Shown in pieces: positions 1 through 64,000 of a stretch of 64,000 bases of DNA. Origin of the DNA: Methylocystis sp. (lineage in GTDB: Bacteria; Pseudomonadota; Alphaproteobacteria; Rhizobiales; Beijerinckiaceae); contig JAMBEQ010000021.1 in the NCBI GenBank assembly GCA_024506175.1, positions 8,538 to 72,537 on the forward strand. The letters are read 5' to 3'. The notes under the pieces were generated by a model that worked only from the letters and a program-made list of their open reading frames with translations, did no database searches and was not told where the DNA came from. Position 1 is the stretch's first letter; the number at the start of each line of letters is the position of its first letter. A program made the translations under genes and the position numbers.

Positions 1-107
1 TCCTCAGATTTTACTTGGCGCAGCGCTTATGCATTATCGAAACGACCGAAAGCGGCGCTGGTACCGCCGCTCTCGGCCTAACCACAATGCAGCTGGGATT
101 TTGCACC

Positions 108-479
108 ATGGCTAAAGACGAGAATACCACCCTTACCGACGCGATCGAGCGTCACCGCAGAGCGCTCGAGGGGTGGGGCGCGGCGAGCAAGGCGGCCGAT
201 CAGTGTTTTCAGACGGCGCGCGACAGTGCGGCGGCTAAGGAAACGTCCGAAGCAGCTTTGATGGCTGCTATGGAGCGGGAGGCCGAAGTCGGCCGGCAGA
301 TCGCCTGCAGCCGTTACCGCAAGAAGACGCACTTCCTGCAGGCGCTCCGGTGCCTCCACGAGACGCAGCGCGCCCTATACGGAGCCCCAGATTACGATGC
401 CGAGTTCGGCGTTGTGTTGCTGGCCATCGAGGAATACTTCGGCATTGGGGATGACGAAGCCGAGCAGGAAGCAGCCTGA
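108..479 (+). CDS. Hypothetical helical protein (island)
   Basis: Open frame 15-479; ATG at 108 taken as the likely start; Ala/Glu-rich helical composition; no recognisable family. Confidence 0.55.
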   Translation: MAKDENTTLTDAIERHRRALEGWGAASKAADQCFQTARDSAAAKETSEAALMAAMEREAEVGRQIACSRYRKKTHFLQALRCLHETQRALYGAPDYDAEFGVVLLAIEEYFGIGDDEAEQEAA

Positions 480-650
480 TCCGGCACCGGAGACGGCACG
501 ACCGAGGAGGCGCGCTTAGCGCGCATTTAAGTCCCTAACACCCCTCGTCAGGGTGATGCGCCAATGGCCGATTTGCCGCCCCTGTGCGGCCTTGGATGGA
601 GCACGGCAAGCGGAATGGCGCGCGCCTAGCCCTACCGGCGGAGAAGGGCG

Positions 651-688
651 CAAACAAAGAGCCCCGCGCTTGGAAGGACGCGGGGCTC
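651..688 (-). terminator. Rho-independent terminator, minus strand
   Basis: 10-bp perfect stem GAGCCCCGCG/CGCGGGGCTC (659-688) followed on the minus strand by TTTGTTTG. Confidence 0.6.
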
Positions 689-1032
689 CTGTCAGTGCTA
701 CTCTTAGGGGCGGAGTGCGGGGCTTCGAGCCAGACCTAACAAAGCCTCGTACAAGGCATCTTCCATCCGATCGAGGTCTCAATCAACTTGTGAAGTAAAT
801 CTAATTGGGGCAATTAATTAAGCTGATTGGACAGGTAAAAAGACTACCTTTTTGAGGGGCTGTACCTCGATTTGGCCCGAAATGGCAAATTGACAATTTA
901 CTCGGTCAACGCGGCAAATCGCTTTAGTCCATCCAATAAAAGGTAACTGTAATTGTCCTCTCCCCTTTTCGAGTTCGACGCTCGAAGCCGGCGCGCGCCG
1001 GTCTTCGAAGTGGATGAACTTAGGAGCGTATC

Positions 1033-1371
1033 ATGAAAAAATTCCTCGTGTCAGTAGCGATCGTCGCCCTTACCTCGAGTGGGGCCTTTGCGCAGACCCT
1101 GCTGCTCGGCGGGCCTGTGACGGCCAGCACCATCAACTCGGCCACCGCCTTTGCACCCCAGATTGGCGTCAACGTCGTTCCTCAGACCAACACCTCGACG
1201 CAGGTGAACGTCTCTCCGTCGGTAGCGGTCGGAGTGGCCGCCGCGGTTGGCGTCCTCGGGGCGGCAACGGCCAATGCCATCCCGGTCGCCTCGACGACGA
1301 GCACGCAAAGGGAGACCCAGATCAACTTTTCCAATGCCCAGAACCGTCTGTCGCAGGGCATCCTCTTCTGA
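1033..1371 (+). CDS. Secreted low-complexity V/A/T/S/N/Q-rich protein
   Basis: RBS AGGAG before ATG; signal peptide MKKFLVSVAIVALTSSGAFA; GC3-biased codons; homologous C-terminus at 23699-23806. Confidence 0.8.
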   Translation: MKKFLVSVAIVALTSSGAFAQTLLLGGPVTASTINSATAFAPQIGVNVVPQTNTSTQVNVSPSVAVGVAAAVGVLGAATANAIPVASTTSTQRETQINFSNAQNRLSQGILF

Positions 1372-1410
1372 GGCAAGCGGGCCTAGCGCTTAGATCGCAT
1401 CAACGAAGGA

Positions 1411-1439
1411 CCATGGCGGCGTTTTTCGCGCCGCCATGG
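1411..1439. terminator. Hairpin downstream of the secreted-protein gene
   Basis: Perfect 11-bp inverted repeat CCATGGCGGCG/CGCCGCCATGG. Confidence 0.5.
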
Positions 1440-1682
1440 ACGGCGTTAGGGCGGCAGTCCAAAAGCGTCCCCCATCTGTTATGGCCGCTTGTTACTGTTG
1501 CGCCATTTGCCCTGAAATTGACCGGGGTTTTCGAGGTCGCCGTGACGCGCTCTAGTACGTGCCGTCCAATTTGCCCGACTGTTGCATCCACGGTCGGGGC
1601 GCTGCCTCTTTTGGGCTAGCTAATCTCGCGCCCCATCCCGCTCGCGCGATACTGCGACTAATCCGGGCGGGCATGCCCGAGG

Positions 1683-1886
1683 TCAGTCCTCGGTACTGCC
1701 ACTTTCGCGCGCTCTCTTGGCCAGCGCTTCGTCTATCAACTTCCTGATTTCAGGGCGCACTTTTCTGCTGCCTTGTTCCAGGAGTCCGGGGATTTGGCCG
1801 GCCCGAATTTGGGCGGCCGTTGTGCGGCGCTTTCTTTCTGCAAGCCAGACGTCATGGTCTTTGGATCGCAAGTCTTTGGATCGCAT
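1683..1886 (-). CDS. Small basic hypothetical protein
   Basis: 67-aa ORF with a helical-looking C-terminus (VRPEIRKLIDEALAKR); start uncertain because of a 15-bp tandem duplication at 1857-1885. Confidence 0.35.
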   Translation of the reverse strand: MRSKDLRSKDHDVWLAERKRRTTAAQIRAGQIPGLLEQGSRKVRPEIRKLIDEALAKRARESGSTED

Positions 1887-2279
1887 GGATCAATAAATAG
1901 GGCGCTAGCAGCCGCCCGCATGGTGTCGGCGCCTCCTATGAGGTCGTGCGCAATCTTCTGTGGGATGACGCGCAAAATGGGCGAGGTGGCCCCGCCACCT
2001 CGCCCGAGAGATACGCCGCAAAATCTGGTCCGATTAATGAGACCGAGCCGCAACGCAGTCAAATACCGTCTCTTGATGATCGCTACATCAACAGCGGCAG
2101 TTTAATCGGAATCTCTTCGACAGCTCTACCTGTTGGTAATACCTAACCAGGGAAGGGGGCCCTGGGGGCATGATTCCCAGCCCCAGGCGCGCGCGCTAGT
2201 GTTTCAGGCGTTTGGCTAGGTGGTCGGGTCAGATGCACCGCTCTATTTCCTTGCCCGCAGCAAGGGAAGGAATTTGGCA

Positions 2280-2486
2280 ATGACTCGGATCAAGCTTCTT
2301 GAATTTATGGTAGCTGCAACCTTGGTTCTCAGCTTTGAGCCGCCCGCAGAGGCGACTCCTGCAGCTGGGCCTATTGGCGTTTCCGTTTCTGACGGTCTCG
2401 TAGTGCAAGCTGTGACGCGTGCCGGCGTTGCTCATAGGTCCGCTCGCCGAACCGCCCGCCGCGTCGTTCGCCGCCACACTTACTAG
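2280..2486 (+). CDS. Small secreted protein with Arg-rich ARRTARRVVRR tail
   Basis: AAGGAA upstream of ATG; signal-peptide-like N-terminus; terminator immediately downstream. Confidence 0.65.
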   Translation: MTRIKLLEFMVAATLVLSFEPPAEATPAAGPIGVSVSDGLVVQAVTRAGVAHRSARRTARRVVRRHTY

Positions 2487-2495
2487 GCGTCGAAA

Positions 2496-2531
2496 AAACG
2501 CCCCGCCGTTACATCAACGGTCGGGGCGTTT
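2496..2531. terminator. Rho-independent terminator (possibly bidirectional)
   Basis: AAACGCCCCGCCGTT-acatc-AACGGTCGGGGCGTTT stem with A-run before and T-rich run after. Confidence 0.75.
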
Positions 2532-2886
2532 CTTGTTCCGCGGCTTGGGGTGCTGCGGATACAGAGCCTAGCGTTTAATTTGTAGAAAGTAAGGCCCGAC
2601 AGGCTGAGCGAGCTTCTAACGGCGCAGAAGGAGACGGTGGGGCTACGACTCAGCCGGGGACGGCGACTACGACCAGCCACATGGCACCCACGGCTACGAT
2701 ATACGCAGCGATGAGGAAAGCATCGTCCGACATTATCGGCGTCCGTTGCCCCCTTCAGAGCCCACCTATAGCGCGCCCTCGTGATGGCCAGGGTTGCAAT
2801 TTTCGCGGACGGCAACAGTCGGCTCGCGCATGTTCTCGAGACTCATTGCGGGGCCGGTGTAGCGGGAGGGCATAGTCACCAGCTCG

Positions 2887-3180
2887 TTACTTGCAGATGG
2901 TTTTGTCTTCTCTCGTTGAATATAGGCATGTCGGCGTGCGGCCTGGACAGATCCATTTATCACCGGGCTGATATGCGCAACCCAAGGCTTTTAAGACGCT
3001 ACTTTCCCCATTTCTCTCCTCGCACGCGGCGACCGTTAGTGCGCTATCGTCAGCGCCGCCTCGGCATTTCTGGTTGAGCGAATACCAGTTCTCCAACGCC
3101 ACTGATACGGCGGTTTCGGCGTGCGCGACGCCGCCAGATAAAAGCGTAGAAATCAATAACCTTATTACCCAATGGTTCAT
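2887..3180 (-). CDS. Small secreted cysteine-rich protein (6 Cys)
   Basis: RBS GGGAGG 7 nt before ATG; signal peptide ending AHA; CRGG...AC...GC...C...C...C pattern. Confidence 0.75.
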   Translation of the reverse strand: MNHWVIRLLISTLLSGGVAHAETAVSVALENWYSLNQKCRGGADDSALTVAACEERNGESSVLKALGCAYQPGDKWICPGRTPTCLYSTREDKTICK

Positions 3181-3231
3181 GGTTGATCCTCCCTTGCTTG
3201 GTCTACTTGTGCGAAGGCAGGATACGAGGAG

Positions 3232-3807
3232 TTAAATGATCCGCCCGTAATTACACAGCTCATTCGCAGTCTTTGGGAGACCCTGCCGGTCCAACGCGAC
3301 AATATATTCTTCCGCGGTCACCAAGGGGTTCTTGAGCCGCGCGCGGCATCGCTGTGCGGCGATGATGACCGAAGCATTGTCGAGGCCAAACTGATAATGA
3401 ACGAAGTCGTCCGGGTGCAGTAGCTCGACATTGAACTACGCGAGATAATCGCCGGGAAAATCTTTCTGATTGAATGTGACGATCGCGTCGCATTCGGAAG
3501 CAATTGCCGCGGCCAGCACATGCCGGTCGTCTGGGTCTGGCAGCCTCAGGCCCTCAATCAGGTCCTCGTAGCCCGAGACGTTGGCGTCAGGGACGGCCTT
3601 GTTCATGAGGGTCTTGGTCCGCTCCAGCCGTTCTCGGGTCAGATCGGTCCGGTTTTCGAGGAGGTTTCTCATCCACTCGTCATGGACCGCGTCGGACCAC
3701 TTGGCGCGAAACAGCTTTGCCGCCGCGAGCTCCATGAGCAGGTCTCGCAGCGGCGCAGGGTAGAGGACACATGCGTCAAGAAAAACAGTGTATGGGGATG
3801 TTTTAAT
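3232..3807 (-). pseudogene. PIN-domain (VapC-like) toxin, disrupted
   Basis: Motifs FLDACVLYP, LPDPDDRHVLAAAI, IVTFNQKDFP; in-frame TAG at 3436-3438, after which the same frame continues FNVELLHPDDF...GLPKTANEL to TAA at 3232; no ATG/GTG/TTG upstream of the first Asp motif. Confidence 0.85.
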
Positions 3808-4252
3808 AGCCGAACCCCAGCTCTTGGGCTTCCGCCGCTAACTCCTCCATGGCCTTCTGGCGTTCGGCTTCGGCAGCCAACCGATAAGCTTCCAAGTCTG
3901 AAAACTTAATGCGGCGGTGTGTACCTACCTTGTTAAACTTGATCTTCCCCTCTTCGAGCAGCTTCACGAGATGGGGTCGCGACACATTCAATAGGTCTGC
4001 AGCTTCCTGTGTAGTGAGCTCGGCGTGAATAGGGATAATCGTGACGGCGTTGCCGATCGCCATCTCTTTGAGGATATGATGCAGCAGGTCGGCAGCGGCT
4101 TTTGGCAGGCGCAATACTTTCCCGTCGTCAAATTGCACCTGTAGTTCGTCGCCTGTGCGTTGCCGGTGACGAGACAGCTCTCTGCTCGCCTCCACGGCTA
4201 GCTCGGCGTCTTCCTGTGACGGCAGCACAGGACGGTCGAGCGTCGCGGTCAT
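3803..4252 (-). CDS. Excisionase-family (Xis/MerR-like) HTH protein, putative antitoxin of the PIN toxin
   Basis: ELTTQEAADLLNVSRPHLVKLLEEGKI...VGTHRRI motif; directly upstream of PIN; RBS GAGGAAGAG. Confidence 0.9.
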   Translation of the reverse strand: MTATLDRPVLPSQEDAELAVEASRELSRHRQRTGDELQVQFDDGKVLRLPKAAADLLHHILKEMAIGNAVTIIPIHAELTTQEAADLLNVSRPHLVKLLEEGKIKFNKVGTHRRIKFSDLEAYRLAAEAERQKAMEELAAEAQELGFGY

Positions 4253-4272
4253 CTCTTCCTCTCTCCGTGGCA

Positions 4273-4342
4273 GGATAATTTTTTTATCCAGCCACCTATC
4301 ACACTGATGGCGATTCGCGTCAATATTCGAAACAACCGAAAC
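4273..4342 (-). promoter_or_regulatory. Putative promoter/operator of the HTH-PIN operon
   Basis: Palindrome GGATAA-N5-TTATCC (4273-4289); TTGACG -35-like hexamer on the minus strand; direct repeat CGAAAC-N3-CGAAAC (4328-4342). Confidence 0.45.
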
Positions 4343-4630
4343 GCAGGTGGGTTCCCGACATTTCCAAGCAGATTAATCCAATAAGGTTAAGCCGTCGGCC
4401 TTTTCCCGTGTCAGATTGGAATGTCTGACGGGATAACAGTTTTTTTCTCGGACCCGGATGTTTTCGCCCGGGAGGCGTGTGGCGTCGTTAGGACGTGGAC
4501 GACAACGCTTCGATTTTACCCCTGCCGGGTGGGGGTGCCCCCTCGTGGCCATATCGCGGCCTGGGCCATCCGCGGATAGGAGGTCCTGCCCATCAGGGCT
4601 GGCCTATCCAGCCCATGCGGACGGGCCGTG

Positions 4631-5050
4631 TCAGGCTGCCTTGCGGTGGGGGGTGACGCGACCAGCGCTGGAGGCTGATACGCTCGCCTCCATCGCGCGA
4701 CGCGTGACAGGCGGGAGCAGCGCATCTTTCATCTCGAGCGTAATCTCGATCCCCAGCGACTGGCGCAGGCTCTGGTAGCGGATCAGCGTCAGGTAATCCT
4801 CGCCTCCCAGCTCAAGCGCCTCACCATAGCGCGTAGCGACGAGCCGGCCGCCAAGCGCACCAAGCAGCGCTGACAGGCTGCACTCGCCCAGACGCTTGAC
4901 CTCGCCAGGCCCGAGCAGCTTCGGAACGTATCTCTCAGCCAGGCCGGCAACCGCGTCCAATTCGACCATGGTTAGTCCCAGCTCACGCCGCCTCGCGTCG
5001 AGGGCGCGTCGCAGGCTGGCGTAATCGGAGATGGTGACCGCAGTCGGCAT
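4631..5050 (-). CDS. XRE/Cro-like HTH protein (phage-like)
   Basis: LRRALDARRRELGLTMVELDAVAGLAERYVPKL HTH pattern; ATG at 5050 preferred over 5074. Confidence 0.6.
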   Translation of the reverse strand: MPTAVTISDYASLRRALDARRRELGLTMVELDAVAGLAERYVPKLLGPGEVKRLGECSLSALLGALGGRLVATRYGEALELGGEDYLTLIRYQSLRQSLGIEITLEMKDALLPPVTRRAMEASVSASSAGRVTPHRKAA

Positions 5051-5163
5051 AGAGAGGCTCCGCGAAGCAATCAACGCGGATGCAATGTAGATTGCCGAGC
5101 ATCACAGCGCAAATCGGTGAATAGGCAGTCAGCGGCCCGTTGGATAGACGACTATGAGCGCTC

Positions 5164-5230
5164 GGGGTTCCGCCGGGGTTCCGCATAAAAAACCGCTTGG
5201 GGCCGGACTCTCATAAGTCTTTGATTGTGA
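5164..5230. mobile_element. Putative attachment-site arm of an island integrated at the tRNA-Thr 3' end
   Basis: Tandem GGGGTTCCGC repeats (5164-5184) and TAAGTCTTTGAT motif just beyond the tRNA CCA end; accessory, AT-richer DNA to the left. Confidence 0.5.
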
Positions 5231-5305
<75 letters not shown>

Positions 5306-5337
5306 TAACTCATTGATTTTCTTAAATCAGAGCAAAC

Positions 5338-5366
5338 TTATAATCTTTCGCGCTCCCTTTTGTCAA
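5338..5366 (-). promoter_or_regulatory. Sigma70 promoter of tRNA-Thr
   Basis: TTGACA-N17-TTATAA (or N18-TATAAG) about 30 nt upstream of the tRNA; second TTGACA copy at 5385-5390. Confidence 0.7.
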
Positions 5367-5410
5367 GGGAGCCGCCGTTGTCCTTGTCAAAGGAGCCGCG
5401 CCAGCCTCTC

Positions 5411-7012
5411 TCAATGCCGATCGACGAGAAGGCCTGCCCGTTGCACGAGCTTCAGCACTTTCTCGACGTCTTCGGCAGAGGAAGCTTCTAGCTTTTTGCG
5501 GCTCTCAATGGAGGCGCCGTCGTCCCGCAACCCATTTCCTCCACCGCGAGCTTCTTCGCGCATGGCCGCCGCGAGCTCGGACCGGTTTCGACGACCGTCG
5601 AGCAAGGGCAGGATCATTCGGGCGACTTCGCCGAGCTCGACGCGCTCATGTCGCGGGTTGACCGTGAATTCGGCGCCGGCCAAAGCGTCGCTCGCCGCCA
5701 ATCGGTCAGCCAGCGGACATTCCGGTATCACGGCGCTTCCCTCAACCGGTTCCACCGACGGGAAAACCAGGCCGACGAGCGTCATTCTGAAGAGGGCGTC
5801 GATAATCTCGGACTGGCTCTTCTCGGAGTCCCCGAAGGCAACGAGTTCCTCGGTCGCAGTCGAAGCGGGTAGCCGCTCGATCAGGCGGCGTATCGCATTC
5901 CTCGCGGCGGCGCTCGTCGTCGTCAATCGGCTGCGACCCGCGGGATCGGAAAACGCCCACGCGGATGGCTGAGCGGCGCCCGTAACTTCGGCGAGGCCGA
6001 GCGGCGCGACGAGATGCAAGCCCCGGATGCGCGAGGAATCGAGATTGCGCGAGATCGCCGCGCTTTGGGCGGTGGAAGCGAGCAAGGTCTGCCGGAAAGG
6101 CCGCCCGGACAGAATGTCGATGTCCTGCTCGATTGGAATCAGCTGTCCGCTGGACATTTGACGAAGGATCTGTCCGACATCGGCTCCGAAGTTCTCGGGC
6201 ACCATGCTGGGAATGTCGGCTTCTGCGAGATAGGCGAGTCCGTAGCGTTCCGCGTCGGAGATGAATTGCGAAAAAGCAAAGGGCTCGTTGTTTTCTTCGA
6301 TGAATTCGTGTCCGAGATAATCATCCGGAAGCGTCCGGAGGCGTTCCGCCTCCGCGCGCCATAATTGGCCCCAAACAGTTCCTTCCGTCGTTTGGTGCTT
6401 CATCATGTCGAAGAGCCAGCGCGCGAAAGCCACGCGCCGAGTCGGCGATTCATATTGGCCGGCGAAGAGGAGCAAGGAATCCCGAACGCCTTGCGCCATG
6501 CGCCACCCGGGAAGCACATTGTAGCTGACGTATGCAATTCCATCGGGCGCTAATCTTTTGCCGGCAATGCGCAGGATCGCCTTTCGGACCTCGTCGGGAA
6601 CCCAGGAATAGACGCCGTGGCAAATGATGTAGTCGAAGGGTTCGCCATCGTCGGCGAATTCGGTGAGATCGCGGTGTTGCAGGTCGATGTTGGTCAAACC
6701 CAGCCGCGCGATGCGCGCGCGTCCGTCGGCAATCTGGCGGCGCGAGTAATCGACGCCGACAAAGCGCGCCTCGGGAAAGCGCAGCGCGAGCGGAATAATG
6801 TTGCCGCCGCTTGCGCAACCCAGTTCCAGAACGCGCGCGCGGGCGACGGGAGGGGGCTCGAGGCCGAAGAGACGCGCGAGACCGGCCAGGCGGGCGGGCT
6901 GGGTCTCCGGAAAGGGATGCGAAGTATAGGGCAGTTGGTCGTAATGTTCGCTGCTGCGCACGTCGGCGCTCGGGGCGGCGTCGGGGGTGGTCGGCGACGT
7001 GTCGGTCAGCAT
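5411..7012 (-). CDS. Class I SAM-dependent methyltransferase with methyltransferase-regulatory domain
   Basis: YDQLPY N-terminus, motif I VLELGCASGGN, FDYIICHGVYSWVP, YVSYNVLPGW, YLGHEF. Confidence 0.9.
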   Translation of the reverse strand: MLTDTSPTTPDAAPSADVRSSEHYDQLPYTSHPFPETQPARLAGLARLFGLEPPPVARARVLELGCASGGNIIPLALRFPEARFVGVDYSRRQIADGRARIARLGLTNIDLQHRDLTEFADDGEPFDYIICHGVYSWVPDEVRKAILRIAGKRLAPDGIAYVSYNVLPGWRMAQGVRDSLLLFAGQYESPTRRVAFARWLFDMMKHQTTEGTVWGQLWRAEAERLRTLPDDYLGHEFIEENNEPFAFSQFISDAERYGLAYLAEADIPSMVPENFGADVGQILRQMSSGQLIPIEQDIDILSGRPFRQTLLASTAQSAAISRNLDSSRIRGLHLVAPLGLAEVTGAAQPSAWAFSDPAGRSRLTTTSAAARNAIRRLIERLPASTATEELVAFGDSEKSQSEIIDALFRMTLVGLVFPSVEPVEGSAVIPECPLADRLAASDALAGAEFTVNPRHERVELGEVARMILPLLDGRRNRSELAAAMREEARGGGNGLRDDGASIESRKKLEASSAEDVEKVLKLVQRAGLLVDRH

Positions 7013-7119
7013 GATGCGTCGATCCTATTACGGGGCAAGGCGAAGAATGAGGCGCAGAGCTTACGCGTGGCTTGCCGCTGATCGCCCCGGCGCGCCGGTT
7101 TGCGCGCTTTATTGCAAAA

Positions 7120-7154
7120 GTGATATTGATCAAAAATACAACCTAAGGTAGTAT
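7120..7154 (+). promoter_or_regulatory. Sigma70-like promoter with overlapping FNR/FixK-like box
   Basis: TTGATC-N17-TAGTAT (7126-7154); GTGAT-N4-ATCAA (7120-7133), one mismatch to TTGAT-N4-ATCAA. Confidence 0.4.
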
Positions 7155-7271
7155 TATAAGCGTTGCGATTTTAGCGAGGCGTCGTCCGTCAGCGAAAGCA
7201 TGCGGGCTCGGACGTCCTCCTCTTTGGACCGGGGGGCTGGTCCCTTTTTTATGACGCGATGGGAGGCTGGG

Positions 7272-7631
7272 GTGGTTGAAAGAATATTATCCGATGAGCT
7301 TTGGGCCACAGTTGCAGGCATTCTGCCAGAAAAGGAAGGCGATCCGGGTTGCCATGGGCGCGACAACAGGCTTTTTCTCGAGGCTGTTTTCTGGATTGCG
7401 CGTACGGGGTCTCCCTGGCGCGACCTGCCCTTCGAGTTCGGAAAATGGTACACAACTTATACGCGATATCATCGTTGGGAAAAGAAGGGCGTATGGCCGC
7501 GCGTTTTCGCGGCGCTGCAACAAGAGGGCGCCGTCGACCTGCTTCATTACGCGGATAGGCTTCGAGTAACGGACTGGGCGCCGCCGCCGGCTTCTGTAGA
7601 GGCTTTGCCGGGCGAACTGGCTGCAGCCTGA
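7272..7631 (+). mobile_element. IS5-family transposase N-terminal (DUF4096-like) domain only
   Basis: LSDELW...DNRLFLEAVFWIARTGSPWRDLP.EFGKW.T.Y.RYHRW...GVW motif; RBS GGGAGG before GTG; no DDE domain follows. Confidence 0.8.
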
Positions 7632-7752
7632 CGCGTAGCGCGCATTCCGCTCGCCTTGACTTGTGCGAGCGAGAAGAAAACGCGCCAACTCAAAAACTGG
7701 CGCGCATACTTATCGCAAAAGACGGTCAACTCTTGCGGAATGCGCTCTCGGG

Positions 7753-8574
7753 CTATTGGGATTGGGACTGCGGCGGCGTCGGGGCGATGCGGATCTTGAC
7801 CTCCATCGTCCCCCCGGCGCCGCCGACGTGTGCGCTTCGAATAGGGGCGGCGCTCAAATGATCCAGCGCAACGGCGAGCCGCACATGCCGTTCACCGGGC
7901 GAGACGCCATGGGCCGGATCGAACCCGACCCAGCCCAGACCTTCCACATAAGCCTCGGCCCAAGAGTGTCTGGCGCTGTCCTCCATGCCGCGACACAGGT
8001 GGTAGCCGCTCACATAGCGGGCCGGCGCGCCGACCGCGCGCGCGGCGGCGATAAATAGATGCGCAAAATCCCTCGGACCGCCTTTGCCGCGCTCTAAGGC
8101 CTCGGTCGCCGTCATGGCTGCGTCGCTTGTCTCCGCATCGCACATGAGTTCACCGTGGATCGCTGAGAGCAGCGAATGGAGAGCGCCGAGCGTCTTCTTG
8201 TCGCCTGCCGTTGCCGAGCGAGCAAAATCGACGATGGCGGGGCTGGGCGCGGTAAGCGGGGTCTGCCGCAAATAGAGCGCCGGTGGAAAACGCTCCAATG
8301 CGCCAGAGGCGACGCCCGCCGTGTCGAAGGTCGTAACCTCCCCCTCGATCATGATTGTGATCGACTCGAAAGGCCCGTCTGCCGTGAATCGATGAACGAT
8401 ATTGCCAAAGGCGTCTTCCGACGAAAGCAGGCGGCAGTCGCGGTCGATGTCGATGCGCCAATTTTTCACATGATGGCCGTCGTAATTTCGGGGGGTTAAA
8501 CGCAGATGCTGGACCGCCGATTTCACCGGCTCGTGATAGCGATACTGCATTTGTTGGCGGATCCGAATGCGCAT
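7753..8574 (-). CDS. Transglutaminase-like protein (BTLCP N-terminus), catalytic Cys absent
   Basis: YRY..PV...Q.LRLTP N-terminus, ARYVSGY, HSWAE, WVGFDP; expected GVCQD reads GGPRD. Confidence 0.9.
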   Translation of the reverse strand: MRIRIRQQMQYRYHEPVKSAVQHLRLTPRNYDGHHVKNWRIDIDRDCRLLSSEDAFGNIVHRFTADGPFESITIMIEGEVTTFDTAGVASGALERFPPALYLRQTPLTAPSPAIVDFARSATAGDKKTLGALHSLLSAIHGELMCDAETSDAAMTATEALERGKGGPRDFAHLFIAAARAVGAPARYVSGYHLCRGMEDSARHSWAEAYVEGLGWVGFDPAHGVSPGERHVRLAVALDHLSAAPIRSAHVGGAGGTMEVKIRIAPTPPQSQSQ

Positions 8575-8664
8575 AGGAGTCTCGTTAAAGGAAGACCGCC
8601 TGCGCGTCGTGCGGAAGCGCAGGGCATTTCAGGGTCAGAGGCCGCCAGATGAAAACCGGGAAAG

Positions 8665-9612
8665 CTAGAACAGATATTGTTCGGAGATCAGCGCGCCGAG
8701 ACGGTTGTTCTCGCTGATGAAGCTCTGGATGAATTCATGCAGCCCACCCTGGAAGACCTGCTCCATCGTCAGCGTCTCGAGCTTGCCATACATGTTGCGC
8801 GCCTGTCGCTGCGCGGCTCCCTGGCGGCCGTGGGCGCGCGCGAGATTGTCGAGATTGCGCAGGATGCATTCGTAGCAGGAGAGCAGCGAGCGAGGCATTT
8901 CGGGGCGCAGTATCAGGAGATCTGCGACAAGCCACGGCTTCATGCTCGTGCGATAGACCCAGTGGTAAGCAGTATGCGCTGAAACAGCCCGAAGAATCGC
9001 CGCCCATTGGAAATAATCGAGCGAACCCCCGATAACCTCCTTCTCTGGAAGCAGCACGTGATATTTTACGTCGAGCAGGCGCGCGGTGTTGTCTGCGCGC
9101 TCGATGAAAAGCCCGACGCGCGAGAACCAGTAGGCGTCGTTGCGCAGCATCGTGCGATAGGCGCCGCCGTCATAGATCAGCGATGTCTGCTTGACGAATT
9201 CCAGGAAGCGCCCGAGTTCGTCGGACGAATAGGCGCCGCGGCGAGCCTCCATCGCTTTCAATTCCAGATAGGCGCCGTTGATCGCCTCCCACATTTCGAC
9301 GGTCAGCGCGGTTCGAACCGCGCGGGCGTTGGTGCGGGCGAATTCGATGCAATTGCGGATCGAGCCGGGATTGTCGCGTGAGAAGGTCAGGAACTCGATG
9401 ACATTGGCTTCTGTGACCGGCTTTCCCGCCTTCTCGAAGGCCTGGGCGGCGCCTGAAGAGAGCAGCACGCTTTCCCATTCGGTCTCGGCCCCGCCGTAGG
9501 TCTTCGGCAAAGCGGCGAGGCGGCGCGAGGCCTCCAGAGCGCGGGCGAGGAAATCGGCGCGCTCCATGTAACGCGCCAGCCAATAAAGATTGTCTGCTGT
9601 GCTCGAGAGCAT
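8665..9612 (-). CDS. Alpha-E domain protein (DUF403)
   Basis: MLSSTADNLYWLARYMERAD start, IERADNTARLLDVKY, PRSL motifs. Confidence 0.92.
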   Translation of the reverse strand: MLSSTADNLYWLARYMERADFLARALEASRRLAALPKTYGGAETEWESVLLSSGAAQAFEKAGKPVTEANVIEFLTFSRDNPGSIRNCIEFARTNARAVRTALTVEMWEAINGAYLELKAMEARRGAYSSDELGRFLEFVKQTSLIYDGGAYRTMLRNDAYWFSRVGLFIERADNTARLLDVKYHVLLPEKEVIGGSLDYFQWAAILRAVSAHTAYHWVYRTSMKPWLVADLLILRPEMPRSLLSCYECILRNLDNLARAHGRQGAAQRQARNMYGKLETLTMEQVFQGGLHEFIQSFISENNRLGALISEQYLF

Positions 9613-9755
9613 TGGGCGTTCCGTTTGCGCGCGCTCGCGGCTGATGTCCTGCCGGATCGTTTCCAAAGGGGCGGGAAGAAGGGGGGTGGTCTCGCCGATT
9701 GCGTGACCGCGCCGCTCGAATTCTTCGAAGGAAGAGAAGGTGTCGAGCATCACGC

Positions 9756-11183
9756 TTACCCCATTATCGCGTCGTCGATCACCCAGGTGTCTTTCGTGCC
9801 GCCGCCCTGGCTGGAATTCACGACGAGGGATTTTTCCGTCATCGCAACGCGCGTCAGGCCGCCAGGCACGACGCGGACGCCTTTTGCGCCCTGCAAAACG
9901 AAAGGCCGCAGATCGACATGGCGGGGCGCGACGCCCTGCGCCACGGCGACAGGGCACGTCGAAAGCGCGAGCGTTGGCTGCGCGATGAAATTTTCGGGCT
10001 GTGCCTTCAGCTTCGCGCGGAACTCCTCGACTTGTGCGCTGGAGGCGTGCGGACCGACGAGCATCCCATAGCCGCCCGAGCCGTTGACCTCCTTCACCAC
10101 CAGCTCTTCGAGATGCTCCAGCACATAGGAGAGCGCCTCAGGCTCGCGGCAGCGCCACGTCGGGACGTTCTGCAGCAGCGGCTCCTCGCCGAGATAGAAG
10201 CGGATGATGTCCGGCATGTAAGTGTACATTGCCTTGTCGTCGGCGACGCCTGCGCCAACTGCATTTGCGAGCGTCACATTGCTCGCGTGATAGGCGCCGA
10301 TCAGACCGGGGACGCCAAGCACGGAATCCGGGCGGAAGGCCAGCGGGTCGAGGAAGTCGTCGTCGATGCGGCGGTAGATGACGTCGACGCGACGCGGTCC
10401 ATCCGTTGTGCGCATGTAGACCACGTCGTCTTTCACGAAGAGATCCCGTCCCTCGACAAGCTCCACGCCCAACTTGTCGGCCAAAAAAGAATGCTCGTAA
10501 TAGGCCGAGTTGTATTGCCCCGGCGTCATCAGCGCGATGGTCGGTTCACCCGTGGCGCGCGGCGGCGCCACCGAGCGCAGCGTCGCGAGCAATTCGTCTG
10601 GATAATCCTCGATGGGCGCGACGCGATGCATGGCGAAGAGATCGGGGAACAGCCGCATCATCACTTCGCGATTTTCCAGCATGTAGGAAACGCCGGACGG
10701 CGTGCGGGCGTTGTCTTCCAAAACATAGAAGCCGTGGTCATCCGTGCGCACAATATCGACGCCGGCGATATGCACATAGACGTCGTGCGGAACGCGGCGG
10801 TCCGCCATCTCCAGGCAATAACCTGGATTGCGGTAGACGAGGTCGCTCGGGATCTTGCCGGCCGCGAGGATTTCGCGTTTGCCGTAGATGTCCTTGAGGA
10901 AGAGATTGAGCGCCGTAACGCGCTGCACGAGACCTTTTTCGAGCGCCGTCCATTCGCTGCGCGCGATGATGCGCGGGAGAATGTCGAAGGGGATGAGGCG
11001 CTCCGTCGCCTCCTGCGCGCCATAGACGGCGAAGGTGATGCCGATCCGCCGGAAGAGCAGCTCCGCCTGCTCGCGGCGGGAGGCGAGCAGTTCCGCAGGC
11101 GCGCCAGCGAGCCACTGCGAGAGCTTCCGATAGGGGGCTCGTATCGCGCCGTCGAGGCCGCCCATCTCATCGAATTGAGTCAC
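9756..11183 (-). CDS. Circularly permuted type 2 ATP-grasp protein (DUF404/407)
   Basis: GITFAVYG, ERLIPFD, VLEDNARTPSGVSY, NSAYYEH, GSGGYG, VNSSQGGGTKDTW; GTG start assumed. Confidence 0.95.
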   Translation of the reverse strand: MTQFDEMGGLDGAIRAPYRKLSQWLAGAPAELLASRREQAELLFRRIGITFAVYGAQEATERLIPFDILPRIIARSEWTALEKGLVQRVTALNLFLKDIYGKREILAAGKIPSDLVYRNPGYCLEMADRRVPHDVYVHIAGVDIVRTDDHGFYVLEDNARTPSGVSYMLENREVMMRLFPDLFAMHRVAPIEDYPDELLATLRSVAPPRATGEPTIALMTPGQYNSAYYEHSFLADKLGVELVEGRDLFVKDDVVYMRTTDGPRRVDVIYRRIDDDFLDPLAFRPDSVLGVPGLIGAYHASNVTLANAVGAGVADDKAMYTYMPDIIRFYLGEEPLLQNVPTWRCREPEALSYVLEHLEELVVKEVNGSGGYGMLVGPHASSAQVEEFRAKLKAQPENFIAQPTLALSTCPVAVAQGVAPRHVDLRPFVLQGAKGVRVVPGGLTRVAMTEKSLVVNSSQGGGTKDTWVIDDAIMG

Positions 11184-11269
11184 GCGCTGGTCCACCTGTC
11201 GACGCTCCTCTAATTGCCGCGCGCCGGGCTCCTCCGAGCGTTTAGGCTGCTCTCCGCAGGGCGGTAAGT

Positions 11270-11285
11270 AACAAGAAGCATGCCA
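11270..11285 (-). promoter_or_regulatory. Near-consensus sigma54 (-24/-12) promoter for the ATP-grasp operon
   Basis: TGGCATGCTTCTTGTT versus TGGCAC-N5-TTGCW; the -12 GC reads GT. Confidence 0.35.
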
Positions 11286-11453
11286 GGCTGGTTGTCTTGC
11301 CCCTGTCATAGAAGCCTCACAATGGCCAACTATCCGAGGCGTTGAGAAATTGCTTCGGCTCAGCTTGCGCTCATTAATGCTTCGTGAACGCGCTCTCAGA
11401 AAGTTTCGGGGGTCGTCCGCTATGCGCTCGGTTCTGTCCCGGCCGGGGGCGCC

Positions 11454-11478
11454 CCATGCAGCTGTCTCAGCTGCATGG
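11454..11478. promoter_or_regulatory. Perfect 11-bp inverted repeat between divergent operons
   Basis: CCATGCAGCTG-tct-CAGCTGCATGG. Confidence 0.4.
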
Positions 11479-11598
11479 ACGAAGCTTCGGCAAAGACAAC
11501 GGCGCGACTTTCGACTATCAAGTTTGTGGTCAATACTTGCGTGGGGCGGGGTCAATGTCTTTGATTGAGGCCGCCCGGGCGATCTGAACGAGGGGCGT

Positions 11599-13755
11599 AT
11601 GCGGGGCTATGTCGGGTTGGGAGAAGGTAGCCCGCGCAGGGCGGCGCCCCCTGGCGTTGCGTGCCGTCGCCTTTGCCTGTTCCTGACTGTTTTCGCCCCC
11701 TCCGCCGCAAGCGCGGGCGACGCGCCGCCGCCTGTCTTCAACTGGGCGGGGCTTTACCTCGGCGCGAGTTTTGGAGGGGTTTTTCCCTTGCATGGCGGGG
11801 AACGCCTCCAGGCTGGAAGCGGCTTCGGCTCGCCGGTCTTCGACCTCTATCCGGCAAGCAATACTCGGACAGGGGTGACTGTCGGCGCGCAAGCTGGCTA
11901 CAATTGGCAACGCGGGCCCTGGGTCTGGGGCTTCGAGACCGAATTGAGCCTGCTCGATGGTCGCCGTACGCCGAGCGGGGTCTTCCCGACCTCGCCCGCC
12001 TATCCCGGCGTACCTTTCTTCACCATGTCGGCAAACGCCAACGCCGCTTATTTCGCCAGCATTCGCGCGCGATTCGGCTTCGCCTACGACCGCGCGTTGA
12101 TTTATCTGACAGCCGGCGTCGCAGCGGGCGGCGCGCGTGGGCCGGCGAAGATTTCCTTCGGACCCGGCATCGACTTCACGGCGGACTGGTCGCAGTCGTC
12201 GCGCGCAAAATATGCCGTTGGCGGCGGTTTCGAATACGCCTTCGCCGCGGACTGGTCGGCGCGCGCAGAATATCTCTTTCTCAGCCAGTCGCTGAACACG
12301 CAAGTTTTCGACGATGGCAACCAAAACCAATATTTCTCACGCATTCGCAATGAGAACCACATCTTGCGCTTCGGCCTGAATTACCACTTCGGAGAGAGCA
12401 ATCTCATTCCCGGCCCTGTGGAGTATGGCGGCCACAGAAACGCCGGCAACGGGGGCGGAGACAAGGAAGAGGTCAAAGCGGAGCGCTACAGCGTCCACGG
12501 CCAATCGACCACCGTCGTTCAGGCTCTTCCGAAATTCTACGCCAAATACGACGGCCCCAAGAGCTTTCCATCCAAAGGTGTAGGCGATGTTCTGACGCAG
12601 AATGATCTTTTCATGGGTTTGCGCCTTTGGGAGGGCGGCTCCGTTTTTCTCAACCCGGAGATAAACGAGGGCTATGGACCGGGAAATTCGACAGGCTCCG
12701 CGGCCTATCCCGACGGGCTCGCGCAAAAGATCGGCCGCGCTGCGCCCTATATGCGATTCCAGCGCTATTTTTTGCGGCAGATCATCGGCCTGGGCTCGAA
12801 CGGCGACCAAACACACGATCCCGATGAAGGCTCCCGGAGCGAGGTGCTGGAATCGATCCAGAACCAGATTGCCGGCAAGGTCGACAAGGATCGCATCATC
12901 GTCACGTTGGGGAAGTTTTCCGTCGGAGACGTCTTCGACGACAATGTTTATGCGCATGATCCCACGACCGGCTTCATGAGCTTCGCCTTCAATTACATGG
13001 GCGCCTTCGATTACGTTTCGGACGCCTGGGGCTTCACCAACGGCCTATCCGTCGAATGGAAGCAAAACTGGTGGACGCTGCGCGCGGGGACGTTCCAACA
13101 GTCGAAGGTCCCCAACGGCAACGACATCGAGCCTGTATTGTTGAAGCAATATATGGGCGTGCTCGAATTCGAGGCGCGTTACGAGCTTCTCGGACAACCG
13201 GGAGCGATCAAATTTCTCGCCTATGGCGACAATGGCCGATTTGCCAAATTCCGCGACGTGTTCAACCTCGCTTTGGCGACCGGCAATCTTCCGCCCGACG
13301 TTACGGCGCTTCAGCAACGTCATTTCAAACCGGGCGGTGGAATCAATATCAAGCAGCAGATCATGCCGAACATCGGTTTCTTCATGCGCGCGAGCATGGC
13401 CGATGGACGGTATCAGACGGTCGATTACATCGACAACGATCGCCAGATCTCGGCCGGCTTTGTCTTCGACGGCGCGCTGTGGGACCGTCAGGATGACGAG
13501 GTCGGCATTGCGGGGGCCATGGCGGGACTTCACGGAGACCACGTCCGCTATTTCGAGCTCGGCGGCATCGGCACCTATATCGGCGATGGCGCGATGACGT
13601 ATGGCGGCGAAAAGAATATGGAGGCGTATTATAAGGTCGGTCTCAGCAAGAATTTTGACGTGACCTTTGATTACCAGTTCTTCGTCAATCCAGCGCACAA
13701 CATGGCGCGCGGCCCCGTCAACGTTTTCGGCCTGCGCGCGCGCGCGGCGTTCTGA
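11599..13755 (+). CDS. Outer-membrane beta-barrel + OprB carbohydrate-porin fusion (MnoP-like architecture)
   Basis: FNWAGLYLG...GYNWQ...GLNYHF Omp25-like domain followed by OprB-like domain; C-terminal Phe. Confidence 0.85.
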   Translation: MRGYVGLGEGSPRRAAPPGVACRRLCLFLTVFAPSAASAGDAPPPVFNWAGLYLGASFGGVFPLHGGERLQAGSGFGSPVFDLYPASNTRTGVTVGAQAGYNWQRGPWVWGFETELSLLDGRRTPSGVFPTSPAYPGVPFFTMSANANAAYFASIRARFGFAYDRALIYLTAGVAAGGARGPAKISFGPGIDFTADWSQSSRAKYAVGGGFEYAFAADWSARAEYLFLSQSLNTQVFDDGNQNQYFSRIRNENHILRFGLNYHFGESNLIPGPVEYGGHRNAGNGGGDKEEVKAERYSVHGQSTTVVQALPKFYAKYDGPKSFPSKGVGDVLTQNDLFMGLRLWEGGSVFLNPEINEGYGPGNSTGSAAYPDGLAQKIGRAAPYMRFQRYFLRQIIGLGSNGDQTHDPDEGSRSEVLESIQNQIAGKVDKDRIIVTLGKFSVGDVFDDNVYAHDPTTGFMSFAFNYMGAFDYVSDAWGFTNGLSVEWKQNWWTLRAGTFQQSKVPNGNDIEPVLLKQYMGVLEFEARYELLGQPGAIKFLAYGDNGRFAKFRDVFNLALATGNLPPDVTALQQRHFKPGGGINIKQQIMPNIGFFMRASMADGRYQTVDYIDNDRQISAGFVFDGALWDRQDDEVGIAGAMAGLHGDHVRYFELGGIGTYIGDGAMTYGGEKNMEAYYKVGLSKNFDVTFDYQFFVNPAHNMARGPVNVFGLRARAAF

Positions 13756-13762
13756 GGCGTTC

Positions 13763-14047
13763 TTACGCGAAATAGTCGCGCAGGCGTTCGTCGAACTCCG
13801 GGAAATAGCGCGAAATCACGCTGACGTCGAAACGTTCGAGGATCGCTTCTTTCGGCTCCCGATCCAGCAGGAAGCGGAAAGCGGCTTCGAGCAACTCCTC
13901 AGCAGCCGCGCCACGGCCGAGCCGTTCGAAATCGGTCTGCGACAGCGTCACGCGATGGCGCCTTTCGCCTTCTGCGTCTTTGACGCAGACATTGAATGCA
14001 AAAGGCTCCCCATCGCCGACGCGCATGACCCGGATCGCAGCGCTCAC
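13763..14047 (-). CDS. Conserved small hypothetical protein coupled to gpx
   Basis: GTG overlaps the gpx TGA; FRFLLDREPKEAIL.RFDVSVISRYFPEF motif. Confidence 0.75.
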   Translation of the reverse strand: MSAAIRVMRVGDGEPFAFNVCVKDAEGERRHRVTLSQTDFERLGRGAAAEELLEAAFRFLLDREPKEAILERFDVSVISRYFPEFDERLRDYFA

Positions 14048-14520
14048 AGCAAAGCCTCTATGTCTTTTTCGATGGATTGCGGCGCATCGGTCGGCGCATA
14101 GCGCTTCAGGACCTTGCCGCCCCTGTCGACAAGGAACTTCGTGAAGTTCCACTTGATCGCCTCTGAGCCGAGAATCCCCGGAGCTTCATGCTTCAAGCGC
14201 TTGTAGAGCGGATGGGCGTTCTCGCCATTGACGTCGATCTTGGCGAACATCGGAAAGCTCACGCCATAGGTTGCAGTGCAAAAGGACGCGATCTCGCTCT
14301 CCGAGCCCGGCTCCTGCGCGCCGAACTGATTGCAGGGGAAGGCGAGGACGACGAGGCCCTTGTCGGCATATTTTTCATAAAGCGCTTCGAGCCCCGTATA
14401 TTGCGGGGTGAAGCCGCACTTGCTCGCGACATTGACGATGAGAAGAACTTTGCCTTCGTAATCGCGCAGGGATTTTTTCCCGCCGTCGATCGTCCTGGCG
14501 TCGATGTCGTAAAGCGTCAT
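14044..14520 (-). CDS. gpx: Glutathione peroxidase family protein
   Basis: VNVASKCGFTPQY, FPCNQFG.QEPG, KWNFTKFL. Confidence 0.97.
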   Translation of the reverse strand: MTLYDIDARTIDGGKKSLRDYEGKVLLIVNVASKCGFTPQYTGLEALYEKYADKGLVVLAFPCNQFGAQEPGSESEIASFCTATYGVSFPMFAKIDVNGENAHPLYKRLKHEAPGILGSEAIKWNFTKFLVDRGGKVLKRYAPTDAPQSIEKDIEALL

Positions 14521-14562
14521 GCGGGCCTCCTGTATTAAAGGAGGCTCGCATAAAATCGCCGC

Positions 14563-16059
14563 TCACGCCACCAGGCTGTCGGCGACGTTGGTCTCCTGCT
14601 CTTCGAAGCCACATTCCTTCATCTTGCGATAGAGCGTCGAACGGCCAATCCCGAGGCGTCGCGCGATCTCCGACATTTGCCCGCGATAATGTGTGAGCGC
14701 GAAACGGATCGTCTCCCTTTCCAGCTCGTCGAGCTTGCGCATCTCGCCATTGGGCGCCAAGAGCTGCAGAACGTTGGGATCGCGGATCTCGACGCGCACG
14801 ATCTCACGCTCGCGCGGCGCGTCCACCGCCGGCGCGAAGGCGGGAACAGGGGGCACGCGCACATCGAAGCCCTCGACATGGGACGCGATCTGCGGGAATT
14901 CGGCGAGCGTCAGCTCATCGCCTTCCGCGAGCACGACGGCGCGAAACACGGCGTTCTCCAGCTGGCGAACATTCCCGGGCCAGTCGTAGCGCGCGAGCAA
15001 AGACAAGGCCTCGGCTGTTATGCCGCGGATATTGCGCCCCTCTTCGGCGGCGAAACGCGCCGCGAAGCGACGCGCGAGATCGGGAATGTCTTCGCGCCGC
15101 GCGCGCAACGGCGGCATGCCGATGGGGAAGACGTTCAGGCGATAGAACAAGTCCTCGCGGAATTCGCCGCGCTTGACCTGCTCGATGAGATTCCGATTGG
15201 TCGCTGAGATCAGGCGTATGTCGACACGCACAGGGCGCCTAGCGCCGATGGGGTCGATTTCCCCTTCCTGCAGGGCGCGCAAAAGCTTCACCTGAATATC
15301 GAGCGGCAATTCGCCGATTTCATCGAGAAACAGCGTCCCGCCATTGGCTTCGAGAAATTTTCCCGCGTGCTTTTCGGTGGCGCCGGTGAAGGCGCCTTTC
15401 TCATGGCCGAAGAGAATCGATTCGACGAGATTGGCCGGCAGCGCGCCGCAGTTCACGGCGATGAACGGCTTGCCTTTGCGATCCGAGGCGCCCTGGATGG
15501 CGCGCGCGACCAGCTCCTTGCCGACGCCCGATTCCCCTTCGATCAGCACGGGAATATGCGAATGCGCCGCGCGTTCGCCGAGCCGAATGACGCGCGCCAT
15601 GTCGGCGCTGCGCGAAACGAGGTCCTTGAAGGTGAGGCTTCCCCGCGCGCGGCGGTTGATCCTGCGGATTTCGCCTGCGAGCGCGTCCGCGGAAAGCGCG
15701 TTCTTGATCGAGATTTGAAGCCGCTCCGCGCCGACTGGCTTCACCACGAAATCATGCGCGCCGGCGCGCATGGCGGAGATCACCGCTTCGATCGAGCCAT
15801 GCGCCGTCTGAACGATTACGGGCGTCGCGATCTTGGCGTCGCGCATGCGCGTCAGCACGCCCATGCCGTCGAGATCGGGCATCACGAGATCGAGGATCAG
15901 CAGCGCGACAGGGGCCGCGTCCGAACGCGTCAGCCGCGCCAGAGCCTCCTCGCCCCCTTCGACTGTTTCGGCCTCGTAGCCAAAGCGCTTGACCATCGCC
16001 TCGAGAAGGCGGCGTTGCACGGGATCGTCATCGGCAATCAGGATCGTGGGGGTCATCAT
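14563..16059 (-). CDS. Sigma54-dependent response regulator (REC-AAA+-Fis HTH), TacA-like
   Basis: ILIADDD receiver, GESGVGKE, ESILFGHEKGAFTGA, WPGNVRQLEN, LGIGRSTLYRK. Confidence 0.92.
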   Translation of the reverse strand: MMTPTILIADDDPVQRRLLEAMVKRFGYEAETVEGGEEALARLTRSDAAPVALLILDLVMPDLDGMGVLTRMRDAKIATPVIVQTAHGSIEAVISAMRAGAHDFVVKPVGAERLQISIKNALSADALAGEIRRINRRARGSLTFKDLVSRSADMARVIRLGERAAHSHIPVLIEGESGVGKELVARAIQGASDRKGKPFIAVNCGALPANLVESILFGHEKGAFTGATEKHAGKFLEANGGTLFLDEIGELPLDIQVKLLRALQEGEIDPIGARRPVRVDIRLISATNRNLIEQVKRGEFREDLFYRLNVFPIGMPPLRARREDIPDLARRFAARFAAEEGRNIRGITAEALSLLARYDWPGNVRQLENAVFRAVVLAEGDELTLAEFPQIASHVEGFDVRVPPVPAFAPAVDAPREREIVRVEIRDPNVLQLLAPNGEMRKLDELERETIRFALTHYRGQMSEIARRLGIGRSTLYRKMKECGFEEQETNVADSLVA

Positions 16060-16132
16060 TATTCCTGGCGTCCGGCTCGGCCCTCGCGTCACCGTGACGA
16101 TTTGCTTATGAGCGCATCGTTACTAAACAGGG

Positions 16133-16147
16133 TAAAGTTCGGGTTAA
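16133..16147. promoter_or_regulatory. CtrA-box-like site upstream of the TacA-like gene
   Basis: TTAA-N7-TTTA on the minus strand (one mismatch to TTAA-N7-TTAA). Confidence 0.4.
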
Positions 16148-16305
16148 TCGGAGCCGTTGCCCGCTTCATTGTGGGACGCAACCCCCCGCGGCCCAGGATA
16201 GCTTAGTCGATGGCGTGACGCCTCGGGTTGATCGCGCTCGGGCTTTGCTCATATGAAGATGCATTCGCCGCGAAGGCGTCCGCAACTCCTCCGATGGTTA
16301 TCGCC

Positions 16306-18141
16306 ATGCGCTTTACCTCGTTTGTCGTATCCTCACCCGCTGACACGGCCGCGGGCTTTTCCGAAACCCTGCCGGAATGGAACCTATCTGACCTTTACGC
16401 GAGTATGGACTCGCCGGAGGTCAAGGCCGATCTTGCGCGCGTCGCCGAAGAGGTGGCCCGCTTCGGGGCGGATTACCGAGGCAAGCTTGCGGAAATCGCC
16501 AAGAGCGCCGGCGCCAGCACGACTCTGGGCGAGGCGGTCGCGCGCTATGAGGCTTTGCAGGATTTGCTCGGGCGTCTCATGTCCTATGCGGGGCTGCTCT
16601 ACAGCGGCGACACGACCGATCCTGCGCGCGCGAAATTCTACGGCGACGTTCAGGAGAAGATCACCAACGCCTCGGCGCAGCTTCTGTTCTTTCAGCTCGA
16701 GCTGAATCGCCTCGACGACGCCGTCCTGATGGCGGCGGCCGACAAGGCGCCGCTCGCGCGCTGGAAGCCCTGGCTCGAAGACATTCGCAAGGAAAAGCCC
16801 TATGAGCTCGACGACAAGCTCGAGGAGCTGTTCCACGAAAAATATATCTCGGGCGCGGCCGCGTGGAATCGTCTCTTCGACGAAACCATCGCGTCATTGC
16901 GCTTCAGAGTCGGCGGCGAGGAGCTGGCCATAGAGCCGGTCCTCAATCTCATGCAGGACCCGAGGGAAGAGAAGCGGCGTGAGGCGGCCGAGGCGATCGG
17001 CGCGACGCTGAAGGCGAATTTGCGCACTTTCTCGATCATCACCAATACACTCGCCAAGGATAAGGAAATCTCCGACCGCTGGCGCGGTTTCCAGGACGTC
17101 GCCGATTCGCGCCATCTCTCCAATCGCGTCGAGCGCGAGGTGGTTGAGGCTTTGGCGAAGGCGGTGACGGACGCGCATCCGCGCCTCTCACATCGCTATT
17201 ACAAGCTCAAGGCAAAATGGTTCGGCAAGGATTCGCTGGATTATTGGGACCGGAGCGCGCCGCTGCCGGCGACGCCGTCCAAGCGCTATTCATGGGAGGA
17301 GGCGCGCGGCGTCGTGCTCGACGCCTATAAGCGCTTCGCGCCGCGCATGGCCGAGATCGCCGGCGATTTCTTCGACAAGCGCTGGATCGATGCGCCAGTG
17401 CGGCCGGGCAAGGCGCCGGGCGCTTTCTCGCATCCCACCGTCCCCTCTGCGCATCCTTACGTTTTGCTCAATTACCAGGGCAAGACGCGCGACGTGATGA
17501 CGCTCGCTCACGAGCTCGGCCACGGCGTGCATCAGGTGCTCGCTGCGCCGCAGGGCGCGCTGATGGCGCCGACGCCGTTGACGCTCGCGGAAACTGCCTC
17601 CGTCTTCGGCGAGATGCTGACCTTCCGCTCGCTCTTGGCGCAGGCCCCCGATACGGCGCAGCGCCGCGCGCTGCTCGCCTCCAAGGTCGAGGATATGCTC
17701 AACACGGTCGTGCGCCAGATGGCTTTTTATGCCTTCGAGCGCAAGGTCCACAGCGAGCGCCGTAACGGCGAGCTCACCGCCGGCCAGATCTGCGACATAT
17801 GGATGAGCGTGCAGGGCGACAGCCTCGGGCCGTCGATCCGGCTGGGGCCCGGCTATGAGACCTTCTGGGCCTATATCCCGCACTTCATCCACTCGCCCTT
17901 CTATGTCTACGCCTATGCCTTCGGCGACTGCCTGGTGAACTCGCTCTATGGCGTTTATCAAAAGGCCCACGAGGGCTTCGTCGAGCGCTATTTCGCCCTG
18001 CTCGAGGCCGGCGGCGCCAAGCCTTACGACGAGCTGCTGAAACCCTTCGGGCTCGACGCGCGCGACCCTGCCTTCTGGAGCATCGGCCTCGAGATGATCG
18101 AGGGGCTGATCGGCGAGCTGGAGGCGATGGAGGAGGCTTAG
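16306..18141 (+). CDS. pepF: Oligoendopeptidase F (M3B)
   Basis: LPEWNLSDLY, GAFSH.TVPS.HPYVLLNY, HELGH zinc motif, PHFIHSPFYVYAYAFG; start uncertain (16228-16306). Confidence 0.95.
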   Translation: MRFTSFVVSSPADTAAGFSETLPEWNLSDLYASMDSPEVKADLARVAEEVARFGADYRGKLAEIAKSAGASTTLGEAVARYEALQDLLGRLMSYAGLLYSGDTTDPARAKFYGDVQEKITNASAQLLFFQLELNRLDDAVLMAAADKAPLARWKPWLEDIRKEKPYELDDKLEELFHEKYISGAAAWNRLFDETIASLRFRVGGEELAIEPVLNLMQDPREEKRREAAEAIGATLKANLRTFSIITNTLAKDKEISDRWRGFQDVADSRHLSNRVEREVVEALAKAVTDAHPRLSHRYYKLKAKWFGKDSLDYWDRSAPLPATPSKRYSWEEARGVVLDAYKRFAPRMAEIAGDFFDKRWIDAPVRPGKAPGAFSHPTVPSAHPYVLLNYQGKTRDVMTLAHELGHGVHQVLAAPQGALMAPTPLTLAETASVFGEMLTFRSLLAQAPDTAQRRALLASKVEDMLNTVVRQMAFYAFERKVHSERRNGELTAGQICDIWMSVQGDSLGPSIRLGPGYETFWAYIPHFIHSPFYVYAYAFGDCLVNSLYGVYQKAHEGFVERYFALLEAGGAKPYDELLKPFGLDARDPAFWSIGLEMIEGLIGELEAMEEA

Positions 18142-18175
18142 GAGCCTTCCTACCTAGGCTGGGCGTGAGCCTAAT

Positions 18176-18224
18176 CTTTCCCGCCTGCGGGGAGGGCGTC
18201 CCGCGTAAGCGGGGTCGGGTGGGG
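18176..18224. repeat. Alphaproteobacterial REP/CIR-like palindromic element
   Basis: CTTTCCCGCCTGCGGGGAGGG...GGGTCGGGTGGGG resembles the CCTCTCCCCGCTTGCGGGGAGAG-type intergenic repeats of Rhizobiales (recalled, not searched). Confidence 0.45.
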
Positions 18225-18276
18225 TAGGTTCACCCGATTGGCCCGGCGCGCGGCGGCGCGCCAGCCTCCAAAATTA

Positions 18277-18301
18277 AAACGCCGGCCAAAGGCCGGCGTT
18301 T
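18277..18301. terminator. Terminator between convergent genes
   Basis: AAACGCCGGCC-aaa-GGCCGGCGTTT. Confidence 0.8.
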
Positions 18302-18320
18302 GGTCACTTTTCCAAACGGC

Positions 18321-18689
18321 TTATTGCACGCCGGCGCGGATCGAGAACTTCTCGCTGCCGCACTGGACCGGGCCCTCGTAGACCTTGCCAGTCTGATTCG
18401 GCTTGCCGGTCCAGACGCAATCCTTCTTGCCGTCGCTGCGCTCGTTGAGGTTCACCGTATAGACGCCGCCCTCGACCTTGCCGTCGATCTTGTAGGTGAC
18501 GACAGTGCCGTTATCGAGCTGCAGGTCGGCGTTGCCGGAAACCTTGTCGCCCTCGGTGGTCAGCTTCCAGGTGCCATTGGCGCGCTTGATGCCCGAAGTG
18601 GAGATCTCCGTGACGCTGTAGCTGGCGGCGAAGGCGGAGGCCGTGAGGGCCACGACGGCGACGGCCGTGGTCAAAGCAAGCTTGATCAT
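18321..18689 (-). CDS. Secreted beta-rich hypothetical protein
   Basis: RBS GGAG, signal peptide MIKLALTTAVAVVALTASAFA, strong codon bias, two Cys, terminator downstream. Confidence 0.85.
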   Translation of the reverse strand: MIKLALTTAVAVVALTASAFAASYSVTEISTSGIKRANGTWKLTTEGDKVSGNADLQLDNGTVVTYKIDGKVEGGVYTVNLNERSDGKKDCVWTGKPNQTGKVYEGPVQCGSEKFSIRAGVQ

Positions 18690-18876
18690 CTGTTTCGCTC
18701 CCATAGATTTGGGCTTGGCGCGCCAGCTCGGCCACAGGGAGACCGAGGCGCGAGACATGGCCATCAAGCCTTCCCTGTTCCGCCGCATCATGCGAGCGAG
18801 AACAGCGGCACTTCGCATGAAGCCTTGGTCGAGGTCAAATGGTTTCGAGAGCTCGGTTTGGGAGAAAGGTACGGAA

Positions 18877-19542
18877 ATGATCGAACAGTGGCGCGCGGTA
18901 GACGACTATATGTCGGATCGCCTGATCATTCCCAGCGAGCGGCAGGGCGCAACGCTGGCGGCGAACCGGGCCTCCGGCCTGCCCGCCATCGACGTGTCGC
19001 CGCCTCAGGGCAAATTGCTCCATCTGCTCGGGCTCGCGATTGGCGCGCGTCGCGTTCTCGAGATCGGAACGCTCGGCGGCTATTCGACCATATGGCTGGC
19101 CCGTTCGATTGCTGAGGGCGGGCAGGTGGTCACCATCGAATTCGATCCCCGCCACGCTGAAGTCGCCCGTCAGAATATCGCGCGCGAGGGCGTGTCGGCG
19201 AAGGTCGATCTGCGCGTCGGCGCGGCGCTCGATATTCTCCCAAAGATCGAAGCCGAAGGCGGCGCGCCTTTCGATCTCTCCTTCATCGACGCCGATAAGG
19301 CCAACAACGCCGCCTATTTCGGCTGGGCGCTAGACCTGTCCCGGCCGGGGTCGCTCATCATCGTTGATAACGTCGTGCGTGAAGGCGCGGTCGCTAATCC
19401 CAACACCACGGACGACGGCGGGCTGGGCGCGCGTCGACTCTTCGACGCCGTCGCCGCGGAGCCTCGGGTGACCGCCACCGCCATTCAAACGGTCGGCTCA
19501 AAGGGCTGGGATGGGTTCCTGGTCGCCCTGGTTAAAGGCTAG
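18877..19542 (+). CDS. O-methyltransferase (caffeoyl-CoA OMT / YrrM-like)
   Basis: IDVSPPQGKLL, VLEIGTLGGYSTIW, FIDADK, IIVDNVVREG. Confidence 0.93.
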   Translation: MIEQWRAVDDYMSDRLIIPSERQGATLAANRASGLPAIDVSPPQGKLLHLLGLAIGARRVLEIGTLGGYSTIWLARSIAEGGQVVTIEFDPRHAEVARQNIAREGVSAKVDLRVGAALDILPKIEAEGGAPFDLSFIDADKANNAAYFGWALDLSRPGSLIIVDNVVREGAVANPNTTDDGGLGARRLFDAVAAEPRVTATAIQTVGSKGWDGFLVALVKG

Positions 19543-19617
19543 CCGCGCGGGGGCTCCGGGGAGGCGAGCCGGGCGATGGTCGCCCGGCCGGCGCGATGAT
19601 AGGCAGAGAGGGGCGTC

Positions 19618-20058
19618 TCAGGCGTCTTCGAGCGCGCGTTTGCCTATGCTTCCAGGGCGTCGGATCGGCGCGCCATCGACGCCGAAAAAAGCGGCCTCGA
19701 TCTGTCTGCCTTCTTCGTCATAGCGCCAGGCGATGCGCGCGGCCCCGACATCCTTTGGCGCCGTCGGCTTGCCTTCCGCGTTGAAATAGGCCTCCTCGAC
19801 CTGATTGCCCTGGGCGTCATAGGCGCGGGCGACGCGTGCGGCGCCGATGTCCTTGCGCTTGATCGGGCGCCCCGCCGCGTCGAAATACATTTCCATTACC
19901 TCGACCCGACCTTTTTCGGGCGCTTGGGCCGGCTCGGGAGCGATGCGTATGGAGCCGTCGACGACGGCGGTCAGCTTGCCATTGTGCGAGCAGCGGTGCT
20001 CGCGGGCGGATACGCGGGGCTTGGCGGCCTTACGCGCGGTTCGAGGTTTCTGTTCCAT
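19618..20058 (-). CDS. Small protein with YD/RHS-like repeats
   Basis: 33-aa repeats YFDAAGRP..KDIGAARV..AYDAQGNQVEE / YFNAEGKP..KDVGAARI..RYDEEGRQIEA. Confidence 0.7.
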   Translation of the reverse strand: MEQKPRTARKAAKPRVSAREHRCSHNGKLTAVVDGSIRIAPEPAQAPEKGRVEVMEMYFDAAGRPIKRKDIGAARVARAYDAQGNQVEEAYFNAEGKPTAPKDVGAARIAWRYDEEGRQIEAAFFGVDGAPIRRPGSIGKRALEDA

Positions 20059-20225
20059 TGATCCGAATTCACCAAAGGCGCTCCACGGCCAACCTCGCAA
20101 CAGGTCGTTTCGACCTGCGATGGGCTTGTTGAGGAAGGTTCAACTTCCGATGGAGTCGCTGCCCGTGCAAATCCGCGCCCGCAAAAGCGGGGCGGAGCGT
20201 CCGACGCCGCTGGCCGCGGCTGGCT

Positions 20226-20618
20226 TCAGATCAGGGCAGGGGGTGCGCGCGAGCCGAGGGGCGGGGTCGCGGCCTCGGCGTTGGGGAGCGCGCGCTCGAA
20301 GGCGAGCCGCGCTTCGATGTAGGAGAGCGCCGGCGGGGTTTCGCCCACAAAGGGCGAAGGGGCCGCCGCGCCGCCAAAGGATGCCATATGGACGACGCAA
20401 CATGCGTCGCCATGTCGGCTGGTCCTGATCGGCGCGCCGGGCGCGCCGTCGGGCGCGCCGGAGGCCTTGCTCTGGCAGATGGCGTCGGCGAAAAGCGCCG
20501 CGCCGCGCGCGCTGGTGACAGCCCCGGCCGCGACGGCCTGCAGGACAAGCAGATAGGCGACGAGCAGCGTGGCCGCCGTCGAACCGAAATGCCTGTTTTT
20601 GTCGCTGCGTGGGCTCAT
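20226..20618 (-). CDS. DUF2946-like small Cys/His protein
   Basis: LLVAYLLVLQA N-terminus, ICQ, HGDACCVVH, C-terminal SRAPP. Confidence 0.75.
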   Translation of the reverse strand: MSPRSDKNRHFGSTAATLLVAYLLVLQAVAAGAVTSARGAALFADAICQSKASGAPDGAPGAPIRTSRHGDACCVVHMASFGGAAAPSPFVGETPPALSYIEARLAFERALPNAEAATPPLGSRAPPALI

Positions 20619-20683
20619 AACTTCAAAAAGCTAGTGGCTGGCTTTGTTATGGTCAATGCTCGAAAGCTCTGTGGACCTGCGGC

Positions 20684-22358
<1,675 letters not shown>

Positions 22359-22390
22359 AAAGCTCCAAGCGAAAGACCGAATGCGGCCCC

Positions 22391-22427
22391 GGAAGAGAGA
22401 AGGGGAAAGCGTCGGCCGCTTTCCCCT
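22391..22427 (-). terminator. Terminator after rplU-rpmA
   Basis: AGGGGAAAGCG/CGCTTTCCCCT 11-bp stem followed by pyrimidine run on the minus strand. Confidence 0.7.
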
Positions 22428-22547
22428 AAAGGCCCTTTGAGCCTTTTTCCGGACATTTCGCTCTGGAGCTTTTGCTCCTTGCGCGGATCGAGACGACCTG
22501 TCCGCCGGGGAACGACCGGCGGGCGGGTCATTGACGATCCGTCCGCC

Positions 22548-22814
22548 TTACTCTGCGGCCTCTACGGCCGGAATGACCGATACGCTGGCGCGGTTACGGC
22601 CGGATTTGAATTCCACTACGCCGTCGACGAGGGCGAAGAGCGTGTGGTCCTTGCCCATGCCGATGTTGCGGCCGGGATGCCATTTGGTGCCGCGCTGACG
22701 CACGACGATATTGCCCGCGACGACGGATTCGCCGCCGAATTTCTTGACGCCGAGGCGCCGGCCGTCCGAGTCGCGGCCGTTGCGCGACGAGCCGCCCGCT
22801 TTCTTGTGAGCCAT
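22548..22814 (-). CDS. rpmA: 50S ribosomal protein L27
   Basis: [27 protein letters not shown]. Confidence 0.99.
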
Positions 22815-22873
22815 TGTCCTGCTCCGACTTGTTCCTTACGCGCGGCTCTGGGGCCGCCTGTGAATTCCGTTGT

Positions 22874-23176
22874 TTAGATCGAAAGGATCTTAACGAGCGT
22901 CAAGTCCTGGCGATGCCCGCGCTTGCGCTTGGAGTTCTGCCGCCGGCGCTTCTTGAAGGCGATCGACTTGGGGCTGCGGGCCTGCTGGACGATCTCGCCG
23001 GAAACCGACGCGCCCTCGACCGTGGGGGCGCCGACCTTGGGGGAATCGCCCCCGATCATTAGCACCTCGTCGAAGGTGATCTTGTCGCCCGGCGCGCCAT
23101 CGAGCGCCATGACCGTGATAATATCGCCAGCGGACACGCTATATTGCTTGCCGCCGGTTCTGATGACTGCGAACAT
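22874..23176 (-). CDS. rplU: 50S ribosomal protein L21
   Basis: MFAVIRTGGKQY...KRRRQNSKRKRGHRQ; RBS AGGA before ATG 23176. Confidence 0.98.
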   Translation of the reverse strand: MFAVIRTGGKQYSVSAGDIITVMALDGAPGDKITFDEVLMIGGDSPKVGAPTVEGASVSGEIVQQARSPKSIAFKKRRRQNSKRKRGHRQDLTLVKILSI

Positions 23177-23351
23177 CGTTTTTTCCTGTGTTCGAGTCCG
23201 GCTCTCGCGTTGTTGGGCGAAACGTGAATCCGAAAAGTCTGCAACTTTTTGGCGTCGCGCCTGCGGGCCGGCTTTTTGGCAGTAGGACCGGTTGTGCTTC
23301 GCTTTTCCAAAAAGAAAAACGCGGCGAGACCGCCGCGACGAAGCATTGGAT

Positions 23352-23380
23352 TGCCTAACCTGCCGGGGGGCTCGTGTCAA
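23352..23380 (-). promoter_or_regulatory. Sigma70 promoter of rplU-rpmA
   Basis: TTGACA-N17-TAGGCA. Confidence 0.6.
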
Positions 23381-23427
23381 GGCGAGGCGGCGACCGGGAG
23401 GCGCTTTCGCGTTTAAGTCCCATCGGC

Positions 23428-23545
23428 GCGGCTTCTCTCCGGGAGAGGGAGCTAGGCTGTCACTGCTGGGATCCAGCTCTCTTTCACGCTGGTCCTGAGT
23501 GCGATTTGCTACCGTCAACATAGCAGGAATCGGTGGGGGATTTTG
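23428..23545. ncRNA. Candidate structured non-coding RNA (three adjacent hairpins)
   Basis: Stems CTCTC/GAGAG (23435-23447), GGA-CCAGC/GCTGG-TCC (23469-23495), CGATTT-GCTA/TAGC-GAATCG (23502-23532); no family recognised. Confidence 0.3.
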
Positions 23546-23698
23546 ATCGCCTTTTGACGGGCGGCGCGGCTGGGGAGACGCGTCTTCCCACAGAAACCGC
23601 AAAGGAAGCTAGGGGCGAGTTGAAAGGAGCCGCGCGGCGGCGCTTCCCCCCCCCGCGCAGGCCTTCGTTACTCACTCTAAGCGCTAGGCGGTTTTGCC

Positions 23699-23950
23699 TC
23701 AGTAGACGATGCCCTGCCGCAGCGAGTTGGTGATATCGGAAATGTTGAGTTGGTTCGAGGTTTGCCTGTTCGGCGTCGAGGCGATGCCGACGGCCGTGGC
23801 CGTGGCTCGCCCCTGTAGCTTTGGATGGCGACCACCGGCGAACGGCGGCGGGAGTTCGGCGCTGCGGTTTTTTCCGGGACGAGAGATCATGCCGAGCGTA
23901 AGGCACCTTCTTATTGACGCCAGCGCGGCCGCTTCCCATCTCCGGGCCAT
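23699..23950 (-). pseudogene. Degenerate or N-terminally replaced paralog of the 1033-1371 secreted protein
   Basis: Last 35 aa align without gaps to the 1033-1371 C-terminus (16 identities by hand count); no signal peptide in frame; possible start ATG 23950 with GAGGA RBS. Confidence 0.65.
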
Positions 23951-23974
23951 GCTTCCTCGCGCCCAGGCGGCCTC

Positions 23975-24391
23975 ATGCACAATCTGACCTTGCGACCGGC
24001 GCTTCTGGCCTTGCTGCTTGCCCCGCTCGCCGCGCATGCGGAGGAGCCCCCCTCGATCATCGCGCCGGAAGGCGACCGCTTCACGCTTCAGCAGACCGAA
24101 GGCGGCTTTCTGCGCATGAACAAGGACACGGGCGCCGTCTCCTATTGCTCGGTGAAGGACGGGGTTTCCGTCTGCCGGCTCGCCGCCGACGAGCGCGCCG
24201 GGTTCGAAGCGGAGATCGAGCGGCTACGCGCGGAGAATTCGCGCCTCAAGGCCGCGAGCGCCTCCCCGCCGAAATCCGCCACGGTCCCCAACGAAGAAGA
24301 GTTCGAGAGGGCGCTCTCCTTTACCGAGCGGTTCCTGCGACGCATAATGCGTCTGTTCAAGGAGGAAGCCCCATCGGGAGGCGCTCTGTGA
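23975..24391 (+). CDS. Secreted/periplasmic coiled-coil hypothetical protein
   Basis: Signal peptide ending AHA; GFLRMNKDTGAVSYC; ERAGFEAEIERL coiled coil. Confidence 0.8.
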   Translation: MHNLTLRPALLALLLAPLAAHAEEPPSIIAPEGDRFTLQQTEGGFLRMNKDTGAVSYCSVKDGVSVCRLAADERAGFEAEIERLRAENSRLKAASASPPKSATVPNEEEFERALSFTERFLRRIMRLFKEEAPSGGAL

Positions 24392-24569
24392 GCGCATTTC
24401 GCAAAAGTTGACAGACTTTGCGATGAGCATGAGTGGCGCGCCGATGAACGACCAGGGCCCTTTCTCCAACTGGCCATATCTCGACAAGCCGGAAAAGGCG
24501 CGCTCCGAGCGCTCCTATTTGATTCTCCCCGGCGCCGCCAAAACCGAAAACACAACGGAACCCTTGCCC

Positions 24570-24851
24570 ATGGCGTCGAATAACGCGCTCGAGAATTTCC
24601 TGGGCGGCTCGCCCATAACTGTCGCCGTGCGGCTTTTCTTCATCTCGCTCGTCGTGGGCGCGCTGCTGATGTGGCTGGAGCTGCGGCCGATCGACATTTT
24701 CCACGGCGTGCAGGCCTTTTTCAACCGCATCTATGCGCTGGGCTTCGGCGCGGTGCGGGAGCTCATCAGCTATGTGCTGGCTGGCGCCGTGTTCGTGGTG
24801 CCGGCGTGGATCGCGTTGCGGCTCTTCAATATGGGGGGCGGGCGGCGTTGA
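24570..24851 (+). CDS. DUF6460-like membrane protein
   Basis: FLGGSP..V.VRL...SLVVG, GA..VVP.W; start could be upstream (24408). Confidence 0.8.
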   Translation: MASNNALENFLGGSPITVAVRLFFISLVVGALLMWLELRPIDIFHGVQAFFNRIYALGFGAVRELISYVLAGAVFVVPAWIALRLFNMGGGRR

Positions 24852-24857
24852 CGAGCG

Positions 24858-25751
24858 TCAGCGCCCGCGCCTGATCGACGAGGTCAGATCCTCCTCGTCC
24901 GCCATCGGATCATCCCGGCGCGGCGGTAGAGGCGTCTCGGGAACGTTGACCGGGCCAAGGCTGTCTGCGCCCTCGAAAGCCGCCGCGGGCGGCCGGCCGG
25001 TCGTGTCATTATCCGTCTCCTCGCCCAGAACCGGCCGCGCATTCTGCATGGCCACGAGCGGGGATTGGTCGGGCGGCGGCGTCTCCTGCGGCTCGGGCTT
25101 GCAGATCGTGCGGCCCGAGCGCCCATGCTGCGCCAGATCGACGTGAATGTGGTCGTAGTGGAAGGCGTTCGATCCCGGCGACAGCACGGTCGAGAAATGC
25201 CCACAGGAGCCGCGATGCACGTCCATCAGAAAGGCGCGCGCCTGCTCGTCGCCGCGCCACCAGTCGCGCAGAAGCGTGATCTGGCGCCCGTCCTCCAGCA
25301 CGAAGCCGCCGACGTCCAGCGCATTGCCGAAGGAATGTTCGGAGAGTTGCGCGCCGCGCTGATTGTTCATGCCACGGCAGGCGTAGGAACCCATGGAGTC
25401 GATGCGCACGACGCGCCGGCCGAAACGCGCCTGCGCCGCCGGCTGCACCGTGTCGGCGACCCAGGACTCGAGCTCCGCGACCATCGGGCAATCGAGCGTC
25501 GCCGTCGAGTTGAAGGAGACCGATCCGCCCTGTAGCGCGGTCACCTTGAAGGGCTTGGTGAGCCCGCAAATGCCGGGGCCCTCGAGTTCATTGGCGAGCG
25601 CGATCCATTCGGAGGGCTGGACCCGCCGCTGCGCGATGCAGGCGTTCTCGGCCTGCGTGCGCCAAGCCGGCCGCTGCGGCCTGAAGGGCGCCGAGCACCC
25701 AGCGAGCGTCGCGGCGAGCGTCAGAAGGAGGAGTATCGCGCGGCGGATCAT
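24858..25751 (-). CDS. Extensin-like family lipoprotein
   Basis: Lipobox LAGC; GSYACR, SEHSFGNALDVGGF, FSTVLSPG.NAFHYDHIHVDL. Confidence 0.9.
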   Translation of the reverse strand: MIRRAILLLLTLAATLAGCSAPFRPQRPAWRTQAENACIAQRRVQPSEWIALANELEGPGICGLTKPFKVTALQGGSVSFNSTATLDCPMVAELESWVADTVQPAAQARFGRRVVRIDSMGSYACRGMNNQRGAQLSEHSFGNALDVGGFVLEDGRQITLLRDWWRGDEQARAFLMDVHRGSCGHFSTVLSPGSNAFHYDHIHVDLAQHGRSGRTICKPEPQETPPPDQSPLVAMQNARPVLGEETDNDTTGRPPAAAFEGADSLGPVNVPETPLPPRRDDPMADEEDLTSSIRRGR

Positions 25752-25885
25752 GCCGCGAAGCGTTACCCACGCTCCGTTAACCGGGCGTCGAAAAGTTTAG
25801 TTAACGGAGTAATATTCCAGGCGTGTTGCGAGGCTGCCCCAAAAGGCCGCGGCCGGCGCTATAGCCGGCCGCGGTTTGGGCGCGC

Positions 25886-26344
25886 CTATTGGCCCTTGCG
25901 GGCGCGCATGAAGCTTTCGAACTCCTCGCGGTCGCGGGCGCGCCGCAGCTCGGCGATATGCTGGGCGAATTCGCGTTCGGCCTCGGCGACCTTGCGGCGC
26001 TCTTCCTCCAGCCGGGCCAGCTCGCCCTCCCGCCATTCGTCGAAAGCGACATTGCCGGTCGAGCGCATGAAGGACGGGCCCGTCCAGCCGCGCGAAGCCT
26101 CCTTCGAGACATCGCCGAAGGCGCTGCGCATCTTGGCGCCTTGCTCGGCGGCGAAGGAGAAGAGATCGCCCTCATGGCCGAAGCTCCTGCCCATGAGCTT
26201 CAGCAGCAAGAGGGCGAGGCCGATCGGCCAGAAGATGAAGAAGCCGATAACGACGGCCGCGACTTCGAACGGCCTCCAATGCGCGCATCCTCCCTGACGC
26301 CCCCAAGGAGAGGAGTACACTCGGGAATTACGGTCGCAGCTCAT
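25886..26344 (-). CDS. DUF2852 domain protein
   Basis: V.GF.IFWPIGLALL, STGN.AFDEWRE.EL.RLEEE, RRARDREEF..FM. Confidence 0.9.
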   Translation of the reverse strand: MSCDRNSRVYSSPWGRQGGCAHWRPFEVAAVVIGFFIFWPIGLALLLLKLMGRSFGHEGDLFSFAAEQGAKMRSAFGDVSKEASRGWTGPSFMRSTGNVAFDEWREGELARLEEERRKVAEAEREFAQHIAELRRARDREEFESFMRARKGQ

Positions 26345-26385
26345 GTTGGGCTCCAGTTTGTGCTCGGCTCCGGTCTCCCCTCGCC

Positions 26386-26412
26386 GATGTGAATGTTATA
26401 GACATTAACATC
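26386..26412. promoter_or_regulatory. Palindromic operator upstream of the DUF2852 gene
   Basis: GATGTGAATGT-tatag-ACATTAACATC (10/11 symmetric). Confidence 0.6.
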
Positions 26413-26487
26413 TGGTTTCGCAAGGAAAGGGAGCCTGGGTGGCCGTTTCGACCGCCCCGCTGGATATCGGAGCCTTGGGGCGGGCTT

Positions 26488-26931
26488 TCAAGCCGCGTCG
26501 GGCTCGCAGCTCAGAATCCAGGTCTGTCCGCAAAAAGCGACATAGATCCGCTCCTGTCCGAGCGCTTGCCCCAACTCGATCGCCAGTTCGTTGAGCATGG
26601 CCTCGATCTCTTCGTCGGGCAGCTCACCGAGGTAGGCGTGCACGGCTTCACCGGTGAAAATCGCGACCGGCTCACGATCCGAACCGACGGTTCCGTCGCC
26701 TTTGGGCCAGGCGTAGGTGACCTCCGCTCGGGCGAACATGCCAGAGAGCGCGGGTTTCCCCGCCTCGACCCGGCGGCGCATCCATCCCCGCGCGGTGCGC
26801 ACGGCTTCAGAGACGTCATACACGCGGCCGTCGGAATCCCAGCCTTCCCGCAGGCCCACGGTGATGCGGAAATCCCGCCGAGGCCCAAGCGAGCCGGAGA
26901 CAATGCGGTAAGAGCGATTGGGTTCGGTCAT
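26488..26931 (-). CDS. Hypothetical protein
   Basis: 147-aa ORF with typical codon bias, globular alpha/beta pattern; family not recognised. Confidence 0.75.
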   Translation of the reverse strand: MTEPNRSYRIVSGSLGPRRDFRITVGLREGWDSDGRVYDVSEAVRTARGWMRRRVEAGKPALSGMFARAEVTYAWPKGDGTVGSDREPVAIFTGEAVHAYLGELPDEEIEAMLNELAIELGQALGQERIYVAFCGQTWILSCEPDAA

Positions 26932-27056
26932 TGGGAGAAATTACGGCGCGCGACGCGCGAGGGAAAATAGTTATTCCGAAAACTGGACCGGCCGGGCTCG
27001 CCAAACTAGAGCGCATTCTTGTCGCAGAAGTCCTGTCAACTCTCGCGGAATGCGCT

Positions 27057-27464
27057 TTAGCTTCCTTGCGGTCCCTTTAGTTCGACAACATTACGCTCCG
27101 GGTCTGTGACATAGATCGAGGGCCCGTAGCCTTCGGCGCCGTAACGGGAGGTGGTCGGTCCGGCGTCGACGCCATTGGCTTCAAGATGACGCCGGATGCC
27201 GGGTTCGTCAAAGGGATCGACGCGGAAACAGAAGTGATCAAGGTTCCGCCCTTCCGTCCCCGGCGCGGTGCCTCCAACACTCCCGAGTTTCCCGTCCACA
27301 GTCACAAGATCGAGAAGTGACCGGCCTGCTCTGAGCTGTATGAGGCCAATCTCTTCTTGTCGCCTTTCAATGGTACATCCCAGAACATCGCAATAGAACT
27401 TCAGCATAGCGTCGAGGTTCACGACGCGAAGCACCAGATGGTCAATTTCCCGGATCCGGATCAT
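27057..27464 (-). CDS. VOC/glyoxalase family protein
   Basis: IDHLVLRV, FYCDVLG, NLDHFC, SIYVTDPERNVVELK. Confidence 0.92.
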   Translation of the reverse strand: MIRIREIDHLVLRVVNLDAMLKFYCDVLGCTIERRQEEIGLIQLRAGRSLLDLVTVDGKLGSVGGTAPGTEGRNLDHFCFRVDPFDEPGIRRHLEANGVDAGPTTSRYGAEGYGPSIYVTDPERNVVELKGPQGS

Positions 27465-27678
27465 CGCAACTGCTCCTCGGGGGCCCAAATGGCCCTCTTC
27501 GGCGGCTTTTATAGCGAGGCGCAATGACGTCTCTAAGTTGATTTTCCCATAGAGCCTCGTCGCTGCGCCGTTGGCTATCTCAACGCTGATATCGGCGTTA
27601 CGGCAAGCCCCCGGGCAGCGCTGAAATTGTGTGACCGCCAGCAGCCAGATATGGCTGATCGCCTTCGCCGGCCCGCGA

Positions 27679-28989
27679 TCACTCCACCTCTGCGTCCGCA
27701 GTGGCCGCTTCGGCATCGACGGCCGCCGTCTCCTGCTTGGGCGTGCGCTTGAAGGTCGACTTGCGACCGCGCAGGGTCTGCAAGATTTTCGCCCCATTCG
27801 CGAAAGCGAGATAAACGAAAAGAGGCGGAAGCGAGCCGACGGTCTTGGCGAAATCGAGAACCGCACCACGCTTTAGGTGCAGGTAGGGCGGCAGCGTTAT
27901 GCCGAGCGCCACCATCAGCGTCATGACGAGAATCAGCCCCAGCACGCCGCAATAAGGCGCCAGCGAGCCATGCAGGATTGCGCCGAGCGCGAAGGCGATG
28001 AGGCCGATCGCGGCCGCCGGGAAGAAGATTTGATGCGCGATGAGCGAGATCGCCAGCACGCGCTTTGGGAGCGGCCAGGGCGCCTCCCAAATGGGAAGGA
28101 TCGTCTTCTGCGCCACCTGTACGAAGCCGTTGGACCAGCGCCTCTGCTGCCGGCGGAAATCGCGTATGCCGTCCGGCACCTGGCCGGGGATCGGCGGCTC
28201 GGAAACAAAGAGCCCATGCCAGCCCTTGAGTTCAGCTCGCACGGTCAGGTCCAGATCCTCGCAGAGCGAGTAATCCGACCAGCCGCCGGCGTCCGCCACC
28301 GTCGCGCGGCGCCAAATGCCGCCGGTGCCGTTGAATTGGAAAAGCCAACCCGCGAGGGCGCGCGAGCGCTGCTCGACCATGTAATGGCCGTCCTGGATCA
28401 AGCCTTGGGCGCGAGTCAGCCAGTTGGTCTCGTAGTTCTGGAACTCGCAGCGCGACTGCACGAAGCCGGCGCGATCGTCGATCAGGAAGAGCGGCACAGT
28501 GCGGCGGAGCCAATTGGCCGGCGGGCGGAAATCGGCATCCAGCATGGCGATGAAGGGCTCATTTGTCAGCGTCAGCCCATGCGCGCAGGCGCCGGCCTTG
28601 AAGCCCGAACGGTCTTTGCGGCGCACATGGTCGATGATCGCGCCCTGGGCGCGTAGCTCGTCCGCGACGCGCCCGGCCCGTTCACTTGTCTCGTCGGTCG
28701 AGTCGTCGAGGAGCTGAATGCGAAGCTTGTCCTTCGGCCAGTCGAGCTGGGCGACGCAGCGCAGCGATTGTTCGGTGACGAGCGGCTCGTTGAAGACTGG
28801 GATCTGCAGCAGGACATGCGGCAGGTCGGCGTCGGGCGTCGCCGGCGCTTCAGGGTCGCGAGCGCCGCGCAGCCAGTCAAAGAGAAAGCGCCCGATGACG
28901 ACGAGGTAGCCGACCCCGATGGCGACGAGGATCGCGGCGCAAAGATAGGCGACCGCGTCGACGAGAAATAGGAAGAGTCCAAGCAGCAA
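27679..28989 (-). CDS. GT2 membrane glycosyltransferase (CESA/CslA-like)
   Basis: QIPVFNE, QLLDDSTD, GFKAG, DADF, EDLDL, QQRRWSNG (D,D,D,QxxRW set). Confidence 0.92.
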   Translation of the reverse strand: MLLGLFLFLVDAVAYLCAAILVAIGVGYLVVIGRFLFDWLRGARDPEAPATPDADLPHVLLQIPVFNEPLVTEQSLRCVAQLDWPKDKLRIQLLDDSTDETSERAGRVADELRAQGAIIDHVRRKDRSGFKAGACAHGLTLTNEPFIAMLDADFRPPANWLRRTVPLFLIDDRAGFVQSRCEFQNYETNWLTRAQGLIQDGHYMVEQRSRALAGWLFQFNGTGGIWRRATVADAGGWSDYSLCEDLDLTVRAELKGWHGLFVSEPPIPGQVPDGIRDFRRQQRRWSNGFVQVAQKTILPIWEAPWPLPKRVLAISLIAHQIFFPAAAIGLIAFALGAILHGSLAPYCGVLGLILVMTLMVALGITLPPYLHLKRGAVLDFAKTVGSLPPLFVYLAFANGAKILQTLRGRKSTFKRTPKQETAAVDAEAATADAEVE

Positions 28990-28993
28990 AAGG

Positions 28994-30154
28994 CTATCCT
29001 TCTTCAGGCGCGCGGGGCGCTGGCTGCGCCATTGCGCGCGCGTGGACCTTGTCCTTCGCCCAGACTACTCTGTCTGTCATCCAGGCGTTCACCCAGACCG
29101 CGAGCATGATTGCCTCGCGGAAAACGAAAACCGCAGGCGCCGCGTAGGATAACTGCCACCCTTTGGCCAAGGAAAGCAATGTTTCCAACGCGAACCAGAG
29201 CGCGAAGGTTGCGGCGAAGCCGCAAAACGGCGTCGCGCCAAGGAGCGGCGCGGCGAGCGATCCTGCTACAAGCGACGGAAAAGCTTGGCAGATCGGCTCC
29301 AGCAGGAAGGAGACGAGCTCATCGTGGCGACGGATGACGCTCCATCTCAATTGGCGTTGATAAACGTCGTGGAAATCTCGCGCGCCCAGCTCCTGGCGGA
29401 CGGGACGATGAGAAAAAACCGGACGTTGACCGATTCGCCGCATCGCCTTGGCGAGCGCGTTGTCTTCACCCACCGTATGAGAAATGGCGTCGAAGCCGCC
29501 GGCGCGCAGGAAGTCCGAGTGGCGGAACAGCATGATCTTGCCTACGCCATGCCCCTGCCCGAGGCACGAGGCGAGGAACAGCATGCGCGCGTGTGGCCCA
29601 TTGATGATCGCCGCCTCGACATGGGCGGCGAAATTTTCGAGCCCGGCGCAATAGGGAATCGCGCAGACGAGCCCGACGTCGTCCGTCAGCTGCCGGATAT
29701 GCTCGGCGAGCGCGTCGGGCTCCAGAAGGACATTGGCGTCCTTCATGAGGATCACGTCGTTCTCCGCCTGCATAAAAGGCGCGTAAAGATTGTCGACCTT
29801 CGGGCTCACCGCGAAACGCGCCGTCGACAACAATATCCGCGACCGCGTCTCTGGGTGGCGCGCGAAGATCTCGCCCATTTTTCGCAAGGCGGGCGATCTC
29901 GGCTCCGCCGCTGAGACGGTCACGTCGAAACAGGGATAGTTCTGAGTGAAAACGGTTTCCTGAGTTCGCCCGAAGCCGTCATCGAGAAGCTTCACCGGCA
30001 AAACGATGGAGACCGGCGGCTGGTCGCGCCGCCGCGCGCGGCGCTTCGCGATGCGCGGCTGCACAATCGTCGCAATGACTGAGGTGGCCAGGAGCGCCGT
30101 GGCGATGGCCCAATAGGCGGCCGCAAGCCAACTTATGAGCAAGTCGGCGCTCAC
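28994..30154 (-). CDS. GT21 ceramide glucosyltransferase-like protein (HpnI/UGCG family)
   Basis: SPKVDNL, MKDANV, GKIMLFR, GEDNAL, RQLRWS..RR; GTG overlaps the SDR stop. Confidence 0.88.
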   Translation of the reverse strand: MSADLLISWLAAAYWAIATALLATSVIATIVQPRIAKRRARRRDQPPVSIVLPVKLLDDGFGRTQETVFTQNYPCFDVTVSAAEPRSPALRKMGEIFARHPETRSRILLSTARFAVSPKVDNLYAPFMQAENDVILMKDANVLLEPDALAEHIRQLTDDVGLVCAIPYCAGLENFAAHVEAAIINGPHARMLFLASCLGQGHGVGKIMLFRHSDFLRAGGFDAISHTVGEDNALAKAMRRIGQRPVFSHRPVRQELGARDFHDVYQRQLRWSVIRRHDELVSFLLEPICQAFPSLVAGSLAAPLLGATPFCGFAATFALWFALETLLSLAKGWQLSYAAPAVFVFREAIMLAVWVNAWMTDRVVWAKDKVHARAMAQPAPRAPEEG

Positions 30155-30999
30155 ATGCCCTCGCCGCGCTCTGGCGATTCCGGCACGACGACATGGAAGC
30201 GCCGCATGATGCCGTCGACCAGAGAGGGCGGCAAGAAGGAAAAGAAGCGCAAGGCGTAATACATGTATTGCGGGAAGGCGATGACCGGCCGCCGGCGCTC
30301 CAGGCCGCGTTTGATGATCTCCGCCGCCTTGGCATCCGAAATGGCGCTCGGCTGCCAGGATTTGGTGCGCGCAGACATGGGCGTCTTCACGAAGCCCGGC
30401 ACGATGAGGCTCACCTTCACGCCATGGGGGGCGAGCTGGCCACGCAGACAATCGGCCCACATGTGAACGCTGGCCTTGGCCGCGCAATAGGCGGGCGAAT
30501 AGGGCAGACTGCGCACGCCCGCCATGGAGCCGACGATGGCGATCTGACCCTGCTTGCGACTCGTCATGGCGGGGATGGCGGGCTCGACCGTGTTGAAGAC
30601 GCCCGCGACATTGATCGCCAAAGTGGCGCGCACGGCTTCCGGCGTCTCCAGAATTTGGCCCGGCGACAGGCCCGTGGCGACGCCGGCGTTGGCCACGATG
30701 ATATCGATGGGCCGCGCGGCATGTGCGGCCTCGACGACGCGCGCCATGGCCTCGCGATCGCGCACGTCGGCAACGCGGGTTTCAACCTCGGCGGCGCCGG
30801 CGGCGCGGCAGGCTTCGGCGGTCGCATCGAGGCGCGCTTTATCGCGGCCGAGCAGATAGAGGCTCGCGCCGTCCCTGGCGTAGGCGATGGCGAGCGCCCG
30901 GCCGATGCCGGAGGAAGCGCCGGTGATGAGGAGGCGCTTTCCGAGCGCGAGGTCGGACGCGGCAGGCGCCCGGGTCGAGGCAACGGCCGTGTCGGTCAT
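30151..30999 (-). CDS. Short-chain dehydrogenase/reductase
   Basis: ITGASSGIG, IIVANAG, YCAAK catalytic motif, PGFVKT. Confidence 0.93.
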   Translation of the reverse strand: MTDTAVASTRAPAASDLALGKRLLITGASSGIGRALAIAYARDGASLYLLGRDKARLDATAEACRAAGAAEVETRVADVRDREAMARVVEAAHAARPIDIIVANAGVATGLSPGQILETPEAVRATLAINVAGVFNTVEPAIPAMTSRKQGQIAIVGSMAGVRSLPYSPAYCAAKASVHMWADCLRGQLAPHGVKVSLIVPGFVKTPMSARTKSWQPSAISDAKAAEIIKRGLERRRPVIAFPQYMYYALRFFSFLPPSLVDGIMRRFHVVVPESPERGEGM

Positions 31000-31436
31000 G
31001 GTCTACCCGCCCCGGCTTTGGCCTCAGTCCCCGAGACAGAAGGGAGAAACCGCAACGTCGCCTCGCCGATGATTCCCGGCGCGCGAGCGGCGCCATGGGC
31101 GAACAGGCGGATGAAAATCTCGTCAGGAGACGCGCGCAACACCCGGCCAGAGAGCCTCACCGTCTCGCCGCGCAGGATCGGCTGGATGAATTTCGCAGAA
31201 AAGCCGACAAGGCTGAGATCCTTCCGCCATTTGGCGAGCATGGGCTCGAAGGCGGCGAGCAGCTTCATCCCATGCACCGGCGGCGCAGCGAGGCCGATCT
31301 TGGCGGCGAGCGCGTCGTCGAGATGGAGCGGATTGTCATCGCCGGAAACCTCGGCGTAGCGCGCAAGGGCCTCGCAGTCGAAGGGGCCGATGACCACTTC
31401 CGGCAACTTGTCGCCGACGCTGATGGCGTGGCTCAT
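30996..31436 (-). CDS. MaoC-like (R)-hydratase/dehydratase, catalytic subunit (HadB-like)
   Basis: YAEVSGDDNPLHLD hydratase-2 motif, PVHGM. Confidence 0.9.
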   Translation of the reverse strand: MSHAISVGDKLPEVVIGPFDCEALARYAEVSGDDNPLHLDDALAAKIGLAAPPVHGMKLLAAFEPMLAKWRKDLSLVGFSAKFIQPILRGETVRLSGRVLRASPDEIFIRLFAHGAARAPGIIGEATLRFLPSVSGTEAKAGAGRP

Positions 31437-31855
31437 GGCGCTGCTCCGAGTCCCGCGCGGGGAACGAGACGCAGGGTCGTTTCGATCCGCGCGACCGTGG
31501 CGCCGTCGAGGGCGGAGATGGTCGCGTCAATCACGATGCGCGGCGGCGTCGCTTCGCAGCGCAGCAAGACGCGAACATCATAGCTCTCGCCCGAGAGAAG
31601 CGGCGTCTCATAAGCGAAGCTTTGGGCCTCATGCACGGGCACGGCGTCGAGCGTCGCGCAGATTTCGCGCACTGGCGCAGAGAGCGCCGGCTCCATCAGC
31701 CAGAGGGCCGGATAAGACAGCGGCACGCTCGATCCATCCCCGCCCGTCTCGCGCGCATAGGCCGCCGCGCGCGCCGGGTCGACTCGCAGGCGGAAGGGGC
31801 CGAGATTTCTCGGCGCATCGAGCGGCAGATCTGGCTTCTCGGCGTCAATCTGCAT
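31433..31855 (-). CDS. Hot-dog fold MaoC-N-like partner subunit (HadA-like)
   Basis: AAYARETG, YPA, VHEAQSFAYETPL..GESY pattern; translationally coupled to both neighbours. Confidence 0.65.
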   Translation of the reverse strand: MQIDAEKPDLPLDAPRNLGPFRLRVDPARAAAYARETGGDGSSVPLSYPALWLMEPALSAPVREICATLDAVPVHEAQSFAYETPLLSGESYDVRVLLRCEATPPRIVIDATISALDGATVARIETTLRLVPRAGLGAAP

Positions 31856-33080
31856 GGCGAACGACCAGAACGGCGTTTATGCCGCCGAAAGCGAAAGAGT
31901 TGGACATGGCCGCGTCGATCTTATGGGGCCGCGCGGTATTGGGCACGGCGTCGATCGGGCAGCGCGGATCGAATTCCAGGAAATTGATCGTGGGCGGAAC
32001 TACTTGCTCGCGCAAGGCCTCGATGGTGATCGCGAGCTCCAGCCCGCCGCTGGCGCCGAGCGCATGGCCATGAATAGGCTTGGTCGAGGAAACGGGAACC
32101 TCGCGCCCATAATCGCCGAAGACGCGTAGGATCGCCTCCGACTCGGTAATGTCATTGGCGTGCGTGGCCGTGCCATGGGCGTTGATATAACGGATGTCCC
32201 GCGGGGCGAGGCCCGCATCCTCCAGCGCCTGCGAGATGCAGCTGGCGGCGCCATCCAGATCCGGCCGGACGGGGTCCTTGGCGTCGCTCGTCGTGCCGTA
32301 GCCCGCGAGCTCGCAAAGCGGCTCCTGGCCGCGCGCGCGCGCCGACTCGGCCGTCTCCAAAATAAAGACCGCCGCCCCTTCGCCGAGCGACATGCCGTTG
32401 CGGCCGATGGAGAAGGGCCGACAGAAATTGGGCGTCATCACCCGCAGCCCTTCCCAGGCGCGGATGGTGGCGTTGATGACGCAGGCCTCGGCGCCGCCGA
32501 CGATCGCCTTGTCCACCATGCCGGAGCGGATCATTTGCATCCCGATCCCGACCGACTGGCTCGCCGAGGAGCAGGCGCTGCCCACGGCGAAGGTGGGGCC
32601 GAGCGCCGAGAAGCGGGCGCCGAGCGTGGTCGGCATGGCGCTCGGGATGAGCTTCGGGACGCTCAGCGTCTCGGGCCGCGTGTGCTCCACGTAGTATTTG
32701 TAGATGCCATCCTCGATCGTGGTCATGCCGCCGATGCCGGTGCCCATGATCACGGCCGTGCGCGGCCCGGCGATGTCCTTGCGGCCGAAGCCCGCCTGCG
32801 CCATCGCCTCGTCAGCTGCTACGACGGCGAACTGCGTGAAAGGGTCGCAGAAGGGGAGAACGTTCTCCTCTATATGGGCGGCCGGGTCGAAATCCGGCAC
32901 TTGCGCGGCGATCCGGATGCGCCCGTCATAGGGGCGCTCGGTTTTGAGCTCGCGAATCTGGGCCACGCCGTCGCGCGCGGCCTCCCACAGCTTGCGCGCG
33001 CCGACGCCCGAGCCGCAAACCACGCCCATGCCGGAGACGACGACTCGGCGTCCTCCGTCCCCGCTTCGCGAAGCCGCCAT
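31845..33080 (-). CDS. Beta-ketoacyl-ACP synthase (FabF/NodE-like)
   Basis: SACSS (Cys), NAHGTAT (His), TKPIHGHALGASG (His), SNSFAFGG; WEGLRVM..NFCRPFS segment resembles NodE. Confidence 0.93.
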   Translation of the reverse strand: MAASRSGDGGRRVVVSGMGVVCGSGVGARKLWEAARDGVAQIRELKTERPYDGRIRIAAQVPDFDPAAHIEENVLPFCDPFTQFAVVAADEAMAQAGFGRKDIAGPRTAVIMGTGIGGMTTIEDGIYKYYVEHTRPETLSVPKLIPSAMPTTLGARFSALGPTFAVGSACSSASQSVGIGMQMIRSGMVDKAIVGGAEACVINATIRAWEGLRVMTPNFCRPFSIGRNGMSLGEGAAVFILETAESARARGQEPLCELAGYGTTSDAKDPVRPDLDGAASCISQALEDAGLAPRDIRYINAHGTATHANDITESEAILRVFGDYGREVPVSSTKPIHGHALGASGGLELAITIEALREQVVPPTINFLEFDPRCPIDAVPNTARPHKIDAAMSNSFAFGGINAVLVVRHAD

Positions 33081-33356
33081 TTACTGGGTCTCGCGCTCTT
33101 TCTGAATATGCTCGGCGATCGCGCCGATGAGGCTCTCGACTGTCTTGGCCTCCTGGAGCGAGCCGTCCATCGGGATATAGACGTTGAACTTCTCCTCGAG
33201 CGCCGTGAGGATCATGACGATGTCTACCGACTTGAGGTCGAGACTTTCGATGGTCGCGTCGGGCGTCACCTTACTGCGGTCGACCATGCCCTCCGAAGCG
33301 ATCACTTCTATGATTTCCTCTTTGAGCTTGGCAATGTCTTGAGGATTGTCAGCCAC
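33081..33356 (-). CDS. Acyl carrier protein (stand-alone, cluster-specific)
   Basis: Acidic 91 aa; DLKSVDIV phosphopantetheine site; ALEEKF. Confidence 0.88.
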   Translation of the reverse strand: MADNPQDIAKLKEEIIEVIASEGMVDRSKVTPDATIESLDLKSVDIVMILTALEEKFNVYIPMDGSLQEAKTVESLIGAIAEHIQKERETQ

Positions 33357-33598
33357 GAAATCCCTCCGTTAAGGGTCTATCGATCCGCGAGAACGCTCGC
33401 GTGGCGCACCACCGCGCGAAAGCGAAATGAAGGCCGTGCGCCCACCCCTTCCACGCCTTTTCCGGGGCGGCGGAAACTTGGTTACGGGTTTTGGCGACGA
33501 AAATAAAGCCCGGCCCAACCTTCGGGGTTCAGGTCCCGCTTCCCCAGGGCGGCGCTTCGTGGCAAAAGGCCCGCAAAACACGAGGGGTCCAGATCGAA

Positions 33599-35464
33599 AT
33601 GAGCGCCAACGAGACAGCCATCGCCGGGGTTTTTCCACAGCCGAACGAGGAGCAGTGGCGCAAGCTCGTCGATAAGGCGCTGAAAGGCGGCTCCTTCGAC
33701 AAGCTCGTTTCCAAGACTTATGACGGCGTTGCCATCGCCCCCCTTTACACGCGCGCCGCCAATCAGGCCCCGCGCGCCCTGCGCAAGACGCCCGGGCGCT
33801 GGTCGATCCTCGGCCGCGTTGATCTCGCCGACGCGGACGCCGCCAACAAATTCGCCCTCGAAGATCTCGAAGGCGGCGCAGATGGCCTGCATATCGTCTT
33901 TGCCGGGGCGCAGGGCGCTTATGGCGCGGGTCTGACGAGCGACAGCGACGAGACGATCGCACATCTTCTGGCCAGCGTTCGGCTCGATTACGGCGTCCCC
34001 GTCCTCGTCGAAGCCTCGCCGCGGGCCCCCAATGCGCCCGCCGCCATCATGCGTTATGTCGACAGCCGCCACATCGAGCCGTCGATCACCCGCATTTCCT
34101 TCGGCCTCGATCCCCTGGGGCTCCAGGCGCTGCACGGATTCGCGCCGGCCCACTGGAGCGAGGGCGCTAAGACTTTCGCCGCCGCCGTCAAGGCGATCGC
34201 CAAGGCCGGCTTCTCCAATGGCGTAGTTGTCGCCGACGCGCGCCTCGTCCACGCGGCGGGCGGCTCGGAGGCGCAGGAACTCGCTTTCGTGCTCGCCGCC
34301 GCCGTGGCCTATCTGCGCGTGCTGACCGACAACGGCCTCGACATCGAGACCGCCCGCTCGCTGATCGCGCTGCGTTTCGCCGCCGACGCCGACGAGTTCA
34401 TGGGCGTCGCCAAATTCCGCGCCGCGCGCCGGCTCTGGGCTCGGGTTGAGGAAGCCTGCGGCCTCGCCCCGAAGCCGGCCCTGATCTTCGCCGAAACCGC
34501 CTGGCGCATGATGTCGCGCCGCGACCCCTGGAACAACATATTGCGCGGCACGCTCGCGACCTTCTCCGCGGCGATCGGCGGGGCCGATACGGTCACCGTT
34601 CTGCCCTTCACCCAGCCTTTCGGCGCGGCGGATGGGTTCGCCCGACGCCTCGCCCGCGACACGCAACTCGTGCTGCAGGACGAGTCCCATATCGACGTCG
34701 TCAACGATCCGACGAGCGGAGCCGGCGGGTTCGAGGCGCTGACGCAGGATCTATGCGAGCGCGCCTGGGCGGCCTTCCAGGAGATCGAGGCGGAAGGCGG
34801 CCTGCCGGCGGCGCTCGAAAAGGGAAGCTTCCAGGGCCGCGTCGCCGCGACCGCGGGCGAGCGCGCGAAAAGGATTGCGCGTGCGAAGGAAAAGGTCATC
34901 GGCGGGAATGAATTTCCGGATATCCACGAAAAGACCCTCGACGTCGCCGCGCCTTATGACGCCTCGCGCCTTTCCGCTGACGCGCCCGCCGGGGCGCTGA
35001 CGTCGGCCTCGCTCGCCCCGCGACGTCTCTCCGAGCCCTTCGAACGTCTGCGCGACGAGTCCGACGCCTATGCCGAAAAAACAGGCAAGCGCCCGAAAGT
35101 CTTCCTGGCCAATCTGGACTCCGTCGCGGCCTTCACGGCGCGCGCCAATTACGCCAAGAATTTCTTCGAAGCGGGCGGCGTGGAAGCCGTTTTCGGGCCT
35201 GAGGCCGAGTCGACGGCCGAAATCGTGGCGGCTTTCGGCGCGTCTGGCGCCAAACTCGCTTGCCTGTGCTCGTCAGACAAGATCTACGCCGAGGCGGCGG
35301 AGCCGGCCGCAACCGCCCTGAGAGCGGCGGGTGCCAAGCTTTATTCCGCCGGCCGGCCCGGCGAGATGGAGCAGAAGCTTCGCAATGTAGGCGTCACAGA
35401 GTTCATTTATGTCGGCTGCGACATGCACGACGTTCTGCAGCGGGCGCTCGAGGAGGCCAAATGA
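33599..35464 (+). CDS. Methylmalonyl-CoA mutase small (beta) subunit
   Basis: W.KLVDKALKG..F..L...TYDG, DPW.NILRGTLA.F.A..GGAD, LARDTQLVLQDES, DP..GAG; C-terminal B12-like domain without DxHxxG. Confidence 0.92.
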   Translation: MSANETAIAGVFPQPNEEQWRKLVDKALKGGSFDKLVSKTYDGVAIAPLYTRAANQAPRALRKTPGRWSILGRVDLADADAANKFALEDLEGGADGLHIVFAGAQGAYGAGLTSDSDETIAHLLASVRLDYGVPVLVEASPRAPNAPAAIMRYVDSRHIEPSITRISFGLDPLGLQALHGFAPAHWSEGAKTFAAAVKAIAKAGFSNGVVVADARLVHAAGGSEAQELAFVLAAAVAYLRVLTDNGLDIETARSLIALRFAADADEFMGVAKFRAARRLWARVEEACGLAPKPALIFAETAWRMMSRRDPWNNILRGTLATFSAAIGGADTVTVLPFTQPFGAADGFARRLARDTQLVLQDESHIDVVNDPTSGAGGFEALTQDLCERAWAAFQEIEAEGGLPAALEKGSFQGRVAATAGERAKRIARAKEKVIGGNEFPDIHEKTLDVAAPYDASRLSADAPAGALTSASLAPRRLSEPFERLRDESDAYAEKTGKRPKVFLANLDSVAAFTARANYAKNFFEAGGVEAVFGPEAESTAEIVAAFGASGAKLACLCSSDKIYAEAAEPAATALRAAGAKLYSAGRPGEMEQKLRNVGVTEFIYVGCDMHDVLQRALEEAK

Positions 35465-35865
35465 GGTTCTGGGCAATTGCATTAGCGACGTCGCTCGCGG
35501 CGAGCGGCGCGGCGGCGAAGGCCCAGAAAAACCATAAGGAAGACGCTCGCCGGGAGATCGCGATGGCCGCCCCCCGGGACCCCAACGGCGCCTGGACCAT
35601 CGAAGCGACGACGAGCGTCGGCGATTGCCCTGCGCTCATCCCCAGCGCGTTGACCATTGACGACAAAAGGATCACGAGCGCCTTCGGCGCCAGCGTCTCG
35701 ACGTGGGGCTACGTGGACGAGGATGGCAACATCGTCGCGCGCTTCACCGGCGAAGGCGAGCATGTCGCGCGTCTCCACGGCATGCTGAAGGCCGGCAAGG
35801 GCGCGGGCGCCTGGTCCTCCTCGACCGACATGTGCGGTGGAGTCTGGCGCGCGGCGCAGCAGTGA
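35461..35865 (+). CDS. Secreted beta-rich hypothetical protein
   Basis: ATGA overlap with the mutase gene; signal peptide; G.W...T..G.C...G.G.W....C.G.W.A pattern. Confidence 0.8.
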   Translation: MRFWAIALATSLAASGAAAKAQKNHKEDARREIAMAAPRDPNGAWTIEATTSVGDCPALIPSALTIDDKRITSAFGASVSTWGYVDEDGNIVARFTGEGEHVARLHGMLKAGKGAGAWSSSTDMCGGVWRAAQQ

Positions 35866-36024
35866 CGTTCCGGTCCCTGCGAGGCGATCGAGCCTATGGA
35901 AGGTTTCCCGAACTGGCCGCTGCGCGGCTCCCCGCTTGATCGCGACGCGCGGAGGGGCCATAAATCGCTCGCCGGGACGCCGTTCGGGTCCCGAAAAATC
36001 GAGGCGCCAGAAGGGCTTCCTATC

Positions 36025-36450
36025 ATGTCGCGTCCGCCGCTCAATTCGCCGTTTCTGCTGGGGTTCGACGAGATCGAACGGGCGCTCGATCGCGTCACGC
36101 GCAGCGGGACGGACGGCTATCCGCCTTACAACATCGAGCGCATCCCGCGCACCGAGAACGAGCCCGAGCGGTTGCGGATCACCTTGGCTGTAGCGGGCTT
36201 CACCCGGGATCAGCTCGACGTGTCGCTGGAGGAAAACCAGCTCGTCATCCGGGGCCGGCAGGTGGACGACCGCGAGCGCCATTTCCTGCATCGCGGCATC
36301 GCCTCGCGCCAGTTCCAGCGCGCCTTCCTGCTCGCCGACGGCATGCAGGTGCTCGGCGCCGACCTGATGAACGGGCTGCTCTCAGTCGATCTCGTGCGCC
36401 CGGAGCCGGCTCGGGTGATCCAAAAGATCGATATCGCCGCGCGAGATTGA
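36025..36450 (+). CDS. Small heat-shock protein (Hsp20, IbpA class)
   Basis: SPFLLGFD, YPPYNIE, ITLAVAGF, FLHRGIA.RQFQR.F.LADG, NGLL. Confidence 0.96.
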   Translation: MSRPPLNSPFLLGFDEIERALDRVTRSGTDGYPPYNIERIPRTENEPERLRITLAVAGFTRDQLDVSLEENQLVIRGRQVDDRERHFLHRGIASRQFQRAFLLADGMQVLGADLMNGLLSVDLVRPEPARVIQKIDIAARD

Positions 36451-36465
36451 TGGGGTCGCGTTTTC

Positions 36466-36570
36466 CTATGGCGCTTTGTTTGATGACGCATTTAGGCTAG
36501 CGATGAGGTCAACGAAGCGTGATGCGGTCTCTATCGCTTCTTCTGCTTCCGCGAGAGTCTTCTGCGTCAT
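36466..36570 (-). pseudogene. HEPN toxin remnant (34 aa, internal deletion)
   Basis: ATGA overlap with the MNT stop; MTQK fused to AEEAIETASRFVDLIA, which resembles the C-terminal helix of HEPN partners. Confidence 0.55.
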
Positions 36571-36880
36571 AGATCGAGGCCGTCGCGCCCAAGCTCCTGC
36601 ATCAGGGGCGAGTGATCTCGGTAGGCTCCAGCCGAAAAGGGCGATGCATTAATAACCGCACCCGTTTCAAAGAGAATGTCGGCTTCGATCGCCGCGAGGC
36701 GCCCGCTTTCTTTCCAGAAACTGTCTCGATCTTTCAGGAAGACAGCGATGTCGTCGTCTGAGTCGGGCCGGGCCTCGCCGCGGGCGCGGAAGCCGAACAG
36801 CACAACGCGTTCGATTCGCTTCCCGTACACCTCATCGAGCGCCGCGCGAAACCGACCGAGATAGGATCGAAGGCTTTCAT
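36567..36880 (-). pseudogene. Minimal nucleotidyltransferase (MNT) antitoxin, frameshifted
   Basis: ATG 36880 MKAFDPI is out of frame with LGRFRAALDEVYGKRIERVVLFG (one base missing near 36860); GSRARG motif reads GFRARG. Confidence 0.75.
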
Positions 36881-36949
36881 GAAAACTAATATGCTACAGG
36901 CCGCGGATTCTGGAATCGCCCGCCTTGGCCCCGGCGTCTCGCTTCCGGC

Positions 36950-37780
36950 TTACTCTGCCGGCGCCGGCGTCGGCGCTCTCGCGCTCATTGCGGTGAGCTT
37001 TGTCGCCGCCAGAATCGCGACGAGCGTCGCCCCATAGACGACCACTTGCATCTGCGACGGCTGATCCGCGTATCCGATCAGCGTATGCAGCACGCGGCCG
37101 GGGATGCTCTTGTCCGAGAGGATCCAGGACGTGTCCCACAGCGTATCGGACAAAGCCGTGATCGTTCCCGCCTGCTGCAGAAAGGCGACCGCCTGGGCGG
37201 CGAGGCCGGCGGCGAGCAGAGTGATCAACGCCGTCGTTACGGCGAAAAGTCTCTTGGGCGGGATCGACACGAGGCCAAAGAAGGTCGCGAGGCTCGTGAG
37301 CGCGCCTAAGGCAAGGCCGGCGACGCCGCCGATCAACACGCTCGCGCCCGACTCGCCGGAGGCCAACACGCCGTAAAGAAAGAGCGCGACCTCCGATCCC
37401 TCGCGCAGCACGGCGAGGCCGACGACCGTTGCGAGCGCGAAGAGCGTGCGGTCGCCACTCGCCACCGCCTTGCCGACCGCGGAGAGTTCTTGCGCCATTT
37501 CGCGCCCGTGCTTCGCCATCCAGATGTTGTGCCAGGCGAGCATGACGACGGCGATCATCAGCACGCCGGCGTTGAAGAGCTCCTGTCCGCTGCCCGCGAC
37601 GGCCCGCGACAATTGCTCGGCGAAAGCGGCGACGGTCAGCGCGCCGAGCACGCCGGCGCCAACGCCGCCGGCGATGAAGCTGCGCGAGCCCGCGACGCCG
37701 CGCGTCACCGCCGCGACGATGCCGATGATAAGGCCGGCTTCAATGGCCTCGCGAAAGACGATGATCAGGGCGCCGAGCAT
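36950..37780 (-). CDS. FTR1-family iron permease (FtrC/EfeU-like)
   Basis: Two RExxE motifs (FREAIE, LREGSE); multiple TM helices. Confidence 0.95.
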   Translation of the reverse strand: MLGALIIVFREAIEAGLIIGIVAAVTRGVAGSRSFIAGGVGAGVLGALTVAAFAEQLSRAVAGSGQELFNAGVLMIAVVMLAWHNIWMAKHGREMAQELSAVGKAVASGDRTLFALATVVGLAVLREGSEVALFLYGVLASGESGASVLIGGVAGLALGALTSLATFFGLVSIPPKRLFAVTTALITLLAAGLAAQAVAFLQQAGTITALSDTLWDTSWILSDKSIPGRVLHTLIGYADQPSQMQVVVYGATLVAILAATKLTAMSARAPTPAPAE

Positions 37781-38103
37781 TATTCGACAACCACCTCGCC
37801 CTTGGCGGTGTCCTCGTGGAATTCGCCGAAGAACTTATAGCGTCCGGGTTTCAGCGGGCGTAGCTGGAAGGTCGCCTCGCTATTGGGGGGGACGATTTTC
37901 TCGATGCGCAGCGGCTTCGACTCGAATTCCTCAGGAGTCGCGTCGAGGTTCTTGACGACGAGCGTCGCCGCCTTGTCGGCGGCGATCTTCAGCTCGGCGG
38001 GGTCGAACTTGTGGTCCTTGATTGTGAGCGCATAGGTCTCGGCAGAGACCGCCCCCGTGAAGCCTATGACCAAAATCAACACCGCCGCCGCTAGCCTGTT
38101 CAT
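37780..38103 (-). CDS. Periplasmic cupredoxin (FtrB/EfeO-N-like)
   Basis: Signal peptide; KDHKFDPAEL, EEFES..LRIEK, PGRY.FFGEFH. Confidence 0.9.
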   Translation of the reverse strand: MNRLAAAVLILVIGFTGAVSAETYALTIKDHKFDPAELKIAADKAATLVVKNLDATPEEFESKPLRIEKIVPPNSEATFQLRPLKPGRYKFFGEFHEDTAKGEVVVE

Positions 38104-38174
38104 GTTCGTCGCTTCCTGGCCGAATACTTGACACAAGCAACGTAGAGACCAGCAGCGCGGCCGTCAAAGGGCTT

Positions 38175-38195
38175 AGTCTGGATTGTTTCCAGACT
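38175..38195. promoter_or_regulatory. Irr/ICE-like iron-control palindrome
   Basis: AGTCTGGA-ttgtt-TCCAGACT; core matches TTTRGAAYNRTTCYAAA at 13/17 by hand; upstream of iron-uptake genes. Confidence 0.55.
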
Positions 38196-38354
38196 GTTTG
38201 ATTGACGCTTTTCTTACGCGCTACTGTCCGTTTTCTCACGCTCGGCGCGCTTTCCGCTCGCGTAGCATCATGCGAGGGACCAAAAATCGCGCCAGTTCGA
38301 ATATCGGGATCGCATTCTTTTTCGCAAGAGTCCGCCAACTCTTGCGGCATGCGC

Positions 38355-38699
38355 TCAGCCGCCGGGATAGCCGTGGCGGGCCTTGGAGGCGCGCACGAGC
38401 GAAACCGCCTTGGCGTCCTGGCCCGCAGAGCAGGCGGCCGCGGCCTCCGAAATCTCGCCCTGGATCTGGTTGTAGACGCCCTGATTGACGTGGCCCATGG
38501 CCAGATCGTTCTCCATCACCGCCTTGTAACGCGACACCGCGCCCGAGCACCCGGCCCCTTCCGGCATGAGGGCCGACGGTGTGACGTTCTGCCGCGCCGG
38601 GCTCGGCGGGTCGATGACGGGCTGTGGTTGCCGGGCGGCGTTGCAGCCGGCGAGGGCGGCCGCCGACAGACCAGCAGCGAGGAAAGCCGAAAGGCGCAT
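38355..38699 (-). CDS. Lipoprotein, hypothetical
   Basis: Lipobox LAGC; C..A..RY..V..ND..MGHV...VY..I..EI..A..AC.AG. Confidence 0.85.
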   Translation of the reverse strand: MRLSAFLAAGLSAAALAGCNAARQPQPVIDPPSPARQNVTPSALMPEGAGCSGAVSRYKAVMENDLAMGHVNQGVYNQIQGEISEAAAACSAGQDAKAVSLVRASKARHGYPGG

Positions 38700-38741
38700 A
38701 AATGTCCTCCGAATTGGATGAGGGGCTTGCGCGTCCAGTGT

Positions 38742-41486
38742 TTAAGGTCTCGACCCCAGGCCAGGCAACGGCGCCCCGCCACTCTCCGCCGCCAGCACCT
38801 GCGGCGGCGGGAAGATGACCTCGATCAGCGTGCCTTCGCCCTTGCGGCTCTTGATTGTGAAGGAGGCGTGGTTCGCCTCGATCAACGCCTTTGTCAACGG
38901 CAGGCCGAGGCCCGTGCCAGGGCGCTTCTGCAAGGTCGGAATGCGTTTGAAGGGCTCGAGCGCGATCCGGACCTCTTCGTCAGACATGCCGATGCCCGTG
39001 TCCTTTACGCGGATCACGACATAGCCCGCGTCGGTGAGGGCCGTGGAGACGATCACCTGGCCGCCGGCGTCGTTGTACTTCATCGCATTCGAGAGAAGGT
39101 TGAGGAGGATTTGCTTCAGCGAGCGCCTGTCGGACCGGATCATCGGCAGGCTCGGCGAGAGCGACAGGCGCATCACCACGCGCGCCTGATTAGCCTGCGT
39201 CTGCATGATCGACGCGCATTCCGATATCACGGCGTTGGCGTCCACACGGTCGAAATCGAGCTCCATCTTGCCGGCTTCGATCTTCGAGAGATCGAGGAGA
39301 TCGTTCACGAGCGAGAGCACATGCGCGCCCGAGGCGTGCACGTCCCTGAGATATTCCTTGTAGCGCGTGGAGCCAATGGGTCCGAAGCGCTCCTCAATCA
39401 TCACTTCGGCGAAGCCGATGATGGCGTTGAGCGGCGTGCGGATCTCATGGCTGATGCGCGCCAGAAAGTCGGACTTCGCCGCGCTAGCCTGTTCGGCAAC
39501 GTCGCGGGCGGCTTCGAGCTCGACATCGCGAACTTTGGCGTCGGGCTCCCGCAATATGACGCAAAGCTTGCGGGCCGGGCCCAGACGGCGGCATCTCGCC
39601 TCGAAAGACTTGCCCCCGACCCGCGACGTCAGGCGCAGCGTCTCGCCGGCTTCGCTCGCGCGGGCCAGCCTCGCTGGGAGCGCTTTCGCCTCGTCGGCAG
39701 AAAAAAGCGCGGCCGCCGGCAGGCCGCCGAAGGAGCCGGGTTCGGCCTCGAACAGGGTCGTGAAGGCGCTCGTGGCGACCTCTATTCTCGCATCTTCGGC
39801 AAGAACGGCGACGGCGACGCCATTCGTTTCCAGAATGTCTCGTAGCAGACTGTTATCCGCTTGGAGGCGGGCGAGCTTCTCCTCCCTTTCCCGGGCGACC
39901 CCCGACGCGCGCTCATCAGGGCCGGGCAGAGGGTTGCGATGGCGGCGCAGGGTGACAAGCGTCGCCGGCCCGCTCTCCCAATCGATCGATTGCAGGTGGA
40001 CATCGACATCGAGCGTTTCGCCGTGGCTCGATTGAACCGAGGCGGCGCGGGCGCCAGCGCCGACGGGAGGGCGACCGAAAAACATGCGCGCAAGCCCGCC
40101 GTCGGCCTCGAATGCGTCGACGTCATCGTAGCCGAGATAATCGAGCAGCGTGCGATTGGCCAAGAGAGTCTGCGCCCCGCGCGCGACCAATATGCCAACC
40201 GGCAGGCAGTCGAGAATGCCGACCATCGCTGTCGGGAGCGGCGCCTGCAGCGCAGGTTCCGCTATCGAGGCCTCAGGCGCCGCCTGCATAAGGCGCCCGA
40301 GCGCCGCAGCGATATCGTCAACGTTGCAGTCGGCCGGCCGGCCATCAGCGAGCTCCTCGGGGAGATCTCCGGCGTTGGCCAAAGGAAGGTCGCCAGCGCG
40401 GAGGGCGCGAGCGATCTCTTCGAAATTCATGCGTTCGGCGGATGTCAGTGCGTCGTTCGCCGGCGCCGGCGCCGCGCGGCATTCGCGTTCCTGCCGATTG
40501 GCGGGTGGCCGCAAGGGCACAACATTGCTCGCTCGAAAGTTTGTTTGGACCGGCCGCGCGGCCCGCGGCTCGGTCGCCTCGGCGGACCCTCCCGCCTTTT
40601 TGGCCCGGTCAGCCTCCTTCGTCCCTCGATCAGCCAGGAAGGCGCGGGAAAGATGGAGGACGCCAAAGCCTTGGAAGCCAGAAAAGCGGCGATCCGAGTC
40701 CATGATCGGCAAGGCCCCGAGCGTTGTGGGCGCGCGGGCGAATTGCGCGGGGAGGGGCCAATCGACTTCGATTCCACTAAAGCTTTTCAGAGACGCGATC
40801 GCCTCCGCAAGGGCGTGACCGAAGGAGAACGACTCGGCGACTTCTTCGACTGTGCGGCCGACAATGTCGGCGCTTGCGACGCCCACGACATCAGCAAGGG
40901 TCTGCGTTACGTCGGTAAACCGGCCGGCGGCGTCTGTCTTCCAAAGGAAGCGCGGAGACCGGGCGCCGTGGCGCGCCAGGAGGTTTTCTCGCAGCGCTGC
41001 GTCGTTCAAGGCCGCTGCGCTCGAACCGGCGGACGCGTTGGGCGCCGCGCGCGGCGCCATCTCCGGCGTCGGAAGGAGCGCATCCGGCCCTTTGGGTCGC
41101 AAGCCGAGCGCCGCAATGACGAAACAGGGGCGCGCTTCGTCGTCCGCCAGCCTGCGGCACAGGACGGTTACGGTCTGCGGCGCGTCGGCAAAATCGAGGC
41201 TCAAGCGTTCGAGCCGGAGAGCTGCGCCACGCCGGAGCGATTCCACGAGCTCCACCAGCCGCTTCGCGCCTGACTGCTCACTACTGAAAAGCCGCTTGGC
41301 GAGCGCATTCTCGTCGCAGCCGAAAACTGATCGAGCCGCGTGATTCGAATAGATGACTTCGAGAGGGTCGCCGCTCGCCGCGACGATCGGAACGCCGGAA
41401 GCGTCAAGCGCGCAAAATGCGGGGTCTGCCGCGATGCGGGTTGCGGCGAGACTGCCTTTATCGATCTCTGCCTGCGTACCGCTCAT
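38742..41486 (-). CDS. Cytoplasmic PAS histidine kinase, PdhS/DivJ/PleC family
   Basis: ISHEIRTPLNAIIGFAEVM H-box, QILLNLLSNAMKY, DTGIGM, GTGLGLPLTK; PAS-like segments. Confidence 0.92.
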   Translation of the reverse strand: MSGTQAEIDKGSLAATRIAADPAFCALDASGVPIVAASGDPLEVIYSNHAARSVFGCDENALAKRLFSSEQSGAKRLVELVESLRRGAALRLERLSLDFADAPQTVTVLCRRLADDEARPCFVIAALGLRPKGPDALLPTPEMAPRAAPNASAGSSAAALNDAALRENLLARHGARSPRFLWKTDAAGRFTDVTQTLADVVGVASADIVGRTVEEVAESFSFGHALAEAIASLKSFSGIEVDWPLPAQFARAPTTLGALPIMDSDRRFSGFQGFGVLHLSRAFLADRGTKEADRAKKAGGSAEATEPRAARPVQTNFRASNVVPLRPPANRQERECRAAPAPANDALTSAERMNFEEIARALRAGDLPLANAGDLPEELADGRPADCNVDDIAAALGRLMQAAPEASIAEPALQAPLPTAMVGILDCLPVGILVARGAQTLLANRTLLDYLGYDDVDAFEADGGLARMFFGRPPVGAGARAASVQSSHGETLDVDVHLQSIDWESGPATLVTLRRHRNPLPGPDERASGVAREREEKLARLQADNSLLRDILETNGVAVAVLAEDARIEVATSAFTTLFEAEPGSFGGLPAAALFSADEAKALPARLARASEAGETLRLTSRVGGKSFEARCRRLGPARKLCVILREPDAKVRDVELEAARDVAEQASAAKSDFLARISHEIRTPLNAIIGFAEVMIEERFGPIGSTRYKEYLRDVHASGAHVLSLVNDLLDLSKIEAGKMELDFDRVDANAVISECASIMQTQANQARVVMRLSLSPSLPMIRSDRRSLKQILLNLLSNAMKYNDAGGQVIVSTALTDAGYVVIRVKDTGIGMSDEEVRIALEPFKRIPTLQKRPGTGLGLPLTKALIEANHASFTIKSRKGEGTLIEVIFPPPQVLAAESGGAPLPGLGSRP

Positions 41487-41573
41487 GACTTTTGCCGCCC
41501 TTGCGACAGAAACGCTGCCGACGCCTACGCGGCCCCGATCGCGCGGGCCCGCAGCTGCGCCCAGGTCCTGGCG

Positions 41574-41588
41574 TTAACGCAAACTTAA
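41574..41588. promoter_or_regulatory. CtrA binding site
   Basis: Perfect TTAA-CGCAAAC-TTAA about 90 nt upstream of the kinase start. Confidence 0.75.
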
Positions 41589-41656
41589 TCGCTGGGAAAC
41601 GGCCGGTCTATTGGCTTTCATAATTTTTCCTCGATTTTCGCGCATTCCATATGTGA

Positions 41657-41687
41657 TGCGGCGCACAATTTTGTTTGCAACGCAGCA
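41657..41687 (+). promoter_or_regulatory. Two PhaR-type boxes upstream of phasin
   Basis: TGCGGCGCACAA (41657-41668) and TGCAACGCAGCA (41676-41687), both fit the recalled rhizobial PhaR motif TGCRNYGCASMA. Confidence 0.7.
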
Positions 41688-41790
41688 TAGATTTCGGCAG
41701 AGTCCTGATGGCTGCGGGCTGTATCATTGTGGCGTGTGCGGCCCGCTGCCTAGGTTAAATCCGGGGCGGCGTTCGAGAGAGGAGACGTCG

Positions 41791-42150
41791 ATGGTTGAAC
41801 CGATTTATCAGGTGCCGAACGAAGTGCGTGACTTTGCGGAGAAGAGCGTCGAGCAGGCGCGCAAGGCCTTTGAAGGCTTCGCCGGCGCCGCGCACAAGGC
41901 CCTGACCTCTACAACCGATCTGCCGATTGTGCCGCCAGGCGCCAAGGATGTCGGCGTCAAGGCCCTGTCTTACGCCGAGGCGAACATCAACGCCGCTTTC
42001 GAGCTCGCCCAGAAGCTCGTGAAGGCCAAGGATCCGCAGGAAGTTTTCCAGCTCCAGGCGGATTACGTGAAATCGCAGCTCGCGACGATCCAGGAGCAGA
42101 CGAAGGAACTCGGCGCCGCGATTCAGCGATCTACGACACTCAAGTCCTGA
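41791..42150 (+). CDS. phaP: Phasin (PHB granule protein)
   Basis: VP.EVRDFAEKSVEQARKAF, AE.N..AAFE.AQKLVKAKDPQEV.QLQ; RBS GGAG. Confidence 0.93.
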   Translation: MVEPIYQVPNEVRDFAEKSVEQARKAFEGFAGAAHKALTSTTDLPIVPPGAKDVGVKALSYAEANINAAFELAQKLVKAKDPQEVFQLQADYVKSQLATIQEQTKELGAAIQRSTTLKS

Positions 42151-42183
42151 TTTAATCCCTTTAACACCTTGAAGGAGCGCGCT

Positions 42184-42738
42184 ATGGCGACGCAAGGCAA
42201 AGCTAATAAGCAAAGCAAGTCCATCGACGCTGGGCAGGAAGTCCCTGTCGAGACGCCGGCGGAAGCAACGCGCGCCGACGCTCCTGCCGGCGAAGCCGCG
42301 GCAATGGAGCCGCCCGCCCCGGTCGTCGCGGAACCCCCGCGGGCCGAGGCGGCGGTCGCCGCGGAATTGCCAGTCGAGGGCATCACGCCCGCCGCCGAGC
42401 CGGAGACGAGCCGTATTGTTGCGTCGCCGGTCATGATCATCGAACAAGCGGCAGACTTCACGACAGAGAGCCTCTCCGCCTCTTTTGAATTCGACGCCGC
42501 GCTCTGGTCCAGAAAATCTGTCGAGTTCTGGGCCGGGAATGCAGCCGCTTTCCTCGATTTCGCCGAGCGCATCGCTGCGGCGAGAAGCTTCGAGGAAGTC
42601 GTCGACCTTCAGTCCCGGTTCGCCAGCGCGCGCTTCGAAGCCTTTGTACGCCAGTCGCAGGAGCTGATGGAGTTCGCGAAAGGCATGGCGGTCTTGTCCG
42701 CCGCGCCGCTTTGCGCTTCCCATAAACGAGCTGCCTGA
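42184..42738 (+). CDS. Phasin-family protein with Pro/Ala/Glu-rich N-terminus
   Basis: N..AFLDFAE.IAAARS.EEVV.LQS.FA..RFEAF.RQ..EL phasin_2 pattern. Confidence 0.8.
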   Translation: MATQGKANKQSKSIDAGQEVPVETPAEATRADAPAGEAAAMEPPAPVVAEPPRAEAAVAAELPVEGITPAAEPETSRIVASPVMIIEQAADFTTESLSASFEFDAALWSRKSVEFWAGNAAAFLDFAERIAAARSFEEVVDLQSRFASARFEAFVRQSQELMEFAKGMAVLSAAPLCASHKRAA

Positions 42739-42799
42739 GGCGCTCTTATTTTGAAATCAACGGGCGCCGGCGGCTGCATGTCGCGGGCGCTTTTTTCTT

Positions 42800-43642
42800 T
42801 TAAAGCGTCGCGGCGATCAGCGAGCGCAGCGCCGGGGTGGCTTCCGGCATGGTTCCCGTCCAATCGCGAAATGCCGGGCGCGCCTGGTGCAGCAGCATGC
42901 CGAGCCCGTCTACGGGGGTCGCGCCCATGCGCCGCGCCGCGGCGAGGAGCGGCGTCTCCAGCGGCGCATAGACGATGTCGGCTACCAGGGCGGAGTTTGG
43001 TAGTGCCGCGAGCGACAGCTCGAGCGGCTCCTGGCCGATCATGCCCTGGCTTGTCGTGTTGACGAGAAGCCCGGCGCCCGCGAGCGCTTCATGGCGCTCC
43101 TCCCAGGGATAGGCCGCAACGGGCGCGCCGAAGTCGGCCGCGAGCCGATCAGCGCGTTCGCGCGTGCGGTTGAAGAGGCGGATTTCCGCCGCGCCCGCGT
43201 CAATCAGACCCGAGACGATTGCTCGCGCGCCGCCGCCCGCGCCAATGACGACGCAGGGCCCGTCCGCCGCCTTCCACTGGGGAGCGGCCTCGTGGAGAGA
43301 GGCGACAAAGCCATAGCCGTCATAATTCCGGCCGGTGAGCGAGCCATCCTCGTTGACGACGACGCAATTGACCGCGCCGATGCGCGCGACGCTCGGGTCG
43401 ATGTGGTCGAGGACGGCGAGCGCCGACTCCTTGTGCGGAATGGTTAGATTGCAGCCGGCGAATCCCAGCGCCGGGAGAGCCCGCAGGGCCGTCTCCAGTT
43501 TGTCCGGCGCCACCTGCAACGGGACATAGGCCCCCTCGATTCCGTATTGGGCGAACCAGTGATTATGAATCTTCGGGCTGCGCGAATGGCCGATCGGCCA
43601 GCCCATGACCCCGGCGAGGACGAAGCGGTGGTGACGGAGCAT
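42800..43642 (-). CDS. aroE: Shikimate dehydrogenase
   Basis: GWPIGHSRSP.IH, GCNLTIPHKE, GAGGGAR, NTTSQGM, DGLGMLLHQA. Confidence 0.96.
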   Translation of the reverse strand: MLRHHRFVLAGVMGWPIGHSRSPKIHNHWFAQYGIEGAYVPLQVAPDKLETALRALPALGFAGCNLTIPHKESALAVLDHIDPSVARIGAVNCVVVNEDGSLTGRNYDGYGFVASLHEAAPQWKAADGPCVVIGAGGGARAIVSGLIDAGAAEIRLFNRTRERADRLAADFGAPVAAYPWEERHEALAGAGLLVNTTSQGMIGQEPLELSLAALPNSALVADIVYAPLETPLLAAARRMGATPVDGLGMLLHQARPAFRDWTGTMPEATPALRSLIAATL

Positions 43643-43823
43643 CTTTTCTCCCGAGCGCCCGAAAAGTTGGCGAGACGACGTAGCAGATCCCAGTGGAAAT
43701 CCAGTTAAGGCGGAAACTTTGCCCATAGGGGGCGCGCGGCCGACCAATGCGCTTTCCGAGCCCTTGGATTTGTGCAAACCATCGCTTAACGCGCCGGCGC
43801 GTGAGCCCGTGCAAGGTAGGCCA

Positions 43824-44225
43824 ATGCATTTTGTGAGAAATAAGAGGCTCGACGCTCTTCTGGAAGGCGCCGAACAATCCATCGCCGACCATTGGGAGCG
43901 CTGCCGCGATGTCGGGGTGGCTGGCGCCAGCCGAGAGGCGACCGACGGGATCGACGCGCGCATCCGCGCCTATTTCCAGGCCATGAAGGCGCTCCCAGAC
44001 CCGGCTCCGGAGGGCAAGGTCATCGAGACGCTTGCGCGCCTTTATGACGATCTCGAAAAGATAGACCGGGAGACCGGCGGCGCCCTTCTCGAGGAGGCCG
44101 AACGCGATCTGCTCGAGCCGCTTTTTCTCAACGCTGCGGAAATCGCCGGGCTCGATCCGCATAAATTCCCTCACCGCGAGCCGGCGGGGCGCAAACTCGA
44201 TTTCAGCGCGGCGCGAGGGCGCTGA
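43824..44225 (+). CDS. Hypothetical acidic helical protein
   Basis: 133-aa ORF with typical codon bias; overlaps the bioB 3' end by 23 nt. Confidence 0.7.
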
Positions 44226-45174
44226 ACAGCGCGTCGTCCTCGTTTACGCCAGTGTTCCCTGTGGTCAGCAGCTTCTCGCCGTAGAAGATCGAATTGGCGC
44301 CCGCCACAAGGCAGAGGGTTTGCGCCTCGCGGGTGAGGGAGGATCGCCCGGCCGACAGGCGCACCCGCGCGCGCGGCATGACGATGCGTGTCGTCGCGAT
44401 CATGCGCACGAGGTCGAGCGGATCGACCTTTTCGCGTTCGGCGAGCGGCGTCCCCTCGACGGCGACGAGCGTATTGATCGGCACGCTTTCGGGATGTGGA
44501 TCGAAGCCGGCGAGCACCTGCAGCATTCCGGCGCGGTCACGCTCGCTCTCGCCCATTCCGATGATGCCGCCGCAGCACATCTCCAGGCCTGCGCCGCGCA
44601 CAGCCTTTAACGTATCTAGGCGGTCTTGATACGTGCGGGTGGTGATGATGTCGCCGTAGAACTCCGGCCCGGTGTCGAGATTATGGTTATAGGCCGTGAG
44701 ACCCGCCTCGACGAGGCGCTCCGCCTGGCTCGCGTCGATCATGCCCAGCGTGACGCAGGCCTCCATGCCGAGCGCGCGCACGCCGCGCACCATCTCGACG
44801 ACCGCGTCGAAGCGCTTGTCCTTGGGCGCCGAGCGCCAGGCGGCGCCCATGCAGAAACGGTCTGCGCCTGCCTCTTTCGCAGATTTCGCCGCGCCGAGCA
44901 CCTCTTCGGTCGACAGTAGATCGACGCGATCGAGCTTTACCTCCCGGTGATGGGCGGATTGCGGGCAGTAGGAGCAATCCTCTGGGCAGCCACCGGTCTT
45001 GATCGACAGCAGCGCCGCCTTTTGCACGTCGTTGACGTCGTGGTAGCGCCGATGAACGGCGTTGGCCTGGGCGATAAGGTCGAGCAGCGGCAGGTTATGT
45101 ATCGAAACGATCTCGTCGACGGTCCAGTCGTGGCGGATGTTGAAATCTGCAGAAAAATCCCCCACGGCGTTCAC
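44203..45174 (-). CDS. bioB: Biotin synthase
   Basis: [17 protein letters not shown] radical SAM motif, [38 protein letters not shown]. Confidence 0.98.
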
Positions 45175-45662
45175 TTGGCGGCTCCCTTGCGGTTTTGCGA
45201 ACGGGCGGCGAGCGTGCGCTCGGTCTGGTCGGCGCCGGGCTCCTTGGCGAATTTGTCCTTGAGGGTCATGAACGTCACATAGAGCGCAGCGACCACGTCA
45301 AATCCCATGTTCGCCACGACAAAAGGGGCCGGCGCAAAGTCTCGACCCGCGCCGAGATAATGCTCATAGAGCGTCCATCCCGCATGCAGCGCGAAGCCTG
45401 CGGCCACGAACCAGGGCGAGCCGACAATCGACATGCCGGCGAGCGTGCCGAAGAATGCAACGGCGGTCATCTCGAAGCCGATCCATGTTCCGGAATGCTC
45501 CGCGCCGAACGCGAGGCCGACGTAAAGGAAGGAGACAGCGATGAGCGCATAAGCGGCGAGCAGCGCCGGCCGCGTCTTCGACCAGCGGGCGAGAACGATG
45601 AGGCCGATGGCGAAAAGAACCCCGAGCCCCGCGAAGAGGGAGATTTCCACAGTGTCGAGCAT
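45171..45662 (-). CDS. Integral membrane hypothetical protein
   Basis: Five hydrophobic segments, H..W and FD motifs; overlaps the bioB start. Confidence 0.8.
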
Positions 45663-45880
45663 GGCGTGACCGATGGGCCCGGCAAAGAGCGGGCGATTGA
45701 CGATTTTCTGGCCGCCCGAGGTCTATAAGGGCGGCAGGCCGCTCGAACAAGGGGCGCTTCGAGCCTCAGCGCCCCCCGGGGCGGACGAAGCCGTCTTTTT
45801 AACCCCTTCGAAAACTGGCTTCGAGCCTGCTATAGCGTGTTTGATCCCCCGGGCGGGGCGTTTCTTTTCAAAGGTTGATC

Positions 45881-48676
45881 ATGCAGCTCGACGCAGAGGG
45901 CAGGGAAGGACCGGCAAAGGTCCCGGCCGGGCCGGAAGGCAAGTCCGAACAGCCGCTGAGCGAGGATATCCGCCTCCTCGGGCGCCTGCTCGGCGACGCC
46001 GTGCGCGAGCACGAGGGCGTCGAGGCTTTCGAGCGCATCGAAACCATTCGCCGCCTGTCCGTCGCGGCCACCCGCAACAAGGACGAGGACGCCGCCGCAA
46101 AGCTCGACGCGCTATTGCGCTCGCTGACCGCCAAGGAGGCGACGGCGGTCATCCGCGCCTTCAGCTATTTCTCCCACCTCGCGAACATCGCCGAGGATTT
46201 GCATCCGCTGAAAGAGCGCGCCCGCGCGCTCGGGGACGGCAAGACGCTCGACGAGCCGAGCCTCGCGCGCTCCTTCACGCATCTGCGCAAGGCGGCGGTC
46301 GGCCCCGGCAAGATCGCCTCGGCCCTCTCGCGCGGCTGGATTTCGCCCGTCCTTACCGCCCATCCGACCGAGGTGCGGCGCAAGAGCCTGCTCGACACCG
46401 AGCGCGCGATCTTCACCCTGCTGTCCGAGCGGGAGCATTTGAAAGGAAAGGCCGAGCGCGCACAGAACGAGATGCAGCTGCGCGCCCGCGTGGCCCAGCT
46501 GTGGCAGACCGAGCTGTTGCGAGAAGCGCGCCTGACCGTGCGCGACGAGATCGAGAACACGCTGTCCTATTATCGCTCGACCTTTCTGCGCGAGATCCCA
46601 AAGCTCTACGCCGAGATCGAATCGAAGCTCGACGGCCTACGCGTGCCGCCCTTCCTGCGCACGGGCGCCTGGGTCGGCGGCGACCGCGACGGCAATCCCA
46701 ACGTCACGGCCGAGTCGCTCTCGACAGCCCTGCGCATGCAATGCGAGACGGCATTGCGCTTCTATCTCATCGAGGTGCACGAGCTCGGGGCGGAGCTGTC
46801 CATCTCGCGGCGCTACGGCGGCGCCACCAAGGCGCTCGAAGATCTCGCCGCGCGGTCGGGCGACGACAACCCGCATCGCGACAACGAGCCTTACCGCCGC
46901 GCCCTGATCGGCGTCTATTCGCGCCTCGCCGGCACGCTCGAAAAGCTCACCGGCCACCAGGCCACGCGCCACGCTTTGGCGCCGGGAGAGCCCTATGCGA
47001 ACAGCTGGGCGCTTCTCGCCGATCTCGTGACGATCGATGAGTCGCTGCGCATCCATCACAGCGAGGTCATCGCCTCTCAGCGGCTGGAGCCGCTCATTCG
47101 CGCAGTCGAGGTCTTCGGCTTTCATCTCGCCACGCTCGATTTGCGCCAAAGCTCCGACCGCCATGAAGAGACAATCGCCGAACTTCTCGCCGCCGCGCGC
47201 GTCACGGCGGCTTATGCCGGGCTCACGGCAGTCGAGAAGCAGCAGCTTCTCATGCGGCTCCTCTCAGATCCGCGCCCCGTGCGCTTGCCTGATAGAGCGT
47301 ATAGCGATCGCACGATGAGGGAGCTCGAGATTTTCGAGCGCGCCGTGGAGATGCGCCGCCTTTACGGGGATGAGGCGATACGTCACTACATCGTCAGCCA
47401 TACGGAGACGGTTAGCGACCTTCTGGAAGTGCTGCTGCTGCAGAAAGAGTGCGGCTTGATGCGCGGCACGCTCGACCCACGCGACGCGGAGGCGGTCGCC
47501 GCTGATCTCATCATCGCGCCGCTCTTCGAGACCATCGGCGACCTTCGCAACGCGGCGCCGATCATGCGCGACTTCTATGCATTGCCCGGCATTCAGCGCC
47601 TCATCGTCAATTCCGGCGCGCAGCAGGATATCATGCTGGGCTATTCGGATTCGAACAAAGACGGCGGCATTCTCACGAGCATATGGGAGCTCTATCGCGC
47701 TTCGACCGCGCTCGCGGAGTTCTTCGCGTCCATGCCCAATATCGTCATGCGCCTGTTCCATGGGCGCGGCGGCACGGTGGGACGTGGCGGCGGTCCGAGC
47801 TACGACGCGATCCTCGCCCAGCCGCCGGGCACGGTGAACGGTCAGATCCGTCTCACCGAACAGGGTGAGGTAATCGCCGCGAAATACGCCAATCCCCAGA
47901 TCGGCCATCTCAATCTGGAGCTGCTGGTCGCCGCGACGCTGGAGGCGACGCTACTCTCCCAGCATAAGGCCCCGGCGCCGGAATTCCCGGAGATCGCAGA
48001 AGAGCTGTCGCGCTCGGGCATGGCCGCATACCGTGGGCTCGTCTACGAGACCCCGGGGTTCGTAGACTATTTCTTTGCGTCGACGCCCATCACCGAGATC
48101 GCCTCGCTCAACATCGGCTCGCGCCCGGCCTCCCGCAAGCCCTCGCGCAAGATCGAGGATTTGCGCGCCATCCCCTGGAGCTTCTCCTGGGCGCAGGCGC
48201 GCGTGGCTTTGCCGGGCTGGTATGGATTCGGCTCGGCCATCGCGGGCTATCTAAGTCAGGATCACAAAGAACGCCTCGAGCTGTTGCGGCGCATGGCGGC
48301 GGAATGGCCTTTCTTCCGTTCGCTGCTCTCCAACATCGACATGATCTTGTCGAAAACGGACCTCGAGATTGCGCGCCATTACGCCGAGCTCGTCGAGGAC
48401 CGAGCCCTGGCCAAGCGTATTTTCTCGATGATCGAGGCGGAGCACGCGCGTTCGGTGGATGCGCTGACGGAGATCTTGGGCACGTCAGAGCGGCTCGCCG
48501 ACAATCCGACGCTGGCGCGCGCGATTCGGCAGCGCTTCCCCTATATCGTCCCGCTCAACTATCTGCAGGTCGAATTGATCCGCCGTCACCGCGCCGGAAT
48601 GACGGACAACGAGATTCGCGAGGGCATCCTAATGTCGATCAACGGCGTCTCGGCGGGCTTGCGCAATACCGGGTGA
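45881..48676 (+). CDS. ppc: Phosphoenolpyruvate carboxylase
   Basis: [55 protein letters not shown]. Confidence 0.99.
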
Positions 48677-48732
48677 GCGTAGTCGACGCGTGGACCGCGA
48701 GAGCCTGCAGACTCGCGGTCCGGCGCCCCCGT

Positions 48733-50547
48733 TCAGATAAAAGGCGCGCCCGCCTGATGCGTCTCATTGATTCCAGGTCGCTTTTCCGCCTGGCCGTAAA
48801 GCGCGCCCTGAAAATAATGCACGCCCCACTCCCGCAGGATGCGCGCGGTCGCTTCGTCCTCGACCCATTCGGCGACGACCTCTAGCGAGAGATGGCGCGC
48901 GAGATCGATGAGGGTGCGCACGAAAAAGCGGTCGTCTGCGGAATTCGAGATATTCTGGATGAGGGCGCCGTCGATCTTCACGACGTCGAAGTCGAGCGCC
49001 CGCAGATTTCGAAACGATGTATGGCCTGCGCCGAAATCGTCCATCGCCACCTTCACCCCGAGCCGCTTGCAGGTGGAGATGAGATTTTTCGTCGTGTCGA
49101 AATCCTCGATCAAGCTCGTTTCGGTGATCTCGACGATCAGCCTTTCGGATACAGAGGGGTTCATGGCCACCGCCGTGGCCAGCCGGTCCGGCCATTCCGG
49201 ATCGAGCACAGTATTGATCGAGCAATTCACGGAAACCCGCAAATCGGGCTCTGCGCCAAGGCGCTCCAAAGCAAGCTCCATTACGCGCTGATCGAGCAGG
49301 CGCACGAGCCCCGCCTTCTCGGCGACGGGCAGCAGCGAAGCTGGCGAGACCGCGGCGCCGTCCGCCAGGCGCACGCGCAGCAGCGCCTCATGGAAGGCGA
49401 TCTTGCCGGTCGCGGCATGGACGATTGGCTGAAAGGCGAGATCGACACGGCGGTCGTTCAGCGCCGAAACGATGCTGTCGGCCACTTGCAGGGCCCGCAA
49501 TCGCGCATCCTCGCGGGCGAGGGAGGCGGTGTAGGCGATGCAACGCTTACCGTTGTTCTGGCGTGCGACGTCGAGCGCTTCCTCGGCGTGCTGGAAGAGA
49601 ACGCTCGGAACCCGGCCCTCGCGCGGTCCAATCACGACGCCGATTCGGATCGTCGCGGGAATGGAGCCAACCTTCGTCTCAAAAGGCGTAGTCTTTACGA
49701 GGTCAATCAGACGCTGGGCTGCGGCGATCGTCTCCTCTGCATCGCAGCTTTCGAGGACCAAAGCGAATTTATTGCCCGCATGACGCCCGACGACGTCGCA
49801 GGCGCGCACGTTTTCCCGTAGCCGCCCGGCGAGGCTTGCGAGCACTTCGTCGCCAGCGTCATAGCCATAAGTGCGGTTGAGCGCGAAAAGGTTCTCGAGC
49901 GCGATGAGCAGCACCGCGAACGGCTTACGGGTGCGCTCAGCCTCTTTCAGGAAGCGGGCGACCTGCTCGCCGAGTTGGGCTCGATTGATAACGCCGGTCA
50001 GTGGATCGATCTGCGAGCCGAGTGCGAGCTGGCGCTCCATCTCATGGCGTTCGGTGACAATGCGCAAGACGCCATGGGCGCGGGCGGGCTTTCCATCAGG
50101 TCCCGCAAACCAGCGGCCCGTATCCTCGAACCAGACGATCGGCGTCTGACCGAGATCGCGCGGCTGAACGAGCGCGTAGACGACCTGGTAGGGAACGCCG
50201 TCGCCCTCATCGATGCCGCTTGACCGCATGATGGCGTCGTAGCGCGAGGTCCCGCTCTCGCGAGAGATGCGCTCGCCATAGGCGAGGCCGGTATCGAGGC
50301 CGTCGCTGGAGATCGGTCCGAGAACAGCAGCGAGATTAGGGCCCCAGACCAGCCGGTCGGTGCCCAAGTCCCAATCGTAAACCACTTCGCCAATCGAGGC
50401 GAGAATGCGTCTTGGGTCAGGGCCGGCGGCGGACTCCGGGGCGAGCTGAGCGGCTTCCTGCGGCGCCGAGAGCGAGGCTCTGAGCGCGGGCGAATACACT
50501 CTCTCCGGCGCCTGCGAAACCCGATTGGCGATATGGCGCAGCTGCAT
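48733..50547 (-). CDS. PAS-like + degenerate GGDEF + EAL protein (probable c-di-GMP phosphodiesterase)
   Basis: DPLTG..NR, A-site reads AGNKF; EAL motifs FQPIV, HEALLR, EITE, MDDFGAGH, KIDG, AEWVE, YFQG. Confidence 0.92.
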   Translation of the reverse strand: MQLRHIANRVSQAPERVYSPALRASLSAPQEAAQLAPESAAGPDPRRILASIGEVVYDWDLGTDRLVWGPNLAAVLGPISSDGLDTGLAYGERISRESGTSRYDAIMRSSGIDEGDGVPYQVVYALVQPRDLGQTPIVWFEDTGRWFAGPDGKPARAHGVLRIVTERHEMERQLALGSQIDPLTGVINRAQLGEQVARFLKEAERTRKPFAVLLIALENLFALNRTYGYDAGDEVLASLAGRLRENVRACDVVGRHAGNKFALVLESCDAEETIAAAQRLIDLVKTTPFETKVGSIPATIRIGVVIGPREGRVPSVLFQHAEEALDVARQNNGKRCIAYTASLAREDARLRALQVADSIVSALNDRRVDLAFQPIVHAATGKIAFHEALLRVRLADGAAVSPASLLPVAEKAGLVRLLDQRVMELALERLGAEPDLRVSVNCSINTVLDPEWPDRLATAVAMNPSVSERLIVEITETSLIEDFDTTKNLISTCKRLGVKVAMDDFGAGHTSFRNLRALDFDVVKIDGALIQNISNSADDRFFVRTLIDLARHLSLEVVAEWVEDEATARILREWGVHYFQGALYGQAEKRPGINETHQAGAPFI

Positions 50548-50870
50548 CCTGACTTGACCTTCAGCGCTGTCTTGGGAACCCTACTCTCGCGGTCAAACGT
50601 AAACGCAGCGTTGCAATCTTGTTACGTTAAGGTTCATTCCGCAAAAGTTTGAGGGCTTCTGGAAGAAGAATGCGCTCCAAATTCCTAATTCCGCTCGCAT
50701 GATTCCATGCGAGCGGAAAGCGCGCTATGGGACTTTCCCCCGCAAGTTGCACAGGCGCTGCGCGCAGGGCTGATTATGCGGCAAGGAACTCGGCCATTTG
50801 GCGTCTCTGGACGGCGTGGCCGCTGGCGTGCGAATGACTCCGCCAGAGAAAAAATCGTGGAGAGAAGCCC

Positions 50871-51206
50871 ATGACCGCCGCCGCCTTCAACGACATCGCG
50901 CTCGACGAGCTCAAGGCCGGCCTCGCCGACGGTTCGATCCTGCTCGTCGACGTCCGGGAGGCGGACGAATATTCCGCCGGCCATATCAAGGGAGCGCTGT
51001 TCAACCCGCTCTCGCGCTTCGATCCCTCCAAGCTCCCGGTCGCCGGCGAGGGGCGGAAGGTTGTGATTTACTGCCGCTCGGGGCGTCGTTCGGTTTCCGC
51101 CATGGAGCAGGCCCGGCTCGCCGGGCGGCGCGACTGCAACACCCATTTCGGCGGCGGCATCCTCGCCTGGCTCAACGCCGGCGAGCCCGTCGAGGAGGGG
51201 ATCTAG
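50871..51206 (+). CDS. Rhodanese-like protein
   Basis: LVDVRE..EY..GHI.GA, YCRSGRRS, GGILAW. Confidence 0.93.
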   Translation: MTAAAFNDIALDELKAGLADGSILLVDVREADEYSAGHIKGALFNPLSRFDPSKLPVAGEGRKVVIYCRSGRRSVSAMEQARLAGRRDCNTHFGGGILAWLNAGEPVEEGI

Positions 51207-52178
51207 TCACCCCCAAAGCGCCGGAGGCGGCGGAATGATCGTCGACCCCTCGTAGACGAGGCCCGGCTCCCGGTCCTTGGCGAGCAGCAGCGGCCCGTCG
51301 AGATCGACGAAGGCCGCCATCTGCCCGATCAGCATGGCCGGGGCCATCGCGAGGGAGGTGCCTACCATGCAGCCCGCCATGATCTCGAAGCCCATTTTGC
51401 GGGCGGCGTCAGCCATCAGAAGCGCCTCGGTCAGACCGCCGGTCTTGTCGAGCTTAATGTTGACAGCGTCGTAACGGCCGAGCAGCGCATCGAGCGACGC
51501 CGTCTCGTGGGCGCTTTCGTCGGCGCAGATCGGAAGCGGGCGGGCGATTGCGGCGAGCATTTCATCCTCGCCGGCTGGCAGGGGCTGTTCGACGAGCGCA
51601 ACATTGTGACGGGCGCAGGCGTCGAGCAGCGCCACGAGGTTATGCTCCCCCCAGGCTTCATTGGCGTCCACGATCAGCGTCGCATGCGGCGCCCCTTCGC
51701 GGACGGCGGCGAGCCGCGCCTCGTCGCCTTCCCCGGCAAGCTTAATCTTGAGCAGCGGCCGGTGGGCCGCCTCTAGGGCCGCCGCGCGCATCTCTTCAGG
51801 CGTCCCAACCGACAGCGTATAGGCGGTGACAAGCGGCGCAAGGCGTTCGAAGCCCGCGATCGCATAGGCGCGCCTGGCCAAGCGCTTGGCCGCCAAATCC
51901 CACATGGCGCAATCGACCGCATTGCGCGCCGCGCCCGCCGGCAGCAACCGCTGCAAGGCTTGCCGATCGACGCCGGACTCGATCTCGCGGCGCACGCCCT
52001 CTATAGTCGCGATGACGCTCTCGACGCTTTCGCCGTAGCGGGCGTAGGGCACGCATTCACCGCGTCCTGTGGCGCCGCCCGCGCGCAAGGTCGCCGTGAC
52101 GACCCGCGCCTCCGTCTTGGCGCCTCGGGAGATGACAAAGCGCCCGGCGATGGGAAAAGTTTCGACGGCAAGGGTCAT
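51207..52178 (-). CDS. Enolase-superfamily dipeptide epimerase / N-acetyl-D-Glu racemase (DgcA-like)
   Basis: GRGECVPYARYGES, GAARNAVDCAMWDL, KIKL, DANE, EQP, ADES, NIKLDKTGGLTEA, DLDGPLLLA.DR. Confidence 0.9.
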   Translation of the reverse strand: MTLAVETFPIAGRFVISRGAKTEARVVTATLRAGGATGRGECVPYARYGESVESVIATIEGVRREIESGVDRQALQRLLPAGAARNAVDCAMWDLAAKRLARRAYAIAGFERLAPLVTAYTLSVGTPEEMRAAALEAAHRPLLKIKLAGEGDEARLAAVREGAPHATLIVDANEAWGEHNLVALLDACARHNVALVEQPLPAGEDEMLAAIARPLPICADESAHETASLDALLGRYDAVNIKLDKTGGLTEALLMADAARKMGFEIMAGCMVGTSLAMAPAMLIGQMAAFVDLDGPLLLAKDREPGLVYEGSTIIPPPPALWG

Positions 52179-52323
52179 CTCGGTGCGCAAGGCGTGGCTC
52201 CGCTGGCATAGGCTCGCGATATGACGTGCGCTGGCGCGCTTGTCGAGCGCATGTCACAAAGCTAAGACGAATTGCAAGGCTGACGGAGCTTTCCGTCGAA
52301 TCGCTTGTCTTGAAAGAGGCTTC

Positions 52324-53466
52324 ATGGCTGCCGGCGCCGCCCAAGCTCTCCCGGACGTCTCACCCCTCGAAGGGGGCGCACGGCTGGCGCTCGCCGGCGA
52401 CTGGACCCTTGCGGCCTCGCGGCGGCTCGAGCAGAAGGCTCAGGAGATCGTGGACTTCGGCCGGCGCTCGACCTTTGTGACGATCGACCTCTCCGGCGTC
52501 TCGCGGCTCGACACCGCCGGCGCCTGGCTGATCAACAGATCCCGGCGGCTGCTCGCGGGGGCGAATGTCGCGGTCGTGATCGAACACGCCCGCCCCGAGC
52601 ACGATATCTTGCTCGAGGAGGCCGCCTATCGCGAGTTCCCGCCAAGAGCGCGCGGGCGCATTTCGATCGTCGCGGAGCTGCTCTCGGATATCGGCCGCGC
52701 GGTGGTCTCAAGCGCGAGGGAATTTTACCGCGGCGTCGCGTTTTTGGGCGAATTTGTCAGCGTGATGGCCTTTGTTGCGACGCATCCCAAGCATTTTCGC
52801 GGGACGTCGCTCGTCGCCCATATGGAGTTGGTCGGCTTGCGAAGCGCGCCGATCATCATCCTCATCAATCTCCTCGTTGGCTCGATCGTCGCCCAGCAGG
52901 GCATTTTCCAGCTCATGAGATTCGGCGCGACGAGCTATACAGTGAGCCTGATCGGCATCCTGGTGCTGCGCGAGCTCGGCGTTCTGCTCACCGCCATCAT
53001 GATCGCTGGTCGGTCGGGTTCCGCCATTACCGCCGAAATTGGCTCCATGAAGATGCGGGAGGAGGTCGACGCCTTGCGCGTCATGGGCCTGTCGGTCATA
53101 GAAGTGCTCGTTGCGCCGCGGGTGCTCGCGCTCGTCGCGTCGCTTCCGATCCTGACCTTCATCGCCGATATTGCGGCGCTTTTTGGCGGCATGCTGGTCT
53201 CGTGGGGCTATGGCGGCATCAGTCCGGTCGCCTTCACCTCGCTGCTCAGGGACGCCATCGGCCTCAATACATTCATGGTCGGAATCATCAAGGCGCCATT
53301 CATGGCGCTGGTCATCGGATTGATCGCAACAATGGATGGTCTGGCGACGCTGGGCTCGGCTGAATCGCTCGGTCGTCAGGTCACCTCTTCGGTCGTCAAG
53401 TCGATTTTCATGGTAATCGTGCTCGACGGGCTGTTCGCCGTCTTCTTTGCATCGATTCATTATTGA
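52324..53466 (+). CDS. mlaE: MlaE-type ABC permease with STAS-like N-terminus
   Basis: RELGVLLTAIMIAGRSGSAITAEIGSMKMREEVDAL. Confidence 0.95.
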   Translation: MAAGAAQALPDVSPLEGGARLALAGDWTLAASRRLEQKAQEIVDFGRRSTFVTIDLSGVSRLDTAGAWLINRSRRLLAGANVAVVIEHARPEHDILLEEAAYREFPPRARGRISIVAELLSDIGRAVVSSAREFYRGVAFLGEFVSVMAFVATHPKHFRGTSLVAHMELVGLRSAPIIILINLLVGSIVAQQGIFQLMRFGATSYTVSLIGILVLRELGVLLTAIMIAGRSGSAITAEIGSMKMREEVDALRVMGLSVIEVLVAPRVLALVASLPILTFIADIAALFGGMLVSWGYGGISPVAFTSLLRDAIGLNTFMVGIIKAPFMALVIGLIATMDGLATLGSAESLGRQVTSSVVKSIFMVIVLDGLFAVFFASIHY

Positions 53467-53477
53467 GCGTGGCCGCG

Positions 53478-54290
53478 ATGACCTTTTCCGAAAGAGACGG
53501 CTCGGGCGCGATTGGTCCGCATGGCGACGTGACCATCAGCGTTCGCGATCTCGTGGTCGGTTTCGGCGACAAGCTCGTGATGAAAGGCCTCGATCTCGAC
53601 GTCTATCGCGGAGAAGTTCTCGGCTTCGTTGGAGGGTCGGGGCAGGGGAAATCCGTCCTCACCCGCGCGATTTTAGGCCTCGTGCCGACACGCGGCGGCT
53701 CCATCCGCATCTTCGGCAAGAACCGCGACAGCCTGCCGCCGGCGGAGCGGCGGGCGCTCGAGCAGCGCTGGGGCGTTCTGTTCCAAAACGGCGCGCTGTT
53801 TTCCGGTCTGACCGTCAAGCAGAATATTCAGATGCCGATGCGTGAGACGCGGGACCTTTCGCCGCGGCTCATGGACGAGCTCGCCATGCTCAAAATCGAG
53901 CTCGTTGGATTGAAGCCGGACGCTGCGGACAAATTTCCGTCCGAATTATCCGGCGGCATGGTCAAGCGCGCAGCGCTGGCGCGTGCGCTGGCGCTCGACC
54001 CGGAGCTGGTTTTTCTCGACGAGCCGACCTCGGGGCTCGATCCGATTGGGGCGGCGGAATTCGACGAGCTGATCGCGACGCTGCAGAAAACGCTCGGACT
54101 GACGGTCTTCATGGTCACCCATGACCTCGACAGCCTTTACTCGATATGTGACCGCGTCGCAGCGCTCGCCGAGGGAAAAGTGATTGCGGCGGGCCCGCTC
54201 GAGACCTTGCTGCAATCGGATCACCCTTGGCTCAAGGCCTATTTCCACGGGGTTCGTGGCGGGCGGCTCGCCGCGACAATCCCCGATTGA
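53478..54290 (+). CDS. mlaF: MlaF-type ABC ATPase
   Basis: GGSGQGKS, FQNGALFSGLTV, ELSGGM.KRAALARALALDP, LDEPTSGLDP. Confidence 0.95.
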   Translation: MTFSERDGSGAIGPHGDVTISVRDLVVGFGDKLVMKGLDLDVYRGEVLGFVGGSGQGKSVLTRAILGLVPTRGGSIRIFGKNRDSLPPAERRALEQRWGVLFQNGALFSGLTVKQNIQMPMRETRDLSPRLMDELAMLKIELVGLKPDAADKFPSELSGGMVKRAALARALALDPELVFLDEPTSGLDPIGAAEFDELIATLQKTLGLTVFMVTHDLDSLYSICDRVAALAEGKVIAAGPLETLLQSDHPWLKAYFHGVRGGRLAATIPD

Positions 54291-54301
54291 GAGGACGAAG
54301 C

Positions 54302-55198
54302 ATGGAAACCCGCGCCAATTACGCCTTGATCGGCGCTTTCACCCTCGCGGCGATATTTGCGGCCTTCAGCTTCGTTTATTGGTTCTCCGGCCCGAGCCAG
54401 AGCGGCAGGCACGAAGTCTTTCAGATCGTGTTCTCAGGCTCGGTCTCCGGCCTCTCACGCGGCTCGTCGGTTCTCTTCAACGGCGTGAAGGTCGGCGAGG
54501 TGACCCATCTCGCGATCTCGGAAAAAGATCCCAGCAAGGTCGACGTGCTGGTGAAAATCGACGAGCATACGCCGGTGAAAGCCAATACCCGCGCGCGGCT
54601 GGACACGCGCGGCTTCACCGGCGTCGCCGACGTGCTGCTCGTGGGCGGCACGCCGGGAGCGCCCGATCTTATCGCGGAGGAGGGCCAGCGCTATCCGCAA
54701 ATTCAGGCGGAGCGCTCCGAGATCCAGAACCTCCTGGGCAATGTGCAGTCGCTTTCGACAAAGGCCGCGGAAGTGCTCGTGAAGCTCGACAAGCTGCTCG
54801 AGGACAACAAGGACACGATCAGCGGGACGTTGAAGAATGCGGAGAGCTTCACCAAGACGCTCGCCGATAATTCAGAGCAGATTTCCTCTCTCATCAAGGA
54901 CGCAGCCGAGGCCGCCCATTCGCTCAAACCGGTCGCCGCGCGGCTCGACCGCTTCCTTGCCGCGGGCGAGCAGACGATCAAGGCGATCGATCCCAGGCAA
55001 TTGAAGGCGATTACCGGCAATGTCGCCAGCGCCTCGACAAACATCAAAAAATTCTCCGCGACCGGCCTCAAGCAGTATGAGCAGCTCGCAGTCGACGCCC
55101 GCAAGGCCGTCGACTCGCTCGATCAGGCGATCAAATCCATCGAGCGCGACCCGTCACAATTCATCTGGGGTCCCTCGCAGACGACGCCCGCCCGTTGA
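54302..55198 (+). CDS. mlaD: MlaD/MCE-domain protein
   Basis: METRANY.LIGAF, GSVSGL..GS.V.FNGVKVGEV. Confidence 0.93.
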   Translation: METRANYALIGAFTLAAIFAAFSFVYWFSGPSQSGRHEVFQIVFSGSVSGLSRGSSVLFNGVKVGEVTHLAISEKDPSKVDVLVKIDEHTPVKANTRARLDTRGFTGVADVLLVGGTPGAPDLIAEEGQRYPQIQAERSEIQNLLGNVQSLSTKAAEVLVKLDKLLEDNKDTISGTLKNAESFTKTLADNSEQISSLIKDAAEAAHSLKPVAARLDRFLAAGEQTIKAIDPRQLKAITGNVASASTNIKKFSATGLKQYEQLAVDARKAVDSLDQAIKSIERDPSQFIWGPSQTTPAR

Positions 55199-55493
55199 GC
55201 AGCTTTGCCTCCGCTGTAGGACCGGGCTGAAAGTCGATGAAAGCTGTTATCATTCATTGTCGTCCGGGCAACGACGCTAGGCGATCGGCAACTTTTGCGG
55301 AACGCGCTCTAAGCGGCGTCAAAGGTAATGCGCTGCGGTCGTGTTGGGGGCTAGCGCGGCAAACGGGCCGGTGCTAATCGAACGCAGCTGAAAATATCAT
55401 CGTTCGGCCGGGCCGAATGACGGCAAGCGTTCGCGGCCGCAATTATTTTTGCGAGTCGAGCGCTGGCCGGGAGCAGGGGAAGAGACGGGCGCC

Positions 55494-55883
55494 ATGGTGA
55501 AGATGAGCTTCGACGACACAGCGACACGCTACGGCGCCGAGCCGGGGGGCGGCGCGCCTACCAAGGTCAAGATCACCTTCGTCGATTCCCACGGCCAGGG
55601 CCGCACGGTGGAGGGCGAGGTTGGCTCCACGGTGATGGAGACCGCCCGCCGCAGCGACATACCGGAGATTGCGGCCGAATGTGGCGGCGCCTGCGCCTGC
55701 GCGACCTGCCATGTCTATGTCGACGAGAAATGGGTCGAGAAAGTCGGTAAGCCCTCGCAGATGGAAGAGGACATGCTCGATTTCGCCTTTGACGTGAAGC
55801 CGAACTCGCGGCTTTGCTGCCAAATCACCGTGCGCCCTGAGCTCGACGGGCTGGTGGTGACGACCCCCGCCCAGCAGGGGTAA
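55494..55883 (+). CDS. 2Fe-2S ferredoxin (adrenodoxin/putidaredoxin type)
   Basis: AECGGACACATCHVYV, EEDMLDFA, SRLCCQI; start uncertain. Confidence 0.95.
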   Translation: MVKMSFDDTATRYGAEPGGGAPTKVKITFVDSHGQGRTVEGEVGSTVMETARRSDIPEIAAECGGACACATCHVYVDEKWVEKVGKPSQMEEDMLDFAFDVKPNSRLCCQITVRPELDGLVVTTPAQQG

Positions 55884-56262
55884 CGCCCGTCTGCAGGACC
55901 GCGAGCCTTCAGGCTCGCCATTGTGCGCGCGCCTGACGGCGCGCGGCCCATCTGCAGGCAACCGCTCGAAAGGCGGAGGGGCTTTGTAGGCGAGGCCGGA
56001 TGGCGCAAGGCGGCGCCAGCCACTCGTCGGATGACGGGATCGCCCTTGACCCGGCCGCGCTGAGCAGCGGTTTGCCTTTGCATCTTCCAACGAATGCTAT
56101 AGACGAACGCGAGCGGCGGCGGATGGTTCATCCGCCGGTCGGCTGGCCGCGTACGAAAATCCTCCCCGATTTCTTCGCCAGGCCGTTTCCGACCCTAGAG
56201 AGAGGGCAGCAGGCCCGTTCGCCGCACGACGCACGCGGCGATGCGCGCCGCCATTGACGTGA

Positions 56263-57324
<1,062 letters not shown>

Positions 57325-58002
57325 GTGAAGGCCGCAGTCCGGGCGCTGGACATCTCGGGCCTCGCGCCAGAGCAGTGGCCGGCGCTCGCGGCGATGCTCG
57401 ACGATAAGGAGCGCGCGCGGGCCGCGCGCTTTGCTTTTCAAGAAGACCGTCAGTCCTACATCGCCGCCCATGCGCTTGTGCGGGCGGAGCTTTCCCGGCG
57501 AGCCGACCGCGCGCCGCAGCAGTGGCGCTTCGCGGAGACGAAGCTGGGCAAGCCATTCCTCCTGGATCCGCCGCGCGATCTGCGTTTCAGCATCACCCAT
57601 ACGCGCGGCATGGTCGCGGTCGCGATCGCCGAAGGAGTCGAGATCGGCGTCGACGTCGAATCGGCCGACCGACGCGCGGAGAGCATGAAGCTCGCCGAGC
57701 GTTTCTTCGCGCCGGAAGAAGTTGCTCTGCTGCGCGCCGTCGAGGGTGAGGCGCGGCGCAATCTTTTCTTTGCGATCTGGACCTTGAAAGAAGCGGTGGT
57801 GAAGGCGACCGGGCTGGGGCTGTCGCAGGGACTCGATAGTTTCGCTGTGTCGCTCGATCCTCTGCGGGTGACGATGCGCGACGGGCCGACGCAGGCATGG
57901 AGCGCCGCGCATTGGCGGCTTGGGGCCTTTCATTTTGCCTTCGTGGCGCGAGGCGACGTCGAGGCAGAGTTCAGCGCTGTGGAAGCGGGGTTAACCCTTT
58001 AG
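57325..58002 (+). CDS. Sfp-type 4'-phosphopantetheinyl transferase
   Basis: GKP, FSITHT, IGVDVE, WTLKEAVVKATG.G; GTG directly after the reductase TAA. Confidence 0.92.
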   Translation: MKAAVRALDISGLAPEQWPALAAMLDDKERARAARFAFQEDRQSYIAAHALVRAELSRRADRAPQQWRFAETKLGKPFLLDPPRDLRFSITHTRGMVAVAIAEGVEIGVDVESADRRAESMKLAERFFAPEEVALLRAVEGEARRNLFFAIWTLKEAVVKATGLGLSQGLDSFAVSLDPLRVTMRDGPTQAWSAAHWRLGAFHFAFVARGDVEAEFSAVEAGLTL

Positions 58003-58060
58003 CGATAGACTCACGCCGTTGAGCCACTATTCCTTGCATACGCCGCAAAGGACCGACGCC

Positions 58061-59101
58061 GTGAAGAAAGCCATTTTCAGCCTTGCCCTCAGCGCCGCAG
58101 TCGCCTGTTCGAGCCTGCCCGCCGACGCCTGCACCCGCATTCTCTACGAGACCGGAACCAAATCTTTCATGATCGGCCGGACCATGGACTGGATGGTCGA
58201 TCCGGGGACCGATCTCTGGTCCTTCCCCAAGGGGATGAAGCGGGACGGCGGCGCAGGGCAGGGGGCGATCAAATGGACCGCCAAGCACGGCTCGGTCGTC
58301 AGCTCTTTTTATAATCTCGCCACGGTCGACGGCATGAATGACGCCGGCCTCGTCGCAAATGTGCTCTATCTGGTCGAAGCGGATTACGGCGACGCCGCCA
58401 AGTCGAAGAAGCCAAAGCTCTCCATCGGGGCCTGGGCGCAATATGCGCTCGACAATTTCGGCACGGTGGCCGAGGCCGTGTCGGCGCTGCAAAAAGAGCC
58501 CTTCGTCCTGATCGCGCCCGATCTGCCCGACGGCAACAAGGCGGGCGCGCATCTCGCGCTTGCCGACGCCTCAGGCGATAGCGCGATCTTCGAGTATCTG
58601 AACGGCAAGCTCGTGATCCATCACGGCGCGCAGTACCGCGTGATGACCAATTCGCCGAGCTACGACCAGCAGCTTGCGGTCGAAACCTATTGGAAGGACG
58701 TGGACGGCGAGAAGTTCCTGCCCGGAACGGCCCGCTCGGCTGACCGTTTTGCGCGCATGAGCTGGAATCTGAACGCCGCCGCCAAGGAGAAAGACCCCCG
58801 GCTCGCGACGGCGACAACCTTCTCACTGATCCGCGCAATCTCCGTGCCGCTGGGCATTGCGGATCCCGAACGCCCGAACATCGCTTCGACCATCTGGCGC
58901 ACGGTGTCCGACTTGGGCGCCAAGCGCTATTATTTCGAGAGCGCCTACAGCCCCTCGATCTTCTGGGTGGACCTCGACCAGCTTAAGCTGGAGCCGGGCG
59001 CAAAGCCGATGAAGCTCGACTTGAGCGGCAAGCCGATTTTATCGGGAGAGGTCTCGGGGAAATTTATGGACGCGGAGGCGTTCAGGTTCCTGTCGAAGTG
59101 A
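58061..59101 (+). CDS. Secreted Ntn-hydrolase, penicillin V acylase/choloylglycine hydrolase family
   Basis: Signal peptide ending ADA followed by nucleophile CTRI; GRTMDW, DGMN.AGL, VMTNSP. Confidence 0.92.
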   Translation: MKKAIFSLALSAAVACSSLPADACTRILYETGTKSFMIGRTMDWMVDPGTDLWSFPKGMKRDGGAGQGAIKWTAKHGSVVSSFYNLATVDGMNDAGLVANVLYLVEADYGDAAKSKKPKLSIGAWAQYALDNFGTVAEAVSALQKEPFVLIAPDLPDGNKAGAHLALADASGDSAIFEYLNGKLVIHHGAQYRVMTNSPSYDQQLAVETYWKDVDGEKFLPGTARSADRFARMSWNLNAAAKEKDPRLATATTFSLIRAISVPLGIADPERPNIASTIWRTVSDLGAKRYYFESAYSPSIFWVDLDQLKLEPGAKPMKLDLSGKPILSGEVSGKFMDAEAFRFLSK

Positions 59102-59114
59102 ACTCGAGCGGCGT

Positions 59115-59140
59115 CCGCTCGCATGAAATCATGCGAGCGG
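59115..59140. terminator. Perfect hairpin after the hydrolase gene
   Basis: CCGCTCGCATGA-aa-TCATGCGAGCGG. Confidence 0.55.
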
Positions 59141-59213
59141 CTTGGAGAAAATCACCTTCTCAAACCGATTTCCGTTCTGGTGCGCCGTCGGCACAAAAAT
59201 ACGGTAGCGCCCA

Positions 59214-60302
59214 ATGGTTAGAATTGCTCAGCTGACCAAATATGGATCGCTTGCCGCCAGTACGAGGCAAAGATTTTGCCAATATGGTTCCTATTTGGCC
59301 GAGGCAGGGTGCGATGCAGAGCCGTGGCCGCTGCTGAACGACGAGTATCTGTCAAGTTTATATTCCGGGAAAGGACGCGACAAGCGCCATATCTTAAGCA
59401 TCTACGTCGACCGCGCTAGGAGAATTTTGAGCTCAAAGAACATCGACCTCCTCTGGGTTCACTGCGAGGTGTTTCCATATCTCCCCAGCATTTTCGAGCC
59501 TCTCGTTCAATTTCAAAAAAAACCGATCATTTTCGACTATGATGACGCAATTTTTCACAATTACGATTTGCATAGAAACCCAATGGTTCGGACGCTGCTC
59601 GGTAAGAAGCTGACAGGCGTTCTTTCAGCAGCCGAGGTTGCGTTCTGCTGAAATAATTACTTAGCGGACTATGCGCGCAAACATTGTCGCTCCACGAAGG
59701 TCGTTCCTACAGTCCTCGATGTCGAAAGATTTTCCCCGAGACGTTCTCCAACGGTCCGGGCTCATGCCCAAATCGGCTGGATCGGCACCCCCAGCACCTG
59801 GGCGGAATACATGGCGCCGATGATGCCCATCTTGGCCTCGGTGTCCGAGGCCGAAGGAGCGCGCATTGCGGCCGTTGGCGCCGGTAAGGCGGCCCCGCCA
59901 CACCCGCTGCTCGATATCCAGCTCTGGTCTGAAGACACCGAAGTCGCGCGACGCCAGGACATGGACATCGGCATTATGCCATTGACCGACACGCCTTGGG
60001 CGCGCGGCAAGTGTGGCTACAAGCTGATCCAATACATGGCCTGCGGCCTTCCGGTCATTGCTTCGCCGGTCGGAGTCAACGCCGAGATTGTCGAGCACGG
60101 TGTGAACGGGTTTCTTGCCACGACCGAGGCGGAATGGCGGGAGGCGCTTGTCACGTTGCTACGTGACCCAGAGCTGCGGCGAAAGATGGGCGCTGAAGGG
60201 CGGCGCAAGGTCGAGGCCCAGTACAGCCTGCAAGTTTGGGGGCCTCGCGTGGCTATGATGCTAAAAGAAGTCGCAGAAAGGGGCAAATTATGCTCTACCT
60301 GA
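59214..60302 (+). pseudogene. GT4 glycosyltransferase with internal opal stop
   Basis: ASTRQRF, FDYDDAIF, then TGA at 59649-59651 within FC*NNYLADYA; the same frame continues to IGWIGTP, GKCGYKLIQYMACGLPVIASPVGVN. Confidence 0.88.
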
Positions 60303-61298
60303 CGACATGTGCAGGGTTGATTTTGCTCCGTTTTACGAAAGCCCAGAGTTTTTACTATATCGTTCTGGTCGCGCTTTTTCTGTTTTCGGCGTTTCGTTTC
60401 AAAGTCGGCTGTGACTGGTCCGGCTATCTCAATCAACGGTTCCTTTTCACGAGATTTTTCGGGAAAAGGAACCGCTGTGGATAGGCCTGTTCGCGCTTCA
60501 GAGCTGGCTTGGGCTGCCGTGGATAAATGTCTTTTCATCGGCTATTTTTTTTCTTGGGGCACACGTCCTGGCGCGACGCCAGCTCGATCCACTGGCTTTT
60601 TTGGTTCTGTTGTTTTCGATCTTAATTATCAACATACCGATGTCAGGCATTCGACAGGCCGCCGCGATTGGCGTCATGTGCATCGCATTCGAATCGACCG
60701 CCGTTTAATGCGCTTTACGGCGCTGACGCTGACTTCAGCTGCTTTCCACTCGAGCGCTATCGTCTTCTTACTTTTAACGCCGCTCGTGCACGGGCGCTAT
60801 TCAAAGAGGCGCCTCGCTCTGTGTGGAATACTCGCCGTGCCAGGCGCTCTCGCGCTCTTGTCGACCAAGGCTGCAGAAGTGGCCACGAGCCGCTACATCG
60901 GGGCGGGGACCGATGCGGCCGGCGCCGCCTTTCGCGTGGCGTTGCTCGTCGTGACGGCAGTCATCTTTTTCTTGTTTTTGCGCAGGAAGTGGGCCGCCGC
61001 TTTCCCGCAAGATTACAAGCTCGCAGCCATCGGCTCGTTCATGATGATCGCGATGATGGTTCTCGTGCCGATCTCATCCGTCATCGGTGACCGCCTTGGC
61101 TATTACTTGATCCCAATTCAAACAGCTGTCTTTACCCGCCTGCCTTATCTTCCGCTTGGAGCCAACCGACAACTTTTCGTAGCGGCGCCCTATCTCGGCC
61201 TTATCGTGGTTTTCGCAGTTTGGACGACATTTTCGGCGCTCTTTCCGAAATGTTATGAGCCTTATAACACTTGGCTTTTCGGATATCCGGAAGGGTGA
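60290..61298 (+). pseudogene. EpsG/Wzy-like polysaccharide polymerase split over three frames
   Basis: Frame A SAFRFKVGCDWSGYLNQ; frame B (from ~60436) EPLWIG...MSGIRQAAAIGVMCIAF; frame C (from 60693) IDRRL...FHSSA...DRLGYYL. Confidence 0.85.
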
Positions 61299-61454
61299 CG
61301 CCGGCGTCCGCGCCTAGCGGAAATAATCAGCAAATCGAGCTCGCCATCCCAAAGCCGGTACTGCGTCGCCTCTCGCGCGATCGAGGCGGCTTTTATCTTC
61401 TTTCCGAAGCGAATAGGCCGTCATCTTTTTGACGGCCCAAACCGGAGACTCAGA

Positions 61455-62570
61455 GTGAAAATCCTGATCACCGCAAATTCCAGTTGGAACGTCCTCCATT
61501 TCCGGCGGCCGATTTTGGATGCTCTCCTTGCGGATGGCCACGAGGTGATTGTTCTGGCGCCCGATGACGGGCACGGCGCCAAGCTTGAATCTCTGGGGTG
61601 TCGTCTCTTTAGGCTGACCATGGATTTGAAAGGACTGTCGCCAGCGCGCGATTCCCAGCTCACTCTTCGCATGGCTCATGCATTTCGAATTTTGAAGCCA
61701 GACATCGTTCTGAGCTACACTATCAAGAACAACATCTACGGGGCAATGGCGGCTCGGGTGTTGGGAGTCCCCTTTATTCCTACCGTGACCGGGCTTGGAA
61801 CAGCCTTCCTATCAGGACCGTTGTTGCAAGCCTTTGTGGAAACCATGTACCGGGTTGCTTTCAGGGCGTCAGCTGCGGTTTTCTTCCAGAACGGAGAGGA
61901 TGAAAAGCTGTTCGTGCGTCGTTCATTGGTCCGGCGTCAACAGGCGCGACTCGTGCCGGGTTCCGGGATCGACCTCGATTATTTTCGGCCCGCTGGGACC
62001 GTTGCTGAGGCGCGGGGTCCGACGTTTCTCATGATCGCCAGGCTGCTTCGTGACAAAGGGGTTTTGGAATATGCAGAGGCGGCCCGGCGCGTGTTGAAGC
62101 GCTGTCCCACCGCAAGGTTTCTCATGGCTGGCCCCATTTCGCCAGAAAACCGCTCGGCTTTGGGTGAGGACGTCATCGAAATTTGGCGGCGCGAGGGCTC
62201 CATCGTTCATATTGGCGAAGCGCGCGATATCAGACCCCATATCGCCGCGGCAGATTGCATCGTCCTCCCGTCCTATCGGGAAGGCGCGCCGAGAACGCTC
62301 ATCGAGGCGTCGGCCATGGGAAAACCCGTGATTGCAACCGATGTCCCGGGCTGTCGGGATGTTGTCGCGGATGGCGTCACGGGAATTCTTTGCAACCCGC
62401 GCGATTCCGAAAGCCTTGCTCAAGCGATGCTGCGCATGACCGCCATGACAAGGGAGCAGCACGCCGCTATGGGCGCCGCAGGACGGGCGCGCATGGCCGC
62501 GTATTATGACCAGCGTCTCGTCGTTGGAGCCTACAAAGCGGCATTGACCGAGGCCGCCTCTCGCCACTAG
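61455..62570 (+). CDS. GT4 glycosyltransferase (CapM-like)
   Basis: SYTIK.NIYG, TVTGLG, FFQN.ED, PGSGID, ARLLRDKGV.EY, VLPSYREG.PR.LIEA.AMGKP. Confidence 0.93.
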   Translation: MKILITANSSWNVLHFRRPILDALLADGHEVIVLAPDDGHGAKLESLGCRLFRLTMDLKGLSPARDSQLTLRMAHAFRILKPDIVLSYTIKNNIYGAMAARVLGVPFIPTVTGLGTAFLSGPLLQAFVETMYRVAFRASAAVFFQNGEDEKLFVRRSLVRRQQARLVPGSGIDLDYFRPAGTVAEARGPTFLMIARLLRDKGVLEYAEAARRVLKRCPTARFLMAGPISPENRSALGEDVIEIWRREGSIVHIGEARDIRPHIAAADCIVLPSYREGAPRTLIEASAMGKPVIATDVPGCRDVVADGVTGILCNPRDSESLAQAMLRMTAMTREQHAAMGAAGRARMAAYYDQRLVVGAYKAALTEAASRH

Positions 62571-62578
62571 AGAGGCGC

Positions 62579-63961
62579 ATGAGGTTCCTCATCGACACGA
62601 CGACGGCGCAGCTTGTCAGGCATGGCAAATTTTCTCGAGTCACGCGCATGCTCGCGTCGGAGTTAGGCGATGGCCGAGGTTTGCTTGTCAATGTGCTTGG
62701 CGGCGATATTGTTCCTGCTCGCGAAAGGCTTTGCGACCCCAGCGAGTTCGTTCCTTTTTGGGTGACGTTGCCCTGGCGATCCCCGGGCGCCATCGAAGAC
62801 ATTCAGCGGGCAGCAAAAGTTATTGCCAAGGTCGTCATCCCGTCTCTAACGGCAAAGCCGATGGTTCAGGAGGCCTTGAATGATCTGACGTGGACCTTTG
62901 CCAAGACCTTCGACTTATTTCCTTCTGGCTTGCGTCGCAGCATTGGTCGGACGCTTGGAATCGAGGCCGAGGGTGAGCGCCGGGAACTTTTTTTTCATTG
63001 GGCGGCCGAACGCGGCTCGGCTTATCGACCGTTTGCAGCGCTCGAAGGCGATGTCGAGCGAGCCATTGCGCCTAAGGACGGCGACACGCTCGTTCTGCCT
63101 GGAGCGAGCTGGGGGCATGTAGATATGAATGCTCTGGGCAGGCTGCGCCGCGCGCAGCGTTTTTCGCTCGTTTGCTTGATTTACGACGTGCTGCCGCTCG
63201 ATTATCCGGCGCTGCTGCCGGTCCATGATTATGTCGCCTATCGTGACTTTCTGACCGGTGTCGGCGAGTATGCCGATCTGATCATCGCGCCGAACGAAAC
63301 CACTCTTTGTCGTTTGGAGGATCTTTTCTTAGAATTAGGAATTTCCCTTCACGGGCGATTACAGCGTCGTTGTCTTGCACATGCAGCCTTGTACGGCGTC
63401 GACGGCGAACTTTCCCCGCGGCTGCAAGATCTCCAGCTCCAACGCAAAGCATTCCTGCTCTGCCCCTCGGGCTTGCGGGCGCGCAAGCACGTTCTCTGGC
63501 TTTACGCCCTTTGCGCGAAGCTTGGAAAGGAACGCGCAGACTTTCCGTTGCTCGTGATTGCGGGGAGGTGCGACCTCGAGCTGATTCAAACTCTGAAAGC
63601 CGATCCGGGATGGGAAAAGGTCGGCGCATTTCTCCTGGATCCCGATGACACTGAATTAGCATGGCTATATCGGCACGCGCTTGCGAGCCTTTACCCATCG
63701 TTTGAGGGGGGGCTGGGCCTTTCCATCACGGAAGCGGTCGGCTATGGGCGGCCGTGCGTCGCAGCCGATGCGGCTACGCTTGTCGAAGCAAGCGCCGGGT
63801 TCGCCGAGCATTTGCCTCGAGACGAGGCGCTTTGGGGCGGCGCTATCACTCGCTTGCTGGACGCAGAGCAGAAAGCCTCGCCGAGCAATCCCACTGAGCG
63901 GCCGCAGACCAGGGGATTGCTTGCCGACATCCGGCTCTATCTGGAGAATTGCGGCTGGTGA
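62579..63961 (+). CDS. GT4 (MtfB/WbaZ-like) glycosyltransferase
   Basis: LIYDVLPL.YP, D.ELAWLY.HA...LYPS..GGLGL.I.EA..YGRP. Confidence 0.8.
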   Translation: MRFLIDTTTAQLVRHGKFSRVTRMLASELGDGRGLLVNVLGGDIVPARERLCDPSEFVPFWVTLPWRSPGAIEDIQRAAKVIAKVVIPSLTAKPMVQEALNDLTWTFAKTFDLFPSGLRRSIGRTLGIEAEGERRELFFHWAAERGSAYRPFAALEGDVERAIAPKDGDTLVLPGASWGHVDMNALGRLRRAQRFSLVCLIYDVLPLDYPALLPVHDYVAYRDFLTGVGEYADLIIAPNETTLCRLEDLFLELGISLHGRLQRRCLAHAALYGVDGELSPRLQDLQLQRKAFLLCPSGLRARKHVLWLYALCAKLGKERADFPLLVIAGRCDLELIQTLKADPGWEKVGAFLLDPDDTELAWLYRHALASLYPSFEGGLGLSITEAVGYGRPCVAADAATLVEASAGFAEHLPRDEALWGGAITRLLDAEQKASPSNPTERPQTRGLLADIRLYLENCGW

Positions 63962-64000
63962 CGCATCAATAGGTTGGCGTCGCCAGAGACCGATTTCTGA

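What the first reader, a model, noticed from the sequence alone, without database searches (positions are those of the whole stretch)
1264..1409. Protein C-terminus plus a non-coding 3' motif duplicated 22 kb away (partner 23662-23806, minus strand)
ATANAIPVASTTSTQRETQINFSNAQNRLSQGILF* (1264-1371) aligns without gaps to ATATAVGIASTPNRQTSNQLNISDITNSLRQGIVY* (23806-23699), 16/35 identical by hand count. Similarity continues past the stop: TGA-GGCAA-N4-GCCTAGCGCTTAGA-N7/6-AACGAAGG in both, each followed by a GC hairpin. A 14-nt exact non-coding match beside codons only about half conserved suggests a selected cis element (RNA processing/stability site, 3'UTR-derived sRNA, protein-binding site or recombination site) travelling with this family. 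One copy sits in a tRNA-integrated island and one in the core beside rplU. This is my best candidate for an undescribed gene-plus-element module.
Basis: partly seen in the sequence, partly recalled or inferred. Interest (0 to 1): 0.78.

Follow-up and report, generated by a model that had tools for sequence, protein, structure and literature searches.

The report
Conserved 3'UTR element of Methylocystis secreted-protein genes
The duplicated stretch is real: one copy is the 3' end of an intact gene for a small secreted protein found only in Methylocystis-type methanotrophs, the other is a 5'-truncated remnant of a paralogue. The shared non-coding motif belongs to an undescribed 3'-UTR RNA element (sequence box plus strong hairpin) carried by every family gene whose 3' flank could be read.

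Summary
Window 1258-1409(+) and 23813-23662(-) align at 72.5% over 153 nt (E=1e-17). The box GCCTAGCGCTTAGA occurs exactly twice.

Copy A (1033-1371) is an intact 112-aa gene with a signal peptide. It has no Pfam, NCBIfam, PDB or Rfam match. Copy B keeps only the last 37 codons, the stop and the 3' element, with no signal peptide or 5' module. A second assembly shows a 19-nt indel exactly at its 5' edge, so B is a truncated relic.

The family is tiny and Methylocystis-specific, normally sitting at tsaD-PLD-[g1]-[g2]-[g3]-gpsA. All 13 other family 3' flanks I could read carry the same 3' module. It consists of the stop, 7-10 nt, a 14-nt box (GCCTRGCGCYNRGA), about 12 nt, then a 14-bp GC hairpin with no U-tract. 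A covariance model built without window sequences ranks A (E=1e-6) and B (E=0.004) first and second in the window. G-U pairs indicate a sense-strand RNA structure.

The most likely function is to stabilise or define the mRNA 3' end, with the box as a recognition site. This is inferred, because no RNA data were reachable. Verdict: an undescribed conserved 3'UTR motif, a new member of a known kind, of moderate interest.

The parts
982..1008 (+). 5'-UTR hairpin of gene A (CGAAGCCGGCG-CGC-GCCGGTCTTCG). This is the conserved 5' module of the family.
   Evidence: In the 5'-UTR alignment A7, all 9 predicted pairs form standard pairs in 10-12 of 12 loci. There is no covariation. The L001 5'UTR plus signal-peptide DNA matches window 981-1077 at 87.6%, E=1e-20.
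1022..1026 (+). Shine-Dalgarno AGGAG within the invariant TAGGAG block, 6 nt before the ATG.
   Evidence: Invariant columns in A7.
1033..1371 (+). Gene A: an intact 112-aa small secreted protein (P0001). Its signal peptide MKKFLVSVAIVALTSSGAFA is encoded at 1033-1092.
   Evidence: ORF list. Family members are P0002-P0014. No Pfam, NCBIfam or PDB sequence match. The AlphaFold2 model is unusable, pLDDT 43.
1381..1394 (+). Conserved 3'-UTR box GCCTAGCGCTTAGA of copy A, starting 9 nt after the stop.
   Evidence: Exact match to copy B. It aligns with GCCTRGCGCYNRGA in 13 other loci.
1408..1441 (+). 3'-UTR GC-rich hairpin of copy A (CCAUGGCGGCG / CGCCGCCAUGG), with no U-tract after it.
   Evidence: MFE fold. 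Consensus structure 96.7% paired; winA supplies compensatory changes in the lower stem. No terminator-like site is called here.
23702..23812 (-). Copy B: the last 37 codons of a family paralogue (GRATATAVGIASTPNRQTSNQLNISDITNSLRQGIVY), a 5'-truncated relic. The TGA stop lies at 23701-23699.
   Evidence: tblastn finds only this stretch, with no upstream remnant in any frame. The upstream ORF has no signal peptide and overlaps the divergent gene 23975-24391. B keeps all 8 invariant or near-invariant family residues of this stretch.
23676..23689 (-). Conserved 3'-UTR box GCCTAGCGCTTAGA of copy B.
23623..23666 (-). Degenerate 3'-UTR hairpin of copy B, with a G9 run in the 5' arm and loop. Its folding energy is not better than shuffles (z=-0.54).
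   Evidence: The model built without window sequences scores B at 21.6 bits, E=0.004.
23809..23827 (.). A 19-nt stretch absent from the second assembly of the same population. It lies exactly at the 5' edge of the homology.
   Evidence: read laying on run X1. The length is not a multiple of 3, so the long ORF 23699-24037 is not conserved as a reading frame.

Best explanation
SHOWN. Copy A is the 3' end of an intact gene for a small secreted protein of about 90 mature residues. The protein is rich in T, S, N, G and A, nearly free of charged residues, and ends in Y or F. It belongs to a tiny family found so far only in Methylocystis and Methylocystis-like metagenome bins.

Family genes have a mosaic conservation pattern. 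A 5'-UTR hairpin plus Shine-Dalgarno block, the signal peptide and a roughly 70-nt 3'-UTR module are conserved. The mature coding part evolves fast.

The 3' module consists of:
- the stop codon, then 7-10 nt;
- a 14-nt box, GCCTRGCGCYNRGA;
- about 12 nt (YUGCG..GAA);
- a 14-bp GC-rich hairpin (GGACUGYGGCGGCG / CGCCGCCRCAGUCC) that lacks a U-tract.

Copy B is what remains of another paralogue after loss of everything 5' of its last 37 codons. It was preserved in a relic that was a working gene for most of its divergence from A.

INFERRED. The module acts in the sense mRNA. The hairpin would define or protect the 3' end, as a barrier to 3'-exonucleases and perhaps a partial transcription stop. 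This would let the mRNA of an abundantly made secreted protein accumulate independently of what lies downstream. The sequence-conserved box just ahead of the hairpin would be a recognition site for a trans-acting factor (a ribonuclease, an RNA-binding protein or an sRNA).

My confidence that B is a relic and that the element is family-wide is about 0.9. My confidence in the stabiliser or 3'-end mechanism is about 0.45.
For: Homology and family:
- The A/B homology is significant.
- Family members were found by word-based and exhaustive profile searches. The source names say Methylocystis sp. MJC1, M. iwaonis and a Methylocystis MAG.
- The canonical locus is tsaD-PLD-g1-g2-g3-gpsA.

The 3' module:
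- It is present in all 13 other 3' flanks read, and in both window copies.
- Mean pairwise identity by region, against a shuffled baseline of 0.60: signal peptide 0.82, 3' module 0.78, mature part 0.69, further downstream 0.62.
- The hairpin is 96.7% paired, with 4 pairs showing changes on both sides. It contains many G-U pairs (UG 9 of 15 at columns 47-70, GU 4 of 15 at 41-76) that would be A-C mismatches on the other strand.
- The leave-out model R2 ranks A first (37.4 bits, E=1e-6) and B second (21.6 bits, E=0.004) in the 64-kb window.
- No further copy occurs in about 132 kb of window plus flanks, so it is not a dispersed repeat.

Not simply a terminator:
- There is no T-run after the hairpin.
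- In L004, g1 has a separate canonical terminator 14 nt beyond the hairpin.
- The g2 hairpin lies between g2 and g3 with no terminator before g3.

Relic status of B:
- No signal peptide, no 5' module and no upstream remnants.
- A degenerate hairpin.
- A 19-nt indel at its edge in a second assembly.
- All 8 invariant or near-invariant family residues of the stretch are retained.

The source metagenome:
- It holds further paralogues. Depth over 959-1439 is 4-8 times that of the flanks.
- One variant differs at 19 coding positions but at only one of 39 3'-UTR positions before the hairpin.
- A B-like paralogue, 85% identical, continues upstream with family-like coding sequence and carries the box variant GGTCTAGCGCTTTGA.
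Against: - No transcript data could be reached. The window is held by only one run found, typed as probably DNA, of a sediment metagenome. Transcript 3' ends, stability and processing are therefore untested.
- Covariation in the hairpin comes from few lineages, mainly the two window copies, and the canonical copies are almost identical in sequence. This suits recognition by a factor as well as, or better than, a mere structural barrier.
- The box has no consistently conserved fold. Hairpin alpha (CCUG-GCGC-CAGG) is only 75% paired, with a C-A mismatch in 10 of 15 sequences. The MFE folds differ between copies.
- High expression of the genes is assumed, not shown.
- DNA of the closest relatives (P0002-P0004) could not be fetched. 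I could not check whether an intact gene sits upstream of rplU in relatives.
Confidence: 0.6

Rival explanations
1. The module is the body of a 3'-UTR-derived small RNA. The box would be the seed, and the hairpin the 3' structure of a roughly 60-70-nt RNA released from the mRNA by endonuclease cleavage just after the stop codon. This RNA would regulate other transcripts in trans.
For: - The architecture fits: a sequence-conserved, largely unstructured stretch of about 25 nt directly upstream of a strong 3' hairpin, conserved more than the adjacent coding sequence.
- Stem sequence is conserved beyond what structure alone needs.
- The g1 copies carry an additional canonical terminator just downstream.
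- This reading is compatible with the best explanation rather than exclusive of it.
Against: - No RNA data.
- No U-tail on the hairpin.
- No target search was possible without whole genomes.
- The box varies at 6 or more of 14 positions between paralogues, which is a lot for a seed shared by one regulon.
Confidence: 0.2
2. It is just an intrinsic terminator. The box looks conserved only because the copies are recent duplicates or are homogenised by gene conversion.
For: A GC-rich hairpin at the end of a gene is the commonest 3' feature. U-tract-poor terminators are reported in GC-rich bacteria (established knowledge, not tested here).
Against: - A and B are only 72.5% identical. The spacers between the conserved blocks are fully diverged while the blocks themselves are 30 of 30 identical.
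- The g1 and g2 3' modules follow orthologous lineages across species rather than matching within a genome. Recent conversion is therefore excluded, and the conservation spans proteins only 37-45% identical.
- There is a separate canonical terminator after g1 and none between g2 and g3.
Confidence: 0.1
3. The box is a DNA-level site, either an operator for a dimeric regulator or a recombination site. Some copies are perfect palindromes (TCCTGGCGCCAGGA).
For: - L004_1 and L012 carry a perfect 14-bp palindrome.
- The central hexamer is mostly RGCGCY.
Against: - The symmetry is not conserved. A at position 14 is invariant, but its partner is T in only 3 of 15 sequences, and positions 3/12 mismatch in 10 of 15.
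- G-U pairs favour one RNA strand.
- The fixed 7-10 nt distance from the stop codon and the linkage to the hairpin point to the transcript.
- No integron attC core (GTTRRRY) is visible.
Confidence: 0.07
4. Copy B is a silent cassette, like Neisseria pilS. It would be a promoterless 3' gene segment with a conserved 3' repeat that donates sequence to an expressed paralogue by gene conversion.
For: - Copy B is promoterless and 5'-truncated, and shares the conserved non-coding 3' repeat.
- The protein family is fast-evolving and secreted.
Against: - The longest identical tracts between A and B are 14 nt and about 11 nt, too short for homologous recombination (established knowledge on minimal pairing length).
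- B contains only the conserved C-terminus, not the variable middle.
- There is only one such fragment in 64 kb.
- Mature-region dN/dS is 0.3-0.6, which is not diversifying selection.
- B's hairpin is decaying.
Confidence: 0.03

Closest known systems
3' stabiliser or 'retroregulator' hairpins and intercistronic hairpins. Examples are the Bacillus thuringiensis cry gene 3' positive retroregulator, the Rhodobacter puf operon intercistronic hairpins and the stable papA pilin mRNA 3' end (established knowledge).
   Same: A very stable stem-loop sits just 3' of the coding sequence of a presumably abundantly made structural or secreted protein. In the g2 copies it lies between cistrons. It has no U-tract.
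   Different: Here a sequence-specific box is conserved ahead of the hairpin, and the stem sequence itself is conserved across paralogues. Classical stabilisers need only structure. Function is untested here.
3'-UTR-derived sRNAs made by processing of an mRNA. Examples are CpxQ and SroC in enterobacteria and PcrX from the puf 3'UTR in Rhodobacter (established knowledge).
   Same: A conserved single-stranded stretch plus a terminal hairpin at the end of an mRNA, conserved more than the neighbouring codons.
   Different: No U-tail, no evidence of a processed species and no known target. The element is present in several paralogous copies per genome.
Rho-independent (intrinsic) terminators.
   Same: A GC-rich hairpin downstream of a stop codon.
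   Different: There is no U-tract. A separate canonical terminator follows in the g1 copies, and there is none before g3 after the g2 copies.
Neisseria pilE/pilS system with its conserved 3' Sma/Cla repeat (established knowledge).
   Same: A 5'-truncated, promoterless gene copy shares the C-terminal coding region and a conserved non-coding 3' repeat with an expressed gene for a secreted protein.
   Different: Only 72% identity with no long identical tracts, and only one fragment. The fragment lacks the variable region. There are no signs of conversion.

Membership tests
Intrinsic (Rho-independent) terminator | GC-rich stem-loop at the 3' end of a gene | tested here: met
   A 12-14-bp GC stem in all intact copies.
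Intrinsic (Rho-independent) terminator | Run of U immediately 3' of the stem | tested here: not met
   No T-run within 0-2 nt of the stem in any copy. The consensus scans do not call it. In L004, g1 has its own canonical terminator 14 nt further on.
Intrinsic (Rho-independent) terminator | Transcripts end there | not testable with these tools
   No RNA runs were reachable.
3'-UTR-derived sRNA | Conserved, accessible seed upstream of a 3' hairpin, conserved more than the flanking sequence | tested here: met
   Box and spacer are conserved in 15 of 15 sequences. The 3' module has identity 0.78, against 0.62 downstream and 0.69 for the mature CDS. The box shows no stable conserved fold.
3'-UTR-derived sRNA | A discrete stable RNA species and trans targets | not testable with these tools
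   No transcriptome could be laid on the loci.
Dispersed intergenic repeat (REP/BIME/MITE-like) | Many copies scattered in intergenic regions, unlinked to one gene family | tested here: not met
   The model finds it only directly after family genes, in about 132 kb of window plus 10 loci. The exact motif is absent from 185,579 species genomes. Whole Methylocystis genomes could not be scanned.
Silent-cassette (pilS-like) gene-conversion system | Promoterless partial copies sharing conserved flanks with an expression locus | tested here: met
   Copy B is a 5'-truncated copy with the shared 3' module.
Silent-cassette (pilS-like) gene-conversion system | Long identical tracts flanking a variable segment, and multiple donors | tested here: not met
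   72.5% identity, and the longest exact block is 14 nt. B lacks the variable region. No other fragment occurs in the window.
Any Rfam family | Score at or above the family gathering threshold | tested here: not met
   The window gives only a tRNA. L004 gives none. The relaxed search of 900-1500 gives only chance-level hits with E>1.
Any Pfam, NCBIfam or PDB-sequence family (the protein) | Significant profile match | tested here: not met
   The AlphaFold2 model has pLDDT 43 and is not usable for fold search.

The most novel reading that the evidence does not exclude
The box-plus-hairpin module is a dedicated post-transcriptional control element. It would be either a 3'-UTR-derived sRNA or the docking site of a specific RNA-binding protein or ribonuclease. 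It would coordinate the output of a set of paralogous, fast-evolving secreted (possibly cell-surface or fibre-forming) proteins in type II methanotrophs. The duplicated GAYUGCG / GACUGYGG segments could offer two alternative partners for the same 3' arm, acting as a switch.
Probability: 0.2. Interest if true: 0.6.

Novelty: new member of a known kind. Interest (0 to 1): 0.4.

Why it matters
- It defines an uncharacterised, genus-restricted family of small secreted proteins in Methylocystis, a major group of soil and wetland methane oxidisers. The genes carry unusually well-conserved 5' and 3' untranslated regions.
- The 3' module is a clean candidate for a new cis-regulatory or sRNA-type RNA motif in a group where post-transcriptional control is almost unexplored. 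Cultured strains that carry it exist (M. iwaonis, Methylocystis sp. MJC1), so it is directly testable.
- For genome annotation, the stretch upstream of rplU in this bin should be marked as a gene remnant, not as a 112-aa ORF.

Tried and rejected
1. Chance similarity: rejected by E-values and shuffles.
2. Assembly chimera at copy B: rejected, because an independent contig spans the junction.
3. Read-through or a second ORF covering the motif: rejected by inspection. There are in-frame stops (TAG at +13 in A and B), and indels shift the frame between loci.
4. Base-pairing between the 5'UTR and the 3' box (mRNA circularisation): RNAduplex z-scores are about 0 in 10 of 12 genes, so it is rejected as a family feature.
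5. Dispersed repeat: no extra copies in about 132 kb. Weak hits at window 40-101, 25805-25881 and elsewhere are generic GC hairpins.
6. Further family genes or 5' modules in the window: none. The weak tblastn hit at 46599-46742 lies inside a 933-aa ORF.
7. Structure-based annotation of the protein: the AlphaFold2 model is unusable, so no fold search was run.
8. Collection scans:
   - Genome contigs by protein patterns and by the exact motif found nothing.
   - Metagenome contigs by protein found nothing. The signal-peptide DNA pattern gave 3 unrelated signal peptides.
9. DNA for P0001-P0003: not on record. P0004 was not queried.
10. RNA-seq: no RNA run holds the window, and loci from the look-up of encoding contigs are not accepted.
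11. Literature: one full-text search gave nothing relevant. An earlier one failed on syntax.
12. dN/dS between A and B (pN 0.35, pS 0.22 over 37 codons): too small and too codon-biased a sample to separate relaxed from diversifying selection. It was not used as evidence.

Full report
OBSERVATION

The two stretches are as described. Both read TGA-GGCAA-N4-GCCTAGCGCTTAGA-N7/6-AACGAAGG and are followed by a GC-rich hairpin. The 35-residue peptides are 16/35 identical by my own count.

blastn aligns window 1258-1409(+) with 23813-23662(-) at 72.5% identity over 153 nt (E=1e-17). tblastn of the C-terminus gives E=1.5e-6 with P0001 and about 1e-8 with its relatives. The 14-mer occurs exactly twice. 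Allowing 2 mismatches gives 3 sites against 0.48 expected.

A contig assembled independently from the source metagenome spans 22800-24484, so the junction at copy B is real.

WHAT THE TWO COPIES ARE

Copy A is the end of an intact ORF, 1033-1371. It encodes 112 aa and starts with a typical signal peptide, MKKFLVSVAIVALTSSGAFA.

Copy B is different. Only the last 37 codons, the stop and the 3' flank are homologous. tblastn finds no remnant of the rest of the gene in any frame. The ORF that runs through it (23699-24037) has an Arg-rich N-terminus without a signal peptide, and it overlaps the divergently transcribed gene 23975-24391. No 5' module lies upstream. The hairpin is degenerate, with a G9 run in the 5' arm and loop and a folding z-score of -0.54, against -2.4 to -4.3 for intact copies.

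In the second assembly of the same population, 19 nt (23809-23827) are missing exactly at the 5' edge of the homology. That length would shift the frame of the long ORF.

Copy B nevertheless keeps all eight residues that are invariant or nearly invariant in this stretch across the family. In P0001 numbering these are A80, A82, A86, T88, Q92, N98, L106 and Q108. It therefore evolved as a working gene for most of its divergence from A and was truncated later.

The source metagenome also holds a B-like paralogue. It is 85% identical over 23698-23784, continues upstream with family-like coding sequence, and carries its own box variant, GGTCTAGCGCTTTGA.

THE FAMILY

The protein has no Pfam, NCBIfam or PDB-sequence match. 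AlphaFold2 on a 14-sequence alignment gives pLDDT 43, which is unusable.

Homology searches find very few relatives:
- A word-indexed search of 5.8 billion clusters found two, P0002 and P0003; the third hit is the window's own protein.
- An exhaustive profile search of 1.84 billion representatives found three clusters.
- A search with a broader alignment found 13 significant proteins in all.

Where sources give a name, it is Methylocystis (sp. MJC1, M. iwaonis, or a Methylocystis MAG).

In those genomes the genes sit in one conserved locus: tsaD, a PLD-like gene, g1, g2, g3 (a distant 86-89-aa paralogue) and gpsA. Some genomes carry only one of g1/g2.

In the window's organism the family lies elsewhere. 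Copy A is in a lower-GC stretch with a PIN/HTH toxin-antitoxin pair next to tRNA-Thr. No integrase lies within the window.

Depth in the source metagenome is 4-8 times the flanks precisely from the 5' hairpin to the 3' hairpin (959-1439). Several variant contigs align there, including a P0003-like one. Several paralogues or strain variants therefore coexist.

THE 3' MODULE IS FAMILY-WIDE

I extracted the 3' flank of every family gene whose DNA I could fetch and whose contig reached past the stop codon. This gave 13 sequences from 10 loci, excluding the window (L013 ends 7 nt after its stop).

All of them carry the same arrangement:
- the stop codon, then 7-10 nt;
- a 14-nt box, GCCTRGCGCYNRGA;
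- about 12 nt (YUGCG..GAA);
- a 14-bp hairpin, GGACUGYGGCGGCG / CGCCGCCRCAGUCC.

This holds even though the proteins are only 37-45% identical to P0001.

Mean pairwise identity by region, with an aligner whose shuffled baseline is 0.60:

| Region | Identity |
|---|---|
| Signal peptide | 0.82 |
| 3' module | 0.78 |
| C-terminal 45 nt | 0.74 |
| 5'UTR | 0.71 |
| Mature middle | 0.69 |
| Next 110 nt downstream | 0.62 |

A covariance model built only from the 13 non-window sequences ranks copy A first (37.4 bits, E=1e-6) and copy B second (21.6 bits, E=0.004) in the 64-kb window.

The g1 and g2 modules follow orthologous lineages across species rather than resembling each other within a genome. 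The conservation thus reflects purifying selection, not recent gene conversion.

One metagenome variant of copy A differs at 19 positions in the last 98 coding nucleotides. It differs at only one of the 39 3'-UTR positions before the hairpin.

STRUCTURE AND STRAND

The large hairpin is 96.7% paired across 15 sequences. Four pairs show changes on both sides. These come mostly from the two window copies, so they represent few independent events.

It contains many G-U pairs: U-G in 9 of 15 at columns 47-70 and G-U in 4 of 15 at columns 41-76. On the opposite strand these would be A-C mismatches. The structure is therefore specific to the sense transcript and is not a DNA palindrome.

The box has no convincing conserved fold:
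- A small hairpin, CCUG-GCGC-CAGG, is 75% paired. It shows some GC/AU/GU variation at one pair but a C-A mismatch in 10 of 15 sequences.
- RNAalifold prefers a different 3-bp stem.
- Single-sequence folds disagree with one another.

I read the box as a sequence-specific, largely single-stranded site.

The 3' half of the box (GAYUGCG) repeats the lower 5' arm of the hairpin (GACUGYGG). It could pair with the same 3' arm (85% paired). This alternative is much weaker than the full hairpin, and I regard it as unexplained.

NOT SIMPLY A TERMINATOR, AND NOT A DISPERSED REPEAT

No copy has a T-run after the stem, and the consensus scans do not call it. In L004, g1 has a separate canonical terminator 14 nt beyond the family hairpin. 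The g2 hairpin lies between g2 and g3 with no terminator until after g3.

The model finds no copy other than those directly after family genes, in about 132 kb of window and flanks. The exact motif is absent from one genome each of 185,579 species. Rfam has nothing.

THE 5' SIDE

The family also shares a 5' module:
- a CTATTT element, which resembles the alphaproteobacterial -10 consensus CTATAT (my knowledge); it is not conserved in copy A;
- a near-invariant hairpin, CGAAGCCGGC...GCCGGTCTTCG (window 982-1008);
- the block TAGGAGCG just before the ATG.

The L001 5'UTR plus signal-peptide DNA matches copy A at 87.6% over 97 nt, although the proteins are only 42% identical.

Mature-region dN/dS among canonical members is 0.3-0.6, and for the signal peptide it is roughly 0.05-0.3. 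The protein is therefore fast-evolving but not under demonstrable diversifying selection.

MECHANISM

Shown:
- The module is conserved, linked to the family and specific to the sense strand.
- It sits at a fixed short distance from the stop codon.
- It is distinct from the canonical terminators.

Inferred:
- It acts in the mRNA as a 3'-end-defining or stabilising element. The hairpin would act as an exonuclease barrier or partial stop, and in g2-g3 as an intercistronic element.
- The box is a recognition site for a ribonuclease, an RNA-binding protein or an sRNA.
- Together with the 5' hairpin and strong Shine-Dalgarno sequence, this is the layout expected for a stable, heavily translated mRNA of a secreted structural protein. 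Expression was not measured.

The main rival is a 3'-UTR-derived sRNA, and it is not exclusive of this reading. DNA-site and silent-cassette readings are unlikely for the reasons given in the Rival explanations section.

LIMITS

- No transcriptome could be used.
- DNA of the nearest relatives was unavailable.
- All collection scans found nothing useful.
- Whole Methylocystis genomes could not be scanned.
- The covariation evidence rests on few lineages.

VERDICT

The 'selected cis element travelling with the family' reading is supported. The 'second module' reading of copy B is not, because B is a truncated relic. The element and the protein family appear to be undescribed. The kind of element, a conserved 3'-UTR box plus hairpin, is known. 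Interest is moderate.

Noticed in passing
window 23320-23337 (-), between copy B and the rplU start at about 23175: A canonical terminator-like hairpin with a T-run (CGCGGCGGTCTCGCCGCG TTTTTCTTTT) sits about 145 nt upstream of rplU on the same strand. It could end whatever is transcribed through the relic, or it could be a leader or attenuator of the rplU-rpmA operon. There is no Rfam hit.
   Followed up: partly
window 3436-3735 (-) and 3803-4252 (-); tRNA-Thr at 5231-5305 (-): A PIN_3-domain toxin (N-terminally short, matching profile positions 28-115) lies next to an HTH_17/excisionase-like protein, beside tRNA-Thr, in a lower-GC stretch (0.56-0.61). This looks like an accessory or island remnant. 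No integrase lies within the window.
   Followed up: partly
window 959-1439, in run X1: Contig depth is 4-8 times that of the flanks exactly over the 5' hairpin to 3' hairpin unit, and many contigs there are 85-95% identical to the window. The source community holds several paralogues or strain variants of the gene. These include a P0003-like one and one whose hairpin loop is the reverse complement (CGAAAAA vs TTTTTCG).
   Followed up: partly
L004 6476-6739, L007 6480-6740, L001 7662-7931, L003 888-1148 and others: A third small secreted-protein gene (g3, 86-89 aa, motif VNVSPxTAVAV...TINFQ) follows g2 in every canonical locus read that far. It is a distant paralogue of the family (E about 1e-9). 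P0001 resembles it in its middle part (INV..Q..VNVSP). g3 has an ordinary terminator and lacks the 3' module.
   Followed up: partly
alignment A5, columns 25-32 vs 41-48 (e.g. L012 741-748 and 753-760): The 3' half of the box (GAYUGCG) is a direct repeat of the lower 5' arm of the hairpin (GACUGYGG). It could pair with the same 3' arm in 85% of cells, and one pair shows AU and GC types. It is unclear whether this is a switch or a trace of an old duplication.
   Followed up: partly
window 23645-23653 (-): A run of nine G replaces the GGCGGCG arm and loop of the family hairpin in copy B. This is consistent with decay of the relic.
   Followed up: no
window 24858-25751 (-) and 24408-24851 (+): The neighbours of copy B are an extensin-like C-terminal domain protein (PF06904, E=1.5e-57) and a DUF6460 membrane protein. 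The divergent gene 23975-24391 encodes a signal-peptide protein with no Pfam match.
   Followed up: no

Follow-up and report, generated by a model that had tools for sequence, protein, structure and literature searches.

The 64-kb stretch of Methylocystis DNA analysed here (the window) carries a block of seven intact ORFs on its minus strand, encoding an acyl carrier protein (ACP), a ketosynthase (KS), two hot-dog proteins, an SDR and two glycosyltransferases (GT21 and GT2). The packing is tight: the ACP and KS genes abut, the KS gene overlaps the HadA-like gene by 11 nt, and overlaps of 4 nt occur at HadA-like/HadB-like (stop over start), HadB-like/SDR and SDR/GT21, while GT21 and GT2 are separated by 4 nt. 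For GT21 we used the start of the gene call, which produces the overlap with the SDR stop; the mechanical ORF extends to 30487. An earlier note on this DNA had described seven co-oriented, tightly packed genes, and this is borne out. The 4-nt start/stop overlaps suggest that the operon is translationally coupled.

Table 1. Features of the seven-gene block (27679-33356) and its upstream region, in window coordinates.
Feature	Position	Strand	Basis
Conserved upstream element GGGCTTTATTTTC-N16-TAACCA	33479..33511	-	alignment of 68 upstream regions
ACP	33081-33356	-	PP-binding
KS	31845-33080	-	ketoacyl-synt N and C domains
HadA/HadC-like hot-dog protein	31433-31855	-	structure prediction; no Pfam/NCBIfam match
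HadB-like MaoC (R)-specific hydratase/dehydratase	30996-31436	-	MaoC_dehydratas
SDR	30151-30999	-	adh_short and KR
GT21	28994-30154	-	Glyco_transf_21
GT2	27679-28989	-	Glyco_trans_2_3 and Glycos_transf_2

Related loci were collected by a genome scan for two peptide motifs, matched exactly, which could miss remoter copies outside these taxa. Gene order and strand are identical in 66 of the 74 related, independently assembled loci, a recurrence far beyond chance. The eight incomplete loci comprise six cut by contig ends, one with a frameshift-fragmented SDR gene (L053) and one that is disrupted and retains the last 16 SDR codons ahead of GT21 (L073). Except in one disrupted locus, the glycosyltransferase genes are always accompanied by the ACP, KS, dehydratase and SDR genes. 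All 74 loci belong to Methylocystis, Methylosinus or Methylocystaceae MAGs, and neither the HadA-like protein nor this GT21 subfamily was found elsewhere. In a set of 5.8 billion proteins, detectable relatives of the HadA-like protein number only 236, and the named ones are all from Methylocystis or Methylosinus. The 120 best relatives of the Methylosinus GT2 include no protein from Methylosinus trichosporium, the motif-based genome scan gave no locus from this species, and M. trichosporium OB3b seems to lack the operon. This distribution points to an operon specific to the methane-oxidising bacteria Methylocystis and Methylosinus (Methylocystaceae).

The conserved upstream element spans 33 nt, 123-155 nt upstream of the ACP start. 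In 55 loci, among them some without the divergent mcm gene alongside, the exact core is present as a single copy; the element moves together with the ACP gene. No second exact copy is present in the window, and comparison with the sigma-70 consensus, the Pho box and Rfam families gave no match. Its conservation and position suggest a probable role as the operon's promoter or operator. Assembled RNA-seq contigs from three studies of pure cultures, which may include DNA and come without growth conditions, cover the block and bridge the KS/HadA-like, SDR/GT21 and GT21/GT2 junctions. The operon is transcribed.

Profile searches agreed with the gene families that the earlier note had assigned, and the intact active sites are likewise supported; the catalytic residues called invariant below are so across 13 family members. 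The ACP, which is dedicated to the operon, has 91 residues with the invariant phosphopantetheine-attachment Ser38 in IESLDL. It matches PF00550 at 30 bits, scores under the equivalog cut-offs of the ACP models, is 78-97% identical within the family and shows no similarity to NodF. The KS (411 aa) is a FabF/NodE-type beta-ketoacyl-ACP synthase with Cys170-His302-His338 (all three invariant) and Lys334. It scores 377 bits against the TIGR03150 fabF model (equivalog cut-off 494), and its best PDB match is FabF (283 bits). The earlier description of a NodE-like KS with an intact Cys-His-His triad was right about the triad, but the label holds only loosely, since identity to the genuine R. leguminosarum NodE is 42% and housekeeping FabF structures are about as close. 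The nearest KS representatives outside the family (44-56% identity), several of which JGI labels nodE ("nodulation protein E"), are located in other contexts without these glycosyltransferases; related NodE-like ACP-KS pairs elsewhere lie in lipid or acyl-transfer contexts.

The earlier note also proposed a HadAB-like MaoC pair. Its second member is supported by sequence, but the first is recognisable only through its predicted structure. The HadB-like protein (146 aa) carries the hydratase-2 motif YAEVSGDDNPLH with invariant Asp33 and His38 and matches PF01575 at 52 bits and the HadB model at 42 bits (E 7e-11; cut-off 203). Its best PDB matches are mycobacterial HadB (E 5e-10 to 2e-9) and then PhaJ, and it shows no similarity to NodN. 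At another locus (L081), a related KS adjoins a fused double hot-dog protein, to whose C-terminal half the HadB-like protein can be aligned. The HadA-like protein (140 aa) lacks the hydratase-2 motif, contains an invariant His75-Glu76-x-Gln78 and has no Pfam, NCBIfam or PDB sequence match. Its AF2 model (pLDDT 84) is a hot-dog fold whose top Foldseek matches are M. tuberculosis HadC and HadA (E about 7e-6, TM about 0.6, 15-18% identity), with hot-dog thioesterases ranking close behind. The model suggests that this protein is probably the non-catalytic partner of the HadB-like protein and, less likely, a thioesterase. The SDR (282 aa) is classical, with a complete catalytic tetrad, TGASSGIG, NAG and a hydrophobic C-terminal segment; TGxxxGxG (26-33), Ser158, Tyr171 and Lys175 are invariant. 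It matches adh_short at 164 bits and KR at 41 bits, and no PDB chain was found at E<=1e-25. We presume it to be a beta-ketoacyl reductase. Its best NCBIfam model is PRK07024 (177 bits; cut-off 266), with the FabG models lower. The protein thus resembles PRK07024-type SDRs more than FabG, and ACP thioesters may not be its substrates.

Both glycosyltransferases are predicted to be polytopic, inverting GT-A enzymes, GT2 with a BcsA/hyaluronan synthase fold. GT21 (386 aa) is a membrane enzyme with an N-terminal TM helix and invariant Asp139, Glu230-Asp231 and Gln266xxRW. It matches PF13506 at 149 bits and, along its full length, HpnI as its best NCBIfam model (154 bits; equivalog cut-off 310). Assignment to the ceramide glucosyltransferase family stands at the family level, with a PDB match at E 8e-33, but the nearest annotated bacterial relatives are only about 30% identical and at least one, in Fuscovulum blasticum, lies directly behind a PlcP-like phosphoesterase gene, a diacylglycerol-remodelling context. 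To our knowledge, every characterised GT21 glycosylates membrane lipids (ceramide, diacylglycerol or bacteriohopanetetrol), and both the PDB match and the Fuscovulum context are consistent with a lipid glycosyltransferase. GT2 (436 aa) is cellulose-synthase-like, with an N-terminal TM region, about three C-terminal TM helices and invariant Asp95, Asp151xAsp153, Glu244-Asp245 and Gln281QRRW (QxxRW). It matches PF13632 at 84 bits and is far under the cut-offs of the CelA domain model (100 bits) and the NodC model (22 bits; cut-off 550). BcsA is its best PDB sequence match (E 3e-16), and BcsA, PcManGT and hyaluronan synthase are the best Foldseek matches of its low-confidence AF2 model (pLDDT 66).

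The predicted genes scanned across the window include no enoyl reductase, serine palmitoyltransferase (Spt) or lipid acyltransferase, as the earlier note had stated for the cluster, and an Sfp-type PPTase is encoded 24 kb away from the block. The gene content also differs, as proposed, from the acpXL lipid A cluster and from the Spt-based sphingolipid route. A gene-for-gene match to a characterised pathway, which the earlier note had named as refuting its proposal, was found neither in the literature nor in the contexts of the nearest relatives. The lipidomic literature on Methylocystis and Methylosinus does not mention such a lipid.

Several known systems resemble parts of the operon. Like NodF/NodE, which in rhizobia gives trans-2,4,6-polyunsaturated acyl chains, it combines a dedicated ACP with a single FabF-type KS and has neither a chain-length factor nor an enoyl reductase; a MaoC protein and a GT2 with QxxRW are encoded in the nod region, too. 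However, the KS resembles FabF at least as closely as NodE, the ACP and MaoC protein lack similarity to NodF and NodN, NodA and NodB are missing, GT2 is not NodC, and the operon itself encodes ketoreductase and dehydratase functions plus a GT21 enzyme. Mycobacterial FAS-II (AcpM, KasA/B, MabA, HadAB/HadBC) likewise comprises an ACP, an elongating KS and an SDR ketoreductase, together with a hot-dog dehydratase in which a catalytic MaoC subunit pairs with a second subunit that binds the substrate. In the PDB, the operon's hot-dog proteins are best matched by HadB and by HadA/HadC. The similarity is remote, as the HadB score and the HadA-like identity indicate, and in contrast to FAS-II the operon lacks an InhA-type reductase, resides in an alphaproteobacterial host and includes two glycosyltransferases. 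GT21 shares with ceramide glucosyltransferase, Pgt and HpnI the Pfam GT21 domain, the D/D/ED/(Q/R)xxRW motifs and the N-terminal membrane anchor, and its full length is covered by the matches to solved ceramide glucosyltransferases and to the HpnI model; its gene does not adjoin PlcP, hopanoid or sphingolipid genes. Highly reducing type II PKS systems (aryl polyene (APE), ishigamide Iga11/12) make polyenes with a discrete ACP, KS, KR and DH and no ER, APE clusters also contain a GT2, and the Iga11 KS is a strong PDB match to the operon KS (212 bits). The operon, in contrast, has no chain-length factor partner, starter-unit adenylation enzyme, thioesterase, acyltransferase, Lol-like or MMPL genes, its dehydratase is of the MaoC/HadAB type, and there is no pigment evidence. 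The acpXL very-long-chain fatty acid cluster, also from Rhizobiales, has a dedicated ACP and FabF-type KS, but it has two KSs where the operon has one, a FabZ-type rather than a MaoC-type dehydratase, and an alcohol dehydrogenase and LpxXL acyltransferase where the operon has two glycosyltransferases.

The sequences suggest a private fatty-chain extension machinery paired with two membrane sugar-transferases. We tentatively read the operon, with slightly less than even confidence, as a Methylocystaceae-specific, translationally coupled set for a specialised membrane glycolipid. An undescribed glycolipid is a plausible product; which lipid accepts the sugars, what chemistry the chain has and how it is brought together with the sugars are all inferred. 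A PPTase encoded outside the operon would phosphopantetheinylate the ACP, housekeeping FabD would load it with malonate, and the KS would lengthen a housekeeping acyl chain by at least one C2 unit on it. The SDR would reduce the 3-keto group and the HadAB-like heterodimer would dehydrate the 3-hydroxyacyl-ACP. With no enoyl reductase in the operon, the chain would probably retain a 3-hydroxy or 2-enoyl function or, with iteration as in NodFE, a conjugated polyenoyl function; housekeeping FabI could reduce enoyl intermediates, so that the chain may instead be ordinary and saturated. The operon contains no acyltransferase, clear thioesterase or reductase that would turn acyl-ACP into a glycosyltransferase acceptor with a free hydroxyl, and release of the chain, or its transfer into a membrane lipid, would depend on an activity outside the operon or, less likely, on the hot-dog protein as a thioesterase. 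At the cytoplasmic face, GT21 would then transfer the first hexose from a UDP-sugar onto a hydroxyl of the chain-bearing lipid, and GT2 would append one or a few more beta-linked sugars. The FAS-like and glycosyltransferase halves are linked by synteny alone.

That link is what the foremost alternative dissolves. In it, the glycosyltransferases would act on an ordinary membrane lipid, such as diacylglycerol or bacteriohopanetetrol, giving a mono- or di-glycosyl lipid, and the FAS-like genes would tune the acyl pool or be separate. Diacylglycerol is the acceptor of rhizobial Pgt (GT21) and cyanobacterial MgdA (GT2), and bacteriohopanetetrol that of HpnI, the best NCBIfam model for GT21; the Fuscovulum GT21 gene behind a PlcP-like, diacylglycerol-generating remodelling enzyme fits as well. 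MgdA is an integral-membrane enzyme with helices on either side of its catalytic domain (PMC3916417), which GT2 resembles, and M. trichosporium produces MGDG by a glycosyltransferase not yet identified (PMC9239053). However, the HpnI score is half of the equivalog cut-off, neither PlcP nor a Pho box was found at the operon, and the glycosyltransferases occur without the ACP, KS, dehydratase and SDR genes in one disrupted locus only, with SDR and GT21 overlapping by 4 nt. Moreover, M. trichosporium yielded no match among the best 120 GT2 relatives or in the genome scan, which makes another source probable for the Agt-independent MGDG of OB3b. We regard this explanation as unlikely.

An improbable explanation is a lipid-anchored or lipid-primed oligo- or polysaccharide, with GT21 making a glycolipid primer, GT2 acting as a small processive synthase-translocase like NodC, hyaluronan synthase or BcsA, and the special acyl chain as anchor. 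Such a glycan would be exposed at the surface or secreted, much as lipo-chitooligosaccharides are. The TM helices that flank GT2 and its D, DxD, ED and QxxRW motifs, its best matches in sequence and fold (BcsA, hyaluronan synthases and a minimal mannosyltransferase of the cellulose-synthase-like kind), and the similar union of ACP, KS, MaoC protein (NodN) and QxxRW GT2 (NodC) in the nod region all point this way. Yet equivalents of NodA and NodB are missing, the NodC, CelA and PgaC models are far under their cut-offs, the conserved block has no export, c-di-GMP or outer-membrane partner genes, the GT2 structure model is of low confidence, and QxxRW alone does not prove processivity.

Two further proposals are very improbable. 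18:1w8c is the signature fatty acid of Methylocystis and Methylosinus, and M. trichosporium is rich in it; the FAS-like half could make such omega-8 monounsaturated acids by keeping a C10 delta-2 bond and elongating without enoyl reduction. The arithmetic fits (C10 delta-2 to C18 delta-10, omega-8), as do the missing enoyl reductase and the restriction of the operon to these genera, but two strictly linked glycosyltransferases are left unexplained, the operon is apparently absent from 18:1w8c-rich M. trichosporium, no relatives were found in gammaproteobacterial methanotrophs, makers of 16:1w8c, and a trans-to-cis isomerisation step is missing. No more credible is a sphingolipid-type pathway in which the ACP delivers the acyl chain, the SDR is a 3-ketosphinganine-type reductase and GT21 a true ceramide glucosyltransferase: bacterial sphingolipid clusters include an ACP, eukaryotic KDS reductases are classical SDRs like that of the operon, GT21 matches solved ceramide glucosyltransferase structures and JGI names its relatives accordingly, but PLP-dependent Spt, which a Claisen ketosynthase cannot replace, ceramide synthase and acyl-ACP synthetase are missing from the operon and the scanned window genes, and we found no literature linking Methylocystis with Spt.

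Our preferred reading is the specialised membrane glycolipid. Its end product would be a glycolipid specific to this lineage, and M. trichosporium OB3b, seemingly without the operon, is a useful natural null.

All seven genes of the block are intact minus-strand reading frames and, as the earlier note had proposed, they are co-oriented and tightly packed. The genes for the ACP and the beta-ketoacyl-ACP synthase (KS) abut, KS and the hot-dog (HadA-like) gene overlap by 11 nt, 4-nt overlaps occur at the HadA-like/HadB-like, HadB-like/SDR and SDR/GT21 junctions, and a gap of 4 nt separates GT21 from GT2. The GT21 start was placed at 30154 according to a separate gene call on an identical metagenomic contig; a mechanically called reading frame extending to 30487 is not the gene. 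The GC content of the block (0.64-0.67) is the same as that of the surrounding DNA.

Features of the operon and of other parts of the window; the last column gives identity to the window protein across the family
Feature	Position	Strand	Description	Identity (%)
ACP (PP-binding)	33081-33356	minus	91 aa; Pfam/NCBIfam	78-97
Beta-ketoacyl-ACP synthase (KS)	31845-33080	minus	411 aa; fabF model 377 bits, below the equivalog cut-off	71-96
HadA-like ORF	31433-31855	minus	140 aa; no Pfam or NCBIfam family match	38-83 (fast-evolving)
MaoC dehydratase (HadB-like)	30996-31436	minus	146 aa; PF01575; HadB model E 7e-11	60-88
Classical SDR	30151-30999	minus	282 aa; KR-domain match; best model PRK07024	56-90
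GT21	28994-30154	minus	386 aa; Glyco_transf_21 (PF13506) 149 bits, Pfam cut-off 21.7; HpnI equivalog (TIGR03472) 154 bits, cut-off 310	59-89
GT2	27679-28989	minus	436 aa; Glyco_trans_2_3; CelA model partial	62-96
33-nt upstream element	33479-33511	minus	GGGCTTTATTTTC-N16-TAAC(C/G)A; 123-155 nt 5' of the ACP start	
VOC/glyoxalase-family gene	27057-27500	minus	directly 3' of GT2	
Mla-like lipid-transport ABC system	52240-55198	plus	MlaE permease with fused N-terminal STAS, ATPase, MlaD/Mce protein	
Sfp-type PPTase	57325-58002	plus	ACPS + AASDHPPT_N; 24 kb from the operon	
Pyridine-nucleotide-disulphide oxidoreductase and choloylglycine-hydrolase-family amidase	56275-57324 and 58019-59101		neighbours of the PPTase	
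Short ORF	59811-60302	plus	matches the C-terminal part of GT4 glycosyltransferases only	

To follow the catalytic residues, each window protein was aligned with twelve relatives from different species (13 sequences). The Cys-His-His triad that the earlier note had read as intact in KS is present and invariant (Cys170, His302 and His338), as is Lys334. Also invariant are Ser38 of the ACP; the TGxxxGxG and NAG motifs, Ser158, Tyr171 and Lys175 of the SDR; D139, E230-D231 and Q266xxRW (Q266RQLRW) of GT21; and D95, D151xD153, E244-D245 and Q281xxRW of GT2. Hydropathy scans gave a single N-terminal transmembrane segment in GT21, and a transmembrane region at the N-terminus plus about three C-terminal transmembrane helices in GT2.

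We searched 185,579 species, one genome each, for exact matches to two conserved GT21 peptides and obtained 74 loci, a count that distant versions in other taxa may escape, as they may escape the homologue search, which depends on shared 5-residue words. The loci belong to Methylocystis, Methylosinus and MAGs labelled Methylocystaceae or 'Alphaproteobacteria', with three apparent exceptions. When the seven proteins were compared with them by tblastn, the genes proved strictly linked: 66 of the 74 loci carry all seven in the same order and on the same strand. Six of the other eight end at contig ends, one long-read MAG (L053) has a frameshift-fragmented SDR, and one locus (L073) is disrupted. 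The downstream neighbour of the operon differs from species to species while the seven genes recur together, so the conserved unit is exactly these seven. Upstream, 62 loci have a divergent methylmalonyl-CoA mutase small-subunit gene. GT21 relatives of 80-90% identity come from Methylocystis (M. parvus, M. iwaonis, strain JAN1 and MAGs), and a profile of the HadA-like protein found 236 proteins at E<=1e-3 among 5.8 billion, the named ones all from Methylocystis or Methylosinus. No similar cluster was found in a plasmid collection, where the best matches (KS 48%, GT21 32%, GT2 34%) all lie in unrelated contexts.

None of the three exceptions appears to extend this range. The locus filed under 'Methylocapsa aurea' (L059; NZ_CBDIOS010000001.1, isolate 'mcapsa msin_1') is colinear over 18.6 kb, at 88% nucleotide identity, with its Methylosinus sporium counterpart (L063). 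We therefore do not count it as spread beyond Methylocystaceae; the record appears to be a misfiled Methylosinus genome. In the 'Terriglobia' MAG (L073; CAWGRQ010000012.1, 9937-12435) the last 16 SDR codons directly precede GT21 and GT2, both frameshifted, and the ORFs further upstream are unrelated. This SDR remnant marks the locus as derived from the seven-gene arrangement, a disrupted copy and not a version with glycosyltransferases only. Because the contig carries a Methylocystaceae flanking gene, it was probably misbinned. The 'Beijerinckiaceae bacterium' locus (L042) has the seven genes in the same order, its ACP and KS being 92% and 90% identical to those of the window, and we read it as another Methylocystis/Methylosinus relative; GTDB places both genera in Beijerinckiaceae. 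Within Methylosinus the named entries are M. sporium, LW4, C49, PW1 and R-45379. Neither the genome scan nor the best 120 relatives of the Methylosinus GT2 included M. trichosporium, and on these searches the operon is apparently absent from M. trichosporium OB3b.

Several loci have individual peculiarities. KS is split over two frames in L016 (Methylocystis parvus strain M6-2022; affected spans 7054-8231 and 11197-12477), L040, L051 and L053, the last being also the locus with the fragmented SDR; GT2 matches poorly in L016 and is split in L023. These could be long-read sequencing errors or natural pseudogenes. In one MAG lineage (L056) a membrane protein resembling fatty-acid hydroxylases and sterol desaturases, with histidine-box motifs, is encoded just 3' of GT2 on the opposite strand. 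The VOC/glyoxalase-family gene that follows GT2 in the window is found at this position in none of the 74 related loci; a downstream flank so unlike that of other Methylocystis suggests a local rearrangement.

The 33-nt element upstream of the ACP gene is kept across both genera. In 55 loci the exact core is present as a single copy, also where no mutase gene is adjacent, and the element therefore belongs to the ACP operon. It fits no sigma-70 consensus, and a sigma-70 promoter scan of 26900-33700 found none. An Rfam search of the window at gathering thresholds returned one tRNA only, and no RNA element in the long 5' region. Pho-box-like sites were found in 7 of 68 upstream regions and in 12 of 68 shuffled controls. 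With no enrichment above this background and with PlcP absent, control by phosphate starvation was discarded. The block is transcribed. The copy in M. rosea SV97 (L035) is covered over its whole length by contigs from three pure-culture transcriptome studies and one metatranscriptome, assembled contigs that may include DNA and that carry no condition information. When this locus was compared with public RNA runs, some contigs spanned the KS/hot-dog, SDR/GT21 and GT21/GT2 junctions, and the coverage is consistent with one transcript for the whole block.

When KS was compared with 1.84 billion representative proteins by full HMMER search, the best representative outside the family had 56% identity, followed by a series at 44-49%, several of which are JGI-labelled 'nodulation protein E'; automatic 'nodE' KO labels are confined to near relatives of KS. 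Against Rhizobium leguminosarum NodE, KS is 42% identical over its full length and is about as close to FabF crystal structures. The R. leguminosarum reference Nod genes are flanked by nodD and nodL, and nodABC, nodM and a MaoC gene are close by. The ACP gave no alignment with NodF, and the HadB-like protein showed no similarity to the protein at the NodN position. The description of KS as NodE-like thus holds only loosely, and neither the ACP nor the MaoC protein shows a specific kinship to its Nod counterpart.

KS relatives outside the family sit in genomic contexts unlike that of the operon. In L076 and L080 an ACP-KS pair follows a gene for a left-handed-beta-helix protein resembling acyltransferases, in L077 and L078 the pair is isolated, and in L081 genes for an ACP, a KS and a fused double hot-dog MaoC protein are found together with those for a PlsC-type acyltransferase, an inositol-phosphate synthase and CDP-alcohol phosphatidyltransferases. 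None of these loci has a GT21 or a GT2 of the operon type. The L081 cluster (GCA_943370795.1, CALRSH020000009.1, 8674-18888) has two of these phosphatidyltransferases, its synthase is an inositol-1-phosphate synthase, and it also encodes an SDR and an ABC exporter. It has the appearance of an uncharacterised cluster for an inositol lipid, with a private elongation module of the kind seen in the operon.

The HadB-like protein has the hydratase-2 motif YAEVSGDDNPLH, with D33 and H38, invariant in the 13 sequences. Its best PDB sequence matches are mycobacterial HadB (E 5e-10 to 2e-9), and it scores 42 bits against the mycobacterial HadB equivalog NF010246, below the cut-off of 203. For the HadA-like protein, sequence searches of Pfam, NCBIfam and PDB gave no match, and the hydratase motif is absent from its sequence; His75-Glu76-x-Gln78 is invariant. 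An AlphaFold2 model built from 20 family sequences has a hot-dog fold (mean pLDDT 84), for which Foldseek against PDB ranked on top M. tuberculosis HadC and HadA, the non-catalytic subunits of the HadBC and HadAB dehydratases (E about 7e-6, TM about 0.6). PhaJ and several hot-dog thioesterases follow at barely worse E-values, so assignment as a non-catalytic partner holds at the level of the fold only, and the protein may instead be a thioesterase. In L081 one double hot-dog protein of 271 aa forms the dehydratase, and the HadB-like protein aligns to its C-terminal half (38%, 81 residues), in agreement with the operon order of non-catalytic then catalytic subunit. From the fold matches, the HadB sequence match and the L081 order, we accept the HadAB-like pair of the earlier note as a putative heterodimeric (3R)-hydroxyacyl-ACP dehydratase.

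Both glycosyltransferases fall into the families to which they had been assigned. GT21 scores far above the Pfam cut-off for Glyco_transf_21, carries the D, D, ED and (Q/R)xxRW motifs, and matches a PDB ceramide glucosyltransferase with E 8e-33; its score against the HpnI equivalog lies well below the cut-off, and neither the block nor its flanks showed hopanoid genes. Among annotated bacterial GT21 genes, the closest have about 30% identity. One of the arrangements seen, in Fuscovulum blasticum, has GT21 directly 3' of a PlcP-like phosphoesterase, as in diacylglycerol remodelling; no PlcP or LpxH-like gene is present in the block or scanned flanks. That locus (L085, plasmid pRsa, 5015-8241) comprises four co-oriented genes, for a PlcP-like 'UDP-2,3-diacylglucosamine diphosphatase', a GT21 'ceramide glucosyltransferase', a VTT/DedA-domain protein and a further glycosyltransferase, and is likely a plasmid-borne phosphate-sparing glycolipid operon. 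GT2, called CESA-like in the earlier note, has the D, DxD, ED and QxxRW motifs with flanking transmembrane helices and matches BcsA in sequence (E 3e-16). Its AlphaFold2 model, of low confidence (pLDDT 66), has BcsA, PcManGT and HAS as best fold matches. It thus appears to share motifs, transmembrane helices and a synthase-like fold with the processive membrane synthases BcsA, NodC and HAS, yet remains below the named synthase equivalogs (CelA 100 vs 699, PgaC 62 vs 422 and NodC 22 vs 550 bits). The closest annotated relative, at 34% identity, belongs to an unrelated Pseudoalteromonas glycosyltransferase cluster.

Among the Pfam-scanned genes of the window there is no enoyl reductase, malonyl transferase, thioester reductase, Spt, ceramide synthase, PlcP or lipid acyltransferase, which extends to the scanned genes the earlier observation that the cluster lacks enoyl reductase, Spt and acyltransferase. 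The Sfp-type PPTase is a candidate for activation of the private ACP; in other genomes it is unlinked to the operon. Elsewhere in the window an Mla-like transport system is encoded, and at 58-62 kb the GC content falls to 0.56-0.58; the short GT4-like ORF of this region could be foreign DNA or a fragment of a gene.

At least one defining feature of each related pathway is missing, and the operon is therefore not a member of the Nod, acpXL, aryl-polyene, HpnI, PlcP-remodelling or Spt pathways. Unlike the Nod-factor system, neither the operon nor its flanks contain NodA or NodB, and GT2 falls far short of the NodC model. The acpXL cluster for the very-long-chain fatty acid of lipid A is defined by a FabZ-type dehydratase, two KSs, an alcohol dehydrogenase and LpxXL, none of which occurs in the operon, and the distinction drawn from it in the earlier note stands. 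Aryl-polyene and highly reducing type II PKS clusters have a KS-CLF, a starter adenylation enzyme, a thioesterase and an acyltransferase; at the operon we found no second KS-like ORF, AMP-binding or acyltransferase gene, and its single KS has an intact Cys. A literature search returned no description of the operon, nothing relevant on Methylocystis glycolipids or sphingolipids besides Scanlan et al. 2022, and no characterised pathway matching it gene for gene; such a match was what the earlier note had named as contrary to its glycolipid reading. Nor was a NodE/HadAB-type module combined with GT21 and GT2 found in any characterised pathway. Every part comes from a known family, and for this reason the operon is not categorically new; in function it resembles an elongation module of the NodFE or mycobacterial FAS-II type combined with a GT21/GT2 pair for lipid glycosylation.

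We tentatively propose, at slightly under an even chance, that the product is a glycolipid containing a chain made by the operon. The operon would supply, on a private ACP, every discrete type II elongation activity bar enoyl reduction. A housekeeping acyl chain would be extended and, enoyl reduction being missing, would keep a 3-hydroxy or 2-enoyl function or, with iteration as in NodFE, a conjugated polyenoyl function. The HadAB-type dehydratase, in place of FabZ, suggests long or bulky substrates. The two glycosyltransferases are membrane GT-A enzymes. To our knowledge, characterised GT21 members glycosylate membrane lipids and QxxRW GT2 members extend beta-glycans at the membrane; from these family roles GT21 would probably place the first sugar on a lipid hydroxyl, and GT2 would add one or more thereafter. 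The weak point is that none of the operon genes releases or transfers the acyl chain or makes the acceptor for the glycosyltransferases. The two halves might be bridged by an activity encoded elsewhere; alternatively, the hot-dog protein could serve as a thioesterase, or a free hydroxy or carboxylic acid could be glycosylated directly.

It is also conceivable, if unlikely, that the glycosyltransferases act on an ordinary acceptor, diacylglycerol or a hopanoid. HpnI is the best model for GT21, a PlcP-GT21 precedent exists, and the MGDG synthase of M. trichosporium OB3b is unidentified (PMC9239053). However, PlcP and a Pho box are both absent at the operon, and the glycosyltransferases are strictly coupled to FAS genes. 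Because M. trichosporium is missing from the genome scan and from the best 120 Methylosinus GT2 relatives, its MGDG is probably made by something other than the operon glycosyltransferases. A lipid-primed oligo- or polysaccharide, like Nod factors or the products of small synthases, would agree with the motifs and fold matches of GT2, but NodA, NodB and export partners are all wanting and the GT2 model is of low confidence; we regard it as improbable. Synthesis of omega-8 fatty acids agrees in arithmetic and taxonomy, yet it leaves the linked glycosyltransferases without explanation and clashes with the apparent absence from M. trichosporium, so that it is very improbable and was rejected as the main reading. 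The sphingolipid route is equally improbable and was dismissed, since Spt and ceramide synthase are found neither in the operon nor among the scanned window genes, as the earlier contrast with the Spt-based route had implied.

A glycolipid with an operon-made chain could take a more specific form, which we consider doubtful: a new class confined to Methylocystis and Methylosinus, in which GT21 and then GT2 would add sugars directly to a long-chain acid, conjugated-polyenoyl or hydroxy, built on the private ACP. The resulting glycosyl ester or glycoside would have no glycerol, sphingoid or hopanoid backbone. If true, it would provide a lineage-specific biomarker lipid for type II methanotrophs and would link a type II FAS/PKS with lipid glycosyltransferases in a new manner that needs no acyltransferase.

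Methylocystis and Methylosinus are major biological methane sinks in soils, wetlands and sediments, and are traced in the field mostly through their lipids. The block is specific to this environmentally important lineage, conserved throughout it and expressed, and it lends itself to experiment; M. trichosporium OB3b, which apparently lacks it, offers a natural null host and comparison strain. The proposed mechanism would show NodE/HadAB-type chain extension coupled to GT21 and GT2 lipid glycosyltransferases. The operon could encode an unrecognised membrane or surface glycolipid, a possible biomarker, with possible roles in membrane architecture, resting stages or surface properties of these methanotrophs.
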